Shown: positions 1-44,488 of the stretch, piece after piece
How the letters are laid out: every line of letters begins with the position of its first letter
Position numbering within the stretch: the first letter of the stretch is position 1
Source: Escherichia phage vB_EcoD_Opt212
Sequence record: NC_073055.1
Length of the DNA: 44,488 nt
Reading direction: 5' to 3' (one strand)
Notes under the pieces: generated by a model
The model's database searches: none
What the model saw: only the letters and a program-made list of their open reading frames with translations
Told to the model about the DNA's origin: nothing
Translations under genes and position numbers: made by a program

Positions 1-11
1 GGTCGGTTTCC

Positions 12-1397
12 TTAGTAGAAATCTACGGTAGGAACAACGGCGATTGGACGAATCACAGGGAACAGGTGCGCAATTGGATAACCCGCGGCATCGTTCATGT
101 GGTCCACACCGGCGGTTTTATCCGGCTCGCCTTTCTTCAGGTCGTAAACCTGCTGTTCCAGACATTTCGCTAGTGTAGGGCATTTATCCAGGTTGACAAA
201 ATACTGGCGCACGCCCTTCGAGTTGCACATCATCGTATTCATCGCGATCAATCGGTCTTTCACAGGCGGGTTAACGCTGTCGTATTCCACCTCGAAGCCC
301 GCATCTTCCAGTTGCGCGATATCGGACGACGAAGCGTTAACCGTTTTGCGGGATTTGCCGCTGCTATCCGGGTACACGACAACACGACCGGCAGCGCAAT
401 GATCGGGGTAGCGCTCCTCGATCGCTTCAATCATAGCCGGGGTATCAAACAGGTCCACGAATTCATCCACGGCGTGAATCTCGTCGCGGAACTCCTTGTT
501 CTCGGTGGTACGCTGCCGTCTTACATACACGACCGCCGCCATTTTCGTGACGTTAAAGTCCATACCGATAATCAGCGTGTCTTCCGGTTGTACTTCTTCG
601 GTGCTGGCGTTCTCCTCGCGATTAAACATCTTGTATACCGCGCCCGATGTAAGGTTGACAAACAGGCCGTTCAGGTACGCGTCAATAAGGTTAGCCGGGT
701 ACTGACTGCGCAGCGTGTCGATAAAGTCTGCCGGTAAATGGTGGTTGTCGGTGGTCTTCGCCCGGATCAGGCGCTTTTGGCTATCCTTCTCCACCTCGAA
801 AATCTGGTACATCGCCCGGTAGCCTTCCGGGGTGGACACTATGACGAACTGGCGTACAAAGCCTGCACGCAGACGACCGAGCAATTTGTGATACGCCGCC
901 AGCGCAACGTCTTGCTTCGTGGTATCGAATTCATCGGCAACAATCCACGCGGCGTTAACCCCGATAAGGCGGGTGTAGTTCTCCATCGACTCACAGATAA
1001 CGCGGGTCCATTTGCCTTTCACAAGCACGTTATAGATCTTGTCCTGCTTATTGAACTTCCACCGGAAGCCTGCCTCGTCGAATGCCTTCTCCAGTTCCGG
1101 ATACATGATCTTAACCAGGAGGGGAATAGTCGGTTCTGTAACGATGCCGTCATGACCGGGGTTCAGGGTTAAAAGCTGGATGACCTTACGCGCAGCGACC
1201 CACGACTTTCCACCGCCGAAGCCGGAACACAGGCCGAGGATTTTAGTCTTTGTGTCGCGCAGTAGTTCAACCTGGTGCGGCAAGCAATCAGGCTGATACA
1301 GGCGGACGGCCTGCGCAACGCGTGTCGGTCGCGGCGGTCGATTTCGCTTTGCGATCGCCCGTTCGAGGGCGCGGTGTTCTGCCGCATAGTTACGCAT
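12..1397 (-). CDS. terminase large subunit
   Basis: 461 aa; N-terminal P-loop (LGLCSGFGGGKSW) typical of TerL ATPase; overlaps the upstream TerS-like ORF by 1 nt. Confidence 0.85.
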   Translation of the reverse strand: MRNYAAEHRALERAIAKRNRPPRPTRVAQAVRLYQPDCLPHQVELLRDTKTKILGLCSGFGGGKSWVAARKVIQLLTLNPGHDGIVTEPTIPLLVKIMYPELEKAFDEAGFRWKFNKQDKIYNVLVKGKWTRVICESMENYTRLIGVNAAWIVADEFDTTKQDVALAAYHKLLGRLRAGFVRQFVIVSTPEGYRAMYQIFEVEKDSQKRLIRAKTTDNHHLPADFIDTLRSQYPANLIDAYLNGLFVNLTSGAVYKMFNREENASTEEVQPEDTLIIGMDFNVTKMAAVVYVRRQRTTENKEFRDEIHAVDEFVDLFDTPAMIEAIEERYPDHCAAGRVVVYPDSSGKSRKTVNASSSDIAQLEDAGFEVEYDSVNPPVKDRLIAMNTMMCNSKGVRQYFVNLDKCPTLAKCLEQQVYDLKKGEPDKTAGVDHMNDAAGYPIAHLFPVIRPIAVVPTVDFY

Positions 1398-1969
1398 TAT
1401 TCACCCTGGCCTTTGCCGGAAGGTTCGACAACTACGTCGCCGTTATCATCTTCGTCGTCATCCAGCGGTACATCGTCGCGGACGCCGTGGTTCGCTTTAA
1501 GCAGGAATGTAGCGAAGCCTGCCGCGATGGTCACACCACCGGCTTCCATCAGGAAAGTTTTCTGCAACTCCATAGCGTCCGCCATCGCCTCGGCGAACTC
1601 CTCATGCGCACGCGCCCAGCGATACAGGCAAGCTACGCCCACGCCGATTTCCGCGGCAAATCGACCGAAGGTTGGCATTTTGTTGCGAGGGATTACTTGC
1701 GCAGCGCCTTTATCGGAGTAGTTTACCTGCCAGGCGTCGGCGTCGGCAAAATAGCGGCGAAGCTGGTCACAGTAAACGGATCGGTAGTCCGTAGGGCGTC
1801 CGCATTTACCGCCTTTGCGGCGCTTTCCGTACTCGATTTCAGGTCCGAGATTGGTGTGCTCGGTTTGCTCTCCTGGTTTACGGCGCGGGGTAACTGCGAC
1901 TCGTCCGTCCAGTTTGGCGCGACGGCCCTTAACTTTAATTTCTGCCATGATATAAGCCCTTTTGTTCAT
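1397..1969 (-). CDS. putative terminase small subunit
   Basis: 190 aa, immediately upstream of and overlapping TerL; acidic C-terminal tail; start uncertain (alternative ATG 21 nt downstream). Confidence 0.55.
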   Translation of the reverse strand: MNKRAYIMAEIKVKGRRAKLDGRVAVTPRRKPGEQTEHTNLGPEIEYGKRRKGGKCGRPTDYRSVYCDQLRRYFADADAWQVNYSDKGAAQVIPRNKMPTFGRFAAEIGVGVACLYRWARAHEEFAEAMADAMELQKTFLMEAGGVTIAAGFATFLLKANHGVRDDVPLDDDEDDNGDVVVEPSGKGQGE

Positions 1970-2077
1970 ATGCGCCGACCATCGGCAACATAGGAGACGG
2001 CCCTGCCATCTAAGGGGATTATAACAGGCACAAAAAAGCCCACCAAATCGGCAGGCTGGGAGGCTTATGGGTTGCCG

Positions 2078-3220
2078 TTACTTCAACATTTCCGGGCTAA
2101 TGGTTAAGCGCGCTACTTCGCCGTAGTTGGCGCTATAGGTGATGACGTTTGCGCTGCGACCGGACATCCAACCGCCACGACTGGCGTAGGCGTCTTTCGC
2201 TGCGAGCGTCCGGTGCTGTTCAACAATCATGTTGCGGGATTCTACAATCTTCTGGTGGTGCAAGTGGCCTACGTGCGCGTAGCTGTACTCACTGGATCCG
2301 AAAGCCTGTCTGAATTTAGAAATCATAACCTGCTCGATAGCATCGAATCGCGCTTTGTGCCCGTGGTGGAAGAATAGCGTGGTCTTACCGTGCTGCACCA
2401 TTTTGTAGACGTCCGGGGACGTATCCACATCGACGCGCGGCTCGTTCTCGTACAGAGTATTGAACATCTCAGCCAGCCAAATCATACCCGACTCGTCATG
2501 ATTTCCCTGGACGATTAGCAGTTTGACTTTGTGGTGTTTTTGCAGCGCCAGTTCGACGACGTTGCGCACCATGCGAATCATGTATCGGACCAGTTTCTGG
2601 TATCGGGTGTCGGCGTCCAGTATGTGACCACTTGCCGGAGTGACAGCATCGAGGCTATCAAAGTGCGCCATATCACCGAGGATATTAATTACGGCAGTGC
2701 CTGCGTCCGGGGCGCGTGCGAAGGCTTCGACAAACCAGCGGTAGAACAGGTCTTCGGCGATCGCCATATCCCAGTCTTCGCCAGTCTCCTCGCCCCATGC
2801 CAACATGCCCAGGTGGAAGTCTGACACGGTGTACAGGTTGAGCAAGTCGAGCGCCTGGATCGGTACTGGCGGGGCTTTTACTGGCGCTGCCGGTGTGATT
2901 TCGCTGTTCATACCCTCGACAACAGCGCGCATGGCTTCGAGTTGGCGCTCTTTGTCCTGCTCAGTGATGACCCACGACATGACCTCTTCGCCATTGCCGC
3001 GCACCAGGGCCGATACGCGCTTAACCCCAAACCCATCGGCAACGCGCTTGCGTATTACGGCATCGTTGCCGTGTCCAATGCCTTTTTTCGACAGGCGGGC
3101 TTTCCGCATATAAACATTGCGTAGGGCAATCCCGTATTTCTTCGCAATATCTTTAACCGTAGTCCCTGCCTGAATTTCTGCGATCAATTGCTCATCGGTA
3201 ATTTTAGTTTGCGGGTGCAT
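2078..3220 (-). CDS. HTH domain fused to calcineurin-like metallophosphoesterase
   Basis: 380 aa; N-terminal HTH-like segment (TVKDIAKKYGIALRNV); phosphoesterase motifs SDFHLG, GDMAHFD, GNHDE, HHGH, GHLHH. Confidence 0.7.
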   Translation of the reverse strand: MHPQTKITDEQLIAEIQAGTTVKDIAKKYGIALRNVYMRKARLSKKGIGHGNDAVIRKRVADGFGVKRVSALVRGNGEEVMSWVITEQDKERQLEAMRAVVEGMNSEITPAAPVKAPPVPIQALDLLNLYTVSDFHLGMLAWGEETGEDWDMAIAEDLFYRWFVEAFARAPDAGTAVINILGDMAHFDSLDAVTPASGHILDADTRYQKLVRYMIRMVRNVVELALQKHHKVKLLIVQGNHDESGMIWLAEMFNTLYENEPRVDVDTSPDVYKMVQHGKTTLFFHHGHKARFDAIEQVMISKFRQAFGSSEYSYAHVGHLHHQKIVESRNMIVEQHRTLAAKDAYASRGGWMSGRSANVITYSANYGEVARLTISPEMLK

Positions 3221-3281
3221 ATTTAATTAATTCCTGATTAGTGGACCGTGGACAATATACCACGGCCCACACTGCGGTGCG

Positions 3282-3455
3282 CTATGAGTTGTCTTGCTGT
3301 TTAAATTCCGCCATCACGCGACGGAACTCACCCATAACTTTTCCTTGCTCTTTCTTTGTCAGGAACGAAAGACCCCGGAAGAATGACGCCTCCATTTGGG
3401 AGGCCCGCGGTCGTTCCGCCATAGGGCGGGAATCGCGTTGCGGTTTAAATGCCAT
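3282..3455 (-). CDS. small hypothetical protein (57 aa)
   Basis: ATG preceded by GAGGTGA; not in ORF track (below length cutoff); translated by hand. Confidence 0.3.
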   Translation of the reverse strand: MAFKPQRDSRPMAERPRASQMEASFFRGLSFLTKKEQGKVMGEFRRVMAEFKQQDNS

Positions 3456-3596
3456 AAGTCACCTCACAAATTACCATTCCAATAAATGCCGCGGCGGACC
3501 AGATTGCCAATACCCAAATATCATTACGTGCCATAGTGTAATACTCCTCTTGTTGATTGGTCGCAGTATGGCGCCTATGTTGGTTGCAAGTCAAGC

Positions 3597-3624
3597 AATA
3601 AAAAGCCCGGAATTAACCGGGCTT
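3597..3624 (-). terminator. rho-independent terminator after lysis cassette
   Basis: stem GCCCGG/CCGGGC followed by U-run on minus strand, directly after stop at 3631. Confidence 0.5.
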
Positions 3625-3630
3625 GGCAGT

Positions 3631-3792
3631 TTACACTTCTGGATCTTCCGGCGGTGGCGGACTCGGCAGCTTCGCGTCAAATACGCCAGCATGACTGATA
3701 GTGTCCGCGATAATGGCGCGAGCGCCTGGGTCTTCGGTTTTAGCCAGCGCGGCGAGCGCGTCCGCATTATGATCAAGAATACTTTTTAACAT
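3631..3792 (-). CDS. small hypothetical protein (53 aa)
   Basis: ATG with GGAGACAC RBS 17 nt after endolysin stop; Pro-rich C-terminus; same frame as track ORF 3631..4029. Confidence 0.35.
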   Translation of the reverse strand: MLKSILDHNADALAALAKTEDPGARAIIADTISHAGVFDAKLPSPPPPEDPEV

Positions 3793-3808
3793 ACTGTGTC
3801 TCCTCGTA

Positions 3809-4300
3809 TTATGCGGCGTTTCGCCCGATTTTCTCGGCAACGTCCCACTGCTTACCATCAAATAGTGCCTGCCTGCCGATTGCACGACGGACAAGCCCCT
3901 TGAGCACTGCCCCGCCTTGCTTGCGGAATTGTGGCAGCGTAGCACGGACCTTTGCCCAGTCACCCAGGCGGATCGCATCGTCGAAGTCTCCGGCGACGTC
4001 GTCCGGCATGATCGGACCAGGACCGGCATTGATAACCAGGTCCACCAGCGCGTCGAATTGCGCCTGGTTGATGCTCGGGTGTGCGTACTTGTTTACCCAG
4101 TTCTCGGCATACGCCACGTCGCGCTTGAGTAGCTCCAGTGCTTCCGCACGGGTAATGCTCCGCGGCGGATTAGTGCCGGTGTGACCATAGCCCCAGGTAT
4201 ACAGGCCGCGGGCCTGCTCTTTCTTAGTCGCGAAATACGGCACTGGGCTGAATTGCTCCCATGCTGCCGTAAATCTCAGACCGTTGTCACTGAATCGCAT
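3809..4300 (-). CDS. endolysin (GH24 lysozyme-like)
   Basis: 163 aa; GYGHTG and surrounding motifs typical of phage T4/lambda-type lysozyme; downstream of two membrane proteins. Confidence 0.8.
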   Translation of the reverse strand: MRFSDNGLRFTAAWEQFSPVPYFATKKEQARGLYTWGYGHTGTNPPRSITRAEALELLKRDVAYAENWVNKYAHPSINQAQFDALVDLVINAGPGPIMPDDVAGDFDDAIRLGDWAKVRATLPQFRKQGGAVLKGLVRRAIGRQALFDGKQWDVAEKIGRNAA

Positions 4301-4532
4301 GTTTTACCCCATTCAAAACAGCATTACGCAGTGTGCGCAATGCAAACAGCCAGATTAACGCGGTCCAGGTGGTGTCAGATACGTCTCCGGTTTGCAACAG
4401 TCCGATAATGCAGACCATCGCCGTAAGCAGATATAACACCCGACCGAAGAAGCCATCCTGGACGGACGGCGCATACACGTTAAACAGGGACGAAGCCCCT
4501 ATGATAACAAACAACAGGACGGAGATAATCAT
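4287..4532 (-). CDS. holin/antiholin-like membrane protein
   Basis: 81 aa, two hydrophobic segments, overlaps endolysin start. Confidence 0.5.
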   Translation of the reverse strand: MIISVLLFVIIGASSLFNVYAPSVQDGFFGRVLYLLTAMVCIIGLLQTGDVSDTTWTALIWLFALRTLRNAVLNGVKHAIQ

Positions 4533-4819
4533 TTTGCGCCACCCGGAAGTCGGAACGACTCAATAGTCTCCCTGATCCGGGCGGCTATTGGCATCCAGAA
4601 GATTGCAGTTACGAAGCCCAAACCGGCGACAGTGCGCTCGCCAGATAAGCCAGCCCACTCGGCGATAGCTGGCGCACCAAATATGGCACACAGGAAGCCA
4701 ACTACGACATATAAAACGAAGTTCAACGGCCCTTTCGTTGCCTCGCCATGAATGCGTGCGCCTACGAAGCCACCAGCAAGACACGCAAGGGCGAATAACC
4801 ACTCGTTTAGCTTATCCAT
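4529..4819 (-). CDS. holin-like membrane protein
   Basis: 96 aa, multiple predicted TM segments, ATGA overlap with next gene. Confidence 0.5.
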   Translation of the reverse strand: MDKLNEWLFALACLAGGFVGARIHGEATKGPLNFVLYVVVGFLCAIFGAPAIAEWAGLSGERTVAGLGFVTAIFWMPIAARIRETIESFRLPGGAK

Positions 4820-4871
4820 AAAAAAGTCCCAGTAAGTTTTAGCTCACTGGGACTATATCACGCTTGCATAA

Positions 4872-5159
4872 TTAATCGAAAATGGACCACTTGCCGACGC
4901 CTTTCCACTCCCACCCTTCCGATCGGACGGCCTCGAACATTCGCCTGCCGATCATATCGCGATACCATAGCCACCACATGCGCAACCGGGTAGGGTGCTC
5001 CGTGATGCCACGGCGCTTGTATATCTGAAACGTCATGCGGGTAATGCTGGCGGCTTCCACCGCGGGCCAAATCAGGAATACCCATACCAACAGCGCCAGC
5101 ACCGTAGCAAAGAGTGTCGCGCACCCAAAACCAAACCAATAAATCAAATCGTGTAGCAT
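4872..5159 (-). CDS. membrane protein (95 aa)
   Basis: hydrophobic TM segments; start moved to internal ATG with GGAAGGGG RBS; alternative-frame ORF 4858..5202 looks antisense-like. Confidence 0.4.
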   Translation of the reverse strand: MLHDLIYWFGFGCATLFATVLALLVWVFLIWPAVEAASITRMTFQIYKRRGITEHPTRLRMWWLWYRDMIGRRMFEAVRSEGWEWKGVGKWSIFD

Positions 5160-5264
5160 CGAATTGCCCCTTCCGGTTTGCCAATATGGCGCGCCCATGC
5201 ACGCGCCACGAAGTAATTGCGAAATACCCGACCGCCTATCTCAAAGAGGTTATGCATCAGCATA

Positions 5265-5435
5265 TCACGAATCACAGCCGACACGGGATACGACCTCCAG
5301 ATGTGGGTTATGGCGTGGCGCCCAGTGCGCTTGCTTAGTAGCCACATTACGTAGTTTAACCTGGTAATGGGTTACGGCGACCACCAAGTATAAATCGCGG
5401 GTTAATTTATCCCGCACTAAATCGAATTTATTCAT
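5265..5435 (-). CDS. small hypothetical protein (56 aa)
   Basis: ATG overlaps stop of upstream gene (ATGA coupling); not in ORF track; overlaps alternative track ORF 5144..5347 in another frame. Confidence 0.3.
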   Translation of the reverse strand: MNKFDLVRDKLTRDLYLVVAVTHYQVKLRNVATKQAHWAPRHNPHLEVVSRVGCDS

Positions 5436-5986
5436 TTCAGCACCACACGCAACGGGCTTACGGACTTCATGCTACCGTCGGGGTAGACCAGGAGCACGCC
5501 GATTCCGTGGCGTTTTGCGTCCAGATTAGCCATGCGCATTGCATCGCATTGCTGGGTAATGGCCTTCCGGGCGTTGTCGATATGCTCGCGCACCTTGCTC
5601 TCGTCGTATTTGGTATATGGGTGCTCCGTACGGGTGATCGCTTTCGCCACGACGCCAGGGCGCTTAGGTGTGTAGTTCCGGCCTACGCGGGTGTAATTCA
5701 CCAGGGTGGCGGGGTTAATAGTCGCGCCTGCCACCAGAGTGCTGTCGATAGTAATCCATTCCGTCCCGACTGACTTCACGACCCAGGTGTAGTCATTGCC
5801 ATCACAACGCAGCACATCACCTACTCGTACGTCGTGGTGCACTACCTGCAAATGCTCATGCAGGGTGGCTTTCTTGTACCAGAATACGCGGTCGCTGGCT
5901 TCATGGTACATGCGCACATAGTTCGGCAGCACTTCGATCGGGGTAAGGAATCGCCCATTATGCTTATTGCGGAATATCATTTTCAT
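5432..5986 (-). CDS. hypothetical protein
   Basis: 184 aa; strong AGGAGA RBS; coupled to flanking small genes. Confidence 0.6.
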   Translation of the reverse strand: MKMIFRNKHNGRFLTPIEVLPNYVRMYHEASDRVFWYKKATLHEHLQVVHHDVRVGDVLRCDGNDYTWVVKSVGTEWITIDSTLVAGATINPATLVNYTRVGRNYTPKRPGVVAKAITRTEHPYTKYDESKVREHIDNARKAITQQCDAMRMANLDAKRHGIGVLLVYPDGSMKSVSPLRVVLK

Positions 5987-6147
5987 TCTGTCAATCTCCT
6001 GTAGTTACGAACTAATGTGAGGCGCGAGATAGTGCGGCGAGTACCACACTTAGGGTGTGAAATAGTCACGTTGCCGTTTGCTTCTTCTGTCACGAAGTAA
6101 GTCAGTCGCGTGGCCTTACTCCGCCAGCGTTCAGGTTGCTTGTTCAT
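5983..6147 (-). CDS. small hypothetical protein (54 aa)
   Basis: ATGA overlaps at both ends; GGAG RBS; not in ORF track. Confidence 0.4.
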   Translation of the reverse strand: MNKQPERWRSKATRLTYFVTEEANGNVTISHPKCGTRRTISRLTLVRNYRRLTE

Positions 6148-6413
6148 TTCGCCAGTCTCCAGTGTTTGCCTACCCGCTCAACGGCAGGCTTTCGGCGTAA
6201 TGTAATACGAATCCCCATTGGTTGCAAGGAAGTCCGCACCCTGAAATCGTGTTGTGCTGCGAACTGGTGCAAGTAGCGAGTCTGCGTCAGTGGCTTTACG
6301 TCATCGCGATAGCACCAGTACACAGAATCCCCCACATTCGCATTCTTAGCCCATATTCGTATGCAATGCAGGGGAATATGCCACGAAAGCTGTTTTGCTC
6401 GCCTACGGCCCAT
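6144..6413 (-). CDS. hypothetical protein
   Basis: 89 aa, AAGGGG RBS, translationally coupled. Confidence 0.45.
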   Translation of the reverse strand: MGRRRAKQLSWHIPLHCIRIWAKNANVGDSVYWCYRDDVKPLTQTRYLHQFAAQHDFRVRTSLQPMGIRITLRRKPAVERVGKHWRLAK

Positions 6414-6422
6414 TTTGGCCCC

Positions 6423-6728
6423 TTATTTCGCAAGCTGGGTGAATAGCTCACGCTGGGCTTTAATCCGGGCGACGTTTGTCACTGCCTTATCGCCAATACC
6501 GAAGCGATATGCCAGGCGCTCGCGGGAGAATGCACGCGCGTATTCGTGGATTGCCTTCGCCAGCGTCTTCAGTTCGTCAAGGCTGGCATCCATGCCGTCG
6601 AGCGCATACATGATTGCCTGCTGGGCCAGTATTACTACATGCGCCGCGCGGTCTGCGTTGCCGTTCAGAGCCTTCGCTTCGTCCAGCTTCGCCAGGGCCA
6701 TTGCGTAATTCCAGATTAATGCTCTCAT
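6423..6728 (-). CDS. hypothetical protein
   Basis: 101 aa, GAGGAC RBS, first gene after long intergenic region. Confidence 0.55.
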   Translation of the reverse strand: MRALIWNYAMALAKLDEAKALNGNADRAAHVVILAQQAIMYALDGMDASLDELKTLAKAIHEYARAFSRERLAYRFGIGDKAVTNVARIKAQRELFTQLAK

Positions 6729-6909
6729 CGTTCAGTCCTCATGTTGGTGTGCAACCAATATTAATCACGCGCATGAAAAAGTTGATCGCTATCTGCTGCA
6801 ACGGCAAACTGCATTTCCCACTCTCCATTATCCAACCCGCATTGGTTGCCTAGTTCATCCGCGACCGCACTTCGCATCATGCTGCCGTGTATTTTGCAAT
6901 CCCCGGATT

Positions 6910-7083
6910 TTATTCAGTCTCAGACGAGGGGGGCCATTGACCCCCGTCTAGTCTGAAAGACTGGGGTGCTGTCCCGCTGTCCCGCTCCTCTGGAAGCCGC
7001 GCCATCCGGGGCGGGACGGGGGTGCTGTCCCGCTTTGTCCCGCCCGCTTTTTGTCCCGCTTTTTGTCCCGCTTACTTTATGCA
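6910..7083. repeat. GTCCCGC-iteron element, copy A
   Basis: 75-bp block identical to 34727..34801, then 6 direct and 1 inverted (T)GTCCCGC copies; overall similar to 34727..34899. Confidence 0.8.
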
Positions 7084-7157
7084 GTTTTATTGCATAACTA
7101 TTCATAATAATCACACTACACGGCAACCAATACGACCAGTTAAAAACACCCAAAATG

Positions 7158-7240
7158 GCAACCAATGCGCGCAAAATTTAATCTTTTAGCGATATGGGAA
7201 TTCCCATATCGGCAACCAATACGCGCAAAATTTAATCTTT
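7158..7240. promoter_or_regulatory. 22-bp perfect palindrome CGATATGGGAATTCCCATATCG (7190..7211) flanked by two ~29-bp direct repeats
   Basis: direct reading; repeats GGCAACCAAT(G/A)CGCGCAAAATTTAATCTTT; second copy overlaps primase stop. Confidence 0.7.
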
Positions 7241-9496
7241 CAGGTCGTCATCGGTCGCAGAAAGCGTGATGGGTATATTCGTTTTGATGACTATATTCGA
7301 CGACCCATAGATGGCCCCGGTGTGCGGATCGGTATAAAAACCTAACACTCCGCGCTCAACCATATCGTCTATTGCCTTCGTAGATGTGCCACCTTTTGCC
7401 AATCCCGCCTGGCGGACAATTGCCGATTTGCTGAATCCGGTATGGTCCGGGTTATCTTCCATCAGTTTTTCCAGTGCCGCATAAAGCACTTTCTCTTTTT
7501 CGTTGCGCGGTCCTGCGGCATTCTCGTCCTTAACCGCGGCCTTGCCAGCCGCCTTCGCCTGTTCTATAGCGAACGGTGCCAGGGCGACCGGTACGAGGTA
7601 GAGAGTCTCGTCGCGTGGCGTGGAGGCAATCGGCTTGACGTCCCATCCGGCAACCACGTCGCCGAAGTCTGGCCCGGTGCTGGTGGACTGGTGCGCCTCG
7701 AACGCTTCTGACTTGCGGAGATCCACCTTCACCTTGCACTTGAGCAGGACGAAGCCACGCGGCGCTTGCTTGATGCCGTTACGTGCCTTTTCGTGATACA
7801 GGTTCAATTGGCCTGGCTGGTTGTCGTCCGGCTGTTCCAGGAAGAACGCAGAATCGACAGCGCCATGCAGCGCGCCGGACCCGCGGGGGGTTCTGCTGCC
7901 GTTTGCACCCTTCGCCGGGTGGTGGATGACGCCCGCACTGCCACCTGTATTTTCCGCGATGGCCTTCAGCGCTTTGACCACTTCACCCATATCGCTGGCG
8001 TTGTTCTCGTCGAACGGTTTAGCATCCGCGGACCGCAACGCAACAGTCTGGTTGAGTGAGTCGAACGCCACCAGGCCAACCGGTTCGCCGTTAGCGGTGC
8101 GGTTGATGAAGCTGATAACTTCACGCAAGCCGGATTTGCTGGTGATATCCCAGCCGCGTGATTGCAGATCGATAATGTGCAGCTTGTCCAGGTCGTGCTC
8201 ATATTTAATCTGCAATGCTTCTTTGCGCTGGTTAGAGGCTTCGCCACCTTCCGCGTCGAAATAGAAGCAATGAGACTGGACGACCTTCGCACCGCCGAAC
8301 GGAATACCAGCGGCAACCGCGCCCATCTGCCCCAGCACGTAGAACGATTTACCGATGTTCGACTCACCCGCCATATACCAGGTTGATTTAAAGTTAATCA
8401 ACCCCTCGATAATCGGGTCGTGCTTACTGAACAGCGCAACCGGCTCGTTATCCAGATCCGCATCGGTGCACACGCCGTATTCTTCGCCGTCGCCAACCGC
8501 ATCCACAATATGTTCATATAAGGATTCGACTTCCTCGTCGTCCAGCCCTGGGAGGATGGCGGCGATTTGCTTACGGGACATGTTGTGCGGCTCGACGTTC
8601 AGGTGGTCCGGTATCCCGATGAGACGTAGCGCCAGGTGCTGGTGTCTGTTCAGTTCCGAGCAACACTCGTTGCCGGTGTGCATACACTTGAAACGGATCT
8701 CGCCATCCTTAACCATGATAGCGGTGGACCCTTCACCACTGTGCAGGTGTTCGTTCGGGCATGGCACTTCATAACCACGACCGGACGACAGCGGTTCGAA
8801 TCCTGCCTGGAAGCACCAGTCCAGAATGCCGTCTGCCACTGCGTCGTCGCCCTGGGTAAGCTCGCGGCGTACTTCCTCTTTTTCCACCCCCAGCTTATCA
8901 GCCAGGCGAAGCAGACGACGGACGCGGGCACGTTTGCCGTAGTGACACTTAACAACCGATTGCTGGTGAGGCAGGTACATAAGGCGGTTTGTGTCTTTCG
9001 TGCAATCGTCGAAGTCCACATCTGACAGGCCCAGTTGGTGTAATAGTGCATACTGGACGCGGCCCAGGTCTTCCGCCGGTACAGGCTTGTCAGTGAGCAC
9101 CAGGAAACGAGCGCAACGCGTGCCGCCTTTCAGCGGGTGGCGGTCGCCGGTAGTGGTGTGGAAGACGTGCTCCAGTCCCGCGTCGATGAACGCCTTACGG
9201 CAGCGGCGCAGGGTGCGGGTGTCGGTGCGGTCAATATCAAAGAACAGGATCGAGCGGTCCACGGCACTGGTCTTGCGGCGTAAGCCGTCACGGGTATAAG
9301 CCACAATACCATCAGCCTTACGCTTGCGGCGCGCATACTCCGCTTTATCTTCCGTCTTGTTGATATGCACCGAGGATATTTCTTTCGCATCATTAATAAA
9401 TTCGAAAAACTCATCGGTGGTCATCTGGAAGTTTTCCGCCCTGGCTTTTTCGCCTTTTTTAGCGGGTCGTGTTACAGCGAATTTAATTAAGCTCAT
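7232..9496 (-). CDS. DNA primase/helicase (primase-polymerase-like N-terminus, P-loop NTPase, C-terminal wHTH)
   Basis: 754 aa; Walker A-like GESNIGKSF; Cys/His cluster; acidic FFDIDRTD segment. Confidence 0.75.
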   Translation of the reverse strand: MSLIKFAVTRPAKKGEKARAENFQMTTDEFFEFINDAKEISSVHINKTEDKAEYARRKRKADGIVAYTRDGLRRKTSAVDRSILFFDIDRTDTRTLRRCRKAFIDAGLEHVFHTTTGDRHPLKGGTRCARFLVLTDKPVPAEDLGRVQYALLHQLGLSDVDFDDCTKDTNRLMYLPHQQSVVKCHYGKRARVRRLLRLADKLGVEKEEVRRELTQGDDAVADGILDWCFQAGFEPLSSGRGYEVPCPNEHLHSGEGSTAIMVKDGEIRFKCMHTGNECCSELNRHQHLALRLIGIPDHLNVEPHNMSRKQIAAILPGLDDEEVESLYEHIVDAVGDGEEYGVCTDADLDNEPVALFSKHDPIIEGLINFKSTWYMAGESNIGKSFYVLGQMGAVAAGIPFGGAKVVQSHCFYFDAEGGEASNQRKEALQIKYEHDLDKLHIIDLQSRGWDITSKSGLREVISFINRTANGEPVGLVAFDSLNQTVALRSADAKPFDENNASDMGEVVKALKAIAENTGGSAGVIHHPAKGANGSRTPRGSGALHGAVDSAFFLEQPDDNQPGQLNLYHEKARNGIKQAPRGFVLLKCKVKVDLRKSEAFEAHQSTSTGPDFGDVVAGWDVKPIASTPRDETLYLVPVALAPFAIEQAKAAGKAAVKDENAAGPRNEKEKVLYAALEKLMEDNPDHTGFSKSAIVRQAGLAKGGTSTKAIDDMVERGVLGFYTDPHTGAIYGSSNIVIKTNIPITLSATDDDLKD

Positions 9497-9506
9497 TGCC
9501 GTGGCC

Positions 9507-9836
9507 TTACTTAGAAGTTTTATTATTGCGTACCCAGGAGCGCACTGTGCTCTGATTAATTCCGGTTAGCTCTGCAATCATCGCCCATGATTTGCCCTCG
9601 GCGCGCAAACGGATAACCTGTTTTTTGTATTCTTCCATTTCTTCATTGTGTTTTTGCAGCTTGCTTGCTGCCGTGCCGTTGAGCAATTCCAGCTTCGCGG
9701 TAAGCTCCTTCTCAGCACGCGATAATCTGGACACTTCAAATAACAGAGTATCCACCGCATTTGTGTAATACCAGGATTTACCCGCTTCGCCGCGGATTGC
9801 ATTAGATAACACTTCAATTGCTTCTTTGATATTCAT
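9507..9836 (-). CDS. small HTH DNA-binding protein (putative regulator)
   Basis: 109 aa; C-terminal HTH (GKSWAMIAELTGINQSTVRSWV); first gene of leftward operon. Confidence 0.6.
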   Translation of the reverse strand: MNIKEAIEVLSNAIRGEAGKSWYYTNAVDTLLFEVSRLSRAEKELTAKLELLNGTAASKLQKHNEEMEEYKKQVIRLRAEGKSWAMIAELTGINQSTVRSWVRNNKTSK

Positions 9837-9971
9837 AATTCAGTCTCCTGTTGGTTAATGACCAATGAAACTACACCTAAAACCACAAGGTGTCAAATCC
9901 TTTGGATATTGAAACGGGCGCGCACGCGTGTAATAATAATTCCCGTCTCATTGTCTTGTCTCTTATTGGTT

Positions 9972-10006
9972 AGCGCCGGTGCATTTTGCCTCGGCGCTTT
10001 TTTTTT
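9972..10006 (+). terminator. terminator-like hairpin with T-run
   Basis: AGCGCCG...CGGCGCT stem then T9; lies upstream of rightward early promoter. Confidence 0.4.
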
Positions 10007-10016
10007 GAATTAGTTG

Positions 10017-10046
10017 TTGACACCCATCCTGCAACCAATCTATCAT
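10017..10046 (+). promoter_or_regulatory. sigma70-like promoter (TTGACA-N18-TATCAT)
   Basis: hexamers read directly; spacer contains TGCAACCAAT motif. Confidence 0.45.
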
Positions 10047-10242
10047 TCACTCCGTCGACAGGATGCAGGACGCAAACTGGAGAGGGGCAACGAAGGGGCC
10101 GGATCGAAGTGTCAGGATTCCCAACCGTGATTATATAACCAGGTCCACTACCCGAACGGGAGAACGCGTAACCTGGCAATATGTTAAGGCCACCGACGAA
10201 GTTAACTGCCGACACCTAAACTTAACCAATCGGAGATATACC

Positions 10243-10758
10243 ATGTTTGAGCAAATCGTAAACCTGATCACTCGCGGAGTAGTAGCACTGGAAACCATTG
10301 CAAAGCATTATGAAACCGTTGGCGCTGCCGTTGGTAAACAGGAAGATAAGAAGCCGTCTAAGGCCAAAAAAGAAGTTGTCGAAGATGACGACGATGAAGC
10401 TGAAGACGAAAAACCGGCTAAATCTAAAAAAACACCGGCGAAATGTAAGGCTAAAAAAGAAGTCGTAGAAGATGACGACGACGATGCCGAAGACGAAAAA
10501 CCGGCTAAGTCTAAAAAAGCACCGGCGAAAGGCAAAGGTAAGAAAGATGCCGATCCGCTGGCAGAGATGCGCGACGAAATCAAACAGTATGCCGCGATTA
10601 TTGCCGGTGGTGACGATGACGACGCGAACGACGAATTTGATGATCTGCTGGAAGCGTTCGAAATTAAATCCATCGCCAAGCTGGAAGACGACGACGTTGA
10701 AGACTTCCACAAAGATTTAAAAGAAATCGTCGAAACCTATTTCGAACTGGAAGATTAA
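10243..10758 (+). CDS. acidic/basic tandem-repeat protein
   Basis: 171 aa from ATG with GGAG RBS (track ORF extends upstream without RBS); two ~28-aa repeats KAKKEVVEDDDDEAEDEKPAKSKK; acidic C-terminal half. Confidence 0.6.
   Translation: MFEQIVNLITRGVVALETIAKHYETVGAAVGKQEDKKPSKAKKEVVEDDDDEAEDEKPAKSKKTPAKCKAKKEVVEDDDDDAEDEKPAKSKKAPAKGKGKKDADPLAEMRDEIKQYAAIIAGGDDDDANDEFDDLLEAFEIKSIAKLEDDDVEDFHKDLKEIVETYFELED
10357..10533 (+). repeat. tandem ~84-bp coding repeat (2 copies)
   Basis: near-identical DNA and protein repeats inside 10243..10758. Confidence 0.7.
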
Positions 10759-10806
10759 TGTATTCCGGCCCGCTAATCTGCGGGCCTATTTTTAGAGGAC
10801 GAGACA

Positions 10807-11058
10807 ATGGCACGCTTCACGCTAATCGAGGCGGTGGACTCCCGCGACCAGCGCCCGTACTATTGGCTATTCGAACGCATCGGCAGCTTTCAGTCACGCG
10901 TTGCCGTAATAGATAAACGCCGTAACACCCCCGCGCAAATTAAGCGCACCACCTTTACTAACCCCGACTTTTATATTTGGGCGGATTCCAATCTGGAATA
11001 TGTTCGCTTCGCAGTTGCATCCGAAGCAAAAACAATCGACCGCTGGGAGACAAAATAA
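10807..11058 (+). CDS. hypothetical protein
   Basis: 83 aa, AGAGGA RBS. Confidence 0.55.
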   Translation: MARFTLIEAVDSRDQRPYYWLFERIGSFQSRVAVIDKRRNTPAQIKRTTFTNPDFYIWADSNLEYVRFAVASEAKTIDRWETK

Positions 11059-11237
11059 TGAAATTCTTCGTCATGGCAACTTGCCACGAATTAAACGATC
11101 ACACTTCTTTTATTGTTGAAAACACCAACGCAAGCAATTGCTTTGTGGACGCGCAAAATGAAGTTAAGCGCCGAGTCGAAAAAGCGGGCCTGGCTAATGT
11201 GAAATATGTAATTGTCCAGTTTACACGGGTGGAATAA
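11058..11237 (+). CDS. small hypothetical protein (59 aa)
   Basis: start overlaps previous stop; internal ATG of track ORF 10977..11237. Confidence 0.4.
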   Translation: MKFFVMATCHELNDHTSFIVENTNASNCFVDAQNEVKRRVEKAGLANVKYVIVQFTRVE

Positions 11238-12667
11238 TGGCGATTAAACCAAAACGTAAAACGCAATCCGGTAGCAACACGGAACACTCATTACTCGGGC
11301 CGTCCGGTGCTAAAAAATGGATGGGTTGCCCTGCCGCCCTGGTGGTGGAAAAAGATATCCCGAACGAATCCGGGCAAGCGGCGATTAACGGTACGAGTAT
11401 GCACACCGTATCAGAGGTCGTGCTAAACCGCATTATCGCCGGTGAGAAGCTGATAACCGCGAAGACGTATAAAGGGTGCTACGTCGAGAACGAAGGCAAG
11501 GGGCCAGTAAAGGCCCACCCGAAAGCACCGAAAGGCGGCGTACTGGTCAACGACGACATGGTGAAACAGTGCGACGCGTACATCGACCACTGGCGACCGC
11601 TCCTCGAAGTGGCGGAGTTTGTTCAGCTTGAGATGCGCGCCGATCTGACCCGCGTCCTTCACTCAGGCTTCGAGATCGACGGCAACCTGGTTAAGACGTT
11701 CGGTACTGCCGATATGGTTATGGTCATGAAGAAGACCGACGGCACGTACATGCTGATTGTTGGCGACCTGAAGACGGGACGACATAAGGTCGAGGCGAAA
11801 GAAAACAAACAGCTTATGTTGTACGCGCTCGGCCTGCTGCGCAAGCTGAAAACTATGTACGACATTACGACCGTGCGCCTGGTTATCTTCCAGCCGTATT
11901 GCGGCGGGGCGTCGGAGTGGGATATTTCGGTAGAAGCCCTGGAGATATTCGCGAAGTTTGCGTCCAAGCGTGCTATCGCCGCCCTGGAAGCGTACGCCCG
12001 CGGCAAAAAGGGACTCACCCGTGCCGACTTCAGACCGAGCGTTGATGCGTGTCAGTGGTGCCGATTTGCGGATCAGTGTAGCGCCCGCGCTAAGGCCGCA
12101 ATCGACACGATGACCCCACCAACGGCAACAGACGAAGACCTGGGCGACGACGTGAGTATTGCGACAGAGGAAGAATGCGCCAATCACGATCGCAATATGA
12201 CCCGCGAAGCCCGCAAAGCGGCACGACGTGCGAAGCGTGGTAAGAAAGAAGCGGCCCCAGGCGCTATGACCGCCGCAGAACTGCGCAAGGCATATGAAGG
12301 TTTAGACGCAATGCGCCAGCACATCAAGGCTATAGAGTCCGCGGTATTCAAGGCGGTTATGGCTGGCGAAGGCGAATCGCTGGGCCTCAAAATGGTTGCC
12401 GGTAAGGAAGGGATCCGCAAGTGGGCGGACGAAAGCGAAGTGATTGAAATCTTCACGAAGGCCCGGATCAAGCGCGATGTTATGTACAAAGAAACATTAC
12501 TCAGCCCTACTGATGCCGAGAAGGTACTGAAGGACGAGAAGCCGAAAGTGTGGGCAAAGTTGTGTGATAAAATAACGCGCGCACCAGCTAAACCGGTATT
12601 AGCACCCATCGACGACCCGCGCCCTGCGTGGTCTGTAGCTACTGACGAGGACTTAAGCAATGAATAA
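11237..12667 (+). CDS. PD-(D/E)XK nuclease, DUF2800-like with Cas4-type Cys cluster
   Basis: 476 aa; N-terminal HSLLGPSGAKKWMGCP; GDLKTG and QLMLYALG motifs; CQWCRFADQC cysteines. Confidence 0.75.
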   Translation: MAIKPKRKTQSGSNTEHSLLGPSGAKKWMGCPAALVVEKDIPNESGQAAINGTSMHTVSEVVLNRIIAGEKLITAKTYKGCYVENEGKGPVKAHPKAPKGGVLVNDDMVKQCDAYIDHWRPLLEVAEFVQLEMRADLTRVLHSGFEIDGNLVKTFGTADMVMVMKKTDGTYMLIVGDLKTGRHKVEAKENKQLMLYALGLLRKLKTMYDITTVRLVIFQPYCGGASEWDISVEALEIFAKFASKRAIAALEAYARGKKGLTRADFRPSVDACQWCRFADQCSARAKAAIDTMTPPTATDEDLGDDVSIATEEECANHDRNMTREARKAARRAKRGKKEAAPGAMTAAELRKAYEGLDAMRQHIKAIESAVFKAVMAGEGESLGLKMVAGKEGIRKWADESEVIEIFTKARIKRDVMYKETLLSPTDAEKVLKDEKPKVWAKLCDKITRAPAKPVLAPIDDPRPAWSVATDEDLSNE

Positions 12668-12902
12668 AGTATTCGCAATATTATTGATGTTTGTTATCGG
12701 CGCGCTGGGCTTTATCCTGCATTGTGTGCATGGCGTGTTAATGGTGGCGTGGATGATTCGCCATCCGACCCGCTGGCTTGACGACGGATATAGTGACGCT
12801 GCCGTCGACTGGGTGGAGAAGAACATCGACCGACCGCCGTTAAGCTGGGTAGAGAACGCTACCGACTACGTTACCAGAAATCTTTTTAATAAAAGTGCTT
12901 GA
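12660..12902 (+). CDS. small membrane protein
   Basis: 80 aa, N-terminal TM segments. Confidence 0.5.
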   Translation: MNKVFAILLMFVIGALGFILHCVHGVLMVAWMIRHPTRWLDDGYSDAAVDWVEKNIDRPPLSWVENATDYVTRNLFNKSA

Positions 12903-12927
12903 CCGCTTAGGCGCAACCAAGTAGATT
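12899..12927 (+). promoter_or_regulatory. sigma70-like promoter (TTGACC-N17-TAGATT)
   Basis: spacer contains GCAACCAAG motif; upstream of 12993 gene. Confidence 0.4.
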
Positions 12928-12992
12928 AGCAACCAAGCCGAACGGGGTGGCTCATAATAACCCCGATACATGTGAAAATGAGGAATTGGAAA

Positions 12993-13775
12993 ATGGCTAA
13001 AGTCAACCTGAAAAATGTGCGCGTATGTTTCCTTAAAATTTGGGAACGTGATACCCCTAAACAGGATGGACAAAAACCGGCATACCGTGCAGTGATTCTC
13101 CTTGATAAAGAAGATCCGCAGGTGGACAAAGTGGAAGCGGCAGCGCGCGCAGTGCTCACCGACAAGCTGAAATCCGAGAAGAATGCTGATAAGTGGATGG
13201 ACCGCCACTACGCCCAGGATTCTAAGGAATGCGCAGTTCGCGACGGTGACGAGCGCGACGAAGTAACCGAAGAATTCGAAGGCATGTTGTACATCAACGC
13301 CAAATCGTTCAAACAGCCGATCATTCAAACGTCACTCGGCGAGAAGCAGACGGAACAAGGTCTGACCGTAGAAGGCGACGAGATCGAAGGCCAGGAGATC
13401 TACTCCGGTTGTTATTGCAATGTGTCCCTGGATATTTGGGCGTGGAACAATACCAACGGCAAGGGTCTCGGGGCTGGCTTGCTGGGTCTGCGATTCCGTG
13501 AAGACGGCGAAGCCTTCGGAGGTGGCGGGTCTTCTTGCTCCGATGAAGACCTGGACAACGACGACGAAGACGAAGCACCGCGCAAGTCCAAAAAGTCAAA
13601 ACGTCGTGATGACGATGATGAAGATGACAAGCCGCGCAAGTCCAAGAAATCCAAGCGCCGCGATGACGACGATGAGGAAGATGAAAAACCTCGCAAACGC
13701 CGCAAGTCCCGCGATGACGAAGATGAGGACGAAGACGACGAAGACGAAGCACCACGTAAACGTCGCCGCCGTTAA
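12993..13775 (+). CDS. DUF2815-like ssDNA-binding protein with charged repeat tail
   Basis: ATG with AGGAA RBS; N-terminus MAKVNLKNVRVCF; C-terminal repeats PRKSKKSKRRDDDDE. Confidence 0.65.
   Translation: MAKVNLKNVRVCFLKIWERDTPKQDGQKPAYRAVILLDKEDPQVDKVEAAARAVLTDKLKSEKNADKWMDRHYAQDSKECAVRDGDERDEVTEEFEGMLYINAKSFKQPIIQTSLGEKQTEQGLTVEGDEIEGQEIYSGCYCNVSLDIWAWNNTNGKGLGAGLLGLRFREDGEAFGGGGSSCSDEDLDNDDEDEAPRKSKKSKRRDDDDEDDKPRKSKKSKRRDDDDEEDEKPRKRRKSRDDEDEDEDDEDEAPRKRRRR
13562..13772 (+). repeat. tandem coding repeats (acidic/basic modules, 3 copies)
   Basis: repeated DDDDEDDKPRKSKKSKRR units at protein and DNA level. Confidence 0.6.
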
Positions 13776-13794
13776 GGGCAAAGCCCACTATTCA

Positions 13795-13818
13795 AGCCCG
13801 CTTAATGCGGGCTTTTTA
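13795..13818 (+). terminator. rho-independent terminator
   Basis: stem AGCCCGC/GCGGGCT followed by T5. Confidence 0.6.
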
Positions 13819-13833
13819 ACGGGACAACGAAAA

Positions 13834-14004
13834 ATGCATATTAAAGCCAGCGAAGTAAAAGTCGGAATGCAAGTATGGTCCAAGCTACTGGGGGAATATT
13901 TCACAGTTGCCGAGATTCGCAACAATGGAGAAGAGATCGCCCTGTCCGACGGCATCTTCTCCATGATCGGCAGCGCTGACGCCGTAGTGAGGATAAAGCA
14001 ATGA
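13834..14004 (+). CDS. small hypothetical protein (56 aa)
   Basis: ATG after terminator; ATGA overlap with DNA polymerase start. Confidence 0.4.
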   Translation: MHIKASEVKVGMQVWSKLLGEYFTVAEIRNNGEEIALSDGIFSMIGSADAVVRIKQ

Positions 14005-16292
14005 AAGACTTCGAACGTCTGTTTCTCGACACAGAGACATTTAGCGGGGTGGACCTGAAGAAAGTTGGGGCGTACGCCTACGCAGAGCACCCAACCACCG
14101 AGATTATGATTTGCACATACGCCATCGACGAGGGCCGCGTGCAGACATGGGATTGCACTGAATCCCCCACAATGCCGCGTGAACTGCGCAAGGCGCTCCG
14201 CCATGTTTCCCGCAAGAAAGCAAAAATAGTGATGGCTAACGGCCTCCTGTTTGACCGCCTGGTTATTCGCGAGAAGTGGGGTATTGACCTGCCGGTAAGC
14301 CAGATCGAAGACACCATGATTATGGCCTTTCGCCACGCGCTGCCCGGTAGTCTCGACATGCAATGCCAGGTGCTGGGCGTTGACGCAGAACACGCGAAGG
14401 ATAAGGCTGGCAAGGCGCTGATCAAACGCTTCTGTAAGCCAACCCCTAAGACTTACAAAATCCGCCGCTACACTCGCGAGACTCACCCTGAAGAATGGGC
14501 CAAATTTCTGCGATATGCCGCGCTGGATATTATCGCGATGCGTGAGGTCTACTGGCGCATACCGGACTGGGGTAATACTCCGAAGGAAGATGAAATCCTG
14601 CTTATCGACCAGTTGATCAACGACCGCGGCTTCTATGTGGACGTTGACCTGGCGAACGCCGCGATCAAAGCGGTGCAGGCGCATAAGGAAGAATTGAAGG
14701 AGGAAGCCTGGGAGCGATTTGGCGGTAAACTGACAGGCAATGACTTCCTGCCAATCCTGCGTGATATCGCCCCGGCGTTCACAATCCACAACGCGCAGAA
14801 ATCCACACTTAACGACCTGCTTGAAGACCCGGACTTCCCCGACGAAGGCAAAGCGCTTATCGAAATGCGCCTCGGTGCGTCATCAACGGCATCGACTAAG
14901 TACAATCCGCTAGTTAACGGCTTATCCGCAGATGGTCGCCGCCGTGGGTGTCTTCAGTATGGCGGCGCAAAGCGCACGCTGCGCTGGGCGGGTAAAGGCT
15001 TCCAGCCTCAAAACCTGGCACGCGGCGAGTATAGCGACGATCACGAAGGGAAGATTAAGCGCCGCGAAGGCGAGAGCGACGTTGCTTTTTGGGTCCGGTC
15101 GCACATGCTCACCAACGGCATCAATTCCCTGTTACGCGGGACCGCGCACTGGGCGTATGACATATCTAAGCTAACAGCCTCTACCGTTCGCGGGTGCATT
15201 ATCCCGGCTAAGGGCAAGAAGTTTGTCGTAGCGGACTACTCCAACGTGGAAGGGCGTGGACTTGCCTGGATCGCTGGCGAGAAAACCGCGCTAATGGTGT
15301 TTAAGGCCGGTCGTGATATCTATTGTGAGACTGCCGGTAAGATGTTCGGCCTGGACCCGGACTACATTAAAGCTAACCGCAAGGACTTACGCCAGATCGG
15401 TAAGGCGTGCGAATTGGGGCTGGGCTATGGTGGCGGCGTCGCGGCGTTCTTGCAGTTCGCTAAAAACCTGGGCCTCGACCTTTACGCGATGGCGGACGTC
15501 ATGAAGGGCACATTCCCCGATCACATTTGGGCAGCGGCTAAACGGGGTTATGAGTACGCCCGTATTAACGAAGCGAAACGCCCACCGAAGCCCGGCAAGA
15601 AAGACGAGCGCCCAACATACATACTGCCTAAAAACGTTTGGCTGACGTGCGACGCGATCAAACGTATGTGGCGTGAGGCTCACCCGAAGACGGTAGCCTT
15701 TTGGGCCGAGCTTGAGGACGCGGTGTTGTGTGCAATCCGCAATCCGGGCAAAGCATACTGGGCGGGCGCGAACGTTCGCCCGGACGGTAGAAAAGCGCTC
15801 AAGATTGTCCGTACGAAGGCGAAGCACGACCCAACCTTTGACGAGGAGCGCGACGACCCGAACGCCGCGGGGTGGTGGTTGAAAATTGAGTTGCCGTCGG
15901 GGCGCATCATGAGCTACCCAGGCATCGCGCTGTCTGTCACTACCGAGATTGACGAGGACACCGGCAAGAAACGCACCAGCACACGCATCAAATACCAGGG
16001 CGAGAATCAGACGACGCGCCAGTGGGGTTTCCAGTACACCTACGGCGGCAAATTGACGGAGAACATCGTACAGGCGTTGTGCCGCGATATTCTCGCATGG
16101 TCCATGCCAGGCGTTGAAGCTGCGGGGTATGAGATCGTCCTGTCAGTACACGACGAATTGATCACAGAAGTGCCGGACACCGACGACTACACGACCGAGG
16201 AGCTTTGCGCGCTGATGTGCGACCTGCCTATTTGGGCGAAAGGTTTCCCACTTGCCGCAGAGGGCGATTGCATGTACAGATACAGGAAGTAA
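14001..16292 (+). CDS. DNA polymerase, family A, with 3'-5' exonuclease domain
   Basis: 763 aa; exo motif FLDTETFS; pol motif B RQIGKACELGLGYGG; motif C LSVHDEL. Confidence 0.9.
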   Translation: MKDFERLFLDTETFSGVDLKKVGAYAYAEHPTTEIMICTYAIDEGRVQTWDCTESPTMPRELRKALRHVSRKKAKIVMANGLLFDRLVIREKWGIDLPVSQIEDTMIMAFRHALPGSLDMQCQVLGVDAEHAKDKAGKALIKRFCKPTPKTYKIRRYTRETHPEEWAKFLRYAALDIIAMREVYWRIPDWGNTPKEDEILLIDQLINDRGFYVDVDLANAAIKAVQAHKEELKEEAWERFGGKLTGNDFLPILRDIAPAFTIHNAQKSTLNDLLEDPDFPDEGKALIEMRLGASSTASTKYNPLVNGLSADGRRRGCLQYGGAKRTLRWAGKGFQPQNLARGEYSDDHEGKIKRREGESDVAFWVRSHMLTNGINSLLRGTAHWAYDISKLTASTVRGCIIPAKGKKFVVADYSNVEGRGLAWIAGEKTALMVFKAGRDIYCETAGKMFGLDPDYIKANRKDLRQIGKACELGLGYGGGVAAFLQFAKNLGLDLYAMADVMKGTFPDHIWAAAKRGYEYARINEAKRPPKPGKKDERPTYILPKNVWLTCDAIKRMWREAHPKTVAFWAELEDAVLCAIRNPGKAYWAGANVRPDGRKALKIVRTKAKHDPTFDEERDDPNAAGWWLKIELPSGRIMSYPGIALSVTTEIDEDTGKKRTSTRIKYQGENQTTRQWGFQYTYGGKLTENIVQALCRDILAWSMPGVEAAGYEIVLSVHDELITEVPDTDDYTTEELCALMCDLPIWAKGFPLAAEGDCMYRYRK

Positions 16293-16296
16293 GATT

Positions 16297-16488
16297 ATGA
16301 AAGCAGAAATGAGCATTATGCGCGCTGGCGCGACTGACAATGACGAGATTCGAATCGTCCTTAGACTGGAACGTGGCAAGACCATAACGGCGCTTGTCAC
16401 GCCTGAAAACCTGGCGCTGGCGCTAACCGGTCGATCGGATATACCGGTAGACCTTCGTCTGCGTAACGTGGAATTACAAACCAAATGA
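16297..16488 (+). CDS. small hypothetical protein (63 aa)
   Basis: internal ATG with AGGAAG RBS. Confidence 0.4.
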   Translation: MKAEMSIMRAGATDNDEIRIVLRLERGKTITALVTPENLALALTGRSDIPVDLRLRNVELQTK

Positions 16489-16763
16489 CACCAGAAGGCA
16501 AGATTCAAAGTCACCTTATGAAGCTGGTGAAAGCCGTCGGCGGATTCTGCCGTAAAGTGGCATGGGAGGGGCGCGCAGGTGCGCCTGACCTGATTATCAT
16601 CATCAACGGCAAAATAGTGTTCGTCGAAGTGAAGCAACCCGGCGGCAAACCGAAGCCGCACCAGGTACGTGAACATGAGCGAATGGCCCGCCGCGGTGCT
16701 GACGTTCGCGTTATCGACAACATATCCGACTGCGATTTATTGGTTGCTGAATTGGTCGCATAG
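16485..16763 (+). CDS. VRR-NUC domain nuclease
   Basis: 92 aa; GAPDLIIIINGKIVFVEVKQPGGKPKPHQ matches the VRR-NUC pattern. Confidence 0.65.
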   Translation: MTPEGKIQSHLMKLVKAVGGFCRKVAWEGRAGAPDLIIIINGKIVFVEVKQPGGKPKPHQVREHERMARRGADVRVIDNISDCDLLVAELVA

Positions 16764-16803
16764 CGGTATAGTGTGCCGGTTATCCATATCGAGGATTTTA
16801 GAG

Positions 16804-16977
16804 ATGATTGAAGAAAAACGTTGTAGTAATTGCGGCTGTGTAAAGCCGCTATCCCAGTTCCACAAATACACCGGTAAGACTGCGCGCAGTCCAGACGGGT
16901 ATCGGGCAGAGTGCAAATCGTGCCGCAATAAGAAAGAGCGCGAACGGCAGCGCCGCTACCGTGCAGAACAAAAATAA
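16804..16977 (+). CDS. small zinc-ribbon protein (57 aa)
   Basis: CSNCGC...CKSCRN cysteine pairs; GAGGA RBS. Confidence 0.45.
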   Translation: MIEEKRCSNCGCVKPLSQFHKYTGKTARSPDGYRAECKSCRNKKERERQRRYRAEQK

Positions 16978-16984
16978 TTAATAC

Positions 16985-17008
16985 GGCGGGCTTGTCCCGC
17001 CATTTTTG
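16985..17008 (+). terminator. rho-independent terminator
   Basis: GGCGGG/CCCGCC stem then T5. Confidence 0.6.
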
Positions 17009-17020
17009 GGAGACATGACG

Positions 17021-17239
17021 ATGAAAGAACACTACCGACTCACCAAGCTGGGCGAATGTAAACCGGGCGATCGCGTATGGTTTATCGCGGGCATGAATGA
17101 TCCGCTGCCGTTGACGGTGTGCTGGCAAAAATTTAAGAGCTTCCGGGCTACCGGTGTGCACATCGGACACGCCACCAACTACGACGCCACAAAAAGGAAC
17201 TGGAACAGTGAAACCGAAGTCTGGAAAAAGGCGGAATAA
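17021..17239 (+). CDS. hypothetical protein
   Basis: 72 aa; GGAG RBS; alternative ATG at 17015. Confidence 0.45.
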   Translation: MKEHYRLTKLGECKPGDRVWFIAGMNDPLPLTVCWQKFKSFRATGVHIGHATNYDATKRNWNSETEVWKKAE

Positions 17240-17243
17240 AGAT

Positions 17244-18668
17244 ATGGCACGTTTCCGACGTCGCGAATATCAGAAGTTGATAACCGCGTTCATCCTCAAG
17301 CATAAGCGCTGCAATATTTGGGCGACAATGGGGTCGGGTAAAACCGGCGCGACCATGTGGGCGCTGAATAAAATGTTCCAGACTGGCATCCTGTCCAACC
17401 AGGATGACCGCGTACTGGTGCTGGCCCCGCTGCGCGTTGCGTCCGGCACATGGCCCCCGGAACAGGAGAAATGGCGCTTCCCAGCCTTGCTGGTAGTAGA
17501 CGGCACTGGGCCAGAGAAGGACCGCATCGCTGCGCTTGAGAGCGACGCTAACGTGGTTTGTATTAACTATGATGTAGTTGAGTGGCTGGTCGACTATTAC
17601 GGCGATGCGTGGCCCTTTACGGTCGTTGTTGCCGATGAATCGACTAAGCTGAAAGGCTATCGTAGCAAGCAGGGGAGCAAGCGCGCCCGCGCACTGGCAG
17701 CGATTGCACATAAACACGTCAAGCGCTGGATTAACCTTACCGGCACACCCGCACCAAACGGACTGAAAGACCTATGGGGGCAAACGTGGTTCATCGACGG
17801 CGGCGAACGCCTCGGCAGTAGCTATAAGGCATTTACCGACCGCTGGTTCATTAGCAAGCCTGTTAAGCCTGGCAGCTTCACTATGCAGCACGCTCCGCTA
17901 AAGAACTCCGAGAAAGAGATACAACAACGTCTGTCAGATGTATCCCTCACCGTTGACGCGGCGGAATACTTCGGGTGCGACAAGCCAATCTATACGCCGG
18001 TTGTTGTGGACCTGCCGAAGAAAGCGCGTAAGATTTATGACCAGTTTGAAAGCGAGCTATTTGCAGAACTGGAAAGCGGAACAGTGGAAGCGGCGAACGC
18101 GGCGTCGAAGACAATTAAGTGCCTTCAGCTTGCTTCCGGCGCGGTGTATAAGGTGGACGAAGACGGCGAACGGACCGACGAGTGGGTGAAGATTCACGAC
18201 GCGAAGCTGGACGCGCTGGAAAGTATCGTGGAGGAGTTGAACGGTGCGCCGTTGCTCGTTGCGTATCAGTATAAGCATGACCTGGCACGTCTTAAGAAGA
18301 AATTTCCGCACGGCGTTGCGTTGGGTAAAGGAAAGCAGGGCAATAAGGATATGGAAGCATGGAACAGGGGCGAGATCCCCATCATGTTTGCACACCCGGC
18401 ATCGGCGGGCCACGGCCTTAACTTGCAGGACGGCGGTCATCACCTGGCAATCTTCTCCGACACCTGGAACTTTGAACACTTTTCGCAGATCGTTGAACGT
18501 ATCGGGCCGGTTCGCCAGATGCAAGCCGGACACCCTCGACCAGTATTCGTCTACATTATCCAGGCTCGCGGGACACTGGACGAATTGGTCGCCGAGCGTC
18601 GCGACAGTAAGCGAGACATTCAGGACGACTTGATGGAATACATGAAAGCTAAGAAGGCGCGCAAATGA
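17244..18668 (+). CDS. SNF2-family (DEAD-like) helicase
   Basis: 474 aa; Walker A GSGKTG; DExx box VVADEST; LTGTPAPN motif; start moved to ATG after upstream stop. Confidence 0.85.
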   Translation: MARFRRREYQKLITAFILKHKRCNIWATMGSGKTGATMWALNKMFQTGILSNQDDRVLVLAPLRVASGTWPPEQEKWRFPALLVVDGTGPEKDRIAALESDANVVCINYDVVEWLVDYYGDAWPFTVVVADESTKLKGYRSKQGSKRARALAAIAHKHVKRWINLTGTPAPNGLKDLWGQTWFIDGGERLGSSYKAFTDRWFISKPVKPGSFTMQHAPLKNSEKEIQQRLSDVSLTVDAAEYFGCDKPIYTPVVVDLPKKARKIYDQFESELFAELESGTVEAANAASKTIKCLQLASGAVYKVDEDGERTDEWVKIHDAKLDALESIVEELNGAPLLVAYQYKHDLARLKKKFPHGVALGKGKQGNKDMEAWNRGEIPIMFAHPASAGHGLNLQDGGHHLAIFSDTWNFEHFSQIVERIGPVRQMQAGHPRPVFVYIIQARGTLDELVAERRDSKRDIQDDLMEYMKAKKARK

Positions 18669-18865
18669 CTATTGCGAAAATGACAATCTGGTCACTGTTT
18701 GACGGCAGCGGCTTTCGTATGCCAGAGAAAAAGCCTGTATTCGTTGAAAAAGGGTACTCGAAGCAGTATAGTCGCCTCGGAGGCAAATCAGCCCGCACAA
18801 AATTAATCCGGTCGCTCACTCCGCGCGGCTTCGCGATAGCGGTTAACGAGGAAAATTTAAAATGA
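18665..18865 (+). CDS. hypothetical protein
   Basis: 66 aa, ATGA overlaps. Confidence 0.45.
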   Translation: MTIAKMTIWSLFDGSGFRMPEKKPVFVEKGYSKQYSRLGGKSARTKLIRSLTPRGFAIAVNEENLK

Positions 18866-19179
18866 CATTCGAAGCCATCGATTTTTCGGTTGCAATGACT
18901 AACCAGTTATTCTCCTACGACAGCAAAACCGGCGTCATTCGTCTGAAGTCCACCGGCTGCAAAATTGGCAACCTCAATACCGCCGATGGCGGAACACGTA
19001 TCGAATACAACGGCAAGACGCTGTCTGGCGCACGCGTGGCGTGGATTATTGAGACGGGCAATACAATCCCTCCAGGCTTCGCAGTTGTGTGCCGCCAGCG
19101 CACTCCAGGGCACTACGGCAACCGCATAAGCAACCTTTATCTGGTAGACGTCGCACGCGACCCGAACTTTTATGCGTAA
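18862..19179 (+). CDS. HNH/NUMOD4-like endonuclease homologue, catalytic His not evident
   Basis: 105 aa; YDSKTGVIRLK, EYNGKTLSGARVAW, GNRISNLYLV pattern resembles phage HNH_3 proteins but DH motif replaced by CRQR. Confidence 0.45.
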   Translation: MTFEAIDFSVAMTNQLFSYDSKTGVIRLKSTGCKIGNLNTADGGTRIEYNGKTLSGARVAWIIETGNTIPPGFAVVCRQRTPGHYGNRISNLYLVDVARDPNFYA

Positions 19180-19184
19180 ATTGG

Positions 19185-19213
19185 TTGCATAATCATATTG
19201 GTTGCATTATCTT
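19185..19213 (+). promoter_or_regulatory. candidate promoter (TTGCAT-N17-TATCTT) within tandem ATTGGTTGCAT motifs
   Basis: hexamers read directly; immediately precedes a terminator hairpin, so assignment is uncertain. Confidence 0.3.
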
Positions 19214-19246
19214 AAGGGTGTTCCGAAGGGAACGCCCTTTTTTTTA
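19214..19246 (+). terminator. rho-independent terminator
   Basis: GGGTGTTCC/GGAACGCCC stem followed by T8. Confidence 0.65.
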
Positions 19247-19262
19247 ATATGAGGATTTGACG

Positions 19263-19505
19263 ATGAAACGATTCTTTTTAGATTACGACGGTGATTTGCG
19301 GTTATGGGTGTGCATGGTGCTGTTCTTATTCTTTTGTCTCCTGCTGCCGATTTCCTGCACGTATAACCTCGATAAATATGAATGCCGTATTGTCTACGCA
19401 GAACTAACAGGTCGTAACACCCAGTGGCGCTATGGCACTTGCTGGGTTGAAATGGATGGCAAATTTATACCACGCAAAGAAATTCGCATGACGGAGATTA
19501 AATAA
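19263..19505 (+). CDS. small membrane protein
   Basis: 80 aa; hydrophobic segment WVCMVLFLFFCLLLPI; GAGGA RBS. Confidence 0.5.
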   Translation: MKRFFLDYDGDLRLWVCMVLFLFFCLLLPISCTYNLDKYECRIVYAELTGRNTQWRYGTCWVEMDGKFIPRKEIRMTEIK

Positions 19506-19963
19506 TGAAAATTTTACAAGAAGAGAAAGCGTATTGGGTAGCACAGTGTCTTGAAGCCCGCGAGAAAGCGGAAGGAGCTACCGCGCTGGCAAATACCTAC
19601 CTGGCTAGCTATGAAGAAGAAGAGAAGGTCCGAAAGGAATTAGAGGAACGCTTCGAACTGCTGGGCGAACTGATTACCATTATGCAGCGCACCGGATACA
19701 CAACATCCGTATCGCTCACCCGGCTAACTGCCGATGGTCTGCGTGAGCATTGCAAACGTGCAGAAGAATACGTCCGACCGAAAGGACGCACAACGAAGAT
19801 CGACCGTAAAGACTTGGTGCTTATCGCGTGGCGAGCAAACGGCAGCTACTATTCCGATAGCCGACCGCTCAGTAGGGCGGAGCTATCCCGAGTCCAACGC
19901 GTGCTATCCAGTGGCAAGAAAACCGCCCTGTATGCGATAGATCCCGACTATGACGGAGAATGA
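19505..19963 (+). CDS. hypothetical protein
   Basis: 152 aa, coupled to flanking genes. Confidence 0.55.
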   Translation: MKILQEEKAYWVAQCLEAREKAEGATALANTYLASYEEEEKVRKELEERFELLGELITIMQRTGYTTSVSLTRLTADGLREHCKRAEEYVRPKGRTTKIDRKDLVLIAWRANGSYYSDSRPLSRAELSRVQRVLSSGKKTALYAIDPDYDGE

Positions 19964-20435
19964 GCAAAAAGATAGCTGGCGCACGCCGCCAGCTTTATTT
20001 AAACCGCTTCGTCGGAAATACCGATTCCGTTACGATATGGCGGCAAGCGACGCCAATCATCTGCTACCGCGTTACTTCACGGCGGAACACAGCGCGCTTG
20101 ATGTGGACTGGTCCGAGTTGAAAGGGTGGAAGTGGTGCAATCCGCCGTATTCCGATCCGCTGCCGTGGGTAGAGTGCGCAGCGCACGGACGCCGGACGGT
20201 CATGCTACTGAATCAGGACACGTCGACGAAGTGGGCGAAGCTGGCCAGGAAGACTGCAAACCTGATAATTCTTCTGGACTGGCGGATTAGATTCATTCAC
20301 GCCGTCACCGGCGAGGTCGGGCCGAGCAATAACAAGTGCCAGCAATTGATAATCTTTGACGAAGCGCTACCGACCGGCAGCGCAAAAATTGAAATAATGA
20401 GCGAAGGAGAACTCCTTGAATATCTTAATCGTTGA
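19950..20435 (+). CDS. DNA N6-adenine methyltransferase (phage Dam-type)
   Basis: 161 aa; WCNPPYSD catalytic motif; pattern typical of small phage Dam-like MTases. Confidence 0.8.
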   Translation: MTENEQKDSWRTPPALFKPLRRKYRFRYDMAASDANHLLPRYFTAEHSALDVDWSELKGWKWCNPPYSDPLPWVECAAHGRRTVMLLNQDTSTKWAKLARKTANLIILLDWRIRFIHAVTGEVGPSNNKCQQLIIFDEALPTGSAKIEIMSEGELLEYLNR

Positions 20436-20640
20436 CCGCAGCCTCGCGGTCGTAGACCAAATGCAAAAAGACTTCTGCATCGATCCACGCCGCGATCGTG
20501 TGCATCGCGTGTTGCGGCCTGAACACCTCCTGGGCATGGACCTTACCGGCTGGCTTGTCATAACCCGACGTTGCCATTTCGTGTGTAACTCCTTCACCGC
20601 GCGCAGCGCCCGACAGACCCTTATTGAGAGCTTAAAATGA
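20416..20640 (+). CDS. hypothetical protein (TTG start)
   Basis: 74 aa; GAAGGAGA RBS 6 nt upstream of TTG; overlaps Dam end and next gene start. Confidence 0.35.
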   Translation: MNILIVDRSLAVVDQMQKDFCIDPRRDRVHRVLRPEHLLGMDLTGWLVITRRCHFVCNSFTARSARQTLIESLK

Positions 20641-21107
20641 AACTACTGATTTGTGATCTTGATGGCGTTATTAATGGTTCGAGTGATGCACGCGCCGACC
20701 TGGTTCCGGGTATAAAAACCAAATCAACATTTTGGGCGAAGTGGCACAAAGCGCACGTACGCGAAGACCTGAACATGGATATGCTGCCGCTGCTGCGCAT
20801 GTACAAAGAGCAAGGCTTCGAGATAGCGTATCTGACTAACCGGCAGCGCGAATGCTGGGAGACAACCGCCGAGCAACTGGAGGTCTTCCCCGCAGGGCGG
20901 TTGTTTATGCGCCACATGCTGGACGACACCCCTCCGCCTGAGTTTAAGGCGTGCGCCGTGTTCAAGATGGTCTGCTATGCAGACGTGTCGGAACTGGTCA
21001 TCATTGAAGATTGCGAGAAGAACATCGCGGCAATTCGTCGGGCGTGCAGCGATCTGGTGCCGAAAATTTACGCAATAAATGTTGCAAAATTTACTTGCAA
21101 CCAATAG
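20637..21107 (+). CDS. HAD-superfamily phosphatase/nucleotidase-like protein
   Basis: 156 aa; N-terminal LICDLDGVI (DxDG motif). Confidence 0.6.
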   Translation: MKLLICDLDGVINGSSDARADLVPGIKTKSTFWAKWHKAHVREDLNMDMLPLLRMYKEQGFEIAYLTNRQRECWETTAEQLEVFPAGRLFMRHMLDDTPPPEFKACAVFKMVCYADVSELVIIEDCEKNIAAIRRACSDLVPKIYAINVAKFTCNQ

Positions 21108-21124
21108 GTTGGTTGCACTATAGT
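21095..21124 (+). promoter_or_regulatory. candidate promoter TTGCAA-N18-TATAGT overlapping palindrome TTGCAACCAAT-AGG-TTGGTTGCA
   Basis: direct reading. Confidence 0.35.
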
Positions 21125-21169
21125 TAACGCGTCGGGGCAATATGGCCCCGCGCTAATAAGGACCACATA

Positions 21170-21691
21170 ATGAAAGCATTCGAATACTGCAAAAACGCCG
21201 CCACCACTATGGAGCAGCGCGGAAAAGAAAACGGCTATGACAACGCGAAAGCAGAACGCAGCGCTAAACAGGTCGCCGCCGTGTTTAACGCGCTTACCGG
21301 GCGCGACCTTACCGAGCAAGAAGCCTGGACCTTCCTGATCTGCCTGAAGCTGGTGCGCCAGCACCGTAAGCACCAGGAAGACAATATCGTCGACCTGGTA
21401 GCGTATGCGGCCTTGCTGGGTGAGTCTTACATGACCGTGCATGATGAGATTCAGGTCGATACAACGGCAGCGCAATACGACAGCCTTAAAGGTTGGTCCA
21501 TCGCCACCGCTGGGGCGTGGCATCCTTCGGCATCTGCTGGCAAGACTGTCAAAGCCGCTAATTTCGGCGTCGTATCCCAGGACGTCCAGCCTATGGTCGT
21601 GCTCACCGGCGAAGATGGGTCCAAAATCCTTATGACGCCGGAAGACTTCCGCAACATGGAAAAAACACTGGTACGTAGCGCACTGAAATAA
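21170..21691 (+). CDS. hypothetical protein
   Basis: 173 aa; AAGGA RBS; preceded by leader hairpin. Confidence 0.55.
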   Translation: MKAFEYCKNAATTMEQRGKENGYDNAKAERSAKQVAAVFNALTGRDLTEQEAWTFLICLKLVRQHRKHQEDNIVDLVAYAALLGESYMTVHDEIQVDTTAAQYDSLKGWSIATAGAWHPSASAGKTVKAANFGVVSQDVQPMVVLTGEDGSKILMTPEDFRNMEKTLVRSALK

Positions 21692-21733
21692 TTCTAATCG
21701 CGGGCTTCGGCCCGCATCAATGAGGACCACACG

Positions 21734-22309
21734 ATGTACGGCGAATATGAAATATCCGGTAAACAATTCCACCTGGCGGCAATGATAGCAAGCATCGAGT
21801 TTGACCAATGGCGCTTAAAGTCCGACGCGTGCAAGCAAAGCCGACTGGTCGGTGTGCTGGGCGAAATGTTTGCGGGCATGTACCTTGAAGGGCAAGCAGG
21901 CGGGCGCAGTTGTATCCCGCAAGGCTTGCTCATGCGTACCGGCTTGTTCAGCGCCAATACCATCGACCGCGGCGATATCATCATGGTCGGTAAGCGCAAG
22001 GTTAAATCCGGCACCGACTTCCGCGAGCATGTGATCGATGCCGTCTGGACCTACGAGGTTAAAGCCACCAGCGGCATTCGCCGCGGACTGGTTGAGGCAC
22101 GTTGCGCTCGCGAGTATCTTGCCCGTCGAGTTGCTGGTGTTATCCTGGTGAGCGTAGATTTCGGACAACATAACGCGCACGGCGTGATTGAAGATATCGC
22201 GGAACCATACGTCATCGTTAATGACTGGCCCTTAGTGGAAGTTGAGGGCAAGGAATATTACGAAAGCCCGCTAGTACGGCGCAAAATGGACTGGGAAAAC
22301 TCAAACTAG
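21734..22309 (+). CDS. hypothetical protein
   Basis: 191 aa; GAGGA RBS; preceded by GCGGGC-TTCG-GCCCGC hairpin. Confidence 0.55.
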   Translation: MYGEYEISGKQFHLAAMIASIEFDQWRLKSDACKQSRLVGVLGEMFAGMYLEGQAGGRSCIPQGLLMRTGLFSANTIDRGDIIMVGKRKVKSGTDFREHVIDAVWTYEVKATSGIRRGLVEARCAREYLARRVAGVILVSVDFGQHNAHGVIEDIAEPYVIVNDWPLVEVEGKEYYESPLVRRKMDWENSN

Positions 22310-22343
22310 AAAAAGGGGCCGCATGGCCCCTTCTATTTATTTC
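22310..22343. terminator. bidirectional terminator between convergent blocks
   Basis: AGGGGCC-GCAT-GGCCCCT hairpin flanked by A-run and T-rich tail. Confidence 0.55.
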
Positions 22344-24502
22344 TTCAACGCCGCGATCTCGGCCTTCAAATCCTCCACCTGCTTATTGAGATATTGAACA
22401 CACCCCATCAAGTCCATTACGATCGGGTTAACGTCGATGGATGGGCGGTCCGTCATCTTCTCCCCGATCTTGTTGCCGTCTTCGTCGAGAATATCCTCGA
22501 TCGGGAACTCGTGGTGCTTAACGTACTGCGGCGCAATTAACTCCGCTTCTTCGGCGATAATACCGAAGCGCTGGCGGGCCTGCTCATCATCCTTATACAC
22601 GAAGTTAACAAGGCGCTGGCTGTTAATGCGGTCCATAGCTTCGCTTGCGTCCGCATCGGCTATATCTTTCTTATACTCGCGGCCGGATGTGCCTTGCAGC
22701 GCGATAGTCCCCGATGCGGTAGTCGGGAAGTTAAGCATAATTTCGCCGGTACGGTTCCCATCCTTACGTCGCATAAACAGGCGAAAATATCGAGTGCCGC
22801 TCTTTTCTAGTGCCGGTTCGAAGAACGTCCTACCGCCTACGACGTCGTTCGGCACGGTTTCGCCTACGGTGTAGTACGGTTCGAATGCAAATTGCAGGTA
22901 AGACCCGCGGCTTACTGCCAGGCTACCAACGACATCTGACCCTGAACTGTTCACCGTAAACTTGCCCGGCAAGGTCATCTCGCCTTTGGTGTTAAAGTCG
23001 ATGCCTGAACTCTGCGCCGTCTCCAGGTTAGTGATCGCCAGGCGGGCGTAAGTCTCACCGTCGATATTCGCACGGACGCGCAGCTTTGCTTCCGAGTGTA
23101 AAGAAGTGCCAACACGATATTCAGACACAATGCTTCCGCCGTCTGCCGTAGTGCCCGCTGGCGGTTTAGTGGCGTCGCCGTTGATTACCGACCACGACGT
23201 ATTAGCGGCGGCGAATCCGCCTGACGCTCGAATAACCCACACGCCCATGAAGTTATTGGGGCGCAACTCCGATACGGTCCGGCCATAGATCGCGTTGACC
23301 TTCGAGGCGTCCATGTTAATGATGCCGTAGGAGACTGCGCCGTTACCAACAGGTAGGTTGCCTGGCGACCGATATTGCGAAGCCGCTCCACCAGCCCCGT
23401 GGAACGCGCCACTTTCATGGTTGATAATACTTGCGGCCCCGCCGCCGTGTAATTCGACGCGGCCTGTGATGTTAGGTGCTCCTGATTCGTAGATATACCC
23501 ATCGTTGCCACTTTGCCCGCCGTCGCCCCTGCCGAACAAGCCGAATATGGACCCAGGCTGAACGCCGTTACGGTCCGGCACTCGGAAGGTAGTTGTGCCG
23601 TCACCCGTAGAATACTTGCCGCGCTGATTTGGGTTAGCCAGCCAGGTATCGTCACTAATTGGCGACAGCATTTGCGCATACGCCCACAACTCAGGCCAAT
23701 CAGCGCGGTTAAGAAGTTGCCCGTCGGATACGACTTCATAAGGCTGGATATATGCGCGGCTGTCCCGTAAATGGAAATCACCTACGCCATAGTTCATGAC
23801 GCCGTTCATTGTAGGGCCAACCGTGCCCACGTTGATAAGGTTCTGCACCCAGCGCTTTGTCGCGGCGTCGTAGTCACCTACAGGGTCGCCCGCCAATGGC
23901 GTTGCCCCGTCTGGTCGAACGTTAAGCCAGGCTTGCGGTTTGTCGGTGAGTCCTGCCAGGTTGCCGGATTTGGTTAGCAGGTTATCCGCGTTAACGCTTT
24001 GCGCCCACTCCTCGGCCTGATCGCGGAATCCCTGCGCTGCGGATTTCGATGCTTCGGCTTGCGCTGCGAGGTCGCGCATCTCAACGGGGTCTACGTTCTT
24101 AAGCAATTCCGACAGATATCCCCATGACATGCCCTGCATAACCTGCCCGTTAGGTAACGTCACTGTGATTTCTTCAGCGTCGCCGAAGATTGCACGCCAG
24201 TTGTTTTCATCTGCAATCATCAAGCGCAATGCTTTTTGCGCCTGTACGGTAACGCCCATCGTTGCCAGTGACATGGTGTCGCGCTTAACACCATCCCAAG
24301 CAAGGCCGGTTGCCGTTGGGCCGTCGAACGGCAACACCAGCGTAAGCGCCGTGTTACTTTCGATTGATGCGATCGCCACTGTGTAAGGCACTTGTCCTAC
24401 CACCAGCGTTAAGAAGTCGCCAGCTTTAAACGCGGTAAACGTTGTGCCGACTCCTACTACCGCCGTGCTATTGTTCGTTACGGATAGCGTACCCGCTGCC
24501 AT
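22337..24502 (-). CDS. side tail fibre with C-terminal intramolecular chaperone (S74-like) domain
   Basis: 721 aa; Gly-rich central region; C-terminal GTSGREYKKDI...RFGIIAEEAELIAP pattern. Confidence 0.7.
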   Translation of the reverse strand: MAAGTLSVTNNSTAVVGVGTTFTAFKAGDFLTLVVGQVPYTVAIASIESNTALTLVLPFDGPTATGLAWDGVKRDTMSLATMGVTVQAQKALRLMIADENNWRAIFGDAEEITVTLPNGQVMQGMSWGYLSELLKNVDPVEMRDLAAQAEASKSAAQGFRDQAEEWAQSVNADNLLTKSGNLAGLTDKPQAWLNVRPDGATPLAGDPVGDYDAATKRWVQNLINVGTVGPTMNGVMNYGVGDFHLRDSRAYIQPYEVVSDGQLLNRADWPELWAYAQMLSPISDDTWLANPNQRGKYSTGDGTTTFRVPDRNGVQPGSIFGLFGRGDGGQSGNDGYIYESGAPNITGRVELHGGGAASIINHESGAFHGAGGAASQYRSPGNLPVGNGAVSYGIINMDASKVNAIYGRTVSELRPNNFMGVWVIRASGGFAAANTSWSVINGDATKPPAGTTADGGSIVSEYRVGTSLHSEAKLRVRANIDGETYARLAITNLETAQSSGIDFNTKGEMTLPGKFTVNSSGSDVVGSLAVSRGSYLQFAFEPYYTVGETVPNDVVGGRTFFEPALEKSGTRYFRLFMRRKDGNRTGEIMLNFPTTASGTIALQGTSGREYKKDIADADASEAMDRINSQRLVNFVYKDDEQARQRFGIIAEEAELIAPQYVKHHEFPIEDILDEDGNKIGEKMTDRPSIDVNPIVMDLMGCVQYLNKQVEDLKAEIAALKK

Positions 24503-24522
24503 AGCTAAATCCTCGTAATTGG

Positions 24523-24550
24523 TTGCAATCCTGGCTGAGCGGTGTAATAC
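24523..24550 (+). promoter_or_regulatory. candidate promoter (TTGCAA-N16-TAATAC) for lipoprotein gene
   Basis: overlaps ATTGGTTGCAA motif in divergent region. Confidence 0.3.
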
Positions 24551-24581
24551 TAAAACTCAACCAAATATAGGGGATGATACC

Positions 24582-24800
24582 ATGAAAACTTTAATTATGA
24601 TTTGTGCGGTTCTTTTGTCCGGTTGCGCCGACATGCCCGCTAAAGTCTGCGACGCCACATACCAGAATAGCGGCATGGATTATGTGGTCCCTGTGTATGG
24701 TGTTGCGGACTTCTCCGGGCATAAAATGCTAAGGGCGGGTTATCCGTTTAGCTTCCAGTACGTGTCGGTAGACCATTTCAAAAACACCACCTGCGAATAA
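24582..24800 (+). CDS. lipoprotein (candidate Cor/Llp-like superinfection exclusion protein)
   Basis: 72 aa; signal peptide with lipobox LLSGC; opposite strand, embedded between tail fibre and tail genes. Confidence 0.55.
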   Translation: MKTLIMICAVLLSGCADMPAKVCDATYQNSGMDYVVPVYGVADFSGHKMLRAGYPFSFQYVSVDHFKNTTCE

Positions 24801-24820
24801 TCCCCGAAAGGGGATTTTCT

Positions 24821-25495
24821 TCAATCATAATTGGCCGTGTTAATCGCCATAATCGCGTTGCCGTTGTTAGTATACCCCACCACACCCCCCGTGGCGTTCC
24901 CCGACGACGCTGCCGATATACGCGTTCGCGACCCATCAAATCTGGCCCCCGTGTACGCCGTTACCGATATTACTTGCGGCTGGCCCTGCACAAAAAACCG
25001 GATCAGCGTAGACCCCAATATGCCCGGAGCGACGGCGTAGCTGCCATTTAGCGTCTGGTCAATGTTAATCCCCCCGTTAGCGCCTGGCGATCCGACGGTA
25101 ACTAAATCGCTTAGTACGCGACTCTCATTAGTAAGCACTAGCTTCCCCGTCTTATCCCAAATAGCGAAGCCCCACCGCGGAAGGGTCTGTGGGAATATGG
25201 CAAAGATGTAAGCCGTCATCGTGAAGCCTTGCCCGAATGGATTGCTGGCGCTCACCTTCACCACATTACCAACGCGAGAAGACCCTACGACGGTCGGCCG
25301 GGCGGTGTGCGTAGTTTTCACAAACGCTATTGCAGGGTAGTCACCACCCAAATTAATATCGGCAGCCGCCGACTGCGCAGTGCCGTTAGCCGAAGACCCA
25401 ACAACCACACGGCGGAATAGACAAAACGGCGTCGATTCTGGTGTGATAAACGGGTTGCCGTTTGGTAAGTCAATCAACGCGCCGTAATTAGCCAT
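24821..25495 (-). CDS. hypothetical tail-associated protein
   Basis: 224 aa; Gly/Ser/Thr-rich; coupled downstream of gpJ-like gene. Confidence 0.5.
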   Translation of the reverse strand: MANYGALIDLPNGNPFITPESTPFCLFRRVVVGSSANGTAQSAAADINLGGDYPAIAFVKTTHTARPTVVGSSRVGNVVKVSASNPFGQGFTMTAYIFAIFPQTLPRWGFAIWDKTGKLVLTNESRVLSDLVTVGSPGANGGINIDQTLNGSYAVAPGILGSTLIRFFVQGQPQVISVTAYTGARFDGSRTRISAASSGNATGGVVGYTNNGNAIMAINTANYD

Positions 25496-25797
25496 TATGC
25501 TCGCTCCACAAAAACAATAACGTCACATTCAGATGCGGAGTAAACCCCGCCACCTACCGCACTTGCCGCGGAAACCGTGATAGTGTTCCCGCTGGCGGTT
25601 ATTCTGCGGCCTGGCCCGACCGCGCCTTTATCCAGTGCGACCACGTATCCGACCTTCATCCCCGCCGGTACAGGGAATGACCATGCGCCTGATTTTTGTC
25701 CTTCCGCAAGATGAATCCTTCCGATCACGCTTACCGGTTTAATGCCGTAGTTGTTTGGGCGTCCTTGCGCGTCCCACGTTGCGATACCGAATGCCAT
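25495..25797 (-). CDS. hypothetical tail-associated protein
   Basis: 100 aa; TAATG overlap with next gene. Confidence 0.5.
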   Translation of the reverse strand: MAFGIATWDAQGRPNNYGIKPVSVIGRIHLAEGQKSGAWSFPVPAGMKVGYVVALDKGAVGPGRRITASGNTITVSAASAVGGGVYSASECDVIVFVERA

Positions 25798-25808
25798 AAA
25801 TAACCTCG

Positions 25809-25830
25809 TTAAAAAGGGGCCGAAGCCCCT
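25809..25830 (-). terminator. terminator/attenuator-like hairpin after gpJ-like gene
   Basis: AGGGGC-UUCG-GCCCCU hairpin followed by U4 on minus strand. Confidence 0.35.
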
Positions 25831-25833
25831 ATA

Positions 25834-28800
25834 CTACCAGCTACCAGTAAGCTCACCAATCTGCACGCGGAGAACGCCGTTTCCGTCCTTCACGCTGATT
25901 CTTGTGTTCGTCTGTTTCATCCCGCCGCCGCTACCGGTGCCCAGGTTGATAAACGTTCCATCTTTCCCTAAGCGCCAGCCGCGCGTGCTGCCGTCGTAGT
26001 TATTCGATTGCAGCGTGTCTGTTATCTGCGCGAAGTTGATGGACGCGTTCTTGATGCGTGCCGTGTCGATATACACCGCGCCACCGTCCACAATAAACGC
26101 AGACGACAGCGTCCCATTGGACGGATGCATGATGTAGAACTGGTCCGCCTTGAACGCAATACGCGATTTAACCTCGTTGCCAGACGTCACAACGGAAAGC
26201 TGCATACCCGCATCATAATAAGTCCTGTTATATGTCACGCCAGCCTTAAGGCTATACGTGGCGCTACCACCAGAGTGGTTAAACGAGGACGTCATCTTCT
26301 GCTCGATAGCGGCGGACTGCTGACCGAACTGTGTAGCGACCTGGGTCTTATATTCCGCCAGCGCTCCCGCCACGTCTGCGGTTGCCGTTTGTACCTGCTG
26401 GATGGCGGCTTCCTGTTCCCCGAACTTAGCGGCAACAGTTTGCTGGTACTGGGCGAACGCTTGTTCCTGTGTGCTCTGCGCGGTCTGCAACGTGTGGATC
26501 GCAGCTTCCGCGTCATCAAGTCGCGTGCCGATCAACGTCTCCAGTTGAGCGACCGCCTTGTGGGCGTCCGCCGCCACGTTATACGCGACCGAGATTTCCG
26601 CATAAATACCCTTGTACTCGGCGCGGGCGTTGAACAATTGCTGCGCGTCGGTGAGCATCGCCTCGTAAATACCCTGCGGGATCGTGTTGATTGCTTCCTG
26701 GAAGCGTTTACCATCCTCGGAAGTCAAGAACTCGTCATCAAGCCCCTTCATGTACTCGTCAACTTTGTCACTCACCTGCCCTTCAAACGGGGCCGACCAG
26801 TCCGACAGGTTGCCGATTTTATCCGCTACACGGGCGCGCAACTGCTGGTAAATTCCGAACTCCAGCGATGTTTGCGCATACTCCGCCCCCGGATATGGGA
26901 CGTTGGTAAGGAATTTCCATTCAGTCTCACCGGTCTTGCGCACTTCAAGCTCGGTGTACGAGATATCAGTAGCGGCGTTGTTGTGGTTCCACTTCCACAA
27001 GATCTGGTGAAGGCCCGAAATAGCGTTGGTGATGATTGGTGCGTTAAGCCCACCGAGACGACCTTCCACCGGCGTGATGGCGGACGACACCCACGGAGAT
27101 GAAATCTCGCCCATACCGATCGCGCGGACGCGTGCCTGGTAGTTACCGGAGAACACGTTAGGGATGTGCGCCCCATTCGACGCCGTGCGTGGGATATTCA
27201 CCCAGTCGTTACCCCACTGGATTTCCATATTCTGAAGGCTGGTACGCCTCCACTGGATTTCATACACCACGGCATCCTTCACCGGAGGGAATACAATATC
27301 CACGTTGGTGATTAGCTGCCCTTGCGATGAAATCTGCGACGGGGTGATGGTCACGGATTCCGGCCCCTTCATTACCCCGTCAGGCACTTGCGTAAAGATA
27401 CCCGGATCAAGGCGCGCGCCATTATCAACGGCATCATACTTGCTATCGTTGTACTCAATCCCGCGCACCGAGAAAGTGCTCGTAGAGTCGTCATACTCCA
27501 GGTCGGTGATGCGGAATTTCTGCAACTGGATATCGTCGCCATCAACGCAAAACGGCTGGTCAGGAATAGGGTTGGCGTCCAGTGCGGTTTTTAGCGTTAC
27601 CTTGTTGCCGTTGACGCTGGCGATCTCGCGAGTCTCCACATTACCGCTATCGGTGCGTACCAGGAACTTATCGCCAGGGCGGAATGTGATTTCGCTGTCC
27701 GTGTTCAGCACGGTACGAGTTCCGGGGTCCGACAACAGTCGACCGCCGCGCGTCTCAAAACCGCCAGAAATGTTTGTATCCGCGATCGCGACTACGCTAC
27801 CGGGAATAAAGAATAACCCTTCCATGCCAACTTTAAAGCTAACTTGCTGGTCAAGCTGGTTGGAAATTAGCGCCCAGTGCCCGCGACGCTGCGCTTCAGA
27901 TTCACGCGTACAGCCGATCGCCGTAATATCGAGACGGTTAATCTTATGGCGGCGTACCAGTTCGACACGTTGCCCCGTTGCGATAGCATCTTCATAGTGG
28001 TTCTTCGGGTTGCCGTATGCTACTGCGAACGTGGAGTACCGAGTTTTCTGGCTACCGGACGCGTAGTCGAAGCGCCCATCAATAACCGAGGCGTTGGTGA
28101 TAGTGTGCGACACTGCTGCGACCGGTTGGTCACTGACGATATTCAACATCTGGTTGCCCCACCAGGTCATTCCGGCGAAGATGGCGGCTAAATCCTTAAG
28201 CACGGTCCAGGCATCCGTCTGTGACTGAATGTACATATCATTCTTAAAGCGGATTTCTCGGCCACCGTTGCCGTCGCTGACCAACTGATCGCAGCGCTGC
28301 GCAATCTGGTAGAGCGCGTATCGGTTTAGCATTTGCGGTTTGATACGCCGACCGAGGCCGAAGCGCTCAGTAATACAAATATCGTACCAGTGCCACGCAG
28401 GGTTATCCGTCCATGCGCGTTTAAACGTGCCGTCCCAGTCCCCGGAATAGGTATGATTGATCGGGTCGTAGTTGTTCGGTATTAGAACTTTGCGACCTTT
28501 GCACTTAATGGACACGCGAGGGATGTTCTGGAACGCTTTGGCGTCGAACTCCACAAACAACAGCGCGGTTAGCGGGTAACGCAGGCGGGCGTCAATAATC
28601 TCAGTGATGGACTGCACCCGGATATCATTAACCACTTTCGCCGATGTGGAGTCTGCCGTTATGCGGTGCACCTCCACGCGCCAGCCGGTGTTAACGTTCG
28701 GAGGTAATTCGATGCGGTGGTCGCGCTCATATAGCGACATTGTTTTACCAACGGCGGCGAATCTGAACTCACGCGGGTCGGCGTTATCCGTATACACAAC

Positions 28801-29253
28801 TATCTTATAGTCGATGCGCCCGCCCACCAGGTCGCCATTATCTTCGTTAGTGTACAAGGCTGGAATGCCGATTCGAATGCGCACGGCGTCAAGACTGGTG
28901 TCATTAATCTGGCGCACCCACGGCGTGCCGTTTTCCAGTTTTACGCCTACGGATTGCTCACTTTCCACCGCTGAAAATCCGTGGATCACGTCCTGGTGCT
29001 GTGTGCCTGGGCGGAACTCCACGCGCGCGCCGGGGAAGTTTTCCGACAGGTCGGCGTTCTGGATCGGAGTGCCGTCCAGATATACACGCTGCCGTAATTC
29101 GCTGTCGCTGGTAATACTTTCGAATTCCCCTTCCCCTAGCGCAAGCAAGATGCGGATTTTAGCCAGGGAATGCAGGCTATCCGGCGTTTCCTGCGGGGTG
29201 TGCTGTTTGCCGCCGCCGCCTTTATGCCCTGTGACGTCGTAGATAATCGTCAT
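25834..29253 (-). CDS. tail tip / host specificity protein (lambda gpJ-like)
   Basis: 1139 aa; size and position after gpI-like gene; N-terminus resembles gpJ family. Confidence 0.8.
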   Translation of the reverse strand: MTIIYDVTGHKGGGGKQHTPQETPDSLHSLAKIRILLALGEGEFESITSDSELRQRVYLDGTPIQNADLSENFPGARVEFRPGTQHQDVIHGFSAVESEQSVGVKLENGTPWVRQINDTSLDAVRIRIGIPALYTNEDNGDLVGGRIDYKIVVYTDNADPREFRFAAVGKTMSLYERDHRIELPPNVNTGWRVEVHRITADSTSAKVVNDIRVQSITEIIDARLRYPLTALLFVEFDAKAFQNIPRVSIKCKGRKVLIPNNYDPINHTYSGDWDGTFKRAWTDNPAWHWYDICITERFGLGRRIKPQMLNRYALYQIAQRCDQLVSDGNGGREIRFKNDMYIQSQTDAWTVLKDLAAIFAGMTWWGNQMLNIVSDQPVAAVSHTITNASVIDGRFDYASGSQKTRYSTFAVAYGNPKNHYEDAIATGQRVELVRRHKINRLDITAIGCTRESEAQRRGHWALISNQLDQQVSFKVGMEGLFFIPGSVVAIADTNISGGFETRGGRLLSDPGTRTVLNTDSEITFRPGDKFLVRTDSGNVETREIASVNGNKVTLKTALDANPIPDQPFCVDGDDIQLQKFRITDLEYDDSTSTFSVRGIEYNDSKYDAVDNGARLDPGIFTQVPDGVMKGPESVTITPSQISSQGQLITNVDIVFPPVKDAVVYEIQWRRTSLQNMEIQWGNDWVNIPRTASNGAHIPNVFSGNYQARVRAIGMGEISSPWVSSAITPVEGRLGGLNAPIITNAISGLHQILWKWNHNNAATDISYTELEVRKTGETEWKFLTNVPYPGAEYAQTSLEFGIYQQLRARVADKIGNLSDWSAPFEGQVSDKVDEYMKGLDDEFLTSEDGKRFQEAINTIPQGIYEAMLTDAQQLFNARAEYKGIYAEISVAYNVAADAHKAVAQLETLIGTRLDDAEAAIHTLQTAQSTQEQAFAQYQQTVAAKFGEQEAAIQQVQTATADVAGALAEYKTQVATQFGQQSAAIEQKMTSSFNHSGGSATYSLKAGVTYNRTYYDAGMQLSVVTSGNEVKSRIAFKADQFYIMHPSNGTLSSAFIVDGGAVYIDTARIKNASINFAQITDTLQSNNYDGSTRGWRLGKDGTFINLGTGSGGGMKQTNTRISVKDGNGVLRVQIGELTGSW

Positions 29254-29867
29254 TCGTTCAAGTCCTCGGTTACTATTCCGGCTGAAATAATAGCGCCGCC
29301 GATCTCACGCTCGCCCCATAATACACCAAGCGCCGTGCCTTGCGCTGTTGTATTCACTGGCCCGCCGAACGCGTACGACGCTTTGTTATCCACGTCCTGC
29401 CTTGTCTGCAATCCTTTCGGTTGTGGCGACAGCAATTGCATAACGCCACCCAGCGCCATCGACATCCCGAACGAAAACGTCGCCGTCCCGATAGCGGCAG
29501 CGGTTGCAGCCGAAGCCCCGAAAGCGGCAGTAGCAAGTCCGCCCGTATAGAACGACGCCACTACGATCGCGACACCCGCCAGCAATTGTCCCAACCCTCT
29601 TTTTGCGCCCGTCATAACCGGCGCGATGGTAACTACGCGGTTGCCGTGGAACTCGCCCAGCTCATCATAGCCGGTCATCGTGTGGTCGCCTTTGCGCACC
29701 TTGAACATCATATTGTCCAGGTGGGCCGACATTAGAAAGTCCTGTAAGCCGGGTAACTTCACGCACAGGCCGGTGATACCCTCGCCCGGAGTGAAGCAGT
29801 CCAGCTTATGCACTTTACCGAATCGACGTCCTAAAACGCCGTATAATTTAAATGTGGTCATTGCCAT
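29250..29867 (-). CDS. tail assembly protein (lambda gpI-like)
   Basis: 205 aa; Gly/Ala-rich hydrophobic C-terminal half; gene order. Confidence 0.65.
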   Translation of the reverse strand: MAMTTFKLYGVLGRRFGKVHKLDCFTPGEGITGLCVKLPGLQDFLMSAHLDNMMFKVRKGDHTMTGYDELGEFHGNRVVTIAPVMTGAKRGLGQLLAGVAIVVASFYTGGLATAAFGASAATAAAIGTATFSFGMSMALGGVMQLLSPQPKGLQTRQDVDNKASYAFGGPVNTTAQGTALGVLWGEREIGGAIISAGIVTEDLNE

Positions 29868-30598
29868 TCTGTTATATTCCCCGGTAGGTCTTTATGACGT
29901 ACCCATTTAACCACATTGTCCCGGAAAAATCCTGACCGGAAGGGTATCACGCTCGACAGACTGCCGTAGATATGGTGTAGGAGTTGGTTGCCTGGAAGGA
30001 ATATCCCGGCGTGGTTAGGCACTGGCGCGCTAATCTGCATGATGACCATCGCCCCCGGCGTATTCTCCTCGCATTCCCTGAATCCAGCGCCGTACCAGTT
30101 ATCCATATACAGATTTTCGCCTGTCTCCCACCAGTTATACGGCACGCGGAAGTCTGGCAAATTTACTCCCTGCTTTTTGTGCCAGTCCATGACGAGGCCG
30201 TAACAATCCGTAATTCCGAGAACAAATCGGCGGCCTACCAGCGGCGGGTCTTCCGGGTCAATCTCAATAAAGTCGCCATATTCGTTAGTGATGGTCCACA
30301 CTACGCCGCTGCCGTTGCATCCGTTAACGTCGCCCAGTGAGGGGGTTAACTCGCGCTGACCTGGGTGTGAGTGGACTACGCGCACGACGTCGCCCATATC
30401 CTCGGCATCCATCCAGGCCATATCACTAATCGTAAAAGCGTCTTTGCGGGAGCGCACGCCGGTCGGGTCTTCGAATACGTTCAGACATGGTACGAACACT
30501 TGCTTACGACCCACCATGACAACCAGGCCACAGGCTTCTTCCGGCAGACACGCCGCGACGTGTGCGGCGATATCGCTTTTAACCTTTTTCGTTAACAT
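29858..30598 (-). CDS. tail assembly protein gpK-like (MPN/JAB plus NlpC/P60 peptidase)
   Basis: 246 aa; HSHPGQ JAMM-like motif and Cys-containing peptidase region. Confidence 0.7.
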   Translation of the reverse strand: MLTKKVKSDIAAHVAACLPEEACGLVVMVGRKQVFVPCLNVFEDPTGVRSRKDAFTISDMAWMDAEDMGDVVRVVHSHPGQRELTPSLGDVNGCNGSGVVWTITNEYGDFIEIDPEDPPLVGRRFVLGITDCYGLVMDWHKKQGVNLPDFRVPYNWWETGENLYMDNWYGAGFRECEENTPGAMVIMQISAPVPNHAGIFLPGNQLLHHIYGSLSSVIPFRSGFFRDNVVKWVRHKDLPGNITEWQ

Positions 30599-30600
30599 AA

Positions 30601-31389
30601 CTACCCCTTAATTAATCTGGACCCCGGAAAGCCGCCGAAGTCCAGCACCGCCGCTTTAGGGTCCGCAAGCCCTTGCCCAAATCGAAGATAACAGTCCGAC
30701 AAGCATCCGCCGCAGCGGTCCATATTCATTGCGATGACTTCGTTTCCGCGCTCGTCGTAATATTTGATACCGGGCTTCGCAAGGTTCCACGTGCAGCCAT
30801 CCCCGCTGGCGTACTTCCCATTTAACGCCCATTCGCACATGTTCATGATCTGGCGGCGTGGAACTACTTGCCCCTCCATATCCGCGGGTGAGGATAATGC
30901 GAAGGTTATTTGCTTGCCAGGATTGCGCCCGACCTGTGAGTCGATGTAATACTCCTGGACACGTTTTTGCGTCGGGTCTGGATCTGTCCCGTTATCCAGG
31001 AACTTCGCGAACGTATCAATGATCTCAACCTTCGCGCCAAGTAGCTGGTCGTGGTTCAGCGACAGCCGGGTTATTATGCCGCCAATATCGACGATTGTTA
31101 GTTGCGGTTCTGCCGCCGTCGATGTGGAGAAGTTAAGGCCGGACAAATCGAAGGGCCAAAATTCGAACTCCTGCCCGCCGAAGAAGATTGATTTAGGTTT
31201 TAGCTTGTCCTCGTCACCGCCTGCGGCGGCAATATCCTCGGCAGTGTGCGGAATAAAGCAATAGTGAAAATAGTGATGACCCGCGCCGATCGCGCCGTCG
31301 CCTGGTTCCACGTCCTGCGCGTCAATGTGAATCAGGCGAACGCGGCCCGATGGGTCAAAGCGTGTCGCCTCACGGTATAATTTATTCAT
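30601..31389 (-). CDS. minor tail protein gpL-like
   Basis: 262 aa; C-terminal Cys cluster DRCGGCLSDC; gene order. Confidence 0.65.
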   Translation of the reverse strand: MNKLYREATRFDPSGRVRLIHIDAQDVEPGDGAIGAGHHYFHYCFIPHTAEDIAAAGGDEDKLKPKSIFFGGQEFEFWPFDLSGLNFSTSTAAEPQLTIVDIGGIITRLSLNHDQLLGAKVEIIDTFAKFLDNGTDPDPTQKRVQEYYIDSQVGRNPGKQITFALSSPADMEGQVVPRRQIMNMCEWALNGKYASGDGCTWNLAKPGIKYYDERGNEVIAMNMDRCGGCLSDCYLRFGQGLADPKAAVLDFGGFPGSRLIKG

Positions 31390-32024
31390 CTTACGAATCC
31401 AATAGCAGTCTTAAGGGTGGCGGACACCGTTGCCGTGTAGTGCCCGTTGTCTGTGTACGACAAGCTCGAACGCTCGACCACGAATAAACCTGTTTCGCCA
31501 TCCGGCGCGGTGACAACAAACGGTTTGACGAAGTGCCCGCGAAGGAAGTTGTAAACCAGTTTAGGGTTGCACCACTTGTCAGTAGTCAGTCCGATGAATT
31601 GCACGGGGAACTGTTTCGTTTCGGCGTTCGGGCCGTCCGCGATGTTCTGACCGTAACCGTTACCAAACTGCAATTCCTCGGACCGGAAAGCCAACTGCAC
31701 GTCTCCGCCACCTTGCAATTGCATGTGCCAGTAATAGGGCCATTCGTTTGATCGCGGGTCGTGCGCTTCGATTAGCTCATAAGCTGCACCGGCTTTTGTC
31801 GGTCCGGCCCAGTTATCCGCCAGGGTGATGACGGTGTTAGAGTTGAATGCCGCAATTTTTCCGGTGTAGTCGTTGCCGTCGATGCGGGTAAATACGCGGA
31901 CCTTCCCGATCTCGCTCAAGAACGCGGTTCCCACGCCTGTGATGGTCTTACTTCCCTTAGTTAGTGTGATTGTACCTTGCGCCATAAAAAAGCCCCCACG
32001 TTGTAGTGAGGGCCATTTTATCAT
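31386..32024 (-). CDS. minor tail protein gpM-like
   Basis: 212 aa; ATGA coupling to tape measure and gpL-like genes. Confidence 0.6.
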   Translation of the reverse strand: MIKWPSLQRGGFFMAQGTITLTKGSKTITGVGTAFLSEIGKVRVFTRIDGNDYTGKIAAFNSNTVITLADNWAGPTKAGAAYELIEAHDPRSNEWPYYWHMQLQGGGDVQLAFRSEELQFGNGYGQNIADGPNAETKQFPVQFIGLTTDKWCNPKLVYNFLRGHFVKPFVVTAPDGETGLFVVERSSLSYTDNGHYTATVSATLKTAIGFVR

Positions 32025-34663
32025 CGTTTGTAAAGTACACCACCCGGTTTCGTCGCCTTCACGATCTCGGCCTTGACCGACTCGGTGATTTGCTTTCCGA
32101 ACGCCTGCGCGGTGCGCGGGTCTGGACCGCTAACACTGGTATCCGTCTTACCGGTCCCCATGTTAACGTTGGTCGTTACAATCATTCCCCCGACACCGCC
32201 TGCCGCGGCAACGCCAAGTTTACCGTCTGGCCCGCGCTTAAGCGGCATGATGGCCTCGGGGCCAGCCTCCCCCATCAATCCTGCGCCCTTAGCGAACGCC
32301 TGGACGCCATAACTGAAAAAGGTGGGCTGGCTTACCACTTGCCCCGAATAGGCCGCGAGGTTGCCCCCTGCGTACGCTCCGCCGTCCGCATTCTTAGTGA
32401 GGCCGGAGAAAATAGCGCCGAACAATCCGTTTTTGCCGCCGTCACCGCCGAAAGCGCTAACGATGGACTTGAACGCCTGCGAGGTAGCCAGCTTTATTAA
32501 TTCGCTCAGAATGGACTTAACCATATCTTTTGCGTTCAGCTTGCCAGTCTCGAAAAACTCGTTCATCGTGTCCTGCATAGCGCCGAACGTGAATTTTGTG
32601 AGTGACGTCATCTGCGTATAGCCGTTACCCATTTCATCAACACTATCCTTAAGCCCGCGGCTGAAGCCATCCCATAGCGAGGCGTTAGCACCGGTCTGTG
32701 CTTCCTGCACTTCGCGCAGCTTAGACACCGCCAGATCAATATCGGTATCGTTAGCGCCCACCCGCTTCAGGCGATCAATTAGCTGCAATTCTTCGCGCAG
32801 GTTAGCCGCTTCGCGAGTGGAAAGCGCATATCCCGCCGCGGTGGCTTTTAGCTCGGCGTTCTGGTTCTTGATGAATGCATCGACCTGGGCGTGTGCTTTG
32901 ATCTGCTTCTCTTTCGCGTCCAGCAATTTGGCTTCTTCGACGATCTGCTCGCGTACCGATTTAACCGCCTCGAACGCCGCCGTTTGCTGCTTTTCTGCTG
33001 CCGTGAGTGCGCGCTCCTTGCTCGCGGTGATTAACTGCTCATTATCGGCAATCAGCTTGTTCAGGGACGCTTGCGCGCGTTGCGTGCGGGTCTGCGTCGA
33101 TGCGTTGGCTTCGATCTGCTTTCCAGACTCACGAAGCTGGGCTAATTCGCTTCGCGCGACTTCCAGCATTTTCAGCCCGGCATCGACTCGAACTGCCGCC
33201 GCTTTCTTCGGCGCGGGGTCTTTGTAACGCTCGTTGACCTGCTTCACCGCCTCGGCTAGTTCTTTCTCGTTAATAACACCGCGCTTATTCAGCAAATTTA
33301 GGCGGGCGATCTCGTCGGCTCGCCGCTTCGCGTTGGTTGCGTACTCCTTCTCAAACGCGGCGCGGTCGCGGGCGGCGCGGTTTGCCTCCTCGTTCGCCTT
33401 TGCTGCTTCATCCGCGGCGCTGGCGCTGTCTCGCTCGGCACGGTTGCGAAGGGTGAGCGACGCTACTACCTTTTCCTGGGCGACCAGTTCGCTGTAAAGC
33501 ATGTTAATACGCGCTTTCTGCGCTTCGGTCATCACCCCACCGGCAGCGTTTACCGCCCTCATCTCGGCATAGTACGCCGTGGTCATGCGCTGCAAGGACT
33601 CACGCGCTTTCATCTCGGACTCATTCGAGGACTGCGCGCGGCCCACATCCAGGATGGCATCCCACATAGATTTAGCTGCCGATGTAACTACGTTCATCGA
33701 CCGCTCAAGCGTACCCATGTTGGACTTTACCTCATCGGTCATGCTGGAGAACGACGCAGCGGCTGTTTTGTTAGCCAGAGCAACCGCGTCCGTTTCACGC
33801 CCCATATCTACAAGCGATTGCACCTGCTGGATCTGCGCCTCGGTAACGACATGATACTTATCCGCCAGCGCACGCAGTCCGCCCACTGGGTCGTTCGACA
33901 ATTTTGAGATGGATTCAACCACGTCAGAGATCGGCTGATTAGACGCCTTCGCGAAGTCATTCACAACCTTCGCCAGCGCGCCGAAGTCCGCCCCCGCTTT
34001 CACACCCGCCGCCGCCAGCGCCTGGATTGTGTCACGCGTCTTGCGGAACGACCCGCCCATGCGCTCGGCGTTCTCGGATAGCACCAGGATCTGGTTTGCC
34101 GTTAGGCCGGAAATGTTACCTGACAGCGCCAGCGTCTTGTTAAGCGCTGCGACCTGGTTCTCTGCGCGGGACGTAATTGCTACGCCCACGCCTAACGTTG
34201 CCGTTACCGCAGCAAGGCCGATCCCAACTGGACCGAGGAAGCCAGCAACATAACGCAGAGTGTTACCCAATCCACCGAACGCCCCAGTTAGCTGCGGTAA
34301 CTGCTGAAGCATAACGCGGTGTACCGGCATCCCCATCTCAAGCGTAACTGCGATATCCTGTAACTGGAATGCGGCGTTACGCGAGGCAAAGCCCAGGTTT
34401 TTAGTCGACATGCCTAACCTGTTGGCGAGTCGCTCCTGTTTCGTCATGCCATCGGCGGCGCGCTGCGATTCGTTTGCCAGCTTTTCCATTCCGCCCGCGG
34501 CGTCACTCGTCACCTTTTTGGATTTGCCGAGGGTGTCGTTTAATTTCTTAACCTTGTTTTCTGTGTTCTCGGATTTCTGTGCGAAGGAGTCCAGCACAGT
34601 ATTTGCCGTTCTGATTTGTGCAACATCAGCCTTTAGCGTGATGCCTGCTGCCTGATCTGCCAT
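32021..34663 (-). CDS. tail tape measure protein
   Basis: 880 aa; long Ala/Gln/Glu-rich helical middle; Gly-rich C-terminus; position. Confidence 0.85.
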   Translation of the reverse strand: MADQAAGITLKADVAQIRTANTVLDSFAQKSENTENKVKKLNDTLGKSKKVTSDAAGGMEKLANESQRAADGMTKQERLANRLGMSTKNLGFASRNAAFQLQDIAVTLEMGMPVHRVMLQQLPQLTGAFGGLGNTLRYVAGFLGPVGIGLAAVTATLGVGVAITSRAENQVAALNKTLALSGNISGLTANQILVLSENAERMGGSFRKTRDTIQALAAAGVKAGADFGALAKVVNDFAKASNQPISDVVESISKLSNDPVGGLRALADKYHVVTEAQIQQVQSLVDMGRETDAVALANKTAAASFSSMTDEVKSNMGTLERSMNVVTSAAKSMWDAILDVGRAQSSNESEMKARESLQRMTTAYYAEMRAVNAAGGVMTEAQKARINMLYSELVAQEKVVASLTLRNRAERDSASAADEAAKANEEANRAARDRAAFEKEYATNAKRRADEIARLNLLNKRGVINEKELAEAVKQVNERYKDPAPKKAAAVRVDAGLKMLEVARSELAQLRESGKQIEANASTQTRTQRAQASLNKLIADNEQLITASKERALTAAEKQQTAAFEAVKSVREQIVEEAKLLDAKEKQIKAHAQVDAFIKNQNAELKATAAGYALSTREAANLREELQLIDRLKRVGANDTDIDLAVSKLREVQEAQTGANASLWDGFSRGLKDSVDEMGNGYTQMTSLTKFTFGAMQDTMNEFFETGKLNAKDMVKSILSELIKLATSQAFKSIVSAFGGDGGKNGLFGAIFSGLTKNADGGAYAGGNLAAYSGQVVSQPTFFSYGVQAFAKGAGLMGEAGPEAIMPLKRGPDGKLGVAAAGGVGGMIVTTNVNMGTGKTDTSVSGPDPRTAQAFGKQITESVKAEIVKATKPGGVLYKR

Positions 34664-34726
34664 TATGCAGTCCCCTTTTTTATGCAGTTGCCGATGGATA
34701 TTGTATCAGCGATTTCAAAACAAACC

Positions 34727-34899
34727 TTATTCAGTCTCAGACGAGGGGGGCCATTGACCCCCGTCTAGTCTGAAAGACTGGGGTGCTGTCCCGCTGTCCC
34801 GATCGGCTGAAAACCGCGGCAGCACTGGCGGGGACGGGGTGCTGTCCCGTTTTGTCCCGCCCCTTGTTTGTCCCGCTTTCTGTCCCGCTTACTTTATGC
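34727..34899. repeat. GTCCCGC-iteron element, copy B
   Basis: first 75 bp identical to 6910..6984; similar iteron array. Confidence 0.8.
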
Positions 34900-34924
34900 A
34901 ATAAAACTGCATAGGTATGCACAT

Positions 34925-35043
34925 TTACAGGGCGTGACAAAACGGGACGTCCCGCCTGTCCCGCTTTGAGTTTATGCAATGAAAGTGATTAGATATGCGG
35001 TTTTACAGAGGCGGGACAAAACGGGACGTCCCGCCTGTCCCGC
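34925..35043. repeat. two tandem ~78-bp units each with 12-bp palindrome CGGGACGTCCCG
   Basis: palindromes at about 34943..34954 and 35022..35033 with flanking GTCCCGC/GCGGGAC. Confidence 0.75.
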
Positions 35044-35047
35044 TTCA

Positions 35048-35724
35048 TTATGCGGGGTTCTGCTGCGCCATCTCATCAAGCGCGATTCGTTCCATTAGCT
35101 TGATATCTTTAAACGCGCGCTGCTCGTTTTCGATACCGTGCATCTTAAATAGCCACTCCAGCACGCCGTAGTCGATGCCGTATGCGCCACCAAAACCGGT
35201 GCGCCATTGCGTGGAGCAATCTGTGAAGACTGCGACTATCTTCGCGTTGTCAGGCCATAGCGCAACAGGCGGACAAACATCTTCAGGGGCCGCACCCCAT
35301 AAACTCGCGGCTAAATCTTCGGAGGGTGGCGGCGGGCCATAAAAGCGTCGCGCCGCCTCAATTAGTTTTTTTCACGCAATCCCATCAGTTCAAGATAGTA
35401 CGACGTGTGGAACACCCCGAACGCGCGTGGGTAGTTGACCACCAGGCGGCGGACGTTCTCCGCGTTAAATTCGTCCGGCAGATTCCAGCCTTCTGCGACG
35501 TGCATGATGGCCTCGACCATAACGTTAAAGCCGTCCGGGTCATTGTCGTCATATTCCGACAGCTTTCGTTCGGTGTCCTGCATGGTTTGCGAAAATTCGT
35601 CGATCGGGCGGTGGCGGACGGTAAACGTCATCTTGCCCGGTTCGTTCTCACCTGGGCGCGGGATCTCAATCGGCAGCTTAAAGGTCGGCTTAGGGTCAAG
35701 TGTAAAGAGTGGTGCTTTAGCCAT
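35048..35724 (-). CDS. tail assembly chaperone GT (-1 frameshift product)
   Basis: A_AAA_AAC slippery heptamer at about 35365..35371, 2 codons before the G stop; -1 frame stays open about 105 codons to stop at 35048. Confidence 0.55.
35362..35724 (-). CDS. tail assembly chaperone G
   Basis: 120 aa from ATG with GGAG RBS (track ORF starts at upstream TTG); between major tail and tape measure genes. Confidence 0.65.
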   Translation of the reverse strand: MAKAPLFTLDPKPTFKLPIEIPRPGENEPGKMTFTVRHRPIDEFSQTMQDTERKLSEYDDNDPDGFNVMVEAIMHVAEGWNLPDEFNAENVRRLVVNYPRAFGVFHTSYYLELMGLREKN

Positions 35725-35740
35725 TGTAGTATTCTCCAAT

Positions 35741-35763
35741 AAAAAAGGGGCCGTGCTGGCCCC
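35741..35763 (-). terminator. rho-independent terminator after major tail gene
   Basis: GGGGCC/GGCCCC stem followed by U6. Confidence 0.6.
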
Positions 35764-35793
35764 ATATTAACACTCGCTATTTAAGCGACCAAA

Positions 35794-36519
35794 TCAAGAC
35801 AATGCCTCGACCAGATCCTTACGGTAGATAACCATATCAGACTGCATGGTCAGAGTGGATTGTACTGTTTCCACGTTGTTTACTTCAGCGGAAGGAATCT
35901 TCTGGAAAGATACCTTTGCCGGGTAAATACGGATCTCACCTTTGCCGCTTGCCGCTGCCGGGTTAGTGAACTTAATCACAGTGGTTTTCTGTGTGTCGTC
36001 CAGGTCTTCCAGGATTGGGCGGATCGGGTCTTCTTCGTCGTGGGTGAAGGTGTAAGTCTGTACCAACGGGTTTTTCGTGGTGTTAAGACTGATTGCGGTG
36101 TTCACCTGCAACGGCTGGAAGGTAGTAGTCTGCTGGTCGCCACCCGACACGGCAACGTTAGTAATGAAAGGGAAGTCGATAAAGCTCGACACCTTCACCA
36201 CTTCGCCCGGAGTGCCTACGCTGAAAGCGCCGGTAGGGTATTTTGTGACGTCAGAGGAGTCGAAGCGCGCCAGCGTCACGTCGTTCTCGGCTACTTTACC
36301 CACGATGAATGCACGGTTAAGCGCTCGGACCCACGGGGTTTTAGTGAACATAACAACGTCGCCAACAACCAGGCCATGCGATGCCGCGCAGGTAATTACG
36401 CAACCTTGCGTAAGGTCAGAGATTGATGCGGTGGCGTTGGTAGCTGCCGTAACAGCGATGCCGCTGCCTAATACGGACCCGATCTGGACGCTGGACCCGT
36501 TGGGGAGTTGATAACCCAT
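35794..36519 (-). CDS. major tail protein
   Basis: 241 aa; AGGAG RBS; followed by terminator and chaperone G/GT. Confidence 0.7.
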   Translation of the reverse strand: MGYQLPNGSSVQIGSVLGSGIAVTAATNATASISDLTQGCVITCAASHGLVVGDVVMFTKTPWVRALNRAFIVGKVAENDVTLARFDSSDVTKYPTGAFSVGTPGEVVKVSSFIDFPFITNVAVSGGDQQTTTFQPLQVNTAISLNTTKNPLVQTYTFTHDEEDPIRPILEDLDDTQKTTVIKFTNPAAASGKGEIRIYPAKVSFQKIPSAEVNNVETVQSTLTMQSDMVIYRKDLVEALS

Positions 36520-36579
36520 AATAAAGCTCCTGTTTAGATATACGGTTTAATGATACAGCACGCGCAGAATTGCGCCAAA

Positions 36580-37002
36580 TCAGGCACAACAGGAATAGGG
36601 CACTGTAACCACGATGCGGGCGCGATCAACATCCTCAATCACCGAACTGGTGTATGGCGCGTCCTGAAGCTGGAACGCAGCGCCGGTAAGCCTTACGGCC
36701 TGCCACTTGTCAGACGTCGCGATGGCGTCCGCCAGTTCGCTCGCATACTGTGTGCCAGTGCCTGCAGGAAACACCACGGCAACCTGATACACACCGGCAT
36801 AGATACGGCCCTTCTGCTGGAAGCCCACAAACTGGGTAGGGGCCGGAAGCAGGTACGGTTCCAGGTAGACACCGCTGCCGTTTGCGTGGTCGCCGCTCAC
36901 GTTCTCCCAGTTAACCTTTATCGGGCGCTGGTTAGTGCTCAGGCTTACCGATAATTCTTCTACTACGCTGTTAAGCGCCTTGCGGATTAGAGTATTGCTC
37001 AT
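36580..37002 (-). CDS. putative tail terminator / minor tail component
   Basis: 140 aa; position between neck and major tail genes. Confidence 0.4.
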   Translation of the reverse strand: MSNTLIRKALNSVVEELSVSLSTNQRPIKVNWENVSGDHANGSGVYLEPYLLPAPTQFVGFQQKGRIYAGVYQVAVVFPAGTGTQYASELADAIATSDKWQAVRLTGAAFQLQDAPYTSSVIEDVDRARIVVTVPYSCCA

Positions 37003-37595
37003 TATTTCACCTTCGAATTAATTTCTGCCGCTACGACGCGAACAATCCCCGCGGGCGCTTGTTTACTCCAGCCATACTCCAGCCGCTGCGCGTACGGCAC
37101 ATTGTTCGTAAACCAGATCGACCCGTATTCGCCAGAATCATAATGCGCCAGCACTTCACGCCCTGCGGCTAGTGTTGCCGTTCCGGCCTTGTCCACTCGG
37201 TCGATAGCGCCTACAGCCGGACGGTCGAACGTTACCTGCCAGTTACCCCGGAAGCGCCCACCGGTGTAATTCTTCGCCGCCCAGCCACGCTGGCGGAACG
37301 TGACGTTGCCGTTTTTAGTTTTAAATGAGATGAGCACACTGGCGTGCTTCTTCTGCCCGCGCTTCAGTTTGCCGCCATTCTTGCGGCGCTGTGCGGCGTT
37401 CACCTTGTTCGCGTGTTTGCGTGCAAGCGCGTAAGCCTTGTTGATCTTCCACCGGCGTGGGTCGCCCACCGGGGAGATCTCGATCAGGCGTCCGAGTATT
37501 TGCATACCGTACGCCCGCACCGCCTTATCGTTGTTCTCCTTCGTCTTATCCACCCACGTAGCAATAGTGGCGGCGAATGAGTAGACTTCAGCCAC
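37002..37595 (-). CDS. putative tail completion protein (HK97 gp10-like)
   Basis: 197 aa; GTG start coupled to upstream stop; basic middle region. Confidence 0.45.
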   Translation of the reverse strand: MAEVYSFAATIATWVDKTKENNDKAVRAYGMQILGRLIEISPVGDPRRWKINKAYALARKHANKVNAAQRRKNGGKLKRGQKKHASVLISFKTKNGNVTFRQRGWAAKNYTGGRFRGNWQVTFDRPAVGAIDRVDKAGTATLAAGREVLAHYDSGEYGSIWFTNNVPYAQRLEYGWSKQAPAGIVRVVAAEINSKVK

Positions 37596-37596
37596 G

Positions 37597-37950
37597 TTAG
37601 CCCCTTAGCTGTAGTTGAAACAGCATGGTAGTGCCCGCCGGTTGCAGTGGGTTAGGGTTGACGACCCGGTAGTCAGTGCCGTTCAGGTTAACCAGGTCGC
37701 CCACCCGCAATTGCTCAACCGCCCGACATAAAAACTTCACATCACCGGCAACGATACGCGTTCCGTCGATCTCGCTAGGCTTGTATTCCTCGCGAAGACC
37801 GATGACGTCAAACGACATCGGCGGGATTACCACTTCATCGCCGTCTACGCGGTCAACCGACCCCGGACGCGTAACCGTAACGGTCATGCCGAATTTTTTA
37901 ATCAGCGGATTCACTTTCCGCTTTAATCCTGCGTAATTAAAGCCCGCCAT
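37597..37950 (-). CDS. putative head-tail joining protein
   Basis: 117 aa from ATG with AGGAGA RBS (track ORF extends to a TTG at 38040). Confidence 0.4.
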   Translation of the reverse strand: MAGFNYAGLKRKVNPLIKKFGMTVTVTRPGSVDRVDGDEVVIPPMSFDVIGLREEYKPSEIDGTRIVAGDVKFLCRAVEQLRVGDLVNLNGTDYRVVNPNPLQPAGTTMLFQLQLRG

Positions 37951-38057
37951 CTTCTTCGCTCTCCTGTGCCGGTGGTACTGGTTCTGGCTCCGGTTCTTGT
38001 TCCGTCGGCTGTTTAGTATTTGCAGCGATAATCGCCGCAAGTAATGCAGGATTCATA

Positions 38058-38558
38058 TTACCCCCTGAATACGTCGAAATTGCCTGCGGCGTTGCCGCCA
38101 GAATCAACCCAGTGCCCTAACAAGCCATCCCACCACGGGAACGACACCCCGCTACCAATCGACGCCGGGTCATACTCCATCGTGATCGGGCCGACCGTTT
38201 CGCGGATAGTCTCTTTACCATCGCCGACCGGAGAAATATCGATCTCGTCCGCCACCAACATCGCCAACCGGTAAACAGCTTGCTCAACGGCAACGGGGGT
38301 TGATGCGAAGTCTACGATCTGCCCGGCGGGCACTACCGCCACAACTTCAGTGAGCGTGTCCCGCACCGGCTTACCGTCTGACGGGTAATTAATGCGGGGC
38401 CATGCGTCGATTCCGGTCTGGTCTGCTTGTTCGCCGATCCAGTTGATGCCGTTAAGGAAGTCGTTAACGATGGTAAGGTGTCGCGTTGCATCGCCTAGCG
38501 TAATTTCAACGCCTCGCGCAGCGGCATAATCGACAAAGGTTTGCGGGTCGCCATACAT
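38058..38558 (-). CDS. putative head-tail adaptor / head completion protein
   Basis: 166 aa; ATG with GGAG RBS just after capsid terminator. Confidence 0.45.
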   Translation of the reverse strand: MYGDPQTFVDYAAARGVEITLGDATRHLTIVNDFLNGINWIGEQADQTGIDAWPRINYPSDGKPVRDTLTEVVAVVPAGQIVDFASTPVAVEQAVYRLAMLVADEIDISPVGDGKETIRETVGPITMEYDPASIGSGVSFPWWDGLLGHWVDSGGNAAGNFDVFRG

Positions 38559-38573
38559 TGTATTCACTCCTAT

Positions 38574-38599
38574 AAAAAAAAGGCGGGCATAAGCCCGCC
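38574..38599 (-). terminator. rho-independent terminator after major capsid gene
   Basis: GGCGGGC-UUAU-GCCCGCC hairpin followed by U8. Confidence 0.7.
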
Positions 38600-38618
38600 C
38601 CTTTGGGATGTGCGCCCG

Positions 38619-39719
38619 TTAAGACGCGGTAGTCGCAGTCAGCGTAACCAGTACGCCAGCGGTTTCCTTGATGTGACGGGTAGGCACTGCCTGTGCGGCC
38701 TGGGTCTTACGACGACCTTTAGTATCGCCATCACCCACAGCGCCAACGTCCTGCACGGTTGCCGGTGCGTTGTCTACCTGGCCCTGGTCCAGTTCCCAGT
38801 TAGCGGAAGTGGTAATATCGTCCAGTTTGAACGAGCGCACACCTTCGATCGGGGTACGAGCGGACGCCTTCAGACGGTAGCCTTTAACGGCCACGTTGAA
38901 GTCGAACTCGCCCTGCCACCAGCGTTCGATGTTCTCGTTACCGCCTTTCTCCTGCGCCAGCATATCGAGGCCGTTGGTGGTAACTGCAACCGCGCCAGGG
39001 ACCAGACCCAGCATGTTACCAGCGCCCATAGCATCGGCAGCGGCATCGGAGATAATGAAGCGACGGCCCAGGCCATCGCCCATTACCTGGAGATCGCCAA
39101 TTGCGAATACCTGTTCAGCGGAAGGGAGCGCCTGGTACGCAATGAAGTTTGCCCAGGTAACGCCGTCCATAAACCAGGACTTAATCAAAGACGCCTGATC
39201 GCCGAACTTAGAAGCCGCCAGCGGGAAGTCTGCCAGGGTCGGAAAGGTACGACCACCAACGCCGTCTACGCGCGCCGGTTGGGTGTATTTTGCCGCTGCG
39301 TTGCTTTCGATCGCCGCTTTACCCGCACCGATACCCGCTTTTAGGTAGTGCAGCATAATCGCTTGAGTAGCCTGTGCCGCGATCTCAGCCGCAACGCTGT
39401 TAACGTTGGTTTCGATCTTAGCCATCATAGCCTTAGTGATTGCTACCGGACCCACTTTCGCGGATAGGTTAACGGAGTTGGTCAGCATACGCGCCAGCAC
39501 TTTAGCGGTTGCCGGAGTGCCGACAGGGGCGTAGGCGTTACGGTCGGTAACGAGGTTGGCGATCAATCCTACGGACATTTTCTCAATAACATCCTTCAGC
39601 ACTTCACCAGTACCGAGAACAACAGCGCCATTGGCGGCCGCGTTGAATACGTTCAGGTTGTCGGGGATCATTTGCGTAACCGCGGTAACGAGTTTACGCT
39701 GGAACACTGTTAAAGACAT
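38619..39719 (-). CDS. major capsid protein
   Basis: 366 aa; follows scaffold-like gene; strong terminator downstream. Confidence 0.75.
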   Translation of the reverse strand: MSLTVFQRKLVTAVTQMIPDNLNVFNAAANGAVVLGTGEVLKDVIEKMSVGLIANLVTDRNAYAPVGTPATAKVLARMLTNSVNLSAKVGPVAITKAMMAKIETNVNSVAAEIAAQATQAIMLHYLKAGIGAGKAAIESNAAAKYTQPARVDGVGGRTFPTLADFPLAASKFGDQASLIKSWFMDGVTWANFIAYQALPSAEQVFAIGDLQVMGDGLGRRFIISDAAADAMGAGNMLGLVPGAVAVTTNGLDMLAQEKGGNENIERWWQGEFDFNVAVKGYRLKASARTPIEGVRSFKLDDITTSANWELDQGQVDNAPATVQDVGAVGDGDTKGRRKTQAAQAVPTRHIKETAGVLVTLTATTAS

Positions 39720-39787
39720 ATCGAAATCCTTTGAGTTGTGAGCATTCGCCCAGTGACGTTAATGTTACCTTAGATTTACGCGCTAGC

Positions 39788-39810
39788 AAAATCGCCCGCT
39801 TTCGCGGGCG
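39788..39810 (-). terminator. hairpin (possible attenuator) after scaffold gene
   Basis: CGCCCGC-GAAA-GCGGGCG with weak U tract. Confidence 0.3.
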
Positions 39811-39816
39811 GTCTTC

Positions 39817-40518
39817 CTACTCGTCGCCCATCTTAGCGATGATTTCACCAGCCTGTTTCGTAAGGTCAGTGATACCGAAGCTGTGGCCCATCGTGATTTT
39901 CGACTTCACATCTTCGACAACCTGCGTCGGTTTGCTAGGCGCGCCGCCTGCTGGCGTGCCAGCCAGGACGGACGCAAAATCGGCGTTATTACGGAACTCT
40001 TTTTCAAGTTCTTCCATAGTCAGCGCGGACGGTTTGCCATCCTGCAAGACACGCACTTTCAAGCTGCCGTCTTCGCCGTCTTCCAGCGTCAGGCGGTCCA
40101 TTACGTGGCGTTGCATGATGCCCGCATTCTTACCGAACAGCTTCGACGCCAGGTCTTTGGCAGCGCTGCCGATGGTTAGATCGTGGATCTGCTTGCGGTA
40201 GGCTTCGATTTTTCCCGATGTGTCTGCTTCGTGTTTCGCAAACTTATCTTTCCAGGACTTGTCGATCGCTTCGAGGTCGCCATTTTTGCGCGCGGCGGCT
40301 TCCTCTTTCTCTTTCGCAAGGCGCTCAGCTTCGGCGCGGCGTTCAGCTTCTGCTTTCTTCTCGCTCACCAGCTTCGCGTTGTTGTCTTTCAGACCCTTGA
40401 TTTCCGCCTGTACTTCTTCTGCGGTCATGAACGTTGATTTATACCCGTCGCCATCGGCAACAAAAAGCGCCTTCATACCTTCCGGCAACGCGTCATATTC
40501 TGCTTTAGTAAGTTTCAT
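39817..40518 (-). CDS. scaffolding protein
   Basis: 233 aa from ATG with AGGGGGA RBS; charged coiled-coil-like sequence (AEAERRAEAERLAKEKEEAAARK); directly upstream of capsid gene. Confidence 0.65.
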   Translation of the reverse strand: MKLTKAEYDALPEGMKALFVADGDGYKSTFMTAEEVQAEIKGLKDNNAKLVSEKKAEAERRAEAERLAKEKEEAAARKNGDLEAIDKSWKDKFAKHEADTSGKIEAYRKQIHDLTIGSAAKDLASKLFGKNAGIMQRHVMDRLTLEDGEDGSLKVRVLQDGKPSALTMEELEKEFRNNADFASVLAGTPAGGAPSKPTQVVEDVKSKITMGHSFGITDLTKQAGEIIAKMGDE

Positions 40519-40608
40519 GCTATCCCCCTGGGATTGTGGCAGAGCAGGCCACCCGCTCGACTTCACGCTTCTAATATTATCAGCGATAAAAATAATCGCA
40601 AAATTCGC

Positions 40609-40638
40609 TTGCAATCCGCGTATTGGTTGCACTATATT
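40609..40638 (+). promoter_or_regulatory. candidate promoter TTGCAA-N18-TATATT with tandem ATTGGTTGCAC motifs
   Basis: direct reading; upstream of plus-strand island. Confidence 0.4.
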
Positions 40639-40667
40639 GGTTGCACACCAACAACGAGGACACAAAA

Positions 40668-41183
40668 ATGAGACTGACAAAAGACATTAAAAACCAGATT
40701 CTGGCTAACATCCTGCGCGACCACGAAATCGCGACCGAAGCCAAATCAATCATGATGGACTCTCGAAATCTGGCGTACGCCATTACGATGGACTGTATGC
40801 CGGAAGGCATTCATTCGTTCGCCGAGCTACGTGAGCGCATTGCAGCAATCGGCGGTGACCCGTCGCAGATGTACGGCGTCTGTGTGTACACCAACAAGGC
40901 GACGTATAGACATGACGCCGACAGCCCATATGGTGTAGGCAGCGTTTACGACGCCACTTTCGAAATCAACGCAGGCGGAAACGTCCGTACCGTGTCATTG
41001 AGCGGAGACGGACACCGAGTCCGAGTATATCGCGGATACGGGGAGTATAAATACATGAATAAACTGTCTCCCGATCTCGGCGATATTGTGCCTGGGTATG
41101 AGGAAATTTTGTTAGCGTCAGTGTGCGAAGTCGATGACGACGGGAAAGCGCTGCCGATATATATATGCCACGCGGTCGTATAG
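40668..41183 (+). CDS. hypothetical protein (opposite-strand island gene 1)
   Basis: 171 aa; GAGGAC RBS; no recognisable motifs. Confidence 0.55.
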   Translation: MRLTKDIKNQILANILRDHEIATEAKSIMMDSRNLAYAITMDCMPEGIHSFAELRERIAAIGGDPSQMYGVCVYTNKATYRHDADSPYGVGSVYDATFEINAGGNVRTVSLSGDGHRVRVYRGYGEYKYMNKLSPDLGDIVPGYEEILLASVCEVDDDGKALPIYICHAVV

Positions 41184-41434
41184 ACTACCCGGCGGACCAT
41201 GATTTCTGTAAGCGCCTGGACCGTAACGACAAGGCCCGCCGTGAGTTGCGTGCTAAGTATGACGCGTTCAAACTAACTGTTACCGGCGTGCTGGATATGC
41301 ACAATACCGATAAGAAGCTGATCAAGGCGTGGCCTGAAGTGGAACAGTTCATTCCTTACCCGGGCAAGCCGAAGTCCACGGCGGTGGCGCTGGACGTGAA
41401 GACGTTAAACGAGATTTGCGGTATTCCGCGCTAA
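41165..41434 (+). CDS. hypothetical protein (opposite-strand island gene 2)
   Basis: 89 aa; overlaps gene 1 by 19 nt; start uncertain. Confidence 0.4.
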   Translation: MPRGRIDYPADHDFCKRLDRNDKARRELRAKYDAFKLTVTGVLDMHNTDKKLIKAWPEVEQFIPYPGKPKSTAVALDVKTLNEICGIPR

Positions 41435-41435
41435 T

Positions 41436-41460
41436 AAAAGGGGCCATTACGGCCCCCGAA
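41436..41460. terminator. bidirectional hairpin between island and spanin genes
   Basis: GGGGCC-AUUAC-GGCCCC; o-spanin stop lies within it. Confidence 0.4.
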
Positions 41461-41686
41461 TTATTTGCTGCAACTCCAGGACCTGCGCCCTCAGCTTCGC
41501 CCCGCATTCCATATTTTTCACGTCAATCATCAAATCTTCGTCGGGGTCCGCGGACGGGTTATCGAACTTGCACGGCGGTCGCAGTGCCGACTCCGTTAGC
41601 GGCATCAACGGCGCTTTGCTTGATCCGCACGCGCTCAGCATCAAAACTGCAATCAGGACGGTTAGGACGCGTAACATATTTAACAA
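41447..41686 (-). CDS. o-spanin (outer membrane lipoprotein, Rz1-like)
   Basis: 79 aa; signal peptide with lipobox LSAC; Pro-rich; start embedded in i-spanin-like ORF. Confidence 0.6.
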   Translation of the reverse strand: MLNMLRVLTVLIAVLMLSACGSSKAPLMPLTESALRPPCKFDNPSADPDEDLMIDVKNMECGAKLRAQVLELQQIIRGP

Positions 41687-41918
41687 CCTCTTTCGTGATA
41701 GTCCGGTATTCTACGTCGCGGGCTTGTTCGGCCTGCACGGAGCGCTCAATAACTTTAGTTTGCTGCCGTTGGGCATCTGCTTGCGCTTCTTGCGCCGCCT
41801 CCGCCGCTACGCCAGCGCGATAGGAGTCACCTAGCCAGAATCCTACCACCAGACCGATAACCAGCCCAATCGCTGCATACTTAATCACGCCATAACCCCC
41901 GGTTTTTAAGCTGTGCAA
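41559..41918 (-). CDS. i-spanin (Rz-like)
   Basis: N-terminal TM (IKYAAIGLVIGLVVGFWLG) then charged helical region; track start is TTG, alternative GTG at 41888 with GGGGG RBS. Confidence 0.55.
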   Translation of the reverse strand: MHSLKTGGYGVIKYAAIGLVIGLVVGFWLGDSYRAGVAAEAAQEAQADAQRQQTKVIERSVQAEQARDVEYRTITKEVVKYVTRPNRPDCSFDAERVRIKQSAVDAANGVGTATAVQVR

Positions 41919-42984
41919 TAGTCATCAGTTCGCCAGAATCGGTAAACATCTTCGGCACTTTCACGCCGCGCATAATCTGGTCGGCGCGTTGCACTCCATA
42001 TAATTCTTCCAGGATATGGCGCGGCTGGCGCTGCACCCATGAGAAGAAATCAGTCTGCGCGTCTACCTGCTCACTCAGCAATCTGCCTGCGTCAGCCTTC
42101 AGTGCCGGACGCTTACCACTGGGCCAATCTTCCATACCTTTGACTTTCCACGTCTCCGTCGAACGGCAGCAATAATGCAGCTTGCCCGGACCAGCGCCAT
42201 ATTGTGACCCAGCCACCATTTTCCCGCCGCGTTTTCCTTTGGTGTCGGGAGTAACATCAACCGGATAAAACAGGCGATCGCGTAGCTGGCACATGGGAGA
42301 AGTATGCGTGTCCAATGTAGCCAACCATTGGCGACCTTCGAGAATATCGTCATTAGCTTTTACCATTAATTCGCGGGCGGTCGCCGCATAGTGGTTGACC
42401 GCGGACTTAACAACGCTTGAGATTGCTTGCGCACTACGACCGCCGAGCGCGCGCCTCACGTCCGCGATAATTTCCATCGTTGGCTTGCCCTGGATGAATC
42501 CGGCGCGCACCTGATTCCCGATCTGCGTCCTGGTCCACTCGGAAAGGGAATCAGGCCATTGCATCATAGTATTACCCTGGAACGGGTTTTTCATTGCCGT
42601 CGCTGCAATCTGCGCGCCGGTAACAACGCCAACTACTTCAACAGCGGGTACGGCGACAGCGGGCTGGATCGCTGCCGTTAGTGTGTCCGCGAGATAATCA
42701 GCCTCGGTGTCGGCGAACTCCTGAAGGCTCTCCGCCAGCACTTTAAACTCGGCGCGCAGTTCCGTTTTGACGGTCTTGTCGAGTTGCGTTAACAGTGTGG
42801 TAAGTGCCTTGTTGCTCATGGACTTTTTGCCATCAAGTAACTCGGTCAGCTTACCAAGTAAAGTGGGCCGGAACTTCTCCCACATAGCCAGCACCCTCCG
42901 CGCCTGATCATTGCTCAGGCGCTGGGTGAAGATGTGACGGCGAATCATTCGATCCGCCAAATATTGATTAACTGTCTTCGCCAT
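41881..42984 (-). CDS. head morphogenesis protein (Mu F / SPP1 gp7-like)
   Basis: 367 aa; directly downstream of portal, overlapping by 17 nt. Confidence 0.65.
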   Translation of the reverse strand: MAKTVNQYLADRMIRRHIFTQRLSNDQARRVLAMWEKFRPTLLGKLTELLDGKKSMSNKALTTLLTQLDKTVKTELRAEFKVLAESLQEFADTEADYLADTLTAAIQPAVAVPAVEVVGVVTGAQIAATAMKNPFQGNTMMQWPDSLSEWTRTQIGNQVRAGFIQGKPTMEIIADVRRALGGRSAQAISSVVKSAVNHYAATARELMVKANDDILEGRQWLATLDTHTSPMCQLRDRLFYPVDVTPDTKGKRGGKMVAGSQYGAGPGKLHYCCRSTETWKVKGMEDWPSGKRPALKADAGRLLSEQVDAQTDFFSWVQRQPRHILEELYGVQRADQIMRGVKVPKMFTDSGELMTIAQLKNRGLWRD

Positions 42985-44488
42985 TGTCCGCTACCTTGTC
43001 CGGGTCTTCTTCGGTAGATTCTACCGCATCAGGGGACATTTGAGGCAATGGATTCTGATTTCGCAATTCGTCTTCCACCTGCTCGACGGTTTGCGAGTCG
43101 TCTATGACGCCCTGCGCCATCATCCACTTGATGAAGTCAGCCAGGCGGACCGTACCAGTCTGCACCCCCGACATCATCGCGGTCATAAGCTGAGCATCAA
43201 CCGTGATTTCGGTGTAGAACTTATTCAGCGTCACACGCTGGTCGGCGGTGTCGCCCGTGAATAGCTGGACGATTTGCAGCGCACGGTTGAAAGCCTTCTC
43301 AACGTTACCGGCGATAAGCGACAGGATACTGTTATCAGTCTGCGCATCGTAGGCCGCCTCGGTTGCCGTCTTAGGTGCGGTCCCCTTCTCGACAAGGGCC
43401 GCGCCAAGTTTAGCCATTTGCAATTCGCGACGCTCACACAGCGCAACAGACAAGTTGCGCTCCTCGGCCTGAATCAGTTTAGCGTCCATGTTCTGGCCCA
43501 GGATAACGCCCTTAGTCGCACCGAGGGCAATGCCGCCCTTCAGGTTCTTGTCAGCCCATGATTGGGTCAATCCCGTCGCAACGAGGGTAGGTTGGCCCAC
43601 GATGTGCGCAATCTCGGCGACGTCCGCTTCGGCGTTGTAGTGCTTAATGTTGATGGACGCGATATCCGCCAGCGGAGCGGCGTCAGGCGTTGCGTTGTTG
43701 TCCACCGCACCACACCAGCAAAACGGAAGTTGTGTAAGCGCATTACCGGAGGCATCCACCAGCGGCACCAGGTCGGTGCGGGTGAATCCACGCGGCAAAT
43801 CCATTTGCACCTCGGACGTGTCCGCGTTGTAGTACCAGCGGCGGGCGTGTGCCGCACCATTAATCATGCGAAGCTCGGTCCAGATTGTTACTTCGTGGTT
43901 TGCGAAGTCGTCCGGGTCTTCGGTGCTGATTTCGTCCGTTTCCTTCAGCACAATTAGCGTATCGACGCCGTGGGTCTGCCGCCAGTTGATGATCTGTTCT
44001 GCCGTGTACAGGCGTATAAGCGGGCGGTGTGACGCCATCTCGGCGGCTGTCTGCGGAACTACGTTACCCAGCTCATCAAAGTTAGCCTGGCGGTCGTAGT
44101 CCACCATAAAGCCCGCACGTCCTGATTGCAGCACTTCCGACATAGCACCGCGCAGGAGTTGCGGCAGAGGCATACCGCTGCCGTCTACGTCGTCAATCAG
44201 GTCAGCCATCGCCCCGGAAAGGTCCAGACTTACCGGTTTAGCAAAGGCAACGCCTAACAGCGCGTTAAGTGTGCGGGCGGTGGCGTTCAGGAATACAGCG
44301 CGTTGCTTGTACGCCTTATACCGCGCCCGTGCTTTCGGGTCAGTATTGTCGCCACTGGCGGGATGAGGCAGGTACAATGGGCCGCACGCCTTCACGGCGC
44401 GCTCCCCTGCTACGCAGTCACGGATCATTTTCCACTCTGGCGCGATGCGCGCATAGAGCGGGTGCTGGTTGTCAACGTTAACGGTCAT
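42968..44488 (-). CDS. portal protein
   Basis: 506 aa; start codon at window edge; acidic C-terminus; follows TerL if genome is circularly permuted. Confidence 0.7.
   Translation of the reverse strand: MTVNVDNQHPLYARIAPEWKMIRDCVAGERAVKACGPLYLPHPASGDNTDPKARARYKAYKQRAVFLNATARTLNALLGVAFAKPVSLDLSGAMADLIDDVDGSGMPLPQLLRGAMSEVLQSGRAGFMVDYDRQANFDELGNVVPQTAAEMASHRPLIRLYTAEQIINWRQTHGVDTLIVLKETDEISTEDPDDFANHEVTIWTELRMINGAAHARRWYYNADTSEVQMDLPRGFTRTDLVPLVDASGNALTQLPFCWCGAVDNNATPDAAPLADIASINIKHYNAEADVAEIAHIVGQPTLVATGLTQSWADKNLKGGIALGATKGVILGQNMDAKLIQAEERNLSVALCERRELQMAKLGAALVEKGTAPKTATEAAYDAQTDNSILSLIAGNVEKAFNRALQIVQLFTGDTADQRVTLNKFYTEITVDAQLMTAMMSGVQTGTVRLADFIKWMMAQGVIDDSQTVEQVEDELRNQNPLPQMSPDAVESTEEDPDKVADNGEDS

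Follow-up and report, generated by a model that had tools for sequence, protein, structure and literature searches.

Comparative evidence for a structured leader RNA domain and a candidate short anti-RBS RNA in the divergent control region of Dhillonvirus phages

Introduction

On the plus strand of Escherichia phage vB_EcoD_Opt212 (NC_073055.1), a strong hairpin followed by a run of nine T residues stands directly upstream of an early promoter, and the transcript from this promoter would carry a long untranslated leader before its first gene. This locus raises two questions: what transcription is the hairpin placed to stop, and what does the leader do? A preliminary description of the DNA offered two roles, an insulator against read-through from the genome end and a regulatory RNA leader. 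The second role is supported, and beyond the original proposal, by a conserved, covarying domain common to unrelated phage genera, while the first is not supported.

Here we describe the control region of the window (the whole stretch of DNA analysed, 44,488 nt), which is a complete genome, 44.5 kb long, of a virulent Dhillonvirus (HK578-like). We read positions 9837-10242, with slightly better than even confidence, as three stacked units: a short unit running from a promoter (P_s) to the terminator, the rightward early promoter P_R, and a structured leader.

The divergent control region and its predicted promoters

The open reading frames of the window lie on the minus strand from 12 to 9836, on the plus strand from 10243 to 22309 and again on the minus strand from 22337 to 44488, and 9837-10242 is the sole divergent control region of the genome (Table 1). 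Over the surrounding 1.5 kb, many Escherichia Dhillonvirus (HK578-like) genomes share 93-96% identity with the window. To its left are the gene for a 109-aa protein and then the helicase-primase, and to its right the gene for a 171-aa acidic repeat protein, followed by recombination and replication genes. No tRNA or tmRNA genes were found in the window by ARAGORN.

Table 1. Coordinates of the features in and around the control region (positions in the window)
Feature	Position	Strand	Details and basis
First leftward gene, 109 aa	9507-9836	minus	ATG at 9836
RBS region of first leftward gene	9843-9857	minus	mRNA UAACCAACAGGAGAC; one of three genome matches to the 15-mer GTCTCYKRTTGGTTA
Candidate leftward early promoter P_L	9868-9896	minus	TTGACA-17-TAGTTT; inferred from sequence
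Promoter P_s	9909-9937	plus	TTGAAA-17-TGtAATAAT, extended -10; 10/12 match with TG
Candidate sRNA (predicted ~60-nt transcript, no ORF)	9944-10006	plus	inferred from P_s and terminator
Anti-RBS segment	9958-9972	plus	GTCTCTTATTGGTTA; complementary to RBSs of both divergent first genes
Intrinsic terminator	9972-10006	plus	hairpin 9972-9998, T9 9998-10006; sequence, folding, conservation, WF5505 annotation
Rightward early promoter P_R	10017-10046	plus	TTGACA-18-TATCAT; 11/12 match, conserved, HK578 annotation
Structured RNA domain, eight helices P1-P8, ~160 nt	10054-10213	plus	homologs, covariation, covariance-model scores
P1	10054-10061/10206-10213	plus	closes domain at 5' end
P2	10064-10066/10072-10074	plus	loop AGGAC
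P3	10084-10088/10189-10194	plus	closes junction
P4	10090-10092/10126-10128	plus	P4-P5 arm
P5	10095-10104/10111-10122	plus	P4-P5 arm
P6	10132-10136/10179-10183	plus	P6-P7-P8 arm
P7	10139-10144/10171-10176	plus	P6-P7-P8 arm
P8	10148-10153/10158-10162	plus	P6-P7-P8 arm
Tail, C/A-rich	10214-10242	plus	AACCAATC and SD GGAG; RBS of gene 10243; motif complement 10223-10237
First rightward gene, 171 aa	10243-10758	plus	acidic/lysine-rich repeats, phrog_3127, without Pfam match
Strong intrinsic terminator	10767-10793	plus	directly 3' of first rightward gene; same annotated in WF5505 record

The 109-aa leftward protein is annotated variously in public records as a Gam inhibitor, a transposase or a resolvase; it matches the PHROGs 'transposase' and, over residues 48-106, gives weak HTH/repressor-like matches, and may be a DNA-binding regulator of the control region. 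A near-perfect 15-bp palindrome, TTGGTTAATGACCAA (9851-9865), overlaps the leader and RBS of its gene, where it might serve as an operator or form a 5' hairpin. Of the four genome copies of the heptamer TTGGTTA, three also lie within the control region. On the rightward side, the ATG at 10243 is preceded by a good SD (GGAG at 10232-10235), and the terminator behind this first gene stands only ~14 nt ahead of the next gene. With the recombination and replication genes further 3', their expression requires read-through of this terminator or an unseen promoter.

In the candidate leftward promoter P_L both hexamers are conserved and the spacer is variable, and the HK578 record annotates an equivalent minus-strand promoter. 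P_s, which stands back to back with this probable leftward promoter, is near-invariant among Dhillonvirus variants (three variants have one spacer substitution each), and its position is that of a plus-strand promoter in the annotation of HK578, whose depositors marked three promoters in the homologous region. P_R, recognized in the preliminary description as TTGACA-N18-TATCAT, is confirmed by its match at 11 of 12 positions and its conservation across Dhillonvirus, where the spacer is 17 or 18 nt and the -10 element is TATCAT, TATTAT or TAATAT. Both P_R and P_s have conserved sigma-70 type -35 and -10 hexamers at a spacing of 16-18 nt. The weight of these assignments rests on conservation, a promoter scan by itself being non-significant (4 sites against 2.9 expected). 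From a predicted P_R start at ~10053/10054, the leader would measure ~189 nt to the ATG at 10243, against the ~195 nt first estimated.

A terminator-like hairpin and a candidate short RNA

The hairpin (arms and loop AGCGCCGG-TGCATTTTGCC-TCGGCGCT) consists of an 8-bp GC-rich outer stem and a 3-bp inner stem, with nine T residues directly 3', and so has the GC-rich stem and U-tract of an intrinsic terminator. Its folding energy is -16.9 kcal/mol (z -2.65), and equally good folds occur in 4 of 200 shuffles. Its loop is 13 nt long unless the stem is taken as interrupted (the loop of a typical terminator is 3-8 nt), and a simple terminator scan missed the hairpin because this loop or interrupted stem exceeds 8 nt. 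Among ~30 distinct Dhillonvirus sequences, the stem is unchanged and substitutions fall in the loop only, while the T-run varies in length from 8 to 13; at the homologous site in WF5505 a terminator was annotated by the depositors. Sequence, fold and the invariance of the stem thus uphold the earlier observation of a hairpin and T9 just 5' of the promoter.

It had also been remarked that no plus-strand gene lies upstream, which is true for proteins, as indels in relatives disrupt the only frame there, ORF 9858-10013. A conserved promoter-like site, P_s, does lie 35 nt upstream of the hairpin. Insulation against read-through from the genome end finds no support, since the genes to the left of the hairpin (12-9836) are all on the minus strand and the terminal repeats of WF5505 are ~3 kb off. 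In WF5505 (L066) these are direct repeats of ~1.7-2 kb (104-1832 and 45160-46888, with gp01-05 equal to gp63-67), which place the physical ends inside the leftward operon, away from the control region. Judged by the sequence, the only plausible plus-strand transcription into the hairpin would come from P_s.

P_s would drive a ~60-nt RNA without an ORF that ends at the hairpin and T9, and the hairpin is most likely the terminator of this tiny, predicted anti-RBS RNA. The unit shows attributes of a gene for a base-pairing sRNA of the Hfq type, namely its own predicted promoter, a Rho-independent terminator with a long U tail and no ORF. No conserved ORF was found in it among the Dhillonvirus relatives compared, and no Rfam family matches it, its terminator giving sub-threshold matches only. 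Two frames were tried and rejected: ORF 9858-10013, which is annotated in Bas84, starts 5' of P_s and is frame-shifted in relatives, and a minus-strand 24-aa ORF from 9952 has its frame shifted by indels in relatives. A 5-nt duplication (TTGTC) at 9950-9957, in the body of the candidate sRNA, is peculiar to the window among the Dhillonviruses examined.

The proposed targets are suggested by a 15-mer motif that occurs three times in the 44.5 kb, always inside the 400-bp control region, a number reached in 0 of 100 shuffles. The two copies other than the anti-RBS segment are the RBS regions of the first genes (UAACCAACAGGAGAC leftward and UAACCAAUCGGAGAU rightward), and the short RNA would therefore be complementary to both. 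The segment forms 13 of 14 pairs with each target, in duplexes of -18.4 and -18.3 kcal/mol that both rank in the top 0.7% of genome windows. In silico, a few other sites in the genome equal or surpass these targets in pairing with the seed. By pairing with the SD regions of both divergent first genes, this 15-nt segment of the RNA would damp the translation of both. Variants of the leftward RBS have changes in the SD part and pair more poorly with the segment; the segment itself never varies, and covariation with its targets is consequently absent.

A serious, if tentative, rival is that the hairpin and T-run are punctuation only, which stops transcription from P_s or stray transcription that would occlude P_R and supplies P_R with an UP-like T-tract. 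The short transcript would then be functionless and its complementarity a relic of a duplicated RBS, which the segment could indeed be. The terminator stands 10 bp before the -35 element of P_R, and its T-tract, at about -56 to -47 relative to P_R, occupies the position of an UP element and may act as one. The lack of covariation between seed and targets fits this reading as well, and a 2026 preprint is reported to describe widespread terminator-promoter coupling. Against punctuation stand the conservation of the whole P_s-to-terminator unit, which exceeds that of the flanking genes, and the confinement of all three copies of the 15-mer to the control region, two of them at the first-gene RBSs. 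An anti-RBS RNA is the reading that we retain for this unit.

The leader RNA domain

Comparison of homologs indicates that the leader from 10054 to 10213 is a conserved, covarying multi-helix RNA domain. It holds more than 60 invariant bases, arranged in the blocks GGAGAGG.GC.ACG.AGGGGC, GGATTCCCAACCGTGA, CACT, AGAACGC, AGGC and CGACGAAG, and in the alignment of homologs the segments between these blocks vary in a compensatory fashion. In P1, the first bases of the transcript pair with the segment 3' of CGACGAAG. At least eight P1 stem sequences occur, paired in all lineages despite sequence change: GTCGaCAG/CTGcCGAC in the window and GACGGGC/GCCCGTC, GGGCGGCG/CGCCGCCC, AGACGG/CCGTCT and GGCAG/CTGCC in other lineages. 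P2 is a short hairpin with GGA in the loop of every homolog. P3 (consensus GGRGC/GCY-N-CC) closes a junction from which the arms P4-P5 and P6-P7-P8 extend. P7 has at least 11 distinct stem sequences, every one paired, with three stems within Dhillonvirus (CCAGG/CCTGG, CCCGG/CCGGG and CCTGG/CCAGG), and P8 has four distinct stems with mostly GNRA loops.

In an unfitted MAFFT alignment of 31 distinct sequences, the 27 in-register pairs are paired in 95.7% of cells, against 33-55% in slid controls, and 11 pairs show changes on both sides, a count reached in 0 of 500 shuffles. In a model-fitted alignment of 40 sequences, changes on both sides are found in 21 of all 42 pairs, and covariance, which the preliminary description had named as a check on the leader, thus speaks for a structured RNA. 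P1, P2 and P6 are only ~55% paired in the latter alignment because the register of the Dhillonvirus class differs from that of the class used to draw the model; in per-sequence duplex searches, they pair in their own register. Cognate strands also pair better than foreign ones (-10.6 against -5.7 kcal/mol for P6 and P7 together, and -13.3 against -10.5 kcal/mol for P1). The fold is specific to the transcribed strand, as some of its invariant pairs are G-U.

Folded singly, the leader is no better than shuffles (z +1.37), and minimum-free-energy folds disagree among homologs; the structure becomes visible only by comparison. No alternative pairing with the SD is conserved among the homologs, and in a search for tertiary or pseudoknot covariation the division of the data into two clades drowned out any signal.

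We treat the domain, as defined by its sequence, as a new RNA family, since it has no match in Rfam 15, among tRNA/tmRNA genes, in E. coli genomes, in plasmids, in the literature or in the HK022 put region. The Rfam 15 search (the window and six other phages) gave no match over the domain at E<=10, and searches of 5,426 E. coli genomes and 72,556 plasmids were likewise negative. A literature search with the core sequence matched only unrelated primers, and one for Dhillonvirus transcriptomes or ncRNAs returned nothing relevant. Identity of GGCGGCAGGATG, at the start of P1/P2 in class-B homologs (e.g. L041, ~1494-1505), with the RfaH ops element was considered and rejected: it agrees at 9 of 12 positions with the ops consensus (GGCGGTAGnnTG) and is not kept in the Dhillonvirus class, and the likeness is probably due to chance.

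Distribution and genomic context

The domain is present in ~170 phage records of INPHARED, from Dhillonvirus, Tempevirinae, Sortsnevirus, Murrayvirus and others, and covariance models find one copy per genome at 160-200 bits (a second copy in L061 was rejected, as it is merely an RBS region). In a sensitive BLAST search with the intergenic region, unrelated phages match over ~10065-10201 only, always in unannotated DNA; they include Pseudomonas phage Motto, the Tempevirinae swan01, slyngel and XY3, Klebsiella phage KMI8, the Murrayvirus Lumpael, the Sortsnevirus sortkaff, Serratia phage MQ-4 and Alux-21. Pattern scans of IMG/VR, metagenomes and GTDB return close relatives only, together with a divergent Tempevirinae-like contig (L048), with 18-19 loci in viral contigs, 15 real hits and one chance hit in metagenomes, and one MAG contig among genomes, which is phage. 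The hosts of domain-bearing phages are Enterobacterales only; near-identical E. coli-type phages listed in INPHARED under Campylobacter, Pseudomonas or Acinetobacter (A144, A143, Motto and others) are probably host mis-assignments.

The domain always lies a few bases 3' of a -10 element or of a phage promoter module, and 20-35 nt separate the end of P1 from the SD and start codon in all cases, the start in Alux-21 belonging to an unannotated ORF. An AACCAAYC-SD tail 3' of P1 is frequent and also occurs in other genera and in variants without the core. In the homologs outside Dhillonvirus, the domain occupies gaps of 230-260 nt between co-oriented small early genes. The genes 3' of it belong to at least six unrelated families without a Pfam match. 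In Dhillonvirus, MQ-4 and Alux-21 the domain adjoins helicase/primase genes, whereas in Tempevirinae it lies away from replication genes.

Tempevirinae genomes each contain at least 16 copies of the promoter module AAATAGCAC(TTT/GAA)TTG(T/C)TAAAAC-N17-18-(C/T)ATA(A/G)T, the leaders of which are normally ~30 nt long and unstructured, and the RNA domain occurs at one of these promoters only. In this module, the TTGYTA lies 21-22 nt from the -10 element, beyond the normal -35 distance, the spacer often contains a GC hairpin, and the initial transcribed sequence ACACATCGAAACGA is conserved. Examples are found in L068 (swan01) at 37205+ and 40427+ and on the minus strand, and also in L019, L020, L035, L043 and L048. 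A 60-aa gene found 3' of the RNA in Tempevirinae (L044, 1671-1853; L020, 2671-2853) has homologs in Klebsiella Webervirus phages, and one homolog is named 'anti-RM protein stp1' in one record (Roth93). In tonnikala and vojen two other small genes take its slot, which looks like a swap site for accessory genes.

Variants without the core

In the Dhillonviruses Envy, YD-2008.s, WF5505, L005 and L007 the core is missing, while promoter, initial transcript bases, tail and gene are all kept; here the P1 strands pair directly into a small hairpin, e.g. GTCG-AAA-CGAC. Among the Tempevirinae, tonnikala and vojen similarly have the promoter, CACATAG, GGGCGGC-ACGGC-GTCGCCC, AACCAATC and the SD. Such natural P1-only variants in two lineages make the core dispensable and imply repeated loss or gain of P2-P8 within a 5'-terminal hairpin loop. 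From these comparisons we read the domain as an accessory cassette seated in the loop of this hairpin and exchanged among phage genera. The element-less Dhillonviruses are viable and keep the same downstream terminators, and any cis role must therefore be non-essential. In a whole-genome comparison, no protein of the window was both absent from the element-less Dhillonviruses and present in the element-bearing sortkaff or swan01, which leaves no candidate phage protein partner.

Proposed function of the domain

P_R would start the rightward early mRNA at ~10054, and the first 160 nt of this mRNA would fold into the eight-helix domain, which would act in cis on the elongation, stability or translation of the early transcript by binding a conserved host component and no phage protein. 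Our best guess is thus a leader module that works in cis through binding to a host factor. A conserved host component is suggested as the partner because the domain is highly invariant, has no phage partner and occurs only in phages of Enterobacterales, while cis action is favoured because the domain has a fixed position between promoter and RBS and no terminator of its own. For the control region as a whole, the combination of an anti-RBS sRNA, P_R and a cis-acting leader domain that binds a host factor has, in our estimate, slightly more in its favour than against it.

It is rather doubtful that a stable RNA derived from the 5' part of the mRNA acts in trans, sequestering or mimicking a host macromolecule (a defence protein, CsrA, an RNase or Rho) as an RNA-based means of host takeover or anti-defence. 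The behaviour of the domain as an accessory cassette that moves horizontally, in early regions where small genes are swapped, would suit such a role, as would the neighbouring gene family labelled anti-restriction in one record. Invariance at more than 60 bases points to a specific partner, yet no phage partner co-occurs; the P2 loop, A(R)GGA(U), resembles those of CsrA-binding hairpins. However, the domain lacks a terminator of its own and any obvious processing site, the RBS always follows closely, as is typical of cis elements, and GGA motifs are only mildly enriched. We also regard as fairly unlikely, on the whole, that the P2-P8 core is a phage-only RNA class which serves as a counter-measure or sensor by binding a conserved enterobacterial protein or an immune or alarmone signal, and which spreads among virulent phage genera by inserting as a cassette into the loop of a 5'-terminal mRNA hairpin, with a 60-nt sRNA from the same control region co-repressing both RBSs.

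Processive antitermination of the put type, in which the nascent RNA would bind the host RNA polymerase transcribing it and allow read-through of early terminators (10767, 16985 and others), we consider unlikely. In common with putL (PMC9378689), the domain begins at the 5' end of the transcript; it has no co-occurring phage protein partner, its hosts are Enterobacterales only, and the early part of the transcript contains a conserved CAGGAT that resembles NANNAT. Also in favour of this reading, a strong terminator stands right after the first gene and leaves no space for a promoter ahead of the genes that follow. Its architecture, however, comprises eight helices over ~160 nt rather than two stem-loops over ~70 nt (PMC9378689), and on the HK022 immunity/put region the model scores 10.5 bits at best, against 160-200 for members. 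The same terminators are kept by element-less Dhillonviruses, and in Tempevirinae nearly all of the small gene clusters have their own promoter, which leaves little need for long-range antitermination.

It is improbable that the domain is a riboswitch aptamer, with expression of the next gene gated by a small molecule such as a metabolite, an alarmone or an immune second messenger. The variable closing helix P1 around a junction with highly conserved unpaired bases, and the 5'-UTR site directly before the SD, are what an aptamer might show, but inspection of the homologs revealed no conserved expression platform, terminator or SD-sequestering alternative, the downstream genes are unrelated, GTDB genomes, E. 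coli genomes and plasmids hold no bacterial representatives, and no Rfam class is matched.

It is very improbable that the domain works as DNA, as an origin or single-strand initiation signal beside helicase-primase genes. Such genes do adjoin it in Dhillonvirus, MQ-4 and Alux-21, but not in Tempevirinae; the element is dispensable, is always co-oriented with transcription and tied to a promoter and an RBS, and its conserved G-U pairs fit RNA.

Coding of an N-terminal extension of the first gene from the ATG at 10063, as annotated in Bas84, is scarcely credible, for although no stop interrupts ORF 10063-10758 in the window and in numerous Dhillonviruses, this frame is interrupted in four Dhillonvirus lineages (L009, L012, L013 and L059), Tempevirinae and several other non-Dhillon homologs have stops in every frame, the frame that is open elsewhere differs between lineages so that none is conserved, helix substitutions are compensatory, natural 140-nt deletions leave the gene intact, and a good SD precedes 10243 and none precedes 10063. 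Spurious ORFs across both RNA elements are annotated in many deposited genomes (9858-10013 and 10063-10242 on the plus strand and 9970-10215 on the minus strand), examples being the 'hypothetical protein' Bas84_0051 and the long form of Bas84_0050.

Significance and comparison with known RNA systems

RNA classes with complex folds and dozens of invariant nucleotides are rare and usually mark ligand sensing, catalysis or the capture of cellular machinery. Were its partner to be RNA polymerase, the ribosome, Rho, CsrA or a defence protein, the domain would represent a new form of RNA-based host control or evasion and would also supply a compact, portable 5'-UTR part. It is found in virulent E. 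coli phages that are easy to work with, some of them from the BASEL collection, and core-less phages in two lineages provide natural controls.

The candidate sRNA, with its own promoter and terminator, resembles P22 sar, lambda OOP and P1/P7 c4 in being short and complementary to an early-gene RBS, and like c4 it would act on non-overlapping targets. It would differ from these in targeting the RBSs of two divergent operons, and would be neither processed from a target transcript nor cis-antisense. If real, it would be a simple case in which a single phage RNA adjusts two divergent early operons.

For the leader domain, Fremin et al. (2023; PMC10690425) used covariation in phage intergenic DNA from IMG/VR to propose 10,006 unnamed candidate structured RNAs; the domain may be among these, and is not described in the text of that paper. 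Like riboswitch aptamers, the domain has a closing P1, conserved junction nucleotides, covariation and a 5'-UTR position, and unlike riboswitches it is phage-only, precedes unrelated genes and has neither an expression platform nor an Rfam class. The layout, with a terminator or insulator and then a leader RNA ahead of a long operon, recalls Tn916 (canT; PMC11658703). Compared with canT and the EAR element of B. subtilis, both of them processive antiterminator RNAs that act in cis, the hosts are different and there is no sequence relation. The nearest functional analogue is put of HK022, a promoter-proximal RNA of ~70 nt with two stem-loops that acts in cis and needs no phage protein (PMC9378689). 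Like putL and putR, the domain is promoter-proximal in a phage early operon, lies at or near the 5' end of the transcript and lacks a phage partner, whereas unlike put it has eight helices and a multi-branch junction within ~160 nt, has no similarity to the HK022 region, and belongs to virulent siphophages, some relatives of which are without it.

Follow-up and report, generated by a model that had tools for sequence, protein, structure and literature searches.

The DNA replication and recombination block of the Dhillonvirus phage vB_EcoD_Opt212: conserved core enzymes and small interleaved genes

The T7 set of DNA metabolism proteins comprises the gp4 primase-helicase, the gp5 polymerase, the gp2.5 SSB (a protein binding single-stranded DNA) and annealase, the gp6 exonuclease and the gp3 endonuclease I. 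Jerseyvirus, Chivirus, Enc34/Nazgul-like phages and many phages of Firmicutes carry a duf2800-gp2.5-polA module that can also include VRR-NUC and SNF2 genes. The duf2800-gp2.5-polA set has been named as a module (PMC8093625), and the replication module of Enc34 has been described along with its SSB homologue, which binds ssDNA (PMC5686142). The replication-recombination module of Dhillonvirus is also well documented already, and as a module it is not novel.

The window that we analyzed is a stretch of 44,488 nucleotides from Escherichia phage vB_EcoD_Opt212 (NC_073055.1), in which positions 11237-18668 of the plus strand are an ordinary DNA replication and recombination block of a Dhillonvirus (HK578-like) Escherichia coli phage (Table 1). 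Five core genes, all on the plus strand, encode a DUF2800 nuclease, a DUF2815/gp2.5-like SSB, a family-A polymerase, a VRR-NUC nuclease and an SNF2 ATPase, with five small open reading frames (ORFs) of 80, 56, 63, 57 and 72 aa interleaved among them. The original prediction had named these five families, and Pfam and PHROGs profile searches reproduced them at the same positions on the plus strand without moving any ORF to a different family; long antisense ORFs within the block matched no PHROG family. The 7.4-kb block has 92.8-96.8% nucleotide identity to Dhillonvirus phages (best 25 of the records listed), and at least 80% of it is covered in 135 records. Relatives including HK578, TheodorHerzl (Bas14), Oekolampad (Bas18), SECphi4 and Zumzum share its gene content and gene order, with isolate-level differences only: Opt212 keeps an intact 63-aa ORF in comparison with Bas14 and Bas18, its polymerase lacks the intein of AV129, and its SSB tail has four repeat blocks while those of SECphi4 and AV129 have three. 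The five-gene order and the adjoining primase-helicase recur in Jerseyvirus wksl3 and Chivirus iEPS5, and Staphylococcus phage IPLA35 has the first three genes in the same order, and only those, within the 16-kb region searched. With DUF2800 homologues in 1418 phage records from hosts of many phyla, these comparisons and the published descriptions cited above agree with the earlier view of a known conserved set.

Conserved members of the module are also located upstream of 11237, which had been overlooked previously. The replicative helicase is the divergent primase-helicase on the opposite strand, not the SNF2 protein, and it adjoins the module at the same position in Jerseyvirus and Chivirus. 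Two further upstream ORFs are conserved with Jerseyvirus (phmmer against wksl3, E=2e-6 and 5e-7). Genes of anti-restriction type are plentiful nearby, including Dam, a 'Lar-like' ORF and, just downstream of the block, a Dcm gene with an internal deletion.

Table 1. Features predicted in and around the Opt212 replication and recombination block
Feature	Coordinates	Strand	Evidence and remarks
Replicative primase-helicase, 754 aa	7232..9496	-	phrog_3228 (1146 bits), Pfam AAA_25; divergent
171-aa acidic repeat protein and 83-aa protein (two ORFs)	10243..11058	+	phrog_3127, phrog_4965
DUF2800 nuclease, 476 aa	11237..12667	+	Pfam, PHROG matches
80-aa ORF, predicted N-terminal membrane anchor	12660..12902	+	phrog_11211; 8-nt overlap with nuclease gene
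Promoter-like site TTGACC-17-TAGATT	12899..12927	+	Consensus scan; overlaps stop of 80-aa ORF, upstream of SSB gene
Predicted gp2.5-like/DUF2815 ssDNA-binding and annealing protein, 260 aa	12993..13775	+	PF10991, phrog_112
Predicted intrinsic-terminator hairpin AAGCCCGC-TTAAT-GCGGGCTT and T-run	13794..13817	+	Between SSB gene and 56-aa ORF/polA
56-aa ORF	13834..14004	+	phrog_10102; stop overlaps polA start (ATGA)
Family-A DNA polymerase, 763 aa	14001..16292	+	Pfam, PHROG, Taq/Klenow PDB alignment
63-aa accessory ORF	16297..16488	+	phrog_1222; overlaps VRR-NUC start
Stand-alone VRR-NUC nuclease, 92 aa	16485..16763	+	PF08774, PDB matches
57-aa CxxC...CxxC zinc-ribbon protein, basic tail	16804..16977	+	phrog_5558 (E=2e-18)
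Predicted terminator-like hairpin GGCGGGCTTGTCCCGCC then ATTTTT	16985..17008	+	Consensus scan; after zinc-ribbon ORF
72-aa ORF	17021..17239	+	phrog_9291; directly upstream of SNF2 gene
Minimal SNF2-family ATPase, 474 aa	17244..18668	+	SNF2-rel_dom, phrog_62

The DUF2800 nuclease matches its Pfam model over the full length (PF10926, positions 1-368 of 368; 225.6 bits with a cut-off of 21), together with PDDEXK_1. The N-terminal part forms a nuclease domain of the Cas4/RecB PD-(D/E)XK type, whose four-cysteine cluster, C31 and C272-x2-C275-x5-C281, brackets the nuclease core. Across 104 divergent homologues of about 30% identity, none of these four Cas4-type cysteines varies, nor does any of E132, D159, D177, K179, Q192 and Y196, which make up the catalytic PD-(D/E)XK positions and the QxxxY motif. 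The earlier suggestion of an Fe-S nuclease is strengthened by this invariance, and the cysteine pattern suggests that the protein may carry an iron-sulfur cluster; the preprint on a near-identical nuclease, B14T, mentions neither iron nor the cysteines (bioRxiv 10.64898/2026.07.14.737667). In the AlphaFold2 model (AF2; mean pLDDT 91.7), the best Foldseek matches are the Argonaute-associated ACE1, AdnA, Cas4 SSO0001, Dna2, AddB and Exo5, which have a similar core fold and the D...D-x-K...Q-xxx-Y and C...C-x2-C-x5-C patterns, yet are just 12-17% identical with TM-scores of at most 0.53. Some Fe-S PD-(D/E)XK nucleases are fused to helicases, whereas the Opt212 protein is stand-alone and continues through a disordered linker (residues ~295-335) into an extra conserved C-terminal domain (~345-470). 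This confidently folded domain of about 130 residues has no match among solved structures. The invariant four cysteines and the conserved C-terminal domain are what our analysis adds to this known nuclease.

The same cysteine pattern and fold class, and Foldseek matches to SSO0001 and a type I-C Cas4, could also be taken as signs of a true CRISPR-type Cas4 that takes part in acquiring spacers or interferes with host CRISPR, a role suggested for certain Cas4 genes of phages. We consider this extremely improbable, as the window has neither cas1/cas2 nor a CRISPR array (repeat searches of 9400-19600 gave coding repeats only), the additional C-terminal domain is not present in Cas4, the conserved neighbours of the gene encode the SSB and the polymerase, and resection nucleases of the AdnA/AddB type match equally well.

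The nuclease is identical at 471 of 476 residues to TheodorHerzl/Bas14 gp45 (Bas14_0045, or 'B14T'), which has been studied as the nuclease that triggers retron IX (bioRxiv 10.64898/2026.07.14.737667). According to the same preprint, B14T is an active enzyme that cuts a DNA stem-loop at its base and cleaves retron msDNA, with activity abolished by D177A/K179A; the activity so far shown for its nuclease domain, purified as residues 18-295, is limited to structure-specific endonucleolytic cuts and does not include processive 5'-3' resection. Bas14 escapers with prematurely truncated B14T remain viable (bioRxiv 10.64898/2026.07.14.737667), so that the nuclease is dispensable for plaque formation and not an essential part of the replisome. 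Dispensability in the laboratory and cleavage of retron msDNA would suit another reading, in which host takeover or counter-defence, and not phage recombination, is the main task of both nucleases and the SNF2 ATPase: they could break down host DNA or the nucleic acids of defence systems, or repair restriction or CRISPR breaks, and would travel with the replisome genes only through simultaneous expression. The B14T authors themselves raise the repair of defence-inflicted breaks (bioRxiv 10.64898/2026.07.14.737667), and the nearby Dam, Dcm-remnant and 'Lar-like' genes are in keeping with such a role. However, cleavage of msDNA triggers immunity and thus harms the phage, so it is not counter-defence, and the order of nuclease, SSB and polymerase genes is strictly kept from phages of Firmicutes through proteobacterial phages (PMC8093625), which indicates that the nuclease is functionally paired with the annealase and polymerase. 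We therefore find the takeover or counter-defence reading unlikely.

The SSB scores 109.7 bits (cut-off 26) with the Pfam family Enc34_ssDNA-bd (former DUF2815; PF10991) and matches PDB entries 4KLK (7.5e-12), 4JG2 and 5ODJ. Going by PHROG alignment offsets and by how relatives are annotated, it most likely starts at the ATG at 12993 rather than at 12972. An OB-fold core of about 185 residues is followed by a 75-residue mixed-charge repeat tail, in which 34 acidic and 28 basic residues alternate block by block and which ends in PRKRRRR. The acidic/aromatic C-terminal end typical of gp2.5-type SSBs is absent from this tail, while homologues in Chivirus, Staphylococcus and Rhodobacter phages have acidic/hydrophobic ends (WEDEV, DEDFL and SLLDF). 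Judged by its sequence, the protein joins a variant tail to a genuine gp2.5/DUF2815 core, and since the tail is atypical for gp2.5-type proteins, it may contact its partners differently from gp2.5 in T7. For the SSB of SECphi4, structural homology with gp2.5 has been reported along with the triggering of Retron-Eco8 (bioRxiv 10.1101/2022.08.27.505566), and a Dhillonvirus SSB triggers type III Sir2-HerA (PMC13434337).

The polymerase scores 59.7 bits with DNA_pol_A (cut-off 34.3) and aligns with Taq and Klenow structures in PDB over the motif A-B region. The polymerase motifs are DYSNVE at 412 (D412), RQIGK...GYGG at 464-478 (R464/K468) and HDE at 717 (H717-D718-E719). An N-terminal 3'-5' exonuclease domain is present without a 5'-3' exonuclease domain. 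The earlier call of an exonuclease-proficient PolA is in line with intact 3'-5' exonuclease motifs Exo I (D10/E12), Exo II (F84-D85) and Exo III (Y172/D176), from which proficiency would be expected; D10, E12, F84, Y172 and D176 are kept across four divergent phage polymerases, as is the acidic character of position 85. Profile evidence for the domain consists of a weak DEDD-nuclease match in PDB (E=0.017); PF01612 was not detected in our Pfam search of the Opt212 polymerase, and HHpred has been reported to find it in that of SECphi4 (bioRxiv 10.1101/2022.08.27.505566). The orthologous polymerase of SECphi4 is a published trigger of Borvo, and Borvo escapers alter its exonuclease cleft (bioRxiv 10.1101/2022.08.27.505566).

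The VRR-NUC protein scores above the Pfam cut-off (PF08774; 26.1 bits with a cut-off of 23.8) and matches PDB entries 4QBN (E=5e-22) and 4QBO (E=8e-14). These stand-alone bacterial and viral proteins have the same length (92-93 aa), align end to end and keep the catalytic D...ExK motif, for which the putative Opt212 residues are D35, E48 and K50. The 4QBN and 4QBO proteins are reportedly dimeric Holliday-junction resolvases, and by analogy the Opt212 enzyme may have the same activity. The SNF2 protein scores 43.9 bits with SNF2-rel_dom (cut-off 24.9), has motifs I (GSGKT at 30), II (DES at 131) and III (TGTP at 166) and a putative motif VI (QIVERIGPVRQ at 415), and aligns through residues 29-463 with the Sulfolobus Rad54-like structure 1Z63. 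Its predicted C-terminal lobe scores 16.6 bits with Helicase_C, under the cut-off of 23.5, and has QxxxRxxxxRQ at 415. Offsets in PHROG alignments and the annotation of relatives make the ATG at 17244 the most likely start, rather than the GTG at 17154.

The small ORFs had previously been called uncharacterised, and this mostly stands, except that the 56-aa ORF and the terminator upstream of it bear published phage escape mutations. Pfam and NCBIfam gave no match above cut-off for any of the five and sub-threshold matches for the zinc-ribbon ORF only, the 63-aa ORF is partly deleted in Oekolampad and missing from TheodorHerzl, and the 56-aa ORF tolerates frameshifts, with one present in the Zumzum record. 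These features would be expected of chance ORFs or decaying remnants in intergenic space, but we give that explanation very little credence: all five are intact in nearly every genome compared, each matches a PHROG family (E <= 2e-18), and there are overlaps with neighbouring genes. Their dN/dS values are 0.0-0.21 at dS of 0.03-0.69 (0.02-0.05 for the large enzymes): 0.13-0.21 for the 80-aa ORF, 0.02-0.13 for the 56-aa ORF, and 0.0-0.10 for both the zinc-ribbon and 72-aa ORFs. All five are therefore real genes under purifying selection, and the start and stop overlaps point to co-translation in the operon.

Four of the five are essentially restricted to the genus. Of the 151 phage records with the 80-aa ORF, whose N-terminus is hydrophobic (hydropathy > 2 over residues 1-30), all but a few are Escherichia/Shigella or Dhillonvirus-named, and the same holds for nearly all of the 154 phage records with the 72-aa ORF, which include a single 37% match from Salmonella phage 9NA. 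The 56-aa ORF is limited to Dhillonvirus, with only nine clusters, all at least 86% identical. With identity of at least 80%, the 63-aa ORF is present in about 54 records, of which those listed all belong to Dhillonvirus, and homologues of 63-65% identity are found in Stx prophages. The zinc-ribbon ORF is labelled 'Lar-like' in PHROGs, with weaker matches to N-terminal parts of endonuclease VII/HNH families and no Pfam match above noise. In Chivirus the five core genes have no interleaved ORFs between them, so these ORFs are lineage-specific additions and not core parts; Jerseyvirus has two small ORFs, none detectably related to those of Opt212 (phmmer E > 0.1).

Promoters and terminators were predicted using consensus and folding only, and in the consensus scan the total of such sites is no more than shuffled expectation. 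The 61-nt intergenic region at 13776-13836 folds at -22.2 kcal/mol (z = -3.77), with an 8-bp hairpin as its main element. SECphi4 has an identical hairpin, and published SECphi4 escape mutations map to the loop and 5' flank. A recurrent E21 frameshift of the 56-aa ORF has been published for SECphi18 and SECphi6 escapers, and the ORF has a G5 run at 13890 in Opt212. A SECphi6 escaper has a T->G change in the final codon of its 80-aa ORF; when mapped here, the change turns the -35 hexamer TTGACC of the promoter-like site into GTGACC, and this site may be the functional target. We attribute the escape mutations in these three elements to Borvo.

With the core components established as far as family membership and catalytic motifs go, we consider it likely that the block is an early/middle DNA-metabolism operon that combines a T7-style replisome with recombination-dependent replication and repair through exonuclease/annealase action and junction resolution. 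The primase-helicase, PolA and SSB would copy the genome. From their sequences, we infer replication and recombination roles in Dhillonvirus for the DUF2800 nuclease, VRR-NUC and SNF2 proteins: the nuclease would resect or trim DNA ends and ss/ds junctions, and the gp2.5-like protein would coat and anneal the resulting ssDNA, the two forming an exonuclease/annealase pair comparable to lambda Exo/Beta or T7 gp6/gp2.5. The SNF2 ATPase, which has a dsDNA-translocase core, would remodel or branch-migrate forks and joints, and dimeric VRR-NUC would resolve four-way junctions ahead of packaging. Expression may be segmented, with the promoter-like site before the SSB gene and the terminator before the 56-aa ORF and polA setting the SSB:polymerase ratio. 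The division of labour and the fold classes of the polymerase and SSB are like those of T7. In contrast, the exonuclease is of Cas4/RecB type with a four-cysteine cluster where T7 gp6 is FEN-like, the putative resolvase is a VRR-NUC protein instead of endonuclease I, an SNF2 ATPase is added, and the SSB tail is of mixed charge with a basic, not acidic-aromatic, end. Earlier studies have already examined near-identical relatives of several proteins of this module as triggers of anti-phage defences in bacteria.

The block at window positions 11237-18668 comprises ten genes, all on the + strand, with AT and GC skew consistent with coding on that strand. From the sequence alone, the original prediction had assigned five of them to a DUF2800 nuclease, a DUF2815 SSB, PolA, a VRR-NUC nuclease and an SNF2 helicase, and all five assignments were borne out by profile searches (see table). 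Sequence searches of the PDB gave independent support: the SSB matched three DUF2815 structures, the polymerase matched the Taq/Klenow motif A-B region, the VRR-NUC protein matched the stand-alone nucleases 4QBN and 4QBO from end to end (E=5e-22), and the Sulfolobus Rad54-like enzyme 1Z63 aligned to residues 29-463 of the SNF2 protein. The long antisense ORFs of the block matched no PHROG family and were therefore treated as spurious. An Rfam scan of the whole window found no family reaching its gathering score, and repeat searches of 9400-19600 found no iterons or origin-like arrays, the only repeats there being coding repeats in the SSB tail and in an acidic protein upstream. Overall, the observation was confirmed and its interpretation supported.

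Features of the replication-recombination block and its flanks in the window
Feature	Position	Strand	Basis or remark
Replicative primase-helicase	7232-9496	-	Opposite strand to module
171-aa acidic protein	10243-10758	+	phrog_3127; upstream of module
87-nt tandem duplication	10359-10532		In acidic-protein gene
59-aa ORF	11058-11237		Directly upstream of nuclease
DUF2800 plus PDDEXK_1	11237-12667	+	Pfam and PHROGs profile searches
Promoter-like site	12899-12927		-35 hexamer TTGACC
Enc34_ssDNA-bd (renamed DUF2815)	12993-13775	+	Profile searches; PHROGs label gp2.5-like
SSB tail	13551-13772		75 residues
Gap between SSB gene and 56-aa ORF	13776-13836		61 nt
Terminator-like hairpin	13794-13814		8 bp, GC-rich
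DNA_pol_A	14001-16292	+	Profile searches
VRR_NUC	16485-16763	+	Profile searches
SNF2-rel_dom	17244-18668	+	Profile searches
66-aa ORF	18665-18865		After SNF2
152-aa ORF	19505-19963		PHROGs label 'DNA ligase'

As a textbook phage cassette for replication and recombination in a heavily sequenced genus, the module is already known. At least 80% of the 7.4-kb block is covered at one place in 135 phage records, nearly all of them Escherichia or Shigella Dhillonvirus phages such as Oekolampad/Bas18, Zumzum, SECphi4 and relatives of HK578, with identities of 92.8-96.8% among the best 25 records listed and an identical gene order in annotated relatives. Genomes of this genus are reported to measure 43-46 kb (PMC8594841), and the window, at 44.5 kb, is as long as a complete one. 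Homologues of DUF2800 were found in 1418 phage records, with hosts among the Proteobacteria, Firmicutes, Bacteroidota and Actinobacteria. Searching four distant examples with the window's proteins, we found that the Jerseyvirus wksl3 (a Salmonella phage) and the Chivirus iEPS5 share the window's gene order DUF2800-SSB-PolA-VRR-NUC-SNF2, with a primase-helicase alongside, while Staphylococcus phage IPLA35 has DUF2800-SSB-PolA, and Rhodobacter phage RcAquaphina has DUF2800 and SSB with VRR-NUC further downstream. The description of the module as a known conserved set thus holds, since the order is kept in distant phages and a duf2800-gp2.5-polA module has already been named (PMC8093625); the Enc34 replication module has also been described (PMC5686142). 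The functional unit is wider than the block itself, because the acidic protein and an 83-aa protein upstream of 11237 both have Jerseyvirus homologues and the replicative primase-helicase gene lies nearby. As this gene adjoins the module, we rejected the SNF2 protein as the replicative helicase. The SNF2 orthologue of wksl3 (locus 13977-16442) has 821 aa compared with 474 aa in the window, and so carries about 350 extra residues.

The original prediction also suggested, from a Cas4-like cysteine cluster, that the DUF2800 protein is an Fe-S nuclease. Its cysteines are C31 and C272-x2-C275-x5-C281. The family is large (9923 clusters of 50% identity at E<0.001), and we aligned the window protein with 103 cluster representatives, each about 30% identical to it. 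Fourteen columns are invariant, including all four cysteines, E132, D159, D177, K179, Q192 and Y196. An AlphaFold2 model from this alignment (mean pLDDT 91.7, pTM 0.82) has as its best PDB matches in Foldseek the Cas4-family protein ACE1, AdnA, Cas4 SSO0001, Dna2, AddB, Exo5 and type I-C Cas4. Exactly this cysteine pattern binds a 4Fe-4S cluster in Cas4, AddB, AdnA, Dna2 and Exo5. The invariant cysteines and the fold matches to these 4Fe-4S nucleases make the predicted Fe-S cluster well supported, short of proof. The window nuclease is identical at 471 of 476 positions to gp45 of TheodorHerzl/Bas14 (B14T), the published trigger of retron IX. Mutations that let Bas14 escape retron IX lie in the B14T gene; they include truncations, indicating that the gene is dispensable. 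Expression of B14T triggers retron IX, an effect abolished by D177A/K179A, and the nuclease domain, purified as residues 18-295, cleaves msDNA at the stem-loop base; the preprint mentions neither iron nor the cysteines (all bioRxiv 10.64898/2026.07.14.737667, July 2026).

The same preprint describes the C-terminal part of B14T as disordered (bioRxiv 10.64898/2026.07.14.737667), and here our analysis disagrees. Within residues ~345-470, eight positions are shared by 90% or more of the homologues, and this stretch is modeled with a pLDDT of 90-98 in the full-length protein (94.3 when modeled alone), low confidence being confined to a linker at ~295-335. The conserved positions and high pLDDT contradict the claim of disorder, and this region is predicted to be folded. 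No solved structure resembles the isolated domain in a Foldseek search of the PDB, where the best match has E=1.3. We infer a partner-docking or DNA-binding role for it; as a docking module, it could link the putative Fe-S nuclease with either the gp2.5-like annealase or the replisome.

The OB-fold core of the SSB makes it a clear family member, with an unusual tail. This tail is of mixed charge (34 acidic and 28 basic residues) and built of three to four blocks, each an acidic run and then (A/K)PRKSKKSKRR, with PRKRRRR at the end. It lacks the usual acidic-aromatic end, closing on basic residues where homologues in the Chivirus, Staphylococcus and Rhodobacter phages have the classical acidic/hydrophobic end; the Jerseyvirus SSB has a basic end as in the window. 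The number of tail repeats varies among Dhillonvirus isolates. The SECphi4 orthologue of this SSB triggers Retron-Eco8 (bioRxiv 10.1101/2022.08.27.505566), and another Dhillonvirus SSB triggers type III Sir2-HerA (PMC13434337). The KKEVVEDDDDEAEDEKPAKSKK units encoded by the tandem duplication in the acidic-protein gene look similar to the tail blocks of the SSB; at the nucleotide level, the repeats of one gene are 61-68% similar to those of the other, which may reflect composition only.

The polymerase has pol motifs A, B and C together with Exo motifs I-III, in agreement with the claim that it is exonuclease-proficient; four divergent phage polymerases from this module share the motifs, and the protein lacks a 5'-3' exonuclease domain. 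A profile search of the PDB with the N-terminal domain returned only a weak DEDD-nuclease match, so the proofreading call rests on the motifs and on published HHpred work. Assignment to the DpoZ-type (aminoadenine) polymerases was rejected, the NCBIfam matches being weak (22.9 bits; cut-off, 500). In Escherichia phage AV129 (locus 4205-7393) the polymerase has 1062 aa owing to a 299-aa insertion in motif B, between A469 and C470, which starts with Cys and ends with His-Asn followed by Cys, an intein signature; the window polymerase has no such insertion. In the UNVERIFIED record of Escherichia virus TH13 (~6480-7660), a 589-bp stretch corresponding to window 16214-16802 occurs twice in tandem, running from the 3' end of polA through the 63-aa ORF to VRR-NUC; the duplication is genuine or arose in assembly.

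In Borvo escapers of SECphi4 and SECphi18, polymerase residues T13, E91, D176 and R171 are altered (bioRxiv 10.1101/2022.08.27.505566), and the window polymerase has all four. We mapped the remaining escapers in Table S2 of that study onto the region (bioRxiv 10.1101/2022.08.27.505566); on our reading the relevant block of the table belongs to Borvo, because its polymerase changes are exactly those in the paper's Borvo figure legend. The 61 nt separating the SSB gene from the 56-aa ORF have a folding energy of -22.2 kcal/mol (z = -3.77), their main element being the hairpin followed by a T-run, and the SECphi4 hairpin is identical. In SECphi4, the changes of escapers 2 and 3 fall in the loop of the hairpin and in the 5' flank, and that of escaper 4 in the base adjoining the SSB stop codon. 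SECphi6 escaper 3 alters the last codon of the 80-aa ORF, turning the -35 hexamer of the promoter-like site into GTGACC. A single +1 frameshift, located at a G5 run within the 56-aa ORF, recurs in seven of the nine SECphi18/SECphi6 escapers. Most simply, every one of these changes would reduce or modify the supply of polymerase.

For the frameshift, polarity offers no obvious explanation: the G5 run is also present in the window, at 13890, where the shifted frame would stop only ~21 nt before the polA ATG. The 56-aa ORF ends in a stop that overlaps the start of polA; it could therefore encode a small polymerase partner rather than act as a mere leader, given that its recurrent frameshift escapes a polymerase-sensing defence (Borvo, as attributed here). 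Homology searches place it in Dhillonvirus only (9 clusters, all at least 86% identical), too shallow a set for structure prediction. That the 56-aa product is a polymerase partner and the DUF2800 C-terminal domain a docking module is a joint reading we regard as rather unlikely. Zumzum (~6646 of its locus) carries G6 in place of G5, giving a 48-aa product as in the SECphi18/SECphi6 escapers; IMG/VR holds no contigs with this allele against five with intact G5, so it is rare or a sequencing error.

In all, five small ORFs (80, 56, 63, 57 and 72 aa) are interspersed with the enzyme genes. Compared with six other Dhillonvirus genomes, their dN/dS is 0.0-0.21 (large enzymes, 0.02-0.05), which marks them as real genes. 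Each matches a PHROG family with no assigned function or a nominal one; none reaches a curated cut-off in Pfam (at E up to 10) or NCBIfam, and no homologue of any of them was detected in the modules of Jerseyvirus or Chivirus. The 80-aa, 57-aa and 72-aa ORFs are essentially genus-restricted, the first having a strongly hydrophobic N-terminus. The 57-aa ORF encodes a zinc ribbon (CxxC...CxxC) and a basic tail; of the five, it alone gave sub-threshold zinc-ribbon-type matches in Pfam/NCBIfam, and its PDB sequence search gave only noise. Its product is similar to the N-terminal regions of phage endonuclease VII/HNH families, without having a catalytic domain. The 63-aa ORF is accessory, with ~54 records at no less than 80% identity (all Dhillonvirus among those listed), absence or partial deletion in Bas14 and Bas18, and homologues in Stx-converting prophages (63-65% identity) and T1-like phages (~37%).

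The 66-aa ORF after the SNF2 gene is an in-frame internal deletion remnant of a 237-aa Dcm-like C5 methyltransferase, its first 16 residues fused to the last 50 with loss of the catalytic core, and relatives carry the full gene there. The 59-aa ORF is a variable cassette found by blastn in two of six Dhillonvirus loci; those of the other four that are annotated have a different 62-aa ORF ('gp44') at the same place. The 'DNA ligase' label of the 152-aa ORF, also used in some annotations, looks unsupported: Pfam gives the ORF no match, and a depositor records 'no evidence'.

In the best-supported model, the module provides a T7-like replisome and a recombination toolkit. Families and motifs are observed; the division of labour we infer from the families and the conserved synteny. 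The primase-helicase, PolA and SSB would form the replisome, alongside which the DUF2800 nuclease and gp2.5-like protein would act as an exonuclease/annealase pair, the SNF2 translocase would remodel joints or forks and VRR-NUC would resolve junctions. As a genome-scan finding this matters little. The modest new points are the invariant four-cysteine cluster of the nuclease, the unassigned C-terminal domain of that protein, and the convergence of published escape mutations on a promoter-like site, a terminator-like hairpin and the 56-aa ORF upstream of polA. Several E. coli defence systems sense just these proteins: retron IX responds to the nuclease, Retron-Eco8 and type III Sir2-HerA to the SSB, and Borvo to the polymerase. 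An accurate map of the module's motifs, domains, regulatory elements and accessory ORFs therefore helps in reading escape mutants.

Follow-up and report, generated by a model that had tools for sequence, protein, structure and literature searches.

In the genome of Escherichia phage vB_EcoD_Opt212, a Dhillonvirus whose whole 44,488-nt genome forms the window analysed here, two proteins are built in part from alternating runs of acidic and basic residues, which raises the question of whether these repeats reflect a function that the two proteins share or the way in which repeated sequences expand. They are the only two ORFs of the genome in which 26 or more charged residues, both positive and negative, fall within a 40-aa window, one encoding an SSB (single-stranded DNA-binding protein), the other a 171-aa protein (Table 1). 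An earlier note on this DNA had called the charged repeats of the two proteins similar and had proposed either a common interaction partner or repeat expansion by replication slippage; it had also called both genes early, a status that would follow from their position in the replication module only.

Table 1. Coordinates of the features discussed, counted from the first nucleotide of the window
Feature	Position	Strand	Basis or remark
171-aa protein gene, PHROG 3127	10243..10758	+	first gene of rightward replication operon; PHROG 3127 at 1e-52
Conserved N-terminal helix, aa 1-27	10243..10323	+	AF2 helix 2-27; nearly invariant in alignment; pN/pS 0.11
Disordered mixed-charge linker, aa 28-104	10324..10554	+	pLDDT mostly <50; pN/pS 0.22
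87-nt repeat unit 1 (KAKKEVVEDDDDEAEDEKPAKSKKTPAKC)	10360..10446	+	TRF period 87, 2.0 copies, 90% matches
87-nt repeat unit 2 (KAKKEVVEDDDDDAEDEKPAKSKKAPAKG)	10447..10533	+	TRF and repeat search
Conserved C-terminal domain of three helices, acidic (net charge -19), aa 105-171	10555..10755	+	AF2 helices 105-122, 126-138, 149-167; pLDDT 72-92; pN/pS 0.06
Intrinsic-terminator-like hairpin and T-run, 3' of 171-aa gene	10767..10795	+	terminator scan; RNA fold -17.2 kcal/mol, z -3.2
SSB gene	12993..13775	+	260 aa plus stop; Enc34 / T7 gp2.5 type
OB-fold core, aa 1-175	12993..13517	+	AF2 block-mean pLDDT 92-98 (residues 1-170)
Gly/Ser hinge GGGGSSCS, aa 176-183	13518..13541	+	kept in all Dhillonvirus relatives aligned
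First acidic block DEDLDNDD, aa 184-191	13542..13565	+	present in every variant (15-tail alignment and welsh sequence)
20-nt exact direct repeat, left copy GACGACGAAGACGAAGCACC	13560..13579	+	longest exact repeat in 13500-13775
SSB repeat unit 1, EDEAPRKSKKSKRRDDDD	13566..13619	+	repeat search, 54 nt / 18 aa
SSB repeat unit 2, EDDKPRKSKKSKRRDDDD	13620..13673	+	repeat search, 54 nt / 18 aa
SSB degenerate unit 3, EEDEKPRKRRKSRDDEDEDEDD	13674..13739	+	sequence and relatives' alignment
20-nt exact direct repeat, right copy	13734..13753	+	174 nt downstream of left copy
Terminal unit EDEAPRKRRRR	13740..13772	+	basic end in every complete Dhillonvirus tail read
Intrinsic-terminator-like hairpin and U-run, 3' of SSB gene	13794..13817	+	RNA fold -21.4 kcal/mol, z -3.4

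The label "DUF2815-like SSB" given previously is correct, as are the coordinates and the reading frame of its repeats. The protein scores 109.8 bits against Pfam PF10991 (DUF2815; cut-off 26) over residues 3-193, matches PHROG 112, the Gp2.5-like SSB/annealing family, and has sequence matches in the PDB (4klk, 5odj), while a Foldseek search with its model retrieves 5odl (3e-12), 4klk (1.6e-12) and 1je5 (1.5e-6), i.e. a T7-type OB fold. The ORF list opens the gene at GTG 12972; homologues begin MAKVNLK, supporting a start at ATG 12993, and the stop codon occupies 13773-13775. Across 15 distinct relatives the OB core has a pN/pS of 0.06 with a pS of 0.26, and in the AF2 model residues 1-172 make a confident OB fold, with pLDDT falling below 50 from residue 178 onwards. 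The minus-strand ORFs and those in the other plus frames across 13321-14004 were set aside as by-products of stop-free GAN/AAR codon runs; pN/pS favours the SSB frame over these overlapping ORFs.

Beyond the hinge, the tail (aa 184-260; 13542-13772) has acidic and basic blocks in alternation, four of each, and reads DEDLDNDD-EDEAPRKSKKSKRRDDDD-EDDKPRKSKKSKRRDDDD-EEDEKPRKRRKSRDDEDEDEDD-EDEAPRKRRRR. Where three tandem units had been claimed, the repeats are indeed there and the count has to be revised: two near-identical 18-aa units are followed by a degenerate one and a terminal half-unit, giving the four basic blocks. Units 1 and 2 lie head to tail and differ at 12 of 54 nucleotides (22%; 76-78% identity); their 54-nt period was not reported by Tandem Repeats Finder, although a separate repeat search did find it. 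AF2 predicts the tail to be disordered (pLDDT 46-55 over residues 180-260). Its charge fraction is 0.83, with 28 Lys/Arg and a net charge of -8 (-0.10 per residue), and its kappa of 0.53 was reached by none of 300 shuffles (0.10 +/- 0.05). High charge fraction, near-neutrality, segregated blocks and predicted disorder are the features of a mixed-charge (polyampholyte) disordered region.

At the aligned codons of 15 distinct relatives the tail has a pN/pS of 0.11 with a pS of 0.30, and between units 1 and 2 eight codons differ synonymously and two non-synonymously. Judging from this substitution pattern, the tail is under purifying selection, and the constraint is on the peptide rather than on the DNA, because the units differ mostly at synonymous sites. 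The lambda origin lies inside gene O, and one may likewise consider that the repeats are iterons, or some other cis-acting DNA signal within the coding sequence, since repeated DNA is found here inside replication genes and the strand is purine-rich. However, most differences between the copies are synonymous, the tail has a pS no lower than that of the core, the number of copies varies, and DNA identity between the SSB and 171-aa genes is only 61-68%, all of which makes a DNA element very improbable indeed. Iterons as such were rejected on the synonymous-site pattern, as neither conserved copy DNA nor a fixed number of copies is seen.

In close relatives the SSB tail has one, two, three or four basic blocks; these differences never break the reading frame and always involve complete units, acidic plus basic. 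The four-block form is found in 45 of the 55 Dhillonviruses sampled; unit 2 is missing in three-block relatives (L009, L014 and L029), units 2 and 3 are both missing in EP23/L010, and phage welsh has a 202-aa SSB with one block and no internal unit at all. Both SECphi4, with three blocks, and SECphi18, with four, are working laboratory phages. Every complete Dhillonvirus tail read contains a minimal tail of one acidic block and then a terminal oligo-basic block (DDEDEAPRKRRRR), and up to three extra basic-plus-acidic units sit between the two. Recombination between the two copies of the 20-nt direct repeat gives exactly the 202-aa SSB of welsh. The tail resembles other in-frame variable-number tandem repeats in coding sequence in that its units lie head to tail, near-identical genomes differ in copy number and an indel is bounded by direct repeats, yet it differs from typical fast-evolving contingency repeats in that its units are old (22% of nucleotides differ, mostly synonymously) and selectively maintained. 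Two database entries (P0005, P0008) are frameshifted, which points to an error-prone tract.

Expansion and contraction of the repeats, by slippage or recombination, is supported as the second of the two earlier proposals, given block numbers of one to four in relatives, the welsh SSB as a recombinant between the 20-nt repeats, and a charged region of 21-85 aa in the other protein. The absence of repeats from close relatives, which had been named as the observation that would speak against the reading, is partly encountered for the internal units (welsh, EP23) but not for the first acidic block and the terminal basic block. Could the internal repeats then be functionless slippage products, tolerated because the tail is disordered? 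The dispensability of these units in welsh and EP23, the hypervariable linker of the 171-aa protein and the frameshifted entries would agree with such neutral expansion, but the low pN/pS of the tail despite its high pS, the synonymous divergence of units whose amino acids were kept, the predominance of the four-block form and the presence of similar repeat tails in lineages of 30-60% identity argue against it, and we consider it rather unlikely.

The 171-aa protein belongs to a family that is conserved and uncharacterised, with 106 homologue clusters and a syntenic homologue in Guernseyvirinae (hhalign 99.5%). Neither Pfam nor NCBIfam matches the protein, a sequence search of the PDB yielded no relative, Foldseek found no significant fold match for the C-terminal domain in the PDB (no E below 0.4), and a BFVD search returned only uncharacterised phage proteins. 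A likeness to the C-terminal domain of Red-beta was discarded, being a weak three-helix-bundle match (E = 8.9) that is not evidence. Among metagenomic phages, an extension of the family to L036 and L037 gained no support (hhalign probability only 1-6%), and in L035 the family is supported for the C-domain only (93%). The linker of the 171-aa protein is also blocky, with a kappa of 0.41 that none of 300 shuffles reached (0.10-0.12 +/- 0.05). Its two 87-nt units differ synonymously at six codons and non-synonymously at three, and in relatives that have only one unit the protein measures 142-143 aa. Among homologues the charged region is an indel-prone spacer of 21-85 aa, and in Guernseyvirinae the linker is replaced by a segment of different composition. 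This linker is a separate and much less constrained disordered spacer than the SSB tail, written in the same grammar of acid run, x-Pro and basic run.

That the two proteins carry similar charged repeats holds beyond composition and charge pattern. A Smith-Waterman alignment of the SSB tail with the linker scores 126, versus 73 +/- 8 for residue shuffles and 92 +/- 7 for shuffles that keep the pattern of positive, negative and neutral residues, and none of 1000 shuffles of either kind reached the observed score. The excess stems from an E-D-E-K-P-x-K-S-K-K junction common to both segments. This motif is written in different codons in the two genes, which are 61-68% alike over 44 nt, and therefore there is no sign of recent DNA exchange between them; exchange at the DNA level was rejected on these grounds.

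The junctions could instead be short linear motifs, present in several copies and bound by one reader from the phage replisome or the host. Consistent with such a common partner, the similarity exceeds composition and charge pattern, both genes are part of the replication module, the SSB tail is under purifying selection, and the junction grammar recurs in distant lineages (e.g. EDEKPAKKK in both L035 proteins). However, tail-linker similarity is not higher within than between genomes (5-7 lineages; permutation 18/120 to 499/5040): the SSB tail of L035, an unrelated metagenomic phage, scores 191 against the Opt212 linker, whose own tail scores 126. Nor, across 28 genomes, do the lengths of the two proteins co-vary (rho 0.29, p 0.13; Fisher p 0.62). 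In 13 genomes this correlation was borderline (rho 0.54, p 0.057), and it was gone with 28. With a linker that shrinks to 21 aa and differs in composition in Guernseyvirinae, and a welsh SSB devoid of all internal units, a partner shared by the two proteins seems improbable, and this part of the earlier note is not upheld. At the level of sequence, the tail-linker likeness is generic to segments of this kind and is evidence neither of a shared partner nor of gene exchange, though the part of it that exceeds charge-pattern shuffles leaves some scope for a short motif, common to both, that would have its own specific reader.

How unusual such a tail is can be seen from a survey of 148 unbiased cluster representatives of the DUF2815 SSB family, the closest relatives being sampled out of 2168 DUF2815 hits. 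Purely acidic tails without a basic block occur in 131 of the 148, and two or more basic blocks in only 10; the 148 tails taken together have a median length of 23 aa, and mixed-charge tails make up roughly 7-11% of the clusters in this sample of closest relatives. In 94 of the 131 that lack basic blocks the last residue is hydrophobic, and in 94 the last six residues are acidic. The Opt212 SSB shows no such canonical docking tip (last six or so residues acidic, the last hydrophobic), as it ends RKRRRR, and relatives down to about 45% identity end RPRRRRR. Tails with as many as 10 or more repeat units are found in lineages down to 30% identity, and distant DUF2815 SSBs with charged repeats end in canonical-looking tips (DDDDLPF, DDEIPF, DDDVA). 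A first search for related loci was swamped by low-complexity patterns, and a rerun with the core only gave just two more loci.

C-terminal tails of SSBs are known as hubs that recruit replication, recombination and repair proteins. The SSB of E. coli has a similar layout, an OB core followed by a disordered low-complexity linker, but this linker is Gly/Gln/Pro-rich and uncharged, and the acidic, hydrophobic-ended tip of the E. coli protein is missing altogether from the Opt212 SSB. T7 gp2.5 and Enc34 ORF6 (1JE5, 5ODJ/5ODL) are members of the same family with an OB fold, an unstructured Asp/Glu-rich tail directly after the core, and the same gene setting of DUF2800 nuclease, SSB and family-A polymerase. 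In Opt212 the nuclease occupies 11237-12667 and the polymerase 14001-16292, and a primase-helicase is encoded at 7232-9496 on the minus strand. Their tails of 26-29 aa close acidic with a hydrophobic or aromatic residue, whereas that of Opt212 is about 77 aa long, built of repeats, only weakly negative (net -8) owing to its interleaved basic blocks, and ends APRKRRRR. The repeat-bearing tail is a variant of the known, acidic SSB C-terminal tail rather than its canonical form, namely a selectively maintained, recombination-prone disordered repeat, and not a new system. We think it probable, if by no means certain, that 13542-13772 is the disordered tail of an Enc34/T7-gp2.5-type SSB in which the short acidic tail of the family was elaborated into a mixed-charge repeat.

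In this elaborated tail, units come and go without loss of frame, through slippage or recombination involving GAY/GAR-rich direct repeats. Enc34 ORF6 lacking its acidic tail binds dsDNA similarly to ssDNA, while the full-length protein shifted ssDNA only (PMC5686142), and the T7 gp2.5 tail has been linked to polymerase and primase-helicase contacts (PMC5686142, PMC13402713). By analogy, the acidic blocks may fold back on the basic ssDNA cleft, so that ssDNA is favoured over dsDNA, and may also touch partners in the replisome. The basic blocks, interleaved as well as terminal, would partly neutralise the acidic ones and might add electrostatic contacts, either with DNA or with acidic blocks on adjacent SSB molecules, the number of units tuning auto-inhibition and cooperativity without being essential. 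T7 gp2.5 and E. coli SSB dock partners through a tip that is acidic and ends hydrophobically, the reverse of a basic C-terminus, and the classical mechanism may therefore not transfer. At least one viable isolate (welsh) does without the internal units, so the contribution of any such tuning may be minor.

A charge-patterned, mixed-charge disordered domain also makes up the C-terminus of Caulobacter RNase E, and the Arg/Asp mixed-charge domains of nuclear-speckle proteins are like the SSB tail in blocky alternation, high charge fraction and predicted disorder. The context of these domains is unrelated to that of a phage SSB, and the resemblance is one of possible working rather than of membership. 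It does bring to mind a scaffold in which the blocky tail makes SSB molecules associate electrostatically with one another on ssDNA and could bring in the 171-aa protein as well. Besides the very high and segregated charge, the predicted disorder and the retention of four blocks by 45 of the 55 sampled Dhillonviruses, this would fit reports that E. coli SSB phase-separates and that its disordered linker is tied to condensation and cooperativity (PMC7584906, PMC12143593, bioRxiv 2022.01.17.476650), and one in which Arg/Asp dipeptide-repeat domains act length-dependently in nuclear speckle condensation (bioRxiv 771592). As the argument is wholly one of analogy, and one-block and two-block variants are viable, such a scaffold appears unlikely, if a little less so than a common partner or neutral expansion; it overlaps the conditional part of the elaborated-tail reading.

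One may also imagine a tail of reversed polarity, in which APRKRRRR is a docking tip for an acidic surface instead of a basic pocket (candidates include the three-helix domain of the 171-aa protein) and the repeats cluster SSB and that protein electrostatically into a phage replication compartment. We regard this as a long shot; if true, it would be a second, undescribed solution to partner recruitment by SSBs. More generally, if the oligo-arginine end is functional, partner recruitment or self-regulation differs from the T7 paradigm in a clade to which widely used model coliphages belong (the BASEL Dhillonviruses, SECphi4 and SECphi18). According to bioRxiv 2022.08.27.505566, the SSB of SECphi4, near-identical to that of Opt212, triggers Retron-Eco8, as does T7 gp2.5, which lends indirect support only to a preference for ssDNA. 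Of the SSB escape mutations examined for SECphi4/18, those within the gene map to the OB core (T56P) and the others upstream, with none in the tail. Since these mutations are in the core or upstream, the escape data were dropped as a handle on tail function. As natural variants with one to four blocks exist in culturable phages, the effect of unit number is directly testable, and with the Dhillonvirus SSB being a known trigger of Retron-Eco8, tail variants can be screened for effects on sensing.

The Opt212 ssDNA-binding protein of the Enc34/T7-gp2.5 type (SSB) starts at ATG 12993 and, like all its homologues, begins MAKVNLK.... Its core is an OB fold of this type (PF10991, 109.8 bits), with sequence matches to PDB entries 4klk, 4jg2 and 5odj, Foldseek matches to 5odl (3e-12) and 1je5 (1.5e-6), and an AlphaFold block-mean pLDDT of 92-98 over residues 1-170. 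Residues 180-260 have a pLDDT of 46-55, and the sole secondary structure predicted there is a four-residue helix (184-187). Given this fold and the low pLDDT, the tail (residues 184-260) is therefore the unstructured C-terminal segment of the SSB family, and its repeat is a variant of that known disordered tail rather than a new system. It is, however, about three times longer than is usual for the family, and it ends in a conserved basic stretch, whereas a canonical docking tip has the opposite character. After a GGGGSSCS hinge the tail reads DEDLDNDD, EDEAPRKSKKSKRRDDDD, EDDKPRKSKKSKRRDDDD, EEDEKPRKRRKSRDDEDEDEDD and EDEAPRKRRRR-stop, i.e. four basic blocks (runs of basic residues) set between acidic blocks, with a charge fraction of 0.83 and a net charge of -8, making it a strong polyampholyte. 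An earlier note had counted three tandem units at 13562-13772; the repeats are real but the count was wrong, since the array consists of a pair of nearly identical units of 18 aa (54 nt), followed by a degenerate third and a terminal half-unit.

Alignment of the units at the DNA and protein level, which the same note had proposed, reveals that the DNA has diverged while the peptide was kept: 12 of 54 nt distinguish unit 1 from unit 2, yet eight of the ten altered codons still specify the same amino acid. In 15 distinct sequences from Dhillonvirus, the aligned tail codons have a pN/pS of 0.11 (pS 0.30) and the core 0.06 (pS 0.26). Thus the repeats are old duplications kept by selection at the amino-acid level. 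Iterons or another DNA signal are made very unlikely by the mostly synonymous unit differences and the tail pN/pS, and selection targets the tail peptide rather than the DNA.

An unbiased phmmer search of cluster representatives, with the OB core alone as query, yielded 2168 relatives, of which the best 148 scorable ones were assessed. Their median tail length is 23 aa, and 131 of the 148 tails have no basic block (94 of these with acidic last six residues, 94 with a hydrophobic end); at least one basic block was present in 17, two or more in 10, and a basic C-terminus in 10. A further search, which through its word index favours proteins with the charged words in common, retrieved acid/basic repeat tails of 10 or more units from lineages down to ~30% identity, many of which close with a canonical-looking tip (DDDDLPF, DDEIPF, DDDVA). 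Thus the mixed-charge repeat is a recurrent minority elaboration of the SSB linker, and the basic end, which is rarer, belongs to the Dhillonvirus/Guernseyvirinae neighbourhood; we found neither described in the searchable literature. In three very distant metagenomic phages (L035, L036 and L037) the module is conserved (divergent primase, small regulator, first gene, DUF2800 nuclease, DUF2815 SSB, polymerase), and each of their SSBs has a tail of 5-9 almost perfect acid/basic units closed by a canonical-looking tip (DDDDLPF, DEDVA and DDDVA); they would represent natural material for probing the linker role of the repeats.

Copy number varies from one to four basic blocks among related phages. 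IMG/VR relatives and cluster representatives have 2, 3 or 4, and all their tail indels are whole units, in frame. For GenBank Dhillonvirus records, sampled at even spacing, counts were inferred from the length of the matching region: about four blocks in 45 records, three in eight, two in one (EP23) and one in one (welsh). Working laboratory phages include both a three-block form, SECphi4, and a four-block form, SECphi18. The welsh SSB has 202 aa and ends ...DEDLDNDDEDEAPRKRRRR, and recombination between two directly repeated, identical 20-nt copies of GACGACGAAGACGAAGCACC, at 13560-13579 and 13734-13753, would yield exactly this tail. The block counts, the whole-unit indels and the welsh deletion support the suggestion that the array changes by slippage or recombination. 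Since welsh lacks the internal units, these are dispensable for viability. An acidic block and the terminal APRKRRRR are present in every complete Dhillonvirus tail read, and SSBs of Jerseyvirus and Kagunavirus normally have this minimal layout, acidic block plus basic end (...EDDEEDETPRRERRRNR). An alternative-frame ORF of 194 aa (13420-14004, plus strand), in the same frame as the 56-aa gene downstream of the SSB, is open across the tail-coding region, the SSB stop and the terminator. In two database SSBs, P0005 (phage vB_EcoS-22664B1) and P0008, the reading switches to this frame inside the tail or shortly ahead of it, most likely reflecting sequencing errors or repeat slippage, not programmed frameshifting.

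The mode of action of the tail can be approached by analogy with the SSB family. Enc34 ORF6 without its acidic tail bound dsDNA similarly to ssDNA, while with the intact protein a shift was seen for ssDNA alone (PMC5686142); the T7 gp2.5 tail is reported to compete with ssDNA at the binding surface (Marintcheva et al. 2008, as cited in PMC5686142), and has been implicated in polymerase and primase-helicase contacts (PMC5686142, PMC13402713). The acidic blocks in Opt212 may keep these roles, while the basic blocks would offset part of the acidic charge and might add contacts to DNA or neighbouring tails, and unit number could tune auto-inhibition and cooperativity. A variant of this mechanism, in which the tail might serve as a condensate scaffold, is suggested by analogy with the linker of E. 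coli SSB and with eukaryotic mixed-charge domains.

Apart from the SSB gene and the gene for a 171-aa protein, no ORF of the genome is so densely charged with both signs, a pattern well beyond chance in these two: charge segregation (kappa) is 0.53 in the SSB tail and 0.41 in the disordered linker of the 171-aa protein, compared with ~0.10-0.12 +/- 0.05 in shuffles. The resemblance between the two segments, pointed out in the earlier note, is real and statistically solid, with a Smith-Waterman score of 126 versus 73 +/- 8 for residue shuffles and 92 +/- 7 for shuffles preserving the +/-/neutral pattern; it is the E-D-E-K-P-x-K-S-K-K junction that accounts for the excess. As DNA, the segments are just 61-68% alike, and the shared motif is in different codons. 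One may also consider a common interaction partner, as that note did; under co-evolution or exchange, the own-genome linker should match the SSB tail best. Own-genome matches were no better than those between genomes (permutation 18/120 to 499/5040), the L035 tail scores higher against the Opt212 linker (191) than Opt212's own tail does, and protein length in one family does not follow that in the other across 28 genomes (rho 0.29, p 0.13; Fisher p 0.62), although the first 13 had suggested a trend. These results do not support a common partner, and the likeness is therefore generic to segments of the acid-run / x-Pro / basic-run type. A 34-nt stretch encoding an acidic block (13712-13745) matches three records of the Erwinia jumbo phages pEa_SNUABM_16 and pEa_SNUABM_28 at 97% identity, almost certainly by chance, both being GAN-rich acidic-run coding.

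The 171-aa family, built of an N-terminal helix, a charged linker of variable length and an acidic three-helix domain, is conserved in Dhillonvirus and Guernseyvirinae, where its gene opens the rightward replication operon (~640 GenBank phages; '13.88 kDa late protein' in some records). Its homology to the syntenic Guernseyvirinae gene is supported by hhalign (99.5%); the linker there is Pro/Glu-rich with KPKRGRK-type blocks. Its C-domain probably recurs in L035 (93%). No Pfam, NCBIfam or PDB relative was found, and the structural neighbours are uncharacterised phage proteins only; the family would be a good target for functional work. The Opt212 gene contains a two-copy 87-nt repeat (~90% identical), cleaner than that of the SSB, and in phages jat and bob a 'repeat_region' is annotated over the 171-aa gene. 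The linker is 21-85 aa long across 106 homologue clusters and is less constrained (pN/pS 0.22) than its flanks (0.11 and 0.06). GenBank annotates 231 aa from ATG 10063 (10063-10758; P0121), probably a wrongly called start: nearly all homologue clusters begin MFEQ, corresponding to ATG 10243, with GGAG 7 nt upstream. A strong sigma-70-like promoter match lies at 10017-10046 (TTGACA, 18 nt, TATCAT; 11/12).

Features of the Opt212 replication module and of the 171-aa protein
Feature	Position	Strand	Remarks
Primase-helicase	7232-9496	minus	
Small helix-turn-helix protein	9507-9836	minus	
171-aa protein	10243-10758	plus	first of plus-strand gene series
N-terminal helix, 171-aa protein	aa 2-27		nearly invariant
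Disordered linker, 171-aa protein	aa 28-104		
Three-helix C-domain, 171-aa protein	aa 105-167		confident model; strongly acidic, net charge -19 over residues 105-171
Hairpin after 171-aa gene	10767-10795	plus	-17.2 kcal/mol, z ~-3.2; detected by consensus scan
Two small ORFs		plus	between 171-aa gene and nuclease
DUF2800 PD-(D/E)XK nuclease	11237-12667	plus	
80-aa ORF		plus	between nuclease and SSB
SSB	12993-13775	plus	
Hairpin after SSB gene	13794-13817	plus	-21.4 kcal/mol, z ~-3.4; missed by consensus scan
56-aa ORF	13834-14004	plus	between SSB and polymerase
Family-A DNA polymerase	14001-16292	plus	

Both repeat-bearing genes lie directly 5' of strong intrinsic-terminator-like hairpins with U-runs. 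The stop codon of the 56-aa ORF overlaps the polymerase start codon (14001-14004), an arrangement that would allow translational coupling. A supplementary table of bioRxiv 2022.08.27.505566 lists SECphi4 and SECphi18 defence-escape mutants in this same gene, including an E21 frameshift and intergenic changes just upstream, in a block shared with DNA-polymerase mutants. The window, 44,488 bp, is the complete genome of Escherichia phage vB_EcoD_Opt212, which belongs to Dhillonvirus (HK578-like siphoviruses); GenBank has ~150-180 records related to it at 85-97% DNA identity. Some near-identical Dhillonvirus genomes bear the names of unexpected hosts (Campylobacter phage A144, Acinetobacter phage NJ01, Sodalis phage SO-1), and these may be mislabelled or contaminant isolates.

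What the first reader, a model, noticed from the sequence alone, without database searches (positions are those of the whole stretch)
18862..19179. HNH/NUMOD4-like protein that appears to lack the catalytic histidine
The sequence follows the pattern of phage HNH_3 homing-endonuclease-like proteins, but the usual DH dyad is replaced by CRQR. This suggests an inactivated or repurposed DNA-binding domain.
Basis: partly seen in the sequence, partly recalled or inferred. Interest (0 to 1): 0.35.

Follow-up and report, generated by a model that had tools for sequence, protein, structure and literature searches.

The report
Degenerate HNH-like core gene of Dhillonviruses
A small phage gene that databases label "HNH/homing endonuclease" has the endonuclease fold but has lost the residues that cut DNA, yet is strictly conserved, so it is most likely a repurposed non-cutting (probably DNA-binding) protein.

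Summary
The window is a Dhillonvirus-type E. coli siphophage genome. ORF 18862-19179 (+, 105 aa) is real and is the core gene that GenBank records call "putative HNH/homing endonuclease"; it is present in 160 phage records.

It is homologous to the phage HNH_3(-AP2) endonuclease family (phrog_99 E=2.6e-16; hhalign 98.8%). A confident AlphaFold model (pLDDT 91) matches only I-HmuI in the PDB.

Three residues are invariant in 118 canonical relatives: the His of "AHR", and the Asp and His of "DH" (I-HmuI D74/H75). Here they are A57, V76 and C77. The helix that should carry the metal-binding Asn is a short coil, the AP2 DNA-binding domain is absent, and the Pfam HNH_3 threshold is not met.

One caveat remains. 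H84 is invariant in the clade, and one MAFFT mode places it under the catalytic His. Five other alignments do not.

The gene is under strong purifying selection (dN/dS about 0.04). It is fixed at one locus, whereas Jerseyviruses carry a canonical, sporadic HNH_3-AP2 gene at the equivalent position.

Verdict: a domesticated, probably inactive homing-endonuclease remnant. This is a new variant of a known kind, of modest interest.

The parts
18862..19179 (+). CDS of the 105-aa degenerate HNH_3/I-HmuI-like protein (stop codon included)
   Evidence: ORF list. phrog_99 E=2.6e-16. 160 phage records carry it. dN/dS about 0.04. AlphaFold pLDDT 91.3.
18848..18865 (+). Translation start region: a GAGG Shine-Dalgarno-like site (18848-18851) and an ATGA start/stop overlap (18862-18865) with the upstream dcm-remnant ORF
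   Evidence: Read directly from the sequence. The same overlap with a full-length dcm is seen in phage bob.
18910..19026 (+). N-terminal antiparallel beta-sheet domain (about residues 17-55; 'YDxxTG...G..I..NGK'), equivalent to the major-groove-reading sheet of I-HmuI
   Evidence: AlphaFold strands E17-19, E26-28, E44-49, E52-55. This region carries the HMM match to canonical relatives, residues 12-68. The Foldseek alignment to 1u3e spans 97 columns. The role of the sheet in I-HmuI is taken from PMC3384342.
19027..19149 (+). Degenerate HNH_3 core (residues 56-96): helix 56-65 ('ARVAW', where canonical proteins have 'AHRLAW'), beta1 at 73-77, a loop with a 2-residue insertion, and beta2 at 92-96
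19030..19032 (+). A57 codon. It replaces the His of 'AHR', which is 118/118 conserved in canonical relatives.
   Evidence: Column counts. The same loss occurs in the other degenerate copies P0014 N-domain, P0015 and P0018 N-domain.
19087..19092 (+). V76-C77 codons. They occupy the positions of the metal-binding Asp and general-base His (I-HmuI D74-H75).
   Evidence: hhalign, G-INS-i, MAFFT with bridging sequence, the I-HmuI sequence. C77 ends strand beta1 in the model.
19111..19113 (+). H84 codon: the only His in the protein. It is invariant in the clade and lies in the loop/helical turn after beta1. Canonical relatives have Arg or Lys here.
19120..19137 (+). Retained structural motif N87-R88-x-x-N91-L92 (the 'DNRxxNL' of HNH_3)
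   Evidence: Columns are 117-118/118 conserved in canonical relatives and are kept here.
19150..19176 (+). Short C-terminal tail (residues 97-105, 'VARDPNFYA'), where the alpha-helix with the metal-binding Asn should be. D100 (19159-19161) aligns with I-HmuI N96 in some alignments. There is no AP2 or HTH domain after it.
   Evidence: The model shows coil with mean pLDDT 69 for the last block. D100 aligns with the Asn but not in A6. 77 of 127 aligned proteins carry AP2 and this one does not.
19180..19211 (+). Two direct copies of ATTGGTTGCATWATC directly after the stop codon. They read as a sigma-70-like promoter (-35 TTGCAT, 17 nt, -10 TATCTT) and belong to a genome-wide TTGGTTGC motif.
   Evidence: A similar pair lies directly after the homologous gene in L019.
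19214..19247 (+). Intrinsic terminator (11-bp stem, 4-nt loop, T8) that ends the helicase-dcm-HNH-like transcription unit
   Evidence: Terminator scan. RNA fold -24.4 kcal/mol, z=-3.3.
18665..18865 (+). Upstream neighbour: a 66-aa remnant of the Dcm cytosine methyltransferase gene with an internal deletion of about 500 bp
   Evidence: Alignment with phage bob. phrog_757 matches only profile positions 169-218 of 247. No listed record shares the deletion.
17244..18668 (+). SNF2-family DNA helicase, the conserved upstream neighbour of the gene in every lineage
   Evidence: phrog_62 E=1e-156. Synteny.

Best explanation
The gene encodes a domesticated, catalytically inert remnant of a free-standing HNH_3-AP2 (I-HmuI-like) homing endonuclease.

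Shown:
- It keeps the N-terminal beta-sheet domain and the scaffold of the HNH_3 core (R58, W61, P70, N87-R88, N91-L92).
- The general-base His, the adjacent metal-binding Asp and a third family-invariant His are replaced by C77, V76 and A57.
- The helix that should carry the metal-binding Asn is reduced to a short tail.
- The C-terminal AP2 DNA-binding domain is absent.
- The gene is fixed at one locus, translationally coupled to dcm, and is the last gene of the SNF2-helicase operon before a strong terminator.
- It evolves under strong purifying selection.

Inferred:
- It no longer cleaves DNA.
- It is retained because the surviving I-HmuI-like surface (the beta-sheet that reads the major groove, plus the basic HNH scaffold) binds DNA, or a DNA structure, without cutting. 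It would act as an accessory or regulatory factor of the early/replication gene module.
- It arose from a homing endonuclease that inserted behind the helicase gene, as still happens in Jerseyviruses, and was then co-opted.
For: Homology and fold:
- phrog_99 E=2.6e-16; hhalign 98.8%, E=8.7e-16.
- AlphaFold model pLDDT 91.3, pTM 0.84.
- The only PDB match is I-HmuI 1u3e (probability 0.99, TMq 0.56, 97 columns).
- An independently built BFVD model of a Dhillonvirus orthologue superposes at TM 0.95, rmsd 0.9 A. About 60 phage HNH endonucleases follow at E<=1e-3.

Loss of the catalytic set:
- In 118 canonical relatives the columns are H 118/118, D 118/118 and H 118/118. The 8 clade members have A/P/L, V/T/R and C/P.
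- Anchoring on I-HmuI gives D74-H75 = V76-C77.
- H75 as general base and the helix Asn as metal ligand are from PMC3384342.
- Pfam HNH_3 is hit by 119 of 127 aligned proteins but by none of the 8 clade members. The window protein scores 13.2 bits against a 24.8 cutoff.
- Other degenerate copies (P0015, and the first domains of P0014 and P0018) lost the 'AHR' His and the 'DH' dyad together. This suggests that these residues work as one functional unit.
- The tail at 97-105 is coil, and no AP2 domain is present.

Still functional:
- Median pairwise dN/dS is 0.036 at mean dS 0.62 over 15 genes. The stretch AVVCRQRTPGHYGNR is invariant.
- 160 records carry the protein, most at >95% identity.
- Homologues at 35-40% identity exist in Eiauvirus and two metagenomic phages, always just downstream of the SNF2 helicase.

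Origin:
- About 53 Jerseyvirus records carry a canonical 163-aa HNH_3-AP2 gene immediately after the orthologous helicase. This is out of about 500 records whose helicase is 60-80% identical (a set that also includes Eiauvirus and a few other genera). Others, such as LP31, lack it.

Hints of DNA binding in the clade (all below threshold):
- The eiAU homologue has an N-terminal I-HmuI_NUMOD-like motif, E=3.2e-4.
- P0008 has a C-terminal HTH-like segment, E=0.04-0.1.
Against: - No biochemical test of cleavage or DNA binding exists, and no publication on this gene was found.
- H84 is invariant across the clade, and MAFFT auto/L-INS-i can place it under the catalytic His.
- Beta-beta-alpha-Me enzymes with an unconventional base exist; R.PacI uses Tyr (PMC3384342).
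- D100, or a neighbouring acidic residue in relatives, could still bind a metal.
- The AlphaFold model was built on the alignment that puts C77 under His.
- Without the AP2/HTH module, DNA affinity may be low.
- Synteny with the helicase may only reflect the ancestral insertion site, not a functional link.
Confidence: 0.6

Rival explanations
1. It is still a nuclease or nickase with a rearranged active site. The invariant H84 (possibly with Y85) has taken over as general base, and D96/D100 bind the metal. The GenBank label 'HNH endonuclease' would then be functionally right.
For: - H84 is invariant in all 8 clade members down to 35% identity, while the canonical position is R/K.
- MAFFT auto/L-INS-i aligns H84 with the catalytic His.
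- An acidic or Asn residue is found at or next to the metal-Asn position in all four lineages.
- There is precedent for replaced bases: R.PacI, His to Tyr (PMC3384342).
Against: - That alignment needs an 8-residue insertion plus a 5-residue deletion and removes the beta-hairpin loop. Five other procedures never put H84 in the His column: hhalign, G-INS-i, E-INS-i, hmmalign, and MAFFT with the bridging sequence.
- In the model H84 lies in a helical turn after beta1, not at the end of beta1.
- The metal-binding Asp position is hydrophobic or variable (V/T/R).
- The alpha-helix of the beta-beta-alpha-Me motif is not formed.
- The co-lost 'AHR' His is not compensated.
Confidence: 0.15
2. It is a non-catalytic protein that works through protein-protein contacts rather than DNA binding, for example as an accessory subunit or regulator of the SNF2 helicase or another replication protein, or as an anti-defence decoy.
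For: - The gene lies immediately downstream of the SNF2 helicase in Dhillonvirus, Eiauvirus and the L019 lineage.
- It has lost the dedicated AP2 DNA-binding domain.
- It has clade-specific invariant residues with no counterpart in canonical enzymes: the D-F-S motif at 7-9, G44 and T65.
Against: - The same position behind the helicase is used by a mobile canonical HNH gene in Jerseyviruses, so adjacency can be inherited from the insertion site.
- The retained parts are those that contact DNA in I-HmuI.
- Relatives carry extra DNA-binding-like modules.
- No partner is indicated by any result.
Confidence: 0.15
3. It is a decaying relic (pseudogene in progress) of a homing endonuclease, with no function.
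For: - Catalytic residues and the AP2 domain are lost.
- One record, SSL-2009a, has a frameshifted C-terminal third.
Against: - dN/dS is about 0.04 with dS about 0.6.
- The ORF is intact in 159 of 160 records.
- It is conserved across genera at 35-40% identity.
- It has a confident compact fold.
Confidence: 0.03

Closest known systems
I-HmuI (Bacillus phage SPO1 intron-encoded HNH nicking homing endonuclease, PDB 1U3E)
   Same: It is the only PDB structural match (Foldseek probability 0.99, 97 aligned columns) and is also found by profile search (E=1.7e-5). The N-terminal beta-sheet domain followed by the HNH_3-type core is the same. G-x-V-V-[D-H] aligns with G72-F-A-V-[V76-C77], and the NL motif is kept.
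   Different: I-HmuI has D74/H75/N96, the alpha-helix of the beta-beta-alpha-Me motif, two further helices and a C-terminal HTH (174 aa). It nicks DNA. The window protein (105 aa) has V/C/(D), no helix and no C-terminal DNA-binding module. It is not intron-encoded and is not sporadic.
Free-standing phage HNH_3-AP2 endonucleases (Pfam PF13392 + PF00847; e.g. Salmonella phage Jersey gp35/SLMP1 HNH, Xanthomonas phage Xp10 p57R, Xop411 p55.1)
   Same: They are the closest sequence family, with the same N-terminal 'YDpeTG...G...ngk' domain and 'RxAW...P...NRxxNL' scaffold. In Jerseyviruses such a gene sits at the equivalent place, directly after the orthologous SNF2 helicase.
   Different: These proteins are about 165 aa and have invariant AHR, DH and (s)eN residues plus an AP2 domain. 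All pass the Pfam HNH_3 threshold, and their distribution is sporadic. The window protein lacks all of these residues and the AP2 domain, fails the threshold, and is a fixed core gene.
Degenerate HNH_3 copies in other proteins (P0015 with AP2; the first domains of tandem proteins P0014 and P0018)
   Same: They show independent loss of the same residues. P0015 also has V-C in place of D-H and A in place of the AHR His.
   Different: They keep an AP2 domain or a second, canonical HNH_3 domain in the same polypeptide. The window protein is a stand-alone degenerate module with a 2-residue loop insertion and an invariant 'GHY'.
SMAD MH1 domain / plant AP2-ERF factors (DNA-binding proteins derived from beta-beta-alpha-Me or HNH-AP2 endonucleases)
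   Same: They offer a functional analogy only. In SMAD MH1 a nuclease scaffold with 'devolved' catalytic residues keeps its DNA-binding surface (PMC3384342).
   Different: There is no detectable sequence relationship and the biology is different (eukaryotic transcription factors). DNA binding by the phage protein has not been shown.

Membership tests
Pfam HNH_3 (PF13392) | Whole-protein score at or above the gathering threshold (24.8 bits) | tested here: not met
   13.2 bits, E=0.071. Only residues 58-75 match profile positions 5-21 of 46. None of the 8 clade members hit at E<=0.01, while 119 of 127 aligned proteins do.
Pfam HNH_3 (PF13392) | Homology to family members (common descent) | tested here: met
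   hhalign against 117 HNH_3 proteins gives 98.8%, E=8.7e-16. hmmsearch with the canonical profile gives E=3e-8. phrog_99 gives 2.6e-16.
HNH / beta-beta-alpha-Me nucleases | General-base His at the end of beta1 (I-HmuI H75), preceded by the metal-binding Asp (D74) | tested here: not met
   V76-C77 occupy these positions in hhalign, G-INS-i, MAFFT with bridging sequence, and I-HmuI anchoring. hmmalign puts A74-V75 there. Only MAFFT auto/L-INS-i puts H84 there, with large indels.
HNH / beta-beta-alpha-Me nucleases | [quoted passage not shown] | tested here: inconclusive
   D100 aligns with it, but the tail is misaligned in A6. Relatives have Y/I/V at that position with D/D/N one residue earlier. 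The model shows coil, not a helix, for residues 97-105.
HNH / beta-beta-alpha-Me nucleases | Structural Asn and the NL motif of the hairpin ('DNRxxNL') | tested here: met
   N87, R88, N91 and L92 are present. The canonical columns are 117-118/118 conserved.
HNH / beta-beta-alpha-Me nucleases | Metal-dependent DNA cleavage | not testable with these tools
   This needs a nuclease assay.
I-HmuI-like fold | N-terminal antiparallel beta-sheet plus HNH core, superposable on 1U3E | tested here: met
   Foldseek probability 0.99, TMq 0.56, rmsd 4.1 A over 97 columns; it is the only PDB hit below E=1. The model has pLDDT 91.3.
NUMOD4 (PF07463) | Match to the Pfam model | tested here: not met
   There is no NUMOD4 hit at E<=10. 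None appears among the families hit by the 127 aligned proteins.
HNH_3-AP2 architecture | C-terminal AP2 (PF00847) or other DNA-binding module | tested here: not met
   The protein ends at residue 105. AP2 is found in 77 of 127 aligned proteins but not here. The downstream ORF is separated by a terminator and is unrelated (phrog_18961).
Mobile (free-standing) homing endonuclease gene | Sporadic presence or absence among closely related genomes | tested here: not met
   The protein is present in 160 records (156 after removing the 4 Edwardsiella phage records), against 162 records that match the surrounding 4-kb region. By contrast, the Jerseyvirus HNH_3-AP2 gene at the equivalent site is in about 53 of about 500 records.

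The most novel reading that the evidence does not exclude
The degenerate endonuclease has become a sequence-specific DNA reader for the phage's own regulatory motif.

The octamer TTGGTTGC occurs 20 times in this genome against 1.6 expected. It occurs 23 times in Edwardsiella phage eiAU (17 of them intergenic) and once in phage Jersey, which lacks the gene. The octamer sits in promoter spacers and over -35 elements, and in a cluster next to the primase-helicase gene. A pair lies directly after this gene's stop codon, both here and, as TGGTTGC, in the L019 lineage.

If the protein binds this motif, a domesticated homing endonuclease would be a global transcription or replication regulator shared by at least two phage genera.
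Probability: 0.1. Interest if true: 0.65.

Novelty: new variant of a known kind. Interest (0 to 1): 0.3.

Why it matters
About 160 deposited phage genomes, several from phage-therapy work, label this gene 'HNH endonuclease' or 'homing endonuclease'. The evidence here says the label describes its ancestry, not its activity.

It is a clear natural example of a selfish homing endonuclease being stripped down and kept as a core gene. It has lost the catalytic triad, the metal helix and the AP2 domain. A still-mobile canonical cousin sits at the same genomic position in a sister group, so loss and co-option can be compared directly.

The conserved function is unknown. That makes it a well-defined target for a knockout or a binding assay in model Dhillonviruses such as those of the BASEL collection.

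It does not open a new category. Inactive nuclease homologues used as binding modules are well known.

Tried and rejected
- AlphaFold with only the 5 close orthologues gave an unusable model (pLDDT 41.5). It was redone with 127 sequences.
- Single-sequence phmmer against PDB sequences found nothing. NCBIfam found nothing.
- The word-indexed protein search finds only the narrow clade. The exhaustive search gave 15 hits.
- The residue equivalence depends on the MAFFT mode. I therefore did not rely on any single alignment. I cross-checked with hhalign, hmmalign, a bridging sequence and the I-HmuI sequence.
- Literature searches ('Dhillonvirus' + 'HNH'; inactive or domesticated HNH) gave no paper on this gene. 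A Retron-Eco7 paper reports an unnamed Dhillonvirus trigger gene, but neither the text nor any held supplement identifies it.
- A functional link to Dcm was rejected. The window's dcm is deleted while this gene is intact, and the L019 lineage has no methyltransferase nearby.
- A split gene with AP2 encoded downstream was rejected.
- A paralogous canonical HNH_3 elsewhere in the window was looked for, and there is none.
- Scanning IMG/VR for paired TTGGTTGC motifs returned mostly chance or unrelated hits. It could not test the motif-protein link.
Full report
**What the window is**

A 4-kb stretch around the finding is 89-93% identical to Dhillonvirus genomes (Escherichia phages bob, Envy, Oekolampad and others). 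162 phage records match it. The local gene order in relatives is DNA polymerase I, small ORFs, SNF2-type helicase, Dcm cytosine methyltransferase, 'putative HNH/homing endonuclease', terminator, small ORFs, Dam methyltransferase, phosphatase.

**The observation**

- ORF 18862-19179 (+) encodes 105 aa.
- A GAGG lies 10 nt upstream of the ATG. The ATG overlaps the stop of the upstream ORF as ATGA.
- A strong intrinsic terminator follows at 19214-19247: 11-bp stem, T8, fold z=-3.3.
- The same protein is found by tblastn in 160 phage records, 152 of them at 90% identity or more. Four Edwardsiella (Eiauvirus) phage records are at about 40%.
- The annotation in those records is 'putative HNH endonuclease', 'homing endonuclease' or 'hypothetical protein'.

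**Is it an HNH_3 relative?**

- Pfam gives only a sub-threshold HNH_3 hit (13.2 bits against a 24.8 cutoff). It covers residues 58-75 and profile positions 5-21 of 46, and stops just before the catalytic motif. There is no NUMOD4 hit.
- PHROGs places the protein in phrog_99 'HNH endonuclease' at E=2.6e-16.
- An exhaustive profile search of 1.84 billion representatives found 15 proteins.
  - One group is a narrow clade with the same peculiarities: P0006, P0007 (eiAU gp31) and P0008.
  - The rest are canonical proteins of about 160-270 aa.
- A search with a mixed alignment returned 1098 proteins. The 120 listed are, apart from two Dhillonvirus orthologues, HNH_3 proteins, often with AP2.
- A profile built from 117 canonical proteins matches the window protein at E=3e-8 over residues 12-68.
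- Global profile-profile alignment gives 98.8% probability, E=8.7e-16.

Homology is secure. Pfam family membership by threshold is not met.

**Where are the catalytic residues?**

Taylor and Stoddard (PMC3384342) describe I-HmuI as follows. H75 is the general base. An Asn at the start of the motif's helix binds the metal. A small beta-sheet reads the major groove.

The I-HmuI sequence recovered reads ...EEG70-L-V-V-D74-H75-KDGNKDNNLSTNLRWVTQKIN96. The window protein reads ...PPG72-F-A-V-V76-C77-RQRTPGHYGNRISNLYLVDVARD100. So D74/H75 correspond to V76/C77, there is a 2-residue insertion in the following loop, and N96 corresponds to D100.

The same equivalence comes from four other procedures:
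- hhalign;
- MAFFT G-INS-i;
- the 18-sequence MAFFT alignment;
- MAFFT of 127 sequences once the bridging sequence P0015 is included.

P0015 aligns to canonical proteins without indels and also has V-C in place of D-H.

Other procedures differ in detail. hmmalign to the canonical N-terminal profile shifts by two residues (A74-V75 under D-H) and leaves H84 in an insertion. Only MAFFT auto/L-INS-i without P0015 puts the clade-invariant H84 under the catalytic His. That alignment requires an 8-residue insertion and a 5-residue deletion that removes the loop between the two strands.

| Column (window residue) | 118 canonical relatives | 8 clade members |
|---|---|---|
| 'AHR' His (A57) | H 118/118 | A/P/L |
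| Asp of 'DH' (V76) | D 118/118 | V/T/R |
| His of 'DH' (C77) | H 118/118 | C/P |
| N87 | N 117/118 | N/Q |
| R88 | R 109/118 | R 8/8 |
| N91 | N 118/118 | N 8/8 |
| L92 | L 115/118 | L 8/8 |

The scaffold residues are kept and the three invariant catalytic-set residues are not.

Three other degenerate copies seen in passing (P0015, and the first domains of P0014 and P0018) lost the 'AHR' His together with 'DH'. This suggests that these residues form one functional unit.

**Structure**

- With a 127-sequence alignment AlphaFold gives pLDDT 91.3 and pTM 0.84.
- The elements are helix 10-16, strands 17-19, 26-28, 44-49 and 52-55, helix 56-65, strand 73-77 (ending at C77), a loop with a helical turn at 84-87 (H84 is here), strand 92-96, and a coil tail at 97-105.
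- The alpha-helix of the beta-beta-alpha-Me motif is therefore not formed in the model. The protein ends five residues after D100.
- Foldseek against the PDB finds only I-HmuI (probability 0.99, TMq 0.56, 97 columns).
- Against BFVD, an independently predicted Dhillonvirus orthologue superposes at TM 0.95 and rmsd 0.9 A, and eiAU gp31 at TM 0.82. Many phage HNH endonucleases follow.
- Caveat: my model used the alignment with C77 under His, and I cannot inspect coordinates. The agreement with the BFVD model argues that the fold does not depend on that choice.

**Is it functional?**

- Fifteen Dhillonvirus genes give a median pairwise dN/dS of 0.036 at mean dS 0.62.
- The segment AVVCRQRTPGHYGNR is invariant in all of them.
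- One record, SSL-2009a, has a frameshift after residue 71.

This is not a decaying pseudogene.

**Context and origin**

- The gene always follows the SNF2 helicase:

| Lineage | Gene order |
|---|---|
| Dhillonvirus | helicase - dcm - X - terminator |
| eiAU | helicase - X - methyltransferase - dam |
| L019 contig | helicase - DUF7167 - X - ... - HAD phosphatase |

- Methyltransferases are not a constant neighbour. In this window dcm itself is largely deleted while X is intact. A functional dependence on Dcm is therefore unlikely.
- In Jerseyviruses the helicase is about 66% identical. There a canonical 163-aa HNH_3-AP2 gene sits directly after the helicase in SLMP1, Jersey and others. It is at 80% identity or more in about 53 records, out of about 500 records whose helicase is 60-80% identical. 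It is absent in others such as LP31. That is the sporadic pattern of a mobile homing endonuclease.
- The simplest history is inferred: such an element inserted behind the helicase in an ancestor of Dhillonvirus and Eiauvirus, lost its active site and AP2 domain, and was retained for a new role.
- The helicase adjacency may be nothing more than that history.

**What does it do?**

Nothing here tests activity.

- The retained parts are the ones that face DNA in I-HmuI.
- Two relatives carry extra DNA-binding-like modules at sub-threshold scores. eiAU gp31 has an N-terminal I-HmuI_NUMOD-like motif (E=3.2e-4). P0008 has a C-terminal HTH-like segment (E=0.04-0.1).
- The protein is mildly basic, as read from the sequence.

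I therefore favour a non-cutting DNA-binding accessory or regulator (confidence 0.6). The rivals are an unconventional H84-based nuclease (0.15), a protein-binding adaptor (0.15) and a functionless relic (0.03).

**A lead found in passing**

- Directly after the stop codon lie two copies of ATTGGTTGCATWATC (19180-19211).
- The core TTGGTTGC occurs 20 times in the window against 1.6 expected (sd 1.2, maximum 6 in 100 shuffles). The sites are often in pairs.
- The pairs show promoter-like arrangements, for example TTGCAA-N8-TTGGTTGC-AC-TATA(T/G)T at 40623 and 21109. The pair at 19181/19198 reads as -35 TTGCAT, 17 nt, -10 TATCTT and overlaps the terminator stem.
- eiAU has 23 copies, 17 of them in the 10% of its genome that is non-coding. 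Seven form a cluster next to the primase-helicase gene.
- Phage Jersey has one copy.
- The L019 contig has paired TGGTTGC directly after its X homologue.
- Among non-structural genes, only X, Dam and a 231-aa protein (10063-10758) are shared by the window and eiAU but absent from Jersey at tblastn E<=1e-4.
- The HTH proteins upstream of the primase differ in kind between the two phages.
- X is therefore one candidate reader of the motif. The primase-helicase, the 231-aa protein and host RNA polymerase are equally open. A scan of IMG/VR could not discriminate between them.
- I give this link a probability of about 0.1.

**Novelty and score**

The gene is already deposited many times under a misleading name. 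Its degenerate nature, fixation and likely domestication are not described in the literature I could search. Inactive nuclease homologues reused as binding modules are a familiar theme, for example SMAD MH1 (PMC3384342). This is a new variant of a known kind, of modest interest (0.3).

Noticed in passing
window 18665-18865 (compare L001 2666-3361): The Dcm cytosine-methyltransferase gene upstream has an internal deletion of about 500 bp between two GGCA(G/A)CGGCTT microhomologies. A 66-aa in-frame remnant is left, with the FDGSG motif fused to the C-terminal end and the catalytic PC motif gone. All 12 listed records of 152 matching phage records, the closest relative SM_W22 among them, align in two pieces spanning about 850 bp, i.e. 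carry the full-length gene. Phage Dcm is a known trigger of retron Eco1 (stated in PMC12916289), so this could be a defence-escape deletion.
   Followed up: partly
window, 20 sites (e.g. 7123/7158/7212 -, 12913/12929 -, 16740 +, 19181/19198 +, 21097 -/21109 +, 40623/40637 +); L023 (eiAU) 23 sites: The octamer TTGGTTGC is 12-fold over-represented (20 observed, 1.6 expected). It is mostly paired and promoter-associated (TTGCAA-N8-TTGGTTGC-AC-TATAnT). It is equally abundant in Edwardsiella phage eiAU (17 of 23 intergenic, with a 7-site cluster next to the primase-helicase gene) but nearly absent from Salmonella phage Jersey (1 site). It is probably a shared promoter, operator or iteron element. 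The protein that binds it is unknown.
   Followed up: partly
window 19180-19247: A promoter-like pair of repeats (-35 TTGCAT at 19186-19191, -10 TATCTT at 19209-19214) overlaps the 5' arm of the terminator hairpin (19214-19239). Transcripts from upstream would terminate there. Transcripts starting at this promoter would lack the 5' arm and read through.
   Followed up: no
L021 3922-4413 (Salmonella phage SLMP1); L024 26433-26918 (phage Jersey): A canonical 163-aa HNH_3-AP2 homing endonuclease sits immediately downstream of the orthologous SNF2 helicase in about 53 Jerseyvirus records and is absent in others such as LP31 (L022). This is the same genomic position as the degenerate Dhillonvirus gene.
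   Followed up: partly
L017 4001-4308 (Escherichia phage SSL-2009a; protein P0005): The orthologue in SSL-2009a is frameshifted after residue 71, which replaces the whole degenerate HNH core. This is either a sequencing error in an old record or a natural knockout.
   Followed up: no
P0007 (eiAU gp31) residues 38-57; P0008 residues 120-147 (L019 3112-3594): Distant members of the degenerate clade carry extra modules at sub-threshold Pfam scores. One is an N-terminal I-HmuI_NUMOD-like motif (E=3.2e-4). The other is a C-terminal helix-turn-helix-like segment (HTH_23 E=0.044).
   Followed up: partly
proteins P0014, P0018 (tandem), P0015: Other metagenomic proteins contain a degenerate HNH_3 module that has lost the AHR His and the DH dyad. 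It is fused to a second canonical HNH_3 module (P0014, P0018) or to an AP2 domain (P0015). Loss of the active site in this family is therefore recurrent.
   Followed up: no
window 9507-9836 (-), 7232-9496 (-), 40623-41183 (+): A 109-aa HTH_23/sigma-70 region-4-like protein lies just upstream of the 754-aa primase-helicase (AAA_25). An Nmad5 (nucleotide-modification-associated) domain protein starts at a TTGGTTGC pair.
   Followed up: no

Follow-up and report, generated by a model that had tools for sequence, protein, structure and literature searches.

A Dam-like methyltransferase gene and an overlapping TTG-initiated ksap1 ortholog in Escherichia phage vB_EcoD_Opt212

Introduction

In the genome of Escherichia phage vB_EcoD_Opt212, a gene for a Dam-like methyltransferase overlaps at its 3' end with a small open reading frame that appears to start at a TTG codon. 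This arrangement raises the question of what the two genes encode, whether the small one is translated from its unusual start, and whether its product serves the methyltransferase. The window analyzed was the complete genome of this phage, a Dhillonvirus (44,488 nucleotides, NC_073055.1). The best explanation as a whole, to which a probability of about 0.9 is given, is an orphan phage Dam followed by a TTG-started ksap1, an ortholog of the phage protein sensed by the immune protein Avs2.

Results

Organization of the dam-ksap1 locus

Together, dam and ksap1 make up a two-gene unit that is conserved and lies in the early/DNA-metabolism part of the genome. The region was matched by 156 Dhillonvirus records with nucleotide identities of 60-95%. 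Its features are as follows.

19214..19248, + strand: intrinsic-terminator-like hairpin with a T-run (11-bp stem with 6 G-C, then TTTTTTAATA)
19505..19963, + strand: gene for a 152-aa protein, 5' of dam (phrog_10530, E=1.2e-85)
19950..20435, + strand: dam, 161 aa, ATG start (ORF coordinates, Pfam PF05869, phrog_111)
20034..20048, + strand: DMAAS motif, Dam residues 29-33 (homolog alignment, alignment to T1 Dam)
20139..20150, + strand: NPPY catalytic motif IV, Dam residues 64-67 (read from the sequence, homolog alignment)
20403..20410, + strand: Shine-Dalgarno site GAAGGAGA of ksap1, within the dam coding sequence (read from the sequence)
20416..20640, + strand: ksap1, 74 aa (TTG 20416-20418, TGA 20638-20640; RefSeq P9600_gp38)
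20637..21107, + strand: HAD-type phosphatase (PNK-phosphatase-like), 156 aa, 3' of ksap1 (phrog_415, E=3.1e-36)

Five genes between positions 19257 and 21107 were linked start to stop by overlaps, and the hairpin, which was called by a consensus scan only, marks the upstream limit of this string. The last 14 nt of the upstream 152-aa gene are shared with the start of dam, and ksap1, read in the +1 frame with respect to dam, shares its first 20 nt with the end of dam. The label 'DNA ligase' that phrog_10530 confers on the 152-aa gene is doubtful because its product is much too small for such an enzyme and had no Pfam match. The phosphatase gene gave a weak Pfam HAD IIIB match and is labelled 'putative phosphatase' in phage Oekolampad. 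Its ATG overlaps the ksap1 TGA (ATGA, 20637-20640), an overlap that the earlier note on this DNA had missed. A Dcm gene near dam-ksap1 carries an in-frame internal deletion in Opt212, whereas the close relative SM_W22 has an intact Dcm.

Family membership and specificity of the methyltransferase

The proposal of the earlier note that the first gene encodes a Dam-like methyltransferase with an NPPY motif was borne out. The protein matched Pfam family PF05869 over residues 2-138 with 124 bits (gathering cut-off 28.1, E=6.7e-36) and phrog_111 'DNA methyltransferase' with E=3.6e-55, and its homologs in phages Oekolampad and bob are annotated as Dam-like N6-adenine methyltransferases. In the homolog alignment P66 and Y67 of the NPPY motif were invariant and N64 and P65 nearly so, while D29, M30, A31 and A32 were also invariant. 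The DMAAS motif, which is presumably an AdoMet-binding, motif I-like element, aligned with L-D-A-A-A-S of T1 Dam, and the two NPPY motifs aligned with each other. The dN/dS among relatives was 0.077.

The PF05869/TIGR01712 family comprises orphan phage enzymes such as T1 Dam, M.EcoVT2Dam of Stx phages and HP1/HP2 Dam, with which the Opt212 enzyme shares the NPPY motif IV after a D-x-A-A-S motif. Against the NCBIfam equivalog TIGR01712 (phage N-6-adenine-methyltransferase) it scored 87.7 bits, short of the 97.05 bits set as curated cut-off; going by these profile scores, Opt212 Dam is a member of the PF05869 family but no certified TIGR01712 equivalog. Hia5-type non-specific adenine methyltransferases were considered as relatives and rejected, as these enzymes of 281 aa, with DPPY and FxGxG motifs and an alignment to DpnII and EcoDam, belong to a different family.

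The target is probably GATC. M.EcoVT2Dam is stated to target GATC (PMC6602927), and adenine methylation at GATC is known from T1 and TLS DNA (PMC11447400). The Opt212 enzyme would most likely methylate GATC on replicating phage DNA in the same manner, an assignment that draws, like any part in evading restriction, in mismatch repair or in packaging, on relatives at 31-37% identity only. In the literature searched, no methylation data were found for Opt212 or any Dhillonvirus. An enzyme of this family with another or a relaxed specificity is an unlikely alternative; protection against GATC-targeting restriction and effects on packaging or mismatch repair, which the earlier note had proposed, would then not apply. 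Besides the TIGR01712 score, this alternative is favored by the distance from T1 Dam, which is 31% identical and has 237 aa as compared to 161 aa, with an N-terminal extension of about 55 residues and an internal insertion that are both missing in Opt212 Dam; the Stx-phage homologs are about 37% identical. The genomic frequency of GATC was also unremarkable, with 152 sites observed versus 171-194 expected, so that the sequence was not notably depleted. The catalytic and N-terminal motifs of Dam are nevertheless conserved, and the characterized relatives found in the literature were reported to be GATC-specific. As regards function, related small siphoviruses in the BASEL study showed no simple relationship between methyltransferase genes of the phage and resistance to restriction.

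Neither sequence nor profile searches with Dam gave a relevant match in the PDB, and no solved structure from which its recognition domain could be deduced was found there. The AF2 model, built from a 12-sequence alignment, had a pLDDT of 68, with values below 50 for residues 31-66, and a Foldseek search of the PDB with this low-confidence model was uninformative (best E 0.17, TM-scores <=0.31).

Conservation and selection of the small gene

Neither dam nor the small ORF is a chance reading frame. The small ORF was 100% identical to RefSeq P9600_gp38 of vB_EcoD_Opt212 and matched phrog_10685 over its full length (1-74 of 74, E=2.9e-43). All 47 database clusters consisted of proteins of exactly 74 aa, with identities down to 57%. 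The median dN/dS was 0.23 in the frame of ksap1. Of the other five frames, the antisense one whose third codon positions coincide with those of ksap1 gave 0.29, and the four in which they differ gave 1.2-1.7. An antisense ORF of 76 aa (20367-20597) was rejected, as stop codons interrupt it in every relative.

Start codon and ribosome-binding site of ksap1

The earlier note had also described the small gene as TTG-initiated and as overlapping dam behind a strong ribosome-binding site, and this description held. The AAGGAG core of GAAGGAGA ends 6 nt 5' of the TTG, inside the dam 3' end. Among 27 distinct alleles the start codon at this one shared position was TTG, ATG or GTG. A Shine-Dalgarno sequence with a GGAG core was present in 14 of 14 TTG/GTG alleles but in none of the 13 ATG alleles, all of which had a weaker Shine-Dalgarno sequence. 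For pairing with the 3' end of 16S rRNA, an energy of -8.8 kcal/mol was predicted for GAAGGAGA, while the ATG-start alleles ranged from -4.4 to -7.3 kcal/mol. Shine-Dalgarno strength thus covaries with the ksap1 start codon, which is a minor new point. The pN/pS values of TTG alleles (0.40) and ATG alleles (0.38) indicated the same constraint.

From sequence comparison, the TTG start is well supported. Ribosomes would initiate at this codon inside dam, aided by the near-consensus Shine-Dalgarno sequence located 6 nt 5' of it. TTG is in general a weak initiator, and the ORF could for this reason be silent. It could also be translated as a Dam-Ksap1 fusion by a +1 ribosomal frameshift; the +1 frame of ksap1 and the Shine-Dalgarno-like element just 5' of the overlap superficially resemble prfB. 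That the ORF is not translated separately is nonetheless hardly credible. In 13 alleles this codon is replaced by ATG and in 3 by GTG, which is sensible only if it is an initiation codon, and purifying selection was equal in TTG and ATG alleles. The overlap, CTC CTT GAA, contains neither a slippery site nor a stop-codon pause site, and the frameshift fusion was rejected. Phage Bas18 (Oekolampad), which has a TTG and a GAAGGAGA context identical to Opt212, is restricted by KpAvs2, and the tagged 74-aa protein binds and activates KpAvs2 when expressed alone (PMC11564622).

Identity of the 74-aa product with Ksap1

The product of the small gene had been called unknown in the earlier note, which has to be corrected. 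KpAvs2-stimulating protein 1 (Ksap1) was described as a trigger of the Avs2 immune sensor by Bechon et al. (Nat Commun 2024, PMC11564622); it is encoded by SECphi18 and other Dhillonviruses, and in phage SECphi18 it is a 74-aa protein flanked by methyltransferase and phosphatase genes. The Opt212 gene matched the published size and position, encoding 74 aa between a Dam-like methyltransferase and a phosphatase gene. The two proteins were identical at 60 of 74 residues (81%) over the full length without gaps, and the SECphi18 protein was found in its genome with K30, L39, L47, T50 and F60 as published. The 74-aa product is by its sequence an ortholog of Ksap1. Both proteins have the same length, gene position and predicted small alpha/beta fold, whereas SECphi18 ksap1 starts with ATG behind a weak Shine-Dalgarno sequence and Opt212 ksap1 with TTG behind a strong one.

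Published work shows Ksap1 orthologs to be present in infected cells. An ATG-initiated ortholog was enriched 60-fold by mass spectrometry in KpAvs2 pull-downs, which for this ortholog amounts to the proteomics check suggested in the earlier note; co-immunoprecipitation with KpAvs2 and toxicity upon co-expression were also reported (PMC11564622). EcAvs2 is likewise activated (bioRxiv 10.64898/2026.04.30.721860). Ksap1 orthologs directly bind the C-terminal sensor domain of the NLR-like Avs2 proteins KpAvs2 and EcAvs2, which turns on the nuclease/toxic effector of Avs2 and aborts the infection; the alleles shown to bind or activate Avs2 are those of SECphi18, Bas17 and Pal009 only (PMC11564622; bioRxiv 10.64898/2026.04.30.721860). 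Phages escaping KpAvs2 carried L47R, T50P or deletions in ksap1 (PMC11564622). As escape occurs by deletion, truncation or mutation of ksap1, laboratory growth does not require this gene.

Opt212 Ksap1 has L47 and T50, the residues at which mutation abolishes KpAvs2 activation, and an intact C-terminus, and L39 and F60 are the same as in SECphi18. The variants of four KpAvs2-restricted phages have L47, T50, F60 and full length in common, and all of these are kept in Opt212. Position 30 is His in Opt212, Lys in SECphi18, Arg in Bas17 and Val in Bas14 and Bas18. Since KpAvs2-restricted phages carry K, R or V there, the position is tolerant, but His30 occurs in no variant so far tested against Avs2. 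As the Opt212 allele keeps all residues shared by the variants of restricted phages, it is predicted to be sensed as well.

The three published specificity sites were among the most variable of the 74 positions (position 60 ranked 6th, position 30 8th and position 39 9th), while L47 and T50 were invariant in the 47 cluster representatives. This opposition of apparently hypervariable Avs2-contact sites and invariant L47/T50 is a small addition of the present analysis. The values for ksap1 were dN 0.229 and dS 0.903, and those for dam were 0.021 and 0.277, respectively. The high dN of ksap1 and its variable specificity sites may be read as signs of an arms race.

Structure and distant relatives of Ksap1

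The AF2 model of Ksap1 had a pLDDT of 93 and the order beta-alpha-beta-beta-beta-alpha. No Pfam or NCBIfam match was obtained, and in the viral structure library BFVD the protein matched only its own ortholog. Foldseek found no significant match in the PDB (best E 0.16, TM-scores <=0.53).

Ksap1 might be a degenerate response-regulator receiver-like or terminase-ATPase-like domain that takes part in DNA packaging or in signalling within the host. Foldseek gave marginal receiver-domain matches (E 0.26-1.5), as the original authors also saw (PMC11564622), and the N-terminal residues MNILIVDR look like those with which receiver domains begin. A beta-sheet-plus-helices topology like that of the terminase ATPase core was noted in the preprint (bioRxiv 10.64898/2026.04.30.721860). 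None of these matches was significant, however; Ksap1 is roughly half as large as a receiver domain and, as the authors reported, it has no phospho-acceptor aspartate (PMC11564622). It differs from a CheY-like receiver domain in both respects, significant similarity and the aspartate, and a relationship of either kind is very improbable.

For distant homologs, 1.84 billion representative sequences were searched with a full HMMER profile, which gave 5 matches. Two of them were useful (P0050 and P0052), and both lay in Dhillonvirus-like contigs. The Ksap1 relatives from these uncultured phages are 37-40% identical, and their genes overlap dam by 26 nt. A 1238-aa match (P0051) was a low-complexity repeat protein with no matched stretch and was treated as spurious.

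Relationship between Ksap1 and Dam

Ksap1 could be a partner of Dam, that is, a specificity, stability or regulatory subunit whose stoichiometry is set by translational coupling. The overlap of the two genes was retained in 32 of 32 loci examined, in the 37-40% identical relatives, and in phages KarlBarth, GeorgBuechner and L015, from which the phosphatase gene is missing. The numbers of records were also equal, with 156 phage records containing Dam (at least 80% identity) and 156 containing Ksap1. The synteny is, however, weak evidence because it was seen in one phage lineage only, and the PF05869 enzymes of T1 and Stx phages come without a Ksap1 homolog. The small ORF that follows T1 dam (ST19, 83 aa) was considered as an analogue of Ksap1 and rejected as unrelated (hhalign probability 0.1%). 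The two genes show no sign of co-evolving, as dam is nearly frozen and the divergence of ksap1 is tenfold faster, and phages with ksap1 deleted or naturally truncated are viable. Such a partnership is accordingly judged improbable.

A looser tie, in which Ksap1 acts as a methylation modulator or counter-defence partner of Dam and its dose is tuned by the matching of Shine-Dalgarno strength to the start codon, is equally improbable. It is supported by the retention of the overlap in the 37-40% identical relatives and in the phages without the phosphatase gene, and by the weak start codons always occurring with a strong Shine-Dalgarno sequence and ATG with a weaker one. If it applied, Avs2 would guard an anti-defence/methylation module and not a random accessory protein.

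Discussion

Both genes of the unit are already known: dam encodes an adenine methyltransferase of an ordinary phage type, and the small gene encodes Ksap1. For the phage, Ksap1 most plausibly serves as an accessory factor in counter-defence or host takeover, which Avs2 evolved to recognize. The growth of deletion mutants and the lack of a structural relative in the PDB and BFVD speak against an anti-defence role.

Other phage proteins are sensed by defences as well: Ksap2 and the large terminase by Avs2, Ocr by PARIS and ArdA by Ronin. Phage-encoded Dcm is a published trigger of retron Eco1, and phage Dam enzymes have been reported as triggers of retron Sen2. Like Ksap1, Ksap2, the large terminase, Ocr, ArdA and phage Dcm are phage-encoded patterns that trigger abortive infection. 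The large terminase is universal and essential, whereas Ksap1 occurs in one phage genus and close relatives (bioRxiv 10.64898/2026.04.30.721860). With Dcm, Dam and Ksap1, genes relevant to immunity seem to be clustered in the neighborhood of dam and ksap1.

The new points are minor: the covariation of start codon and Shine-Dalgarno sequence, the 37-40% identical Ksap1 relatives whose genes overlap dam, and the Dcm gene with its in-frame deletion. The locus encodes the published pattern by which NLR-like Avs2 detects Dhillonvirus, and the label 'unknown' would miss that. Hosts with KpAvs2- or EcAvs2-type sensors are predicted to restrict Opt212, unless His30 or a lower, TTG-driven expression permits escape. 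The covariation, the variable contact sites and the distant dam-linked relatives provide handles on what Ksap1 does for the phage.

Organization of the dam-ksap1 locus

Phage vB_EcoD_Opt212 belongs to the genus Dhillonvirus, and its whole genome of 44488 bp is the window. The ORF map agreed with the earlier note, which had described an ATG-initiated ORF with an NPPY motif and, overlapping it by 20 nt, a TTG-initiated ORF preceded by GAAGGAGA. A 2.2-kb region around these two genes, dam and ksap1, matched 156 Dhillonvirus records with 60-95% nucleotide identity.

Features of the locus
19214-19248, strong terminator-like hairpin upstream of the five-gene chain
19257-21107, five genes chained start-to-stop
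19950-20435 (+), dam, ATG start, 161 aa
20139-20150 (+), NPPY motif of dam, read in the ORF map
20403-20410 (+), Shine-Dalgarno sequence GAAGGAGA of ksap1, read from the sequence
20416-20640 (+), ksap1, TTG start, 74 aa
21095-21124, promoter-like site downstream of the five-gene chain

Two further overlaps were absent from the earlier note: ksap1 stops within ATGA (20637-20640), where its TGA overlaps the start codon of the gene that follows, and the upstream 152-aa gene and dam overlap by 14 nt. The 152-aa protein (19505-19963, +) matched phrog_10530, labelled 'DNA ligase' (E=1.2e-85), a label propagated in some phage records. As the protein is far below ligase size and had no Pfam or NCBIfam support, this annotation is probably wrong. 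A G+C-rich hairpin with 8 perfectly paired bp, AGCTGGCGCACGCCGCCAGCT (19974-19994), begins 11 nt past the stop codon of this gene, inside codons 1-15 of dam; it was scored as terminator-like on both strands and could influence translational coupling of dam.

The presence of the HAD/PNK-phosphatase-like gene downstream of ksap1 (20637-21107, +) varies between phages. Comparison of the window with L042, L044 (both phage records lacking the gene) and L015 (a contig of an uncultured phage) showed that it is not carried by KarlBarth, GeorgBuechner or the L015 phage; the gene directly after ksap1 in KarlBarth encodes a tail fibre and is on the other strand. The intergenic region 3' of the phosphatase gene (21081-21124, +) contains overlapping inverted repeats of TTGCAA/TTGCAAC units, GTTGCAAAATTTACTTGCAAC and TGCAACCAATAGGTTGGTTGCA, which overlap a promoter-like TTGCAA-18-TATAGT and could serve the next gene block as an operator or a regulated promoter.

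The ksap1 gene and its TTG start

The product of ksap1 was exactly 74 aa in all 47 database clusters, with a lowest identity of 57%, and the gene is unannotated in some genomes, e.g. that of phage bob. For 16 distinct 74-codon alleles, analyzed over codons 8-74 outside the dam overlap, the in-frame median dN/dS was 0.23. The four frames whose third codon positions differ from those of ksap1 gave medians of 1.2-1.7; the antisense frame with shared third positions gave 0.29. An antisense 76-aa ORF (20367-20597) was rejected, being interrupted by stop codons in every relative.

Among 27 distinct alleles from 32 loci, the start codon was TTG in 11, GTG in 3 and ATG in 13, an exchange at one position that marks it as an initiation codon. 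All TTG and GTG alleles had a Shine-Dalgarno sequence with a GGAG core (predicted duplex -8.5 to -8.8 kcal/mol), while all ATG alleles had a weaker one (-4.4 to -7.3 kcal/mol). This covariation does not reflect one inherited event, since nearest-neighbour alleles agreed in start codon in just 13 of 24 cases. TTG and ATG alleles were equally constrained (pN/pS 0.40 and 0.38, respectively). The small ORF is thus a real gene with TTG as its start, as the earlier note had proposed.

Identification of the product as Ksap1

The description of the 74-aa product as unknown is outdated. The protein is 100% identical to RefSeq P9600_gp38 of vB_EcoD_Opt212, and searching the literature for methyltransferases of Dhillonvirus brought up Ksap1 (Bechon et al. 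2024, PMC11564622), a 74-aa protein encoded between methyltransferase and phosphatase genes that triggers abortive infection by binding the NLR-like immune sensor KpAvs2. The ksap1 gene of SECphi18 was located in its record with K30, L39, L47, T50 and F60 as published, and 60 of 74 residues of its product are identical in the window protein. On the basis of this identity and the published work, the product of 20416-20640 is Ksap1, a known immune trigger. In that study Ksap1 was enriched 60-fold in KpAvs2 pull-downs from infected cells, as determined by mass spectrometry, and bound the C-terminal domain of KpAvs2 in vitro; all six escaper phages were mutated in ksap1 (L47R, T50P, a frameshift and deletions) (PMC11564622). 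According to a 2026 preprint, EcAvs2 is also activated by Ksap1, and such Avs2 triggers might be anti-defence proteins.

The window protein was compared with Ksap1 of the KpAvs2-restricted phages SECphi18, Bas14, Bas17 and Bas18 and with the truncated Ksap1 of the escaping phage Bas16. The window protein is full length and, like Ksap1 of each of the four restricted phages, has L47, T50 and F60. It has Leu at position 39, as do SECphi18 and Bas17, and His at position 30, a position occupied by K, R or V in the restricted phages. Recognition tolerates considerable divergence, because Ksap1 of Bas17 activates KpAvs2 (PMC11564622) at an identity to the window protein of only about 62%. Opt212 is therefore predicted from its sequence to be sensed by Avs2. 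The proteomics that the earlier note had called for was in effect done by mass spectrometry for the ATG-initiated ortholog. Indirect evidence for production of TTG-initiated Ksap1 comes from Bas18, which has an identical TTG/GAAGGAGA context and is restricted by KpAvs2 (PMC11564622).

The ksap1 gene evolves far faster (dN 0.229, dS 0.903) than the overlapping dam (dN 0.021, dS 0.277). By entropy among 47 cluster representatives, the published specificity positions 30, 39 and 60 ranked 8th, 9th and 6th of 74; a simple hypergeometric estimate that ignores relatedness puts the chance of all three given sites ranking among the ten most variable at about 0.002. The laboratory escape sites L47 and T50 were invariant. 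This pattern fits diversification at an immune-contact surface around a constrained core, which implies that the core serves some phage function.

The Dam methyltransferase

The claim of a Dam-family methyltransferase was borne out by a match of the 161-aa protein to Pfam PF05869 (124 bits, cut-off 28.1). The protein also matched phrog_111 and is annotated in related phages as a Dam-like N6-adenine methyltransferase. Relatives occurred in about 1,740 phage records; among them were Stx phages, whose enzymes were about 37% identical, and T1-like phages, with about 30% identity. Dam of T1 was 31% identical (E=1e-16), and the NPPY and N-terminal D-M-A-A-S motifs conserved among Dam homologs align in both. 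The T1 enzyme has 237 aa, and the 161-aa protein lacks its N-terminal extension and one internal insertion.

As GATC methylation was reported for M.EcoVT2Dam (PMC6602927) and T1/TLS DNA (PMC11447400), GATC is the best guess for the target of the window enzyme. This specificity stays provisional, because the NCBIfam equivalog TIGR01712 scored 87.7 bits, under its cut-off of 97.05, sequence search found no solved structure of the family, the AF2 model was too poor for use (pLDDT 68), and the literature search found no methylation data on any Dhillonvirus. The genome contains 152 GATC sites versus 171-194 expected, neither avoided nor enriched. In the BASEL study, methyltransferase genes of the related Drexlerviridae had no simple relation to restriction resistance, and Dhillonvirus phages were comparatively sensitive to restriction-modification systems.

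Near the locus, a 66-aa ORF (18665-18865, +) between helicase and HNH genes encodes what is left of a Dcm-like C5-cytosine methyltransferase after an in-frame internal deletion. Its residues 1-16 correspond to positions 1-16 of Dcm, and its residues 10-66 match positions 180-236 at 91%; the loss spans about 510 bp and takes in the catalytic core, and the junction sits in a short repeat (SLFDGSGF/CLWTGNGF). The full gene is kept in 25 of the 25 best-matching Dhillonvirus records, one of them 99.7% identical in the flanks. As retron Eco1 is triggered by phage-encoded Dcm, according to published work, the deletion looks like a natural escape-type allele.

Native role of Ksap1

The AF2 model of Ksap1 (pLDDT 93) has the order beta-alpha-beta-beta-beta-alpha. 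Foldseek against PDB gave nothing significant (best E 0.16); marginal matches to receiver domains were likewise seen by the authors of PMC11564622. In BFVD the sole match was its own ortholog. Ksap1 homologs have been stated to be confined to Dhillonvirus. When 1.84 billion proteins were searched in full with the profile, two more distant relatives emerged, 37-40% identical to the window protein, in uncultured phages with about 72% nucleotide identity to Dhillonviruses:

Distant relatives of Ksap1
L014 6001-6231, 76 aa, Logan contig SRR33991138_1760234
L015 6001-6255, 84 aa, Logan contig ERR13731138_9710

Both share the core G-x-x-L-x-G-W-L-V-x-T, which includes L47 and T50, and in both contigs a PF05869 dam shares its last 26 nt with the gene. 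Retention of the overlap at this divergence, and also in KarlBarth, GeorgBuechner and L015 where the phosphatase gene is missing, leaves room for Ksap1 as a functional partner of Dam. Such a partnership is nevertheless unlikely, as Ksap1 is absent alongside the Dam enzymes of T1 and Stx phages, dam and ksap1 gave no sign of co-evolution, and ksap1 is dispensable in the laboratory. In T1 (L045 39024-39985), the 237-aa dam is followed by a small ORF, ST19 (83 aa), with a 4-nt overlap at the dam stop; ST19 was rejected as a counterpart, having no detectable similarity to Ksap1. An accessory counter-defence factor seems the more likely role of Ksap1. The locus is of an already known kind, in a phage already sequenced and annotated.

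Follow-up and report, generated by a model that had tools for sequence, protein, structure and literature searches.

Two stem-loops without U-runs frame a Dhillonvirus gene as candidate mRNA stability elements

Stem-loops that stabilize E. coli mRNAs from their 5′ ends were reportedly described by Emory, Bouvet and Belasco in 1992. A 5′-terminal stem-loop in E. coli hinders RppH and 5′-end-dependent RNase E and thereby extends mRNA lifetime (PMC5927463). The ompA leader stem-loop hp1 and that of papA after RNase E cleavage resemble the first of the two hairpins considered here (hairpin 1), which is likewise a stable stem-loop, is predicted to lie ~2 nt from the 5′ end of its transcript and is likewise constrained in its pairing and not in its loop. 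Hairpin 1 differs from the processed papA end in that its own end would be primary (triphosphate) at a predicted start, and from the ompA/papA type in being dispensable in a lineage in which the promoter and the hairpin are deleted. Selective processing and stabilization by intercistronic structures are also documented in E. coli (PMC5927463). The second hairpin (hairpin 2) compares in this respect with the malE-malF REP and the menBCE hairpins, being similarly stable, conserved, tail-less and located in the spacer that follows the first gene of a co-transcribed pair; it is, however, far smaller than REP elements (6 bp and a tetraloop) and just 6 nt from the next Shine-Dalgarno (SD) sequence, and any stabilization by it is predicted. 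C(UUCG)G hairpins in intercistronic regions of phage T4 are said to have been reported by Tuerk et al. in 1988. Hairpin 2 shares with them an extra-stable tetraloop closed by a C-G pair and lies in a phage spacer as well, but bears no sequence relationship to the T4 hairpins and most likely represents the same structural solution reached independently. With Rho-independent terminators, of which this genome has many true examples, it has in common a GC-rich stem-loop that follows a stop codon, whereas here it is the absence of the U-tract that is conserved. Finally, the T4 gp43 operator and the MS2 coat-protein hairpin are leader hairpins near a ribosome-binding site, as are those described here (PMC3014915), which differ in being clear of the SD and AUG, in lacking a conserved hairpin 1 loop and in having no known binding protein. 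Both hairpins are undescribed instances of well-known kinds of element.

The sequence analyzed (hereafter the window) is the whole 44,488-nt record NC_073055.1 of Escherichia phage vB_EcoD_Opt212. A sequence search with 1.8 kb around both hairpins matched 155 phage records at 84–94% identity, nearly all of them Dhillonvirus phages (HK578-like siphoviruses) of Escherichia whose genomes measure ~44–45 kb, from which the window is judged to be one essentially complete genome of this genus of HK578-like coliphages. The local order of features on the plus strand is a Dam methylase gene, a 74-aa ORF, a phosphatase gene, gene A, gene B and a terminator, followed by a convergent tail-fiber gene [Table 1]. 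The phosphatase gene matched Pfam Acid_phosphat_B at 3.5e-5, which is under the gathering score, and PHROG 415 ('polynucleotide kinase') at 3e-36. Searches of Pfam, NCBIfam and PDB sequences with the gene B product returned no match. In phage WFI, the site equivalent to that of the terminator after gene B is annotated as a terminator. Genes A and B are predicted to form a small promoter-to-terminator unit in which a promoter, hairpin 1, gene A, hairpin 2, gene B and the terminator follow one another. A promoter belonging to gene B itself, which would make hairpin 2 5′-terminal, is unlikely, the only candidate being a TGaAATAAT sequence that arises from Leu-Lys-stop codons, lacks a −35 element and has a TG that is not conserved. 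Scanning of the whole window with the Rfam 15 covariance models at the gathering score yielded no match, a permissive Rfam run on 20900..22450 gave chance-level matches only, and ARAGORN found no tRNA or tmRNA genes.

Table 1 Features of the region around genes A and B.
Feature	Position	Strand	Description
Upstream gene	20637..21107	+	HAD-type phosphatase / polynucleotide-kinase-like; Pfam Acid_phosphat_B, PHROG 415
Palindrome	21081..21101		GTTGCAA-N7-TTGCAAC; exact match; sole perfect copy in window; conserved in relatives
Promoter	21095..21124	+	Sigma-70-like, TTGCAA-18-TATAGT; consensus scan, 9/12 matches
Palindrome	21096..21117		TGCAACCAA-TAGG-TTGGTTGCA; two of 11 exact genome copies of the 9-mer
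Hairpin 1	21129..21153	+	Leader stem-loop, 3 bp + bulge + 6 bp, 6-nt loop, no U-run; GCG 21129-21131 pairs with CGC 21151-21153 and CGGGGC 21133-21138 with GCCCCG 21145-21150; U21132 bulged; loop AAUAUG
Gene A ribosome-binding region	21158..21172	+	AAGGACCACAUA-AUG
Gene A	21170..21691	+	173 aa; DUF6378 / PHROG 9871
Hairpin 2	21700..21715	+	Intercistronic, GCGGGC-UUCG-GCCCGC, no U-run; GCGGGC 21700-21705 pairs with GCCCGC 21710-21715; UUCG loop
Gene B ribosome-binding region	21722..21736	+	GAGGACCACACG-AUG
Gene B	21734..22309	+	191 aa; PHROG 10558; no known domain
Terminator	22313..22332	both	Bidirectional, intrinsic, between gene B and the convergent tail-fiber gene; ends the two-gene unit

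A preliminary description of this DNA had placed GC-rich hairpins, the second with a UUCG tetraloop, before the two genes, and RNA folding bore this out. Hairpin 1 has a folding energy of −18.5 kcal/mol (z = −3.35) and hairpin 2 one of −13.6 kcal/mol (z = −4.16), none of 200 shuffled sequences being as stable in either case. All perfect hairpins with a stem of at least 6 bp were surveyed across the genome together with a terminator scan. Strong hairpins (dG ≤ −10) numbered ~15 between genes and 7 within coding sequence, and were far denser between genes; from this density, the presence of hairpins 1 and 2 is beyond chance. GC hairpins followed by a T-run were found between genes at 3603(−), 10767, 16985, 19214, 22313, 25815(−), 35747(−), 38582(−), 39793(−) and 41440(−), while the strong intergenic hairpins devoid of one were hairpin 1, hairpin 2 and a hairpin at 7190..7211. 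As the preliminary description had noted, neither hairpin of interest carries a terminator-type U-run: just two T residues were counted in the 8 nt past the stem, whichever strand was read, and the terminator scan listed neither, which sets both apart from most hairpins of this genome. No T-run is present in any relative either, the tails there reading ATCAATGA, AGCAATGA, AACCTGAA or ATCATCGA. Assignment to canonical intrinsic terminators is disfavored in that the GC stem-loop is present but a U-run (~5 or more of 8 residues) is absent here and in the relatives, and assignment to RNase III sites of the T7 type, with stems of ~20 bp or more, was rejected as the stems are just 6 bp long in one case and 9 bp with a bulge in the other.

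The two hairpins had been described as similar. As a matched pair they are not: no stem or loop sequence is common to both, and the stem of hairpin 1 changes among relatives with its pairing mostly retained, while hairpin 2 is invariant. Hairpin 1 starts 4–8 nt past a −10 box, TATAGT ending 8 nt before the core stem, and this spacing is conserved in relatives. The promoter to which that box belongs has an 18-nt spacer, which is suboptimal, on top of its imperfect match to the consensus [Table 1], but it is conserved in every relative retaining hairpin 1; a purine lies 7 nt past the −10 box in almost all relatives, and the gene A transcript is predicted to start near 21131. The core of hairpin 1 was present in all 19 distinct leader haplotypes of alignment A1, all of which retain the promoter. 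Pairing was assessed by folding each haplotype separately, the arms being out of register in the MAFFT alignment A1 owing to indels in the G/C runs. The stem versions thus retrieved, GGGGC/GCCCC, GGGGGC/GCCCCC and GGGAGGC/GCCTCCC, have arms of matched length, whereas five of the six columns of the loop vary, within a 6-nt RAUAYN pattern. At one stem position, slur05 and L068 have a compensated A-U pair in place of G-C, while SO-1, L013 and LM40P1 have a mismatch there. Taken together, these changes point to selection on the pairing of hairpin 1 and not on a recognition sequence, the covariation signal resting on that one stem position.

The promoter and hairpin 1 also travel and disappear together. 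In LM40P1, the phosphatase gene is missing and yet the promoter and hairpin 1 still precede gene A as a module. Hairpin 1 is absent only where the promoter is deleted, namely in L017 and L082, in which one deletion takes out both and leaves a 17-aa remnant ORF, with which gene A is coupled by overlapping it at ATGA. Since these two phages manage without it, the module is accessory and hairpin 1 dispensable.

Hairpin 2 begins 8 nt past the gene A stop codon and ends 6 nt ahead of the gene B SD. Its C(UUCG)G core, GGGC-UUCG-GCCC at 21702..21713, was invariant in every sequence retrieved. Only one of its 16 columns varied in 21 distinct genomes, the sole change being a single base in Sodalis phage SO-1. 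For comparison, variation affected 19 of the other 26 intergenic columns, 78–83% of the third codon positions of the flanking genes and even 11% of the second codon positions of gene B; finding at most one variable column in 16 at the neutral rate has a binomial P of ~3e-8. Even in the most divergent genomes (L017/L082 and LM40P1), whose gene A and gene B proteins are 74–78% identical, hairpin 2 is the same while its flanks are wholly different. A metagenome scan with an invariant 17-mer of gene A returned mostly chance matches and five extra Dhillonvirus loci, in which hairpin 2 was again identical; a scan of viral contigs with an 18-mer returned six loci, five of them from contigs already sampled. 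Because hairpin 2 is invariant, covariation is absent from it, and invariance alone does not set an RNA structure above a sequence-specific site. The orientation of the UUCG loop, on the other hand, was never reversed, whereas the center of a DNA palindrome 600 nt upstream is reversed in L010 and L011, a contrast that favors a function of hairpin 2 on plus-strand RNA. Klebsiella and Enterobacter phages carry distant gene B homologs that overlap the preceding gene and are accompanied by neither gene A nor a hairpin; hairpin 2 is therefore specific to the Dhillonvirus gene A/gene B junction. More than 119 unrelated viral contigs nevertheless contain the exact 16-mer, which very often separates a stop codon from an SD there, and ~19% of these copies have at least five T residues in the next 8 nt. 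Judged from these occurrences, the 16-mer is a generic element, though a junction-specific one in Dhillonvirus.

The preliminary description had also drawn attention to the ribosome-binding context shared by the two genes. Both do have AGGACCACA, which occurs exactly twice in the window (21159-21167 and 21723-21731), each copy ending 2 nt before an ATG; but the shared GAGGACCACA is not conserved before gene A in relatives. Each hairpin lies 5–7 nt ahead of AGGACCACA-NN-ATG, and the SD and AUG of both genes are unpaired in the minimum-energy fold. The usual SD in this phage is GAGGA or AGGA located 7–8 nt before the ATG, AGGA being found in 21 and AGGAC in 5 of 61 genes. Among the 1830 gene pairs, a 9-nt run at the same offset was shared by genes A and B and by one unrelated pair (11058 and 17021), so that the shared 9-mer appears to be above chance only marginally. 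Upon local alignment of the 48-nt leaders, that of genes A and B scored 22 and ranked about tenth, other hairpin-bearing leaders scoring 24–31; given that a score of 22 is no outlier among hairpin-bearing leaders, duplication or homology of the two leaders was rejected as a necessary explanation. Before gene A, the AGGACCACA version is limited to one sub-lineage made of the window, L010-L012 and L107, while gene A is preceded in most Dhillonviruses by AAAAAGGGTAATACTGTG and in others by AGGAGACAAACCATG, AGGAAAACATCATG or AGGATAACATCATG. The ribosome-binding segment of gene B reads GAGGGCCACACG, GAAGGATCCACA, GAGGGATTCACA or GAAGGAGTTTAATC among relatives. Being limited to a sub-lineage before gene A, AGGACCACA is therefore no conserved element; it is an ordinary AGGA Shine-Dalgarno sequence and spacer, and its match between genes A and B arose by chance or by a short local exchange of sequence.

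With moderate confidence, we favor the view that the hairpins are separate, ordinary RNA stem-loops framing gene A, the one a 5′ and the other a 3′/intercistronic mRNA stability element. Of the two roles that had been proposed for them, RNA processing or stability on the one hand and operation on translation on the other, the former fits the anatomy and conservation best, and a translational operator common to both is unlikely for the reasons given below. The effects on RNA ends, cleavage and stability that we infer are as follows. Hairpin 1 would form at the extreme 5′ end of the transcript issued from the TTGCAA-18-TATAGT promoter, the predicted start leaving ~2 unpaired nt ahead of the CGGGGC stem, and, once in this 5′-terminal position, could limit the action of RppH and of 5′-end-dependent RNase E and so lengthen the life of the mRNA. 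Because hairpin 2 has no U-tract, RNA polymerase should read through it. Endonucleolytic cleavage might then take place in the AU-rich flanks, after which hairpin 2 would block 3′-to-5′ exonucleases and protect the gene A segment in the manner of malE-malF; equally, it could shield the 5′ terminus of the gene B segment once cleavage has occurred, in the manner of papBA, and either mode of protection would set the gene A:gene B expression ratio. Direct reading of the sequence of this genome revealed no strong RN↓WUU RNase E motif beside hairpin 2. Literature searches on the promoters or transcriptomes of Dhillonvirus, HK578 and SECphi18 returned nothing usable and no mapping of transcript ends.

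Attenuation of transcription into genes A and B by the hairpins, as pause sites or as non-canonical intrinsic terminators that leak, weaker members of the class found at other junctions, is unlikely without being negligible. GC hairpins located right before an SD do recur in this genome, six others lying within ~25 nt of a start codon (at 10767, 16985, 19214, 25815(−), 35747(−) and 38582(−)), and hairpin 2 resembles one of them, GGGGC-UUCG-GCCCC at 25815..25830(−), with a leader that aligns to its own with a score of 24. Intrinsic termination, however, requires a U-tract. All six of these hairpin-then-SD junctions bear a T-run, with 4–8 T residues in the 8 nt past the stem compared to two at hairpins 1 and 2, where the U-tract is missing in every relative as well. 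The annotation of phage WFI, similarly, has terminators at two of the six sites and none at hairpins 1 and 2. The location of hairpin 1 downstream of its own promoter also speaks against an attenuating role.

Slightly less probable, in our estimation, is an action of the hairpins on translation, whether as repressor operators, as insulators of the SD or as aids to coupling between the gene A stop codon and the gene B SD. The geometry is alike at both genes (hairpin, 5–7 nt, AGGA, 7 nt, AUG), and the invariance of hairpin 2, loop included, is compatible with sequence-specific recognition. Furthermore, the gene B SD-AUG segment became less accessible upon in-silico disruption of the 5′ arm of hairpin 2, with a mean unpaired probability that fell from 0.70–0.73 to 0.53–0.60. 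Part of this effect, though, stems from the GC-rich arm that is freed, and disruption of hairpin 1 had a negligible effect (0.87 versus 0.82); an accessible SD is predicted in every context, whether or not the hairpins are present. In addition, neither hairpin overlaps an SD or AUG, both of which lie beyond the stems by the 5–7 nt just mentioned; the absence of a common stem or loop, the free drift of the hairpin 1 loop and the lack of conservation of AGGACCACA before gene A also speak against an operator shared by the two genes, and no candidate RNA-binding regulator was identified.

The hairpins could also mark the boundaries of mobile gene cassettes, the SD context then being a recombination scar of little present function; as an alternative to a role in mRNA stability, this is doubtful. 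It is supported by L118 and phage Lzu_P1, in which hairpin 1 and gene A are separated by an additional 74-aa gene, itself followed by its own U-less hairpin, GGCCCC-GAAA-GGGGCC, the insertion in L118 being flanked on each side by AGGAAAACATCATGAAA. A Nouzillyvirus homolog of this extra gene also ends in a UUCG hairpin, and from these instances small genes in these phages can be seen to move with a 3′ tetraloop hairpin. Relatives also show highly mosaic SD-to-ATG patches, and the occurrence of gene B homologs without gene A or a hairpin in Klebsiella and Enterobacter phages is likewise consistent with cassettes. Traveling 3′ hairpins and mosaic patches could thus be the origin of an SD context common to two adjacent genes. 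A functionless scar, in contrast, would not keep 15 of 16 columns invariant beside neighbors that are ~75% variable, nor would the pairing of hairpin 1 be maintained through paired changes in its stem. Cassette movement, in fact, explains the origin of the hairpins rather than their function, and is compatible with the stability elements that we favor.

Improbable, to a somewhat greater degree, is the further proposal that hairpin 2 is invariant because its sequence is specifically recognized by some factor of the phage or host, which might be a dedicated processing nuclease or an RNA-binding regulator, and that hairpin 2 makes up, with the TGCAACCAA operators and hairpin 1, a post-transcriptional switch for genes A and B. 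A role of these features as DNA elements or on the opposite strand is highly improbable, because the hexamers of the promoter-like TTGATG-18-TAGAAT found on the minus strand (21720..21691, 9/12 consensus matches), of which hairpin 2 would be the 18-nt spacer, are not conserved (the flanks become AACCTGAAGG and TCATTAATA in relatives) while hairpin 2 is, and because hairpin 1, although promoter-proximal as lambda boxB is, has no boxA upstream, no GNRA-like pentaloop but a variable 6-nt loop, no evident N-like protein to go with it and no Rfam match as a nut/boxB-like antitermination site.

Should the stability elements that we favor be correct, this locus would provide a compact natural case in which a protective 5′ hairpin and a 3′/intercistronic C(UUCG)G hairpin without a U-run frame a phage gene, would help annotate transcription units in Dhillonvirus and would offer engineered phages a ready-made means of adjusting expression. 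No new question is opened by it, as the mechanisms involved belong to textbook E. coli biology and the 16-nt hairpin is recurrent in many unrelated phages. A more promising lead than the hairpins is the TGCAACCAA motif, found at most intergenic promoter regions of the genome, for which no description was found in the literature searched and no regulator was identified. The promoter before gene A overlaps both palindromes listed in Table 1, as do the final codons and stop of the phosphatase gene, and the TGCAACCAA-TAGG-TTGGTTGCA palindrome looks like an operator within the promoter spacer; the inversion of its center to CCTA in L010 and L011 is as expected of a symmetric DNA site. Exact copies of TGCAACCAA number 11 in the genome against ~0.3 expected for an exact 9-mer, and with one mismatch allowed the count is 24, compared to a mean of 11.8 in 100 shuffled sequences, none of which attained 24. 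Every exact copy lies between predicted genes, and several are located in or beside the 17–18-nt spacers of other promoter-like sites, an enrichment and placement which argue that the stretch before gene A is a regulated promoter region.

The interval upstream of gene A (DUF6378), with a leader hairpin lying between promoter and gene A (hairpin 1), varies in gene content among related phages. In two related sequences, L017 and L082, the region some 100 nt in front of gene A carries a deletion running from within the 74-aa ORF located upstream of the phosphatase gene to just past hairpin 1; the phosphatase gene is lost, and so are the promoter and hairpin 1. In both sequences gene A overlaps a 17-aa remnant ORF via ATGA, and the hairpin between genes A and B (hairpin 2) is still present. 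In L118 (1..400) and in L266, corresponding to phage vB_Eco_Lzu_P1 (560..940), hairpin 1 is separated from gene A by an additional, inserted 74-aa gene, which has distant homologues among Rtp and Nouzillyvirus phages and is followed by a U-less hairpin of its own, GGCCCC-GAAA-GGGGCC; the direct repeat AGGAAAACATCATGAAA is present on both flanks of the insertion in L118.

In L010 and L011 (phages Gluttony and Sloth type), the TGCAACCAA palindrome at the equivalent of window 21096..21117 has an inverted 4-nt centre (TAGG to CCTA). Owing to this inversion the phosphatase gene lacks its stop codon, and the ORF thus extends across hairpin 1, ending at a TAA immediately 5′ of the gene A SD.

Within gene A, the stretch ATGGAAAAAACACTGGT (window 21656..21672), 28 nt upstream of hairpin 2, showed no variation across all fetched Dhillonvirus sequences, third codon positions included, compared to about 80% variable third positions nearby. 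A processing site might include ATGGAAAAAACACTGGT, or the stretch might belong to another nucleotide-level signal. On the opposite strand, the hexamers of a promoter-like site surrounding hairpin 2 [see table] are not conserved in divergent relatives.

Elsewhere in the genome, six GC hairpins besides hairpins 1 and 2 are found inside co-oriented gene blocks with a start codon within about 25 nt downstream. Because all six have a T-run behind the stem and an SD after that, they look like leaky terminators placed directly against the next ribosome site. The C(UUCG)G type recurs in one of them, at 25815(-). The 9-bp hairpin of the table has on either side a copy of AAAGATTAAATTTTGCGCG(Y)ATTGGTT(G), a direct repeat (region 7160..7250).

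The 9-mer TGCAACCAA/TTGGTTGCA occurs in 11 exact copies in the window versus about 0.3 expected, all of them intergenic with respect to the genes predicted in this analysis, and several copies are contained in, or adjoin, the 17-18-nt spacers of sigma-70-like promoters. A literature search on the motif returned nothing relevant. The motif resembles an operator for a putative phage regulator or, alternatively, a promoter element specific to the phage. Separately, the leaders of two different genes on opposite strands are nearly identical over about 25 nt, with the sequence TTGGTTGCACACCAAC-A(WS)-GAGGAC.

Positions of motif copies, promoter-like sites, leaders and hairpins in the window
Feature	Position	Strand	Remark
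TGCAACCAA/TTGGTTGCA, exact 9-mers	3580, 6218, 6750, 10030, 19181, 19198, 21096, 21109, 24519, 40623, 40637		
TGCAACCAA/TTGGTTGCA, degenerate	3557, 12912, 12928, 16740, 16752, 7122, 7157, 7211		
TTGGTTGCA-N-TATAKT (sigma-70-like, 9-mer in/beside spacer)	21109, 40623, 19198		
TTGACA..TATCAT	10014		sigma-70-like, 9-mer in/beside spacer
TTGACT..CATACT	3594	-	sigma-70-like, 9-mer in/beside spacer
TTGACC..TAGATT	about 12900		sigma-70-like, 9-mer in/beside spacer
TTGATG-18-TAGAAT	21720..21691	-	promoter-like; hairpin 2 inside 18-nt spacer
Shared leader	6720..6760	-	
Shared leader	40637..40682	+	
GC hairpins	10767..10786, 16985..17001, 19214..19239	+	close upstream of start codon
GC hairpins	25815..25830, 35747..35763, 38582..38599	-	close upstream of start codon
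CGATATGGG-AATT-CCCATATCG	7190..7211		9-bp hairpin, no T-run
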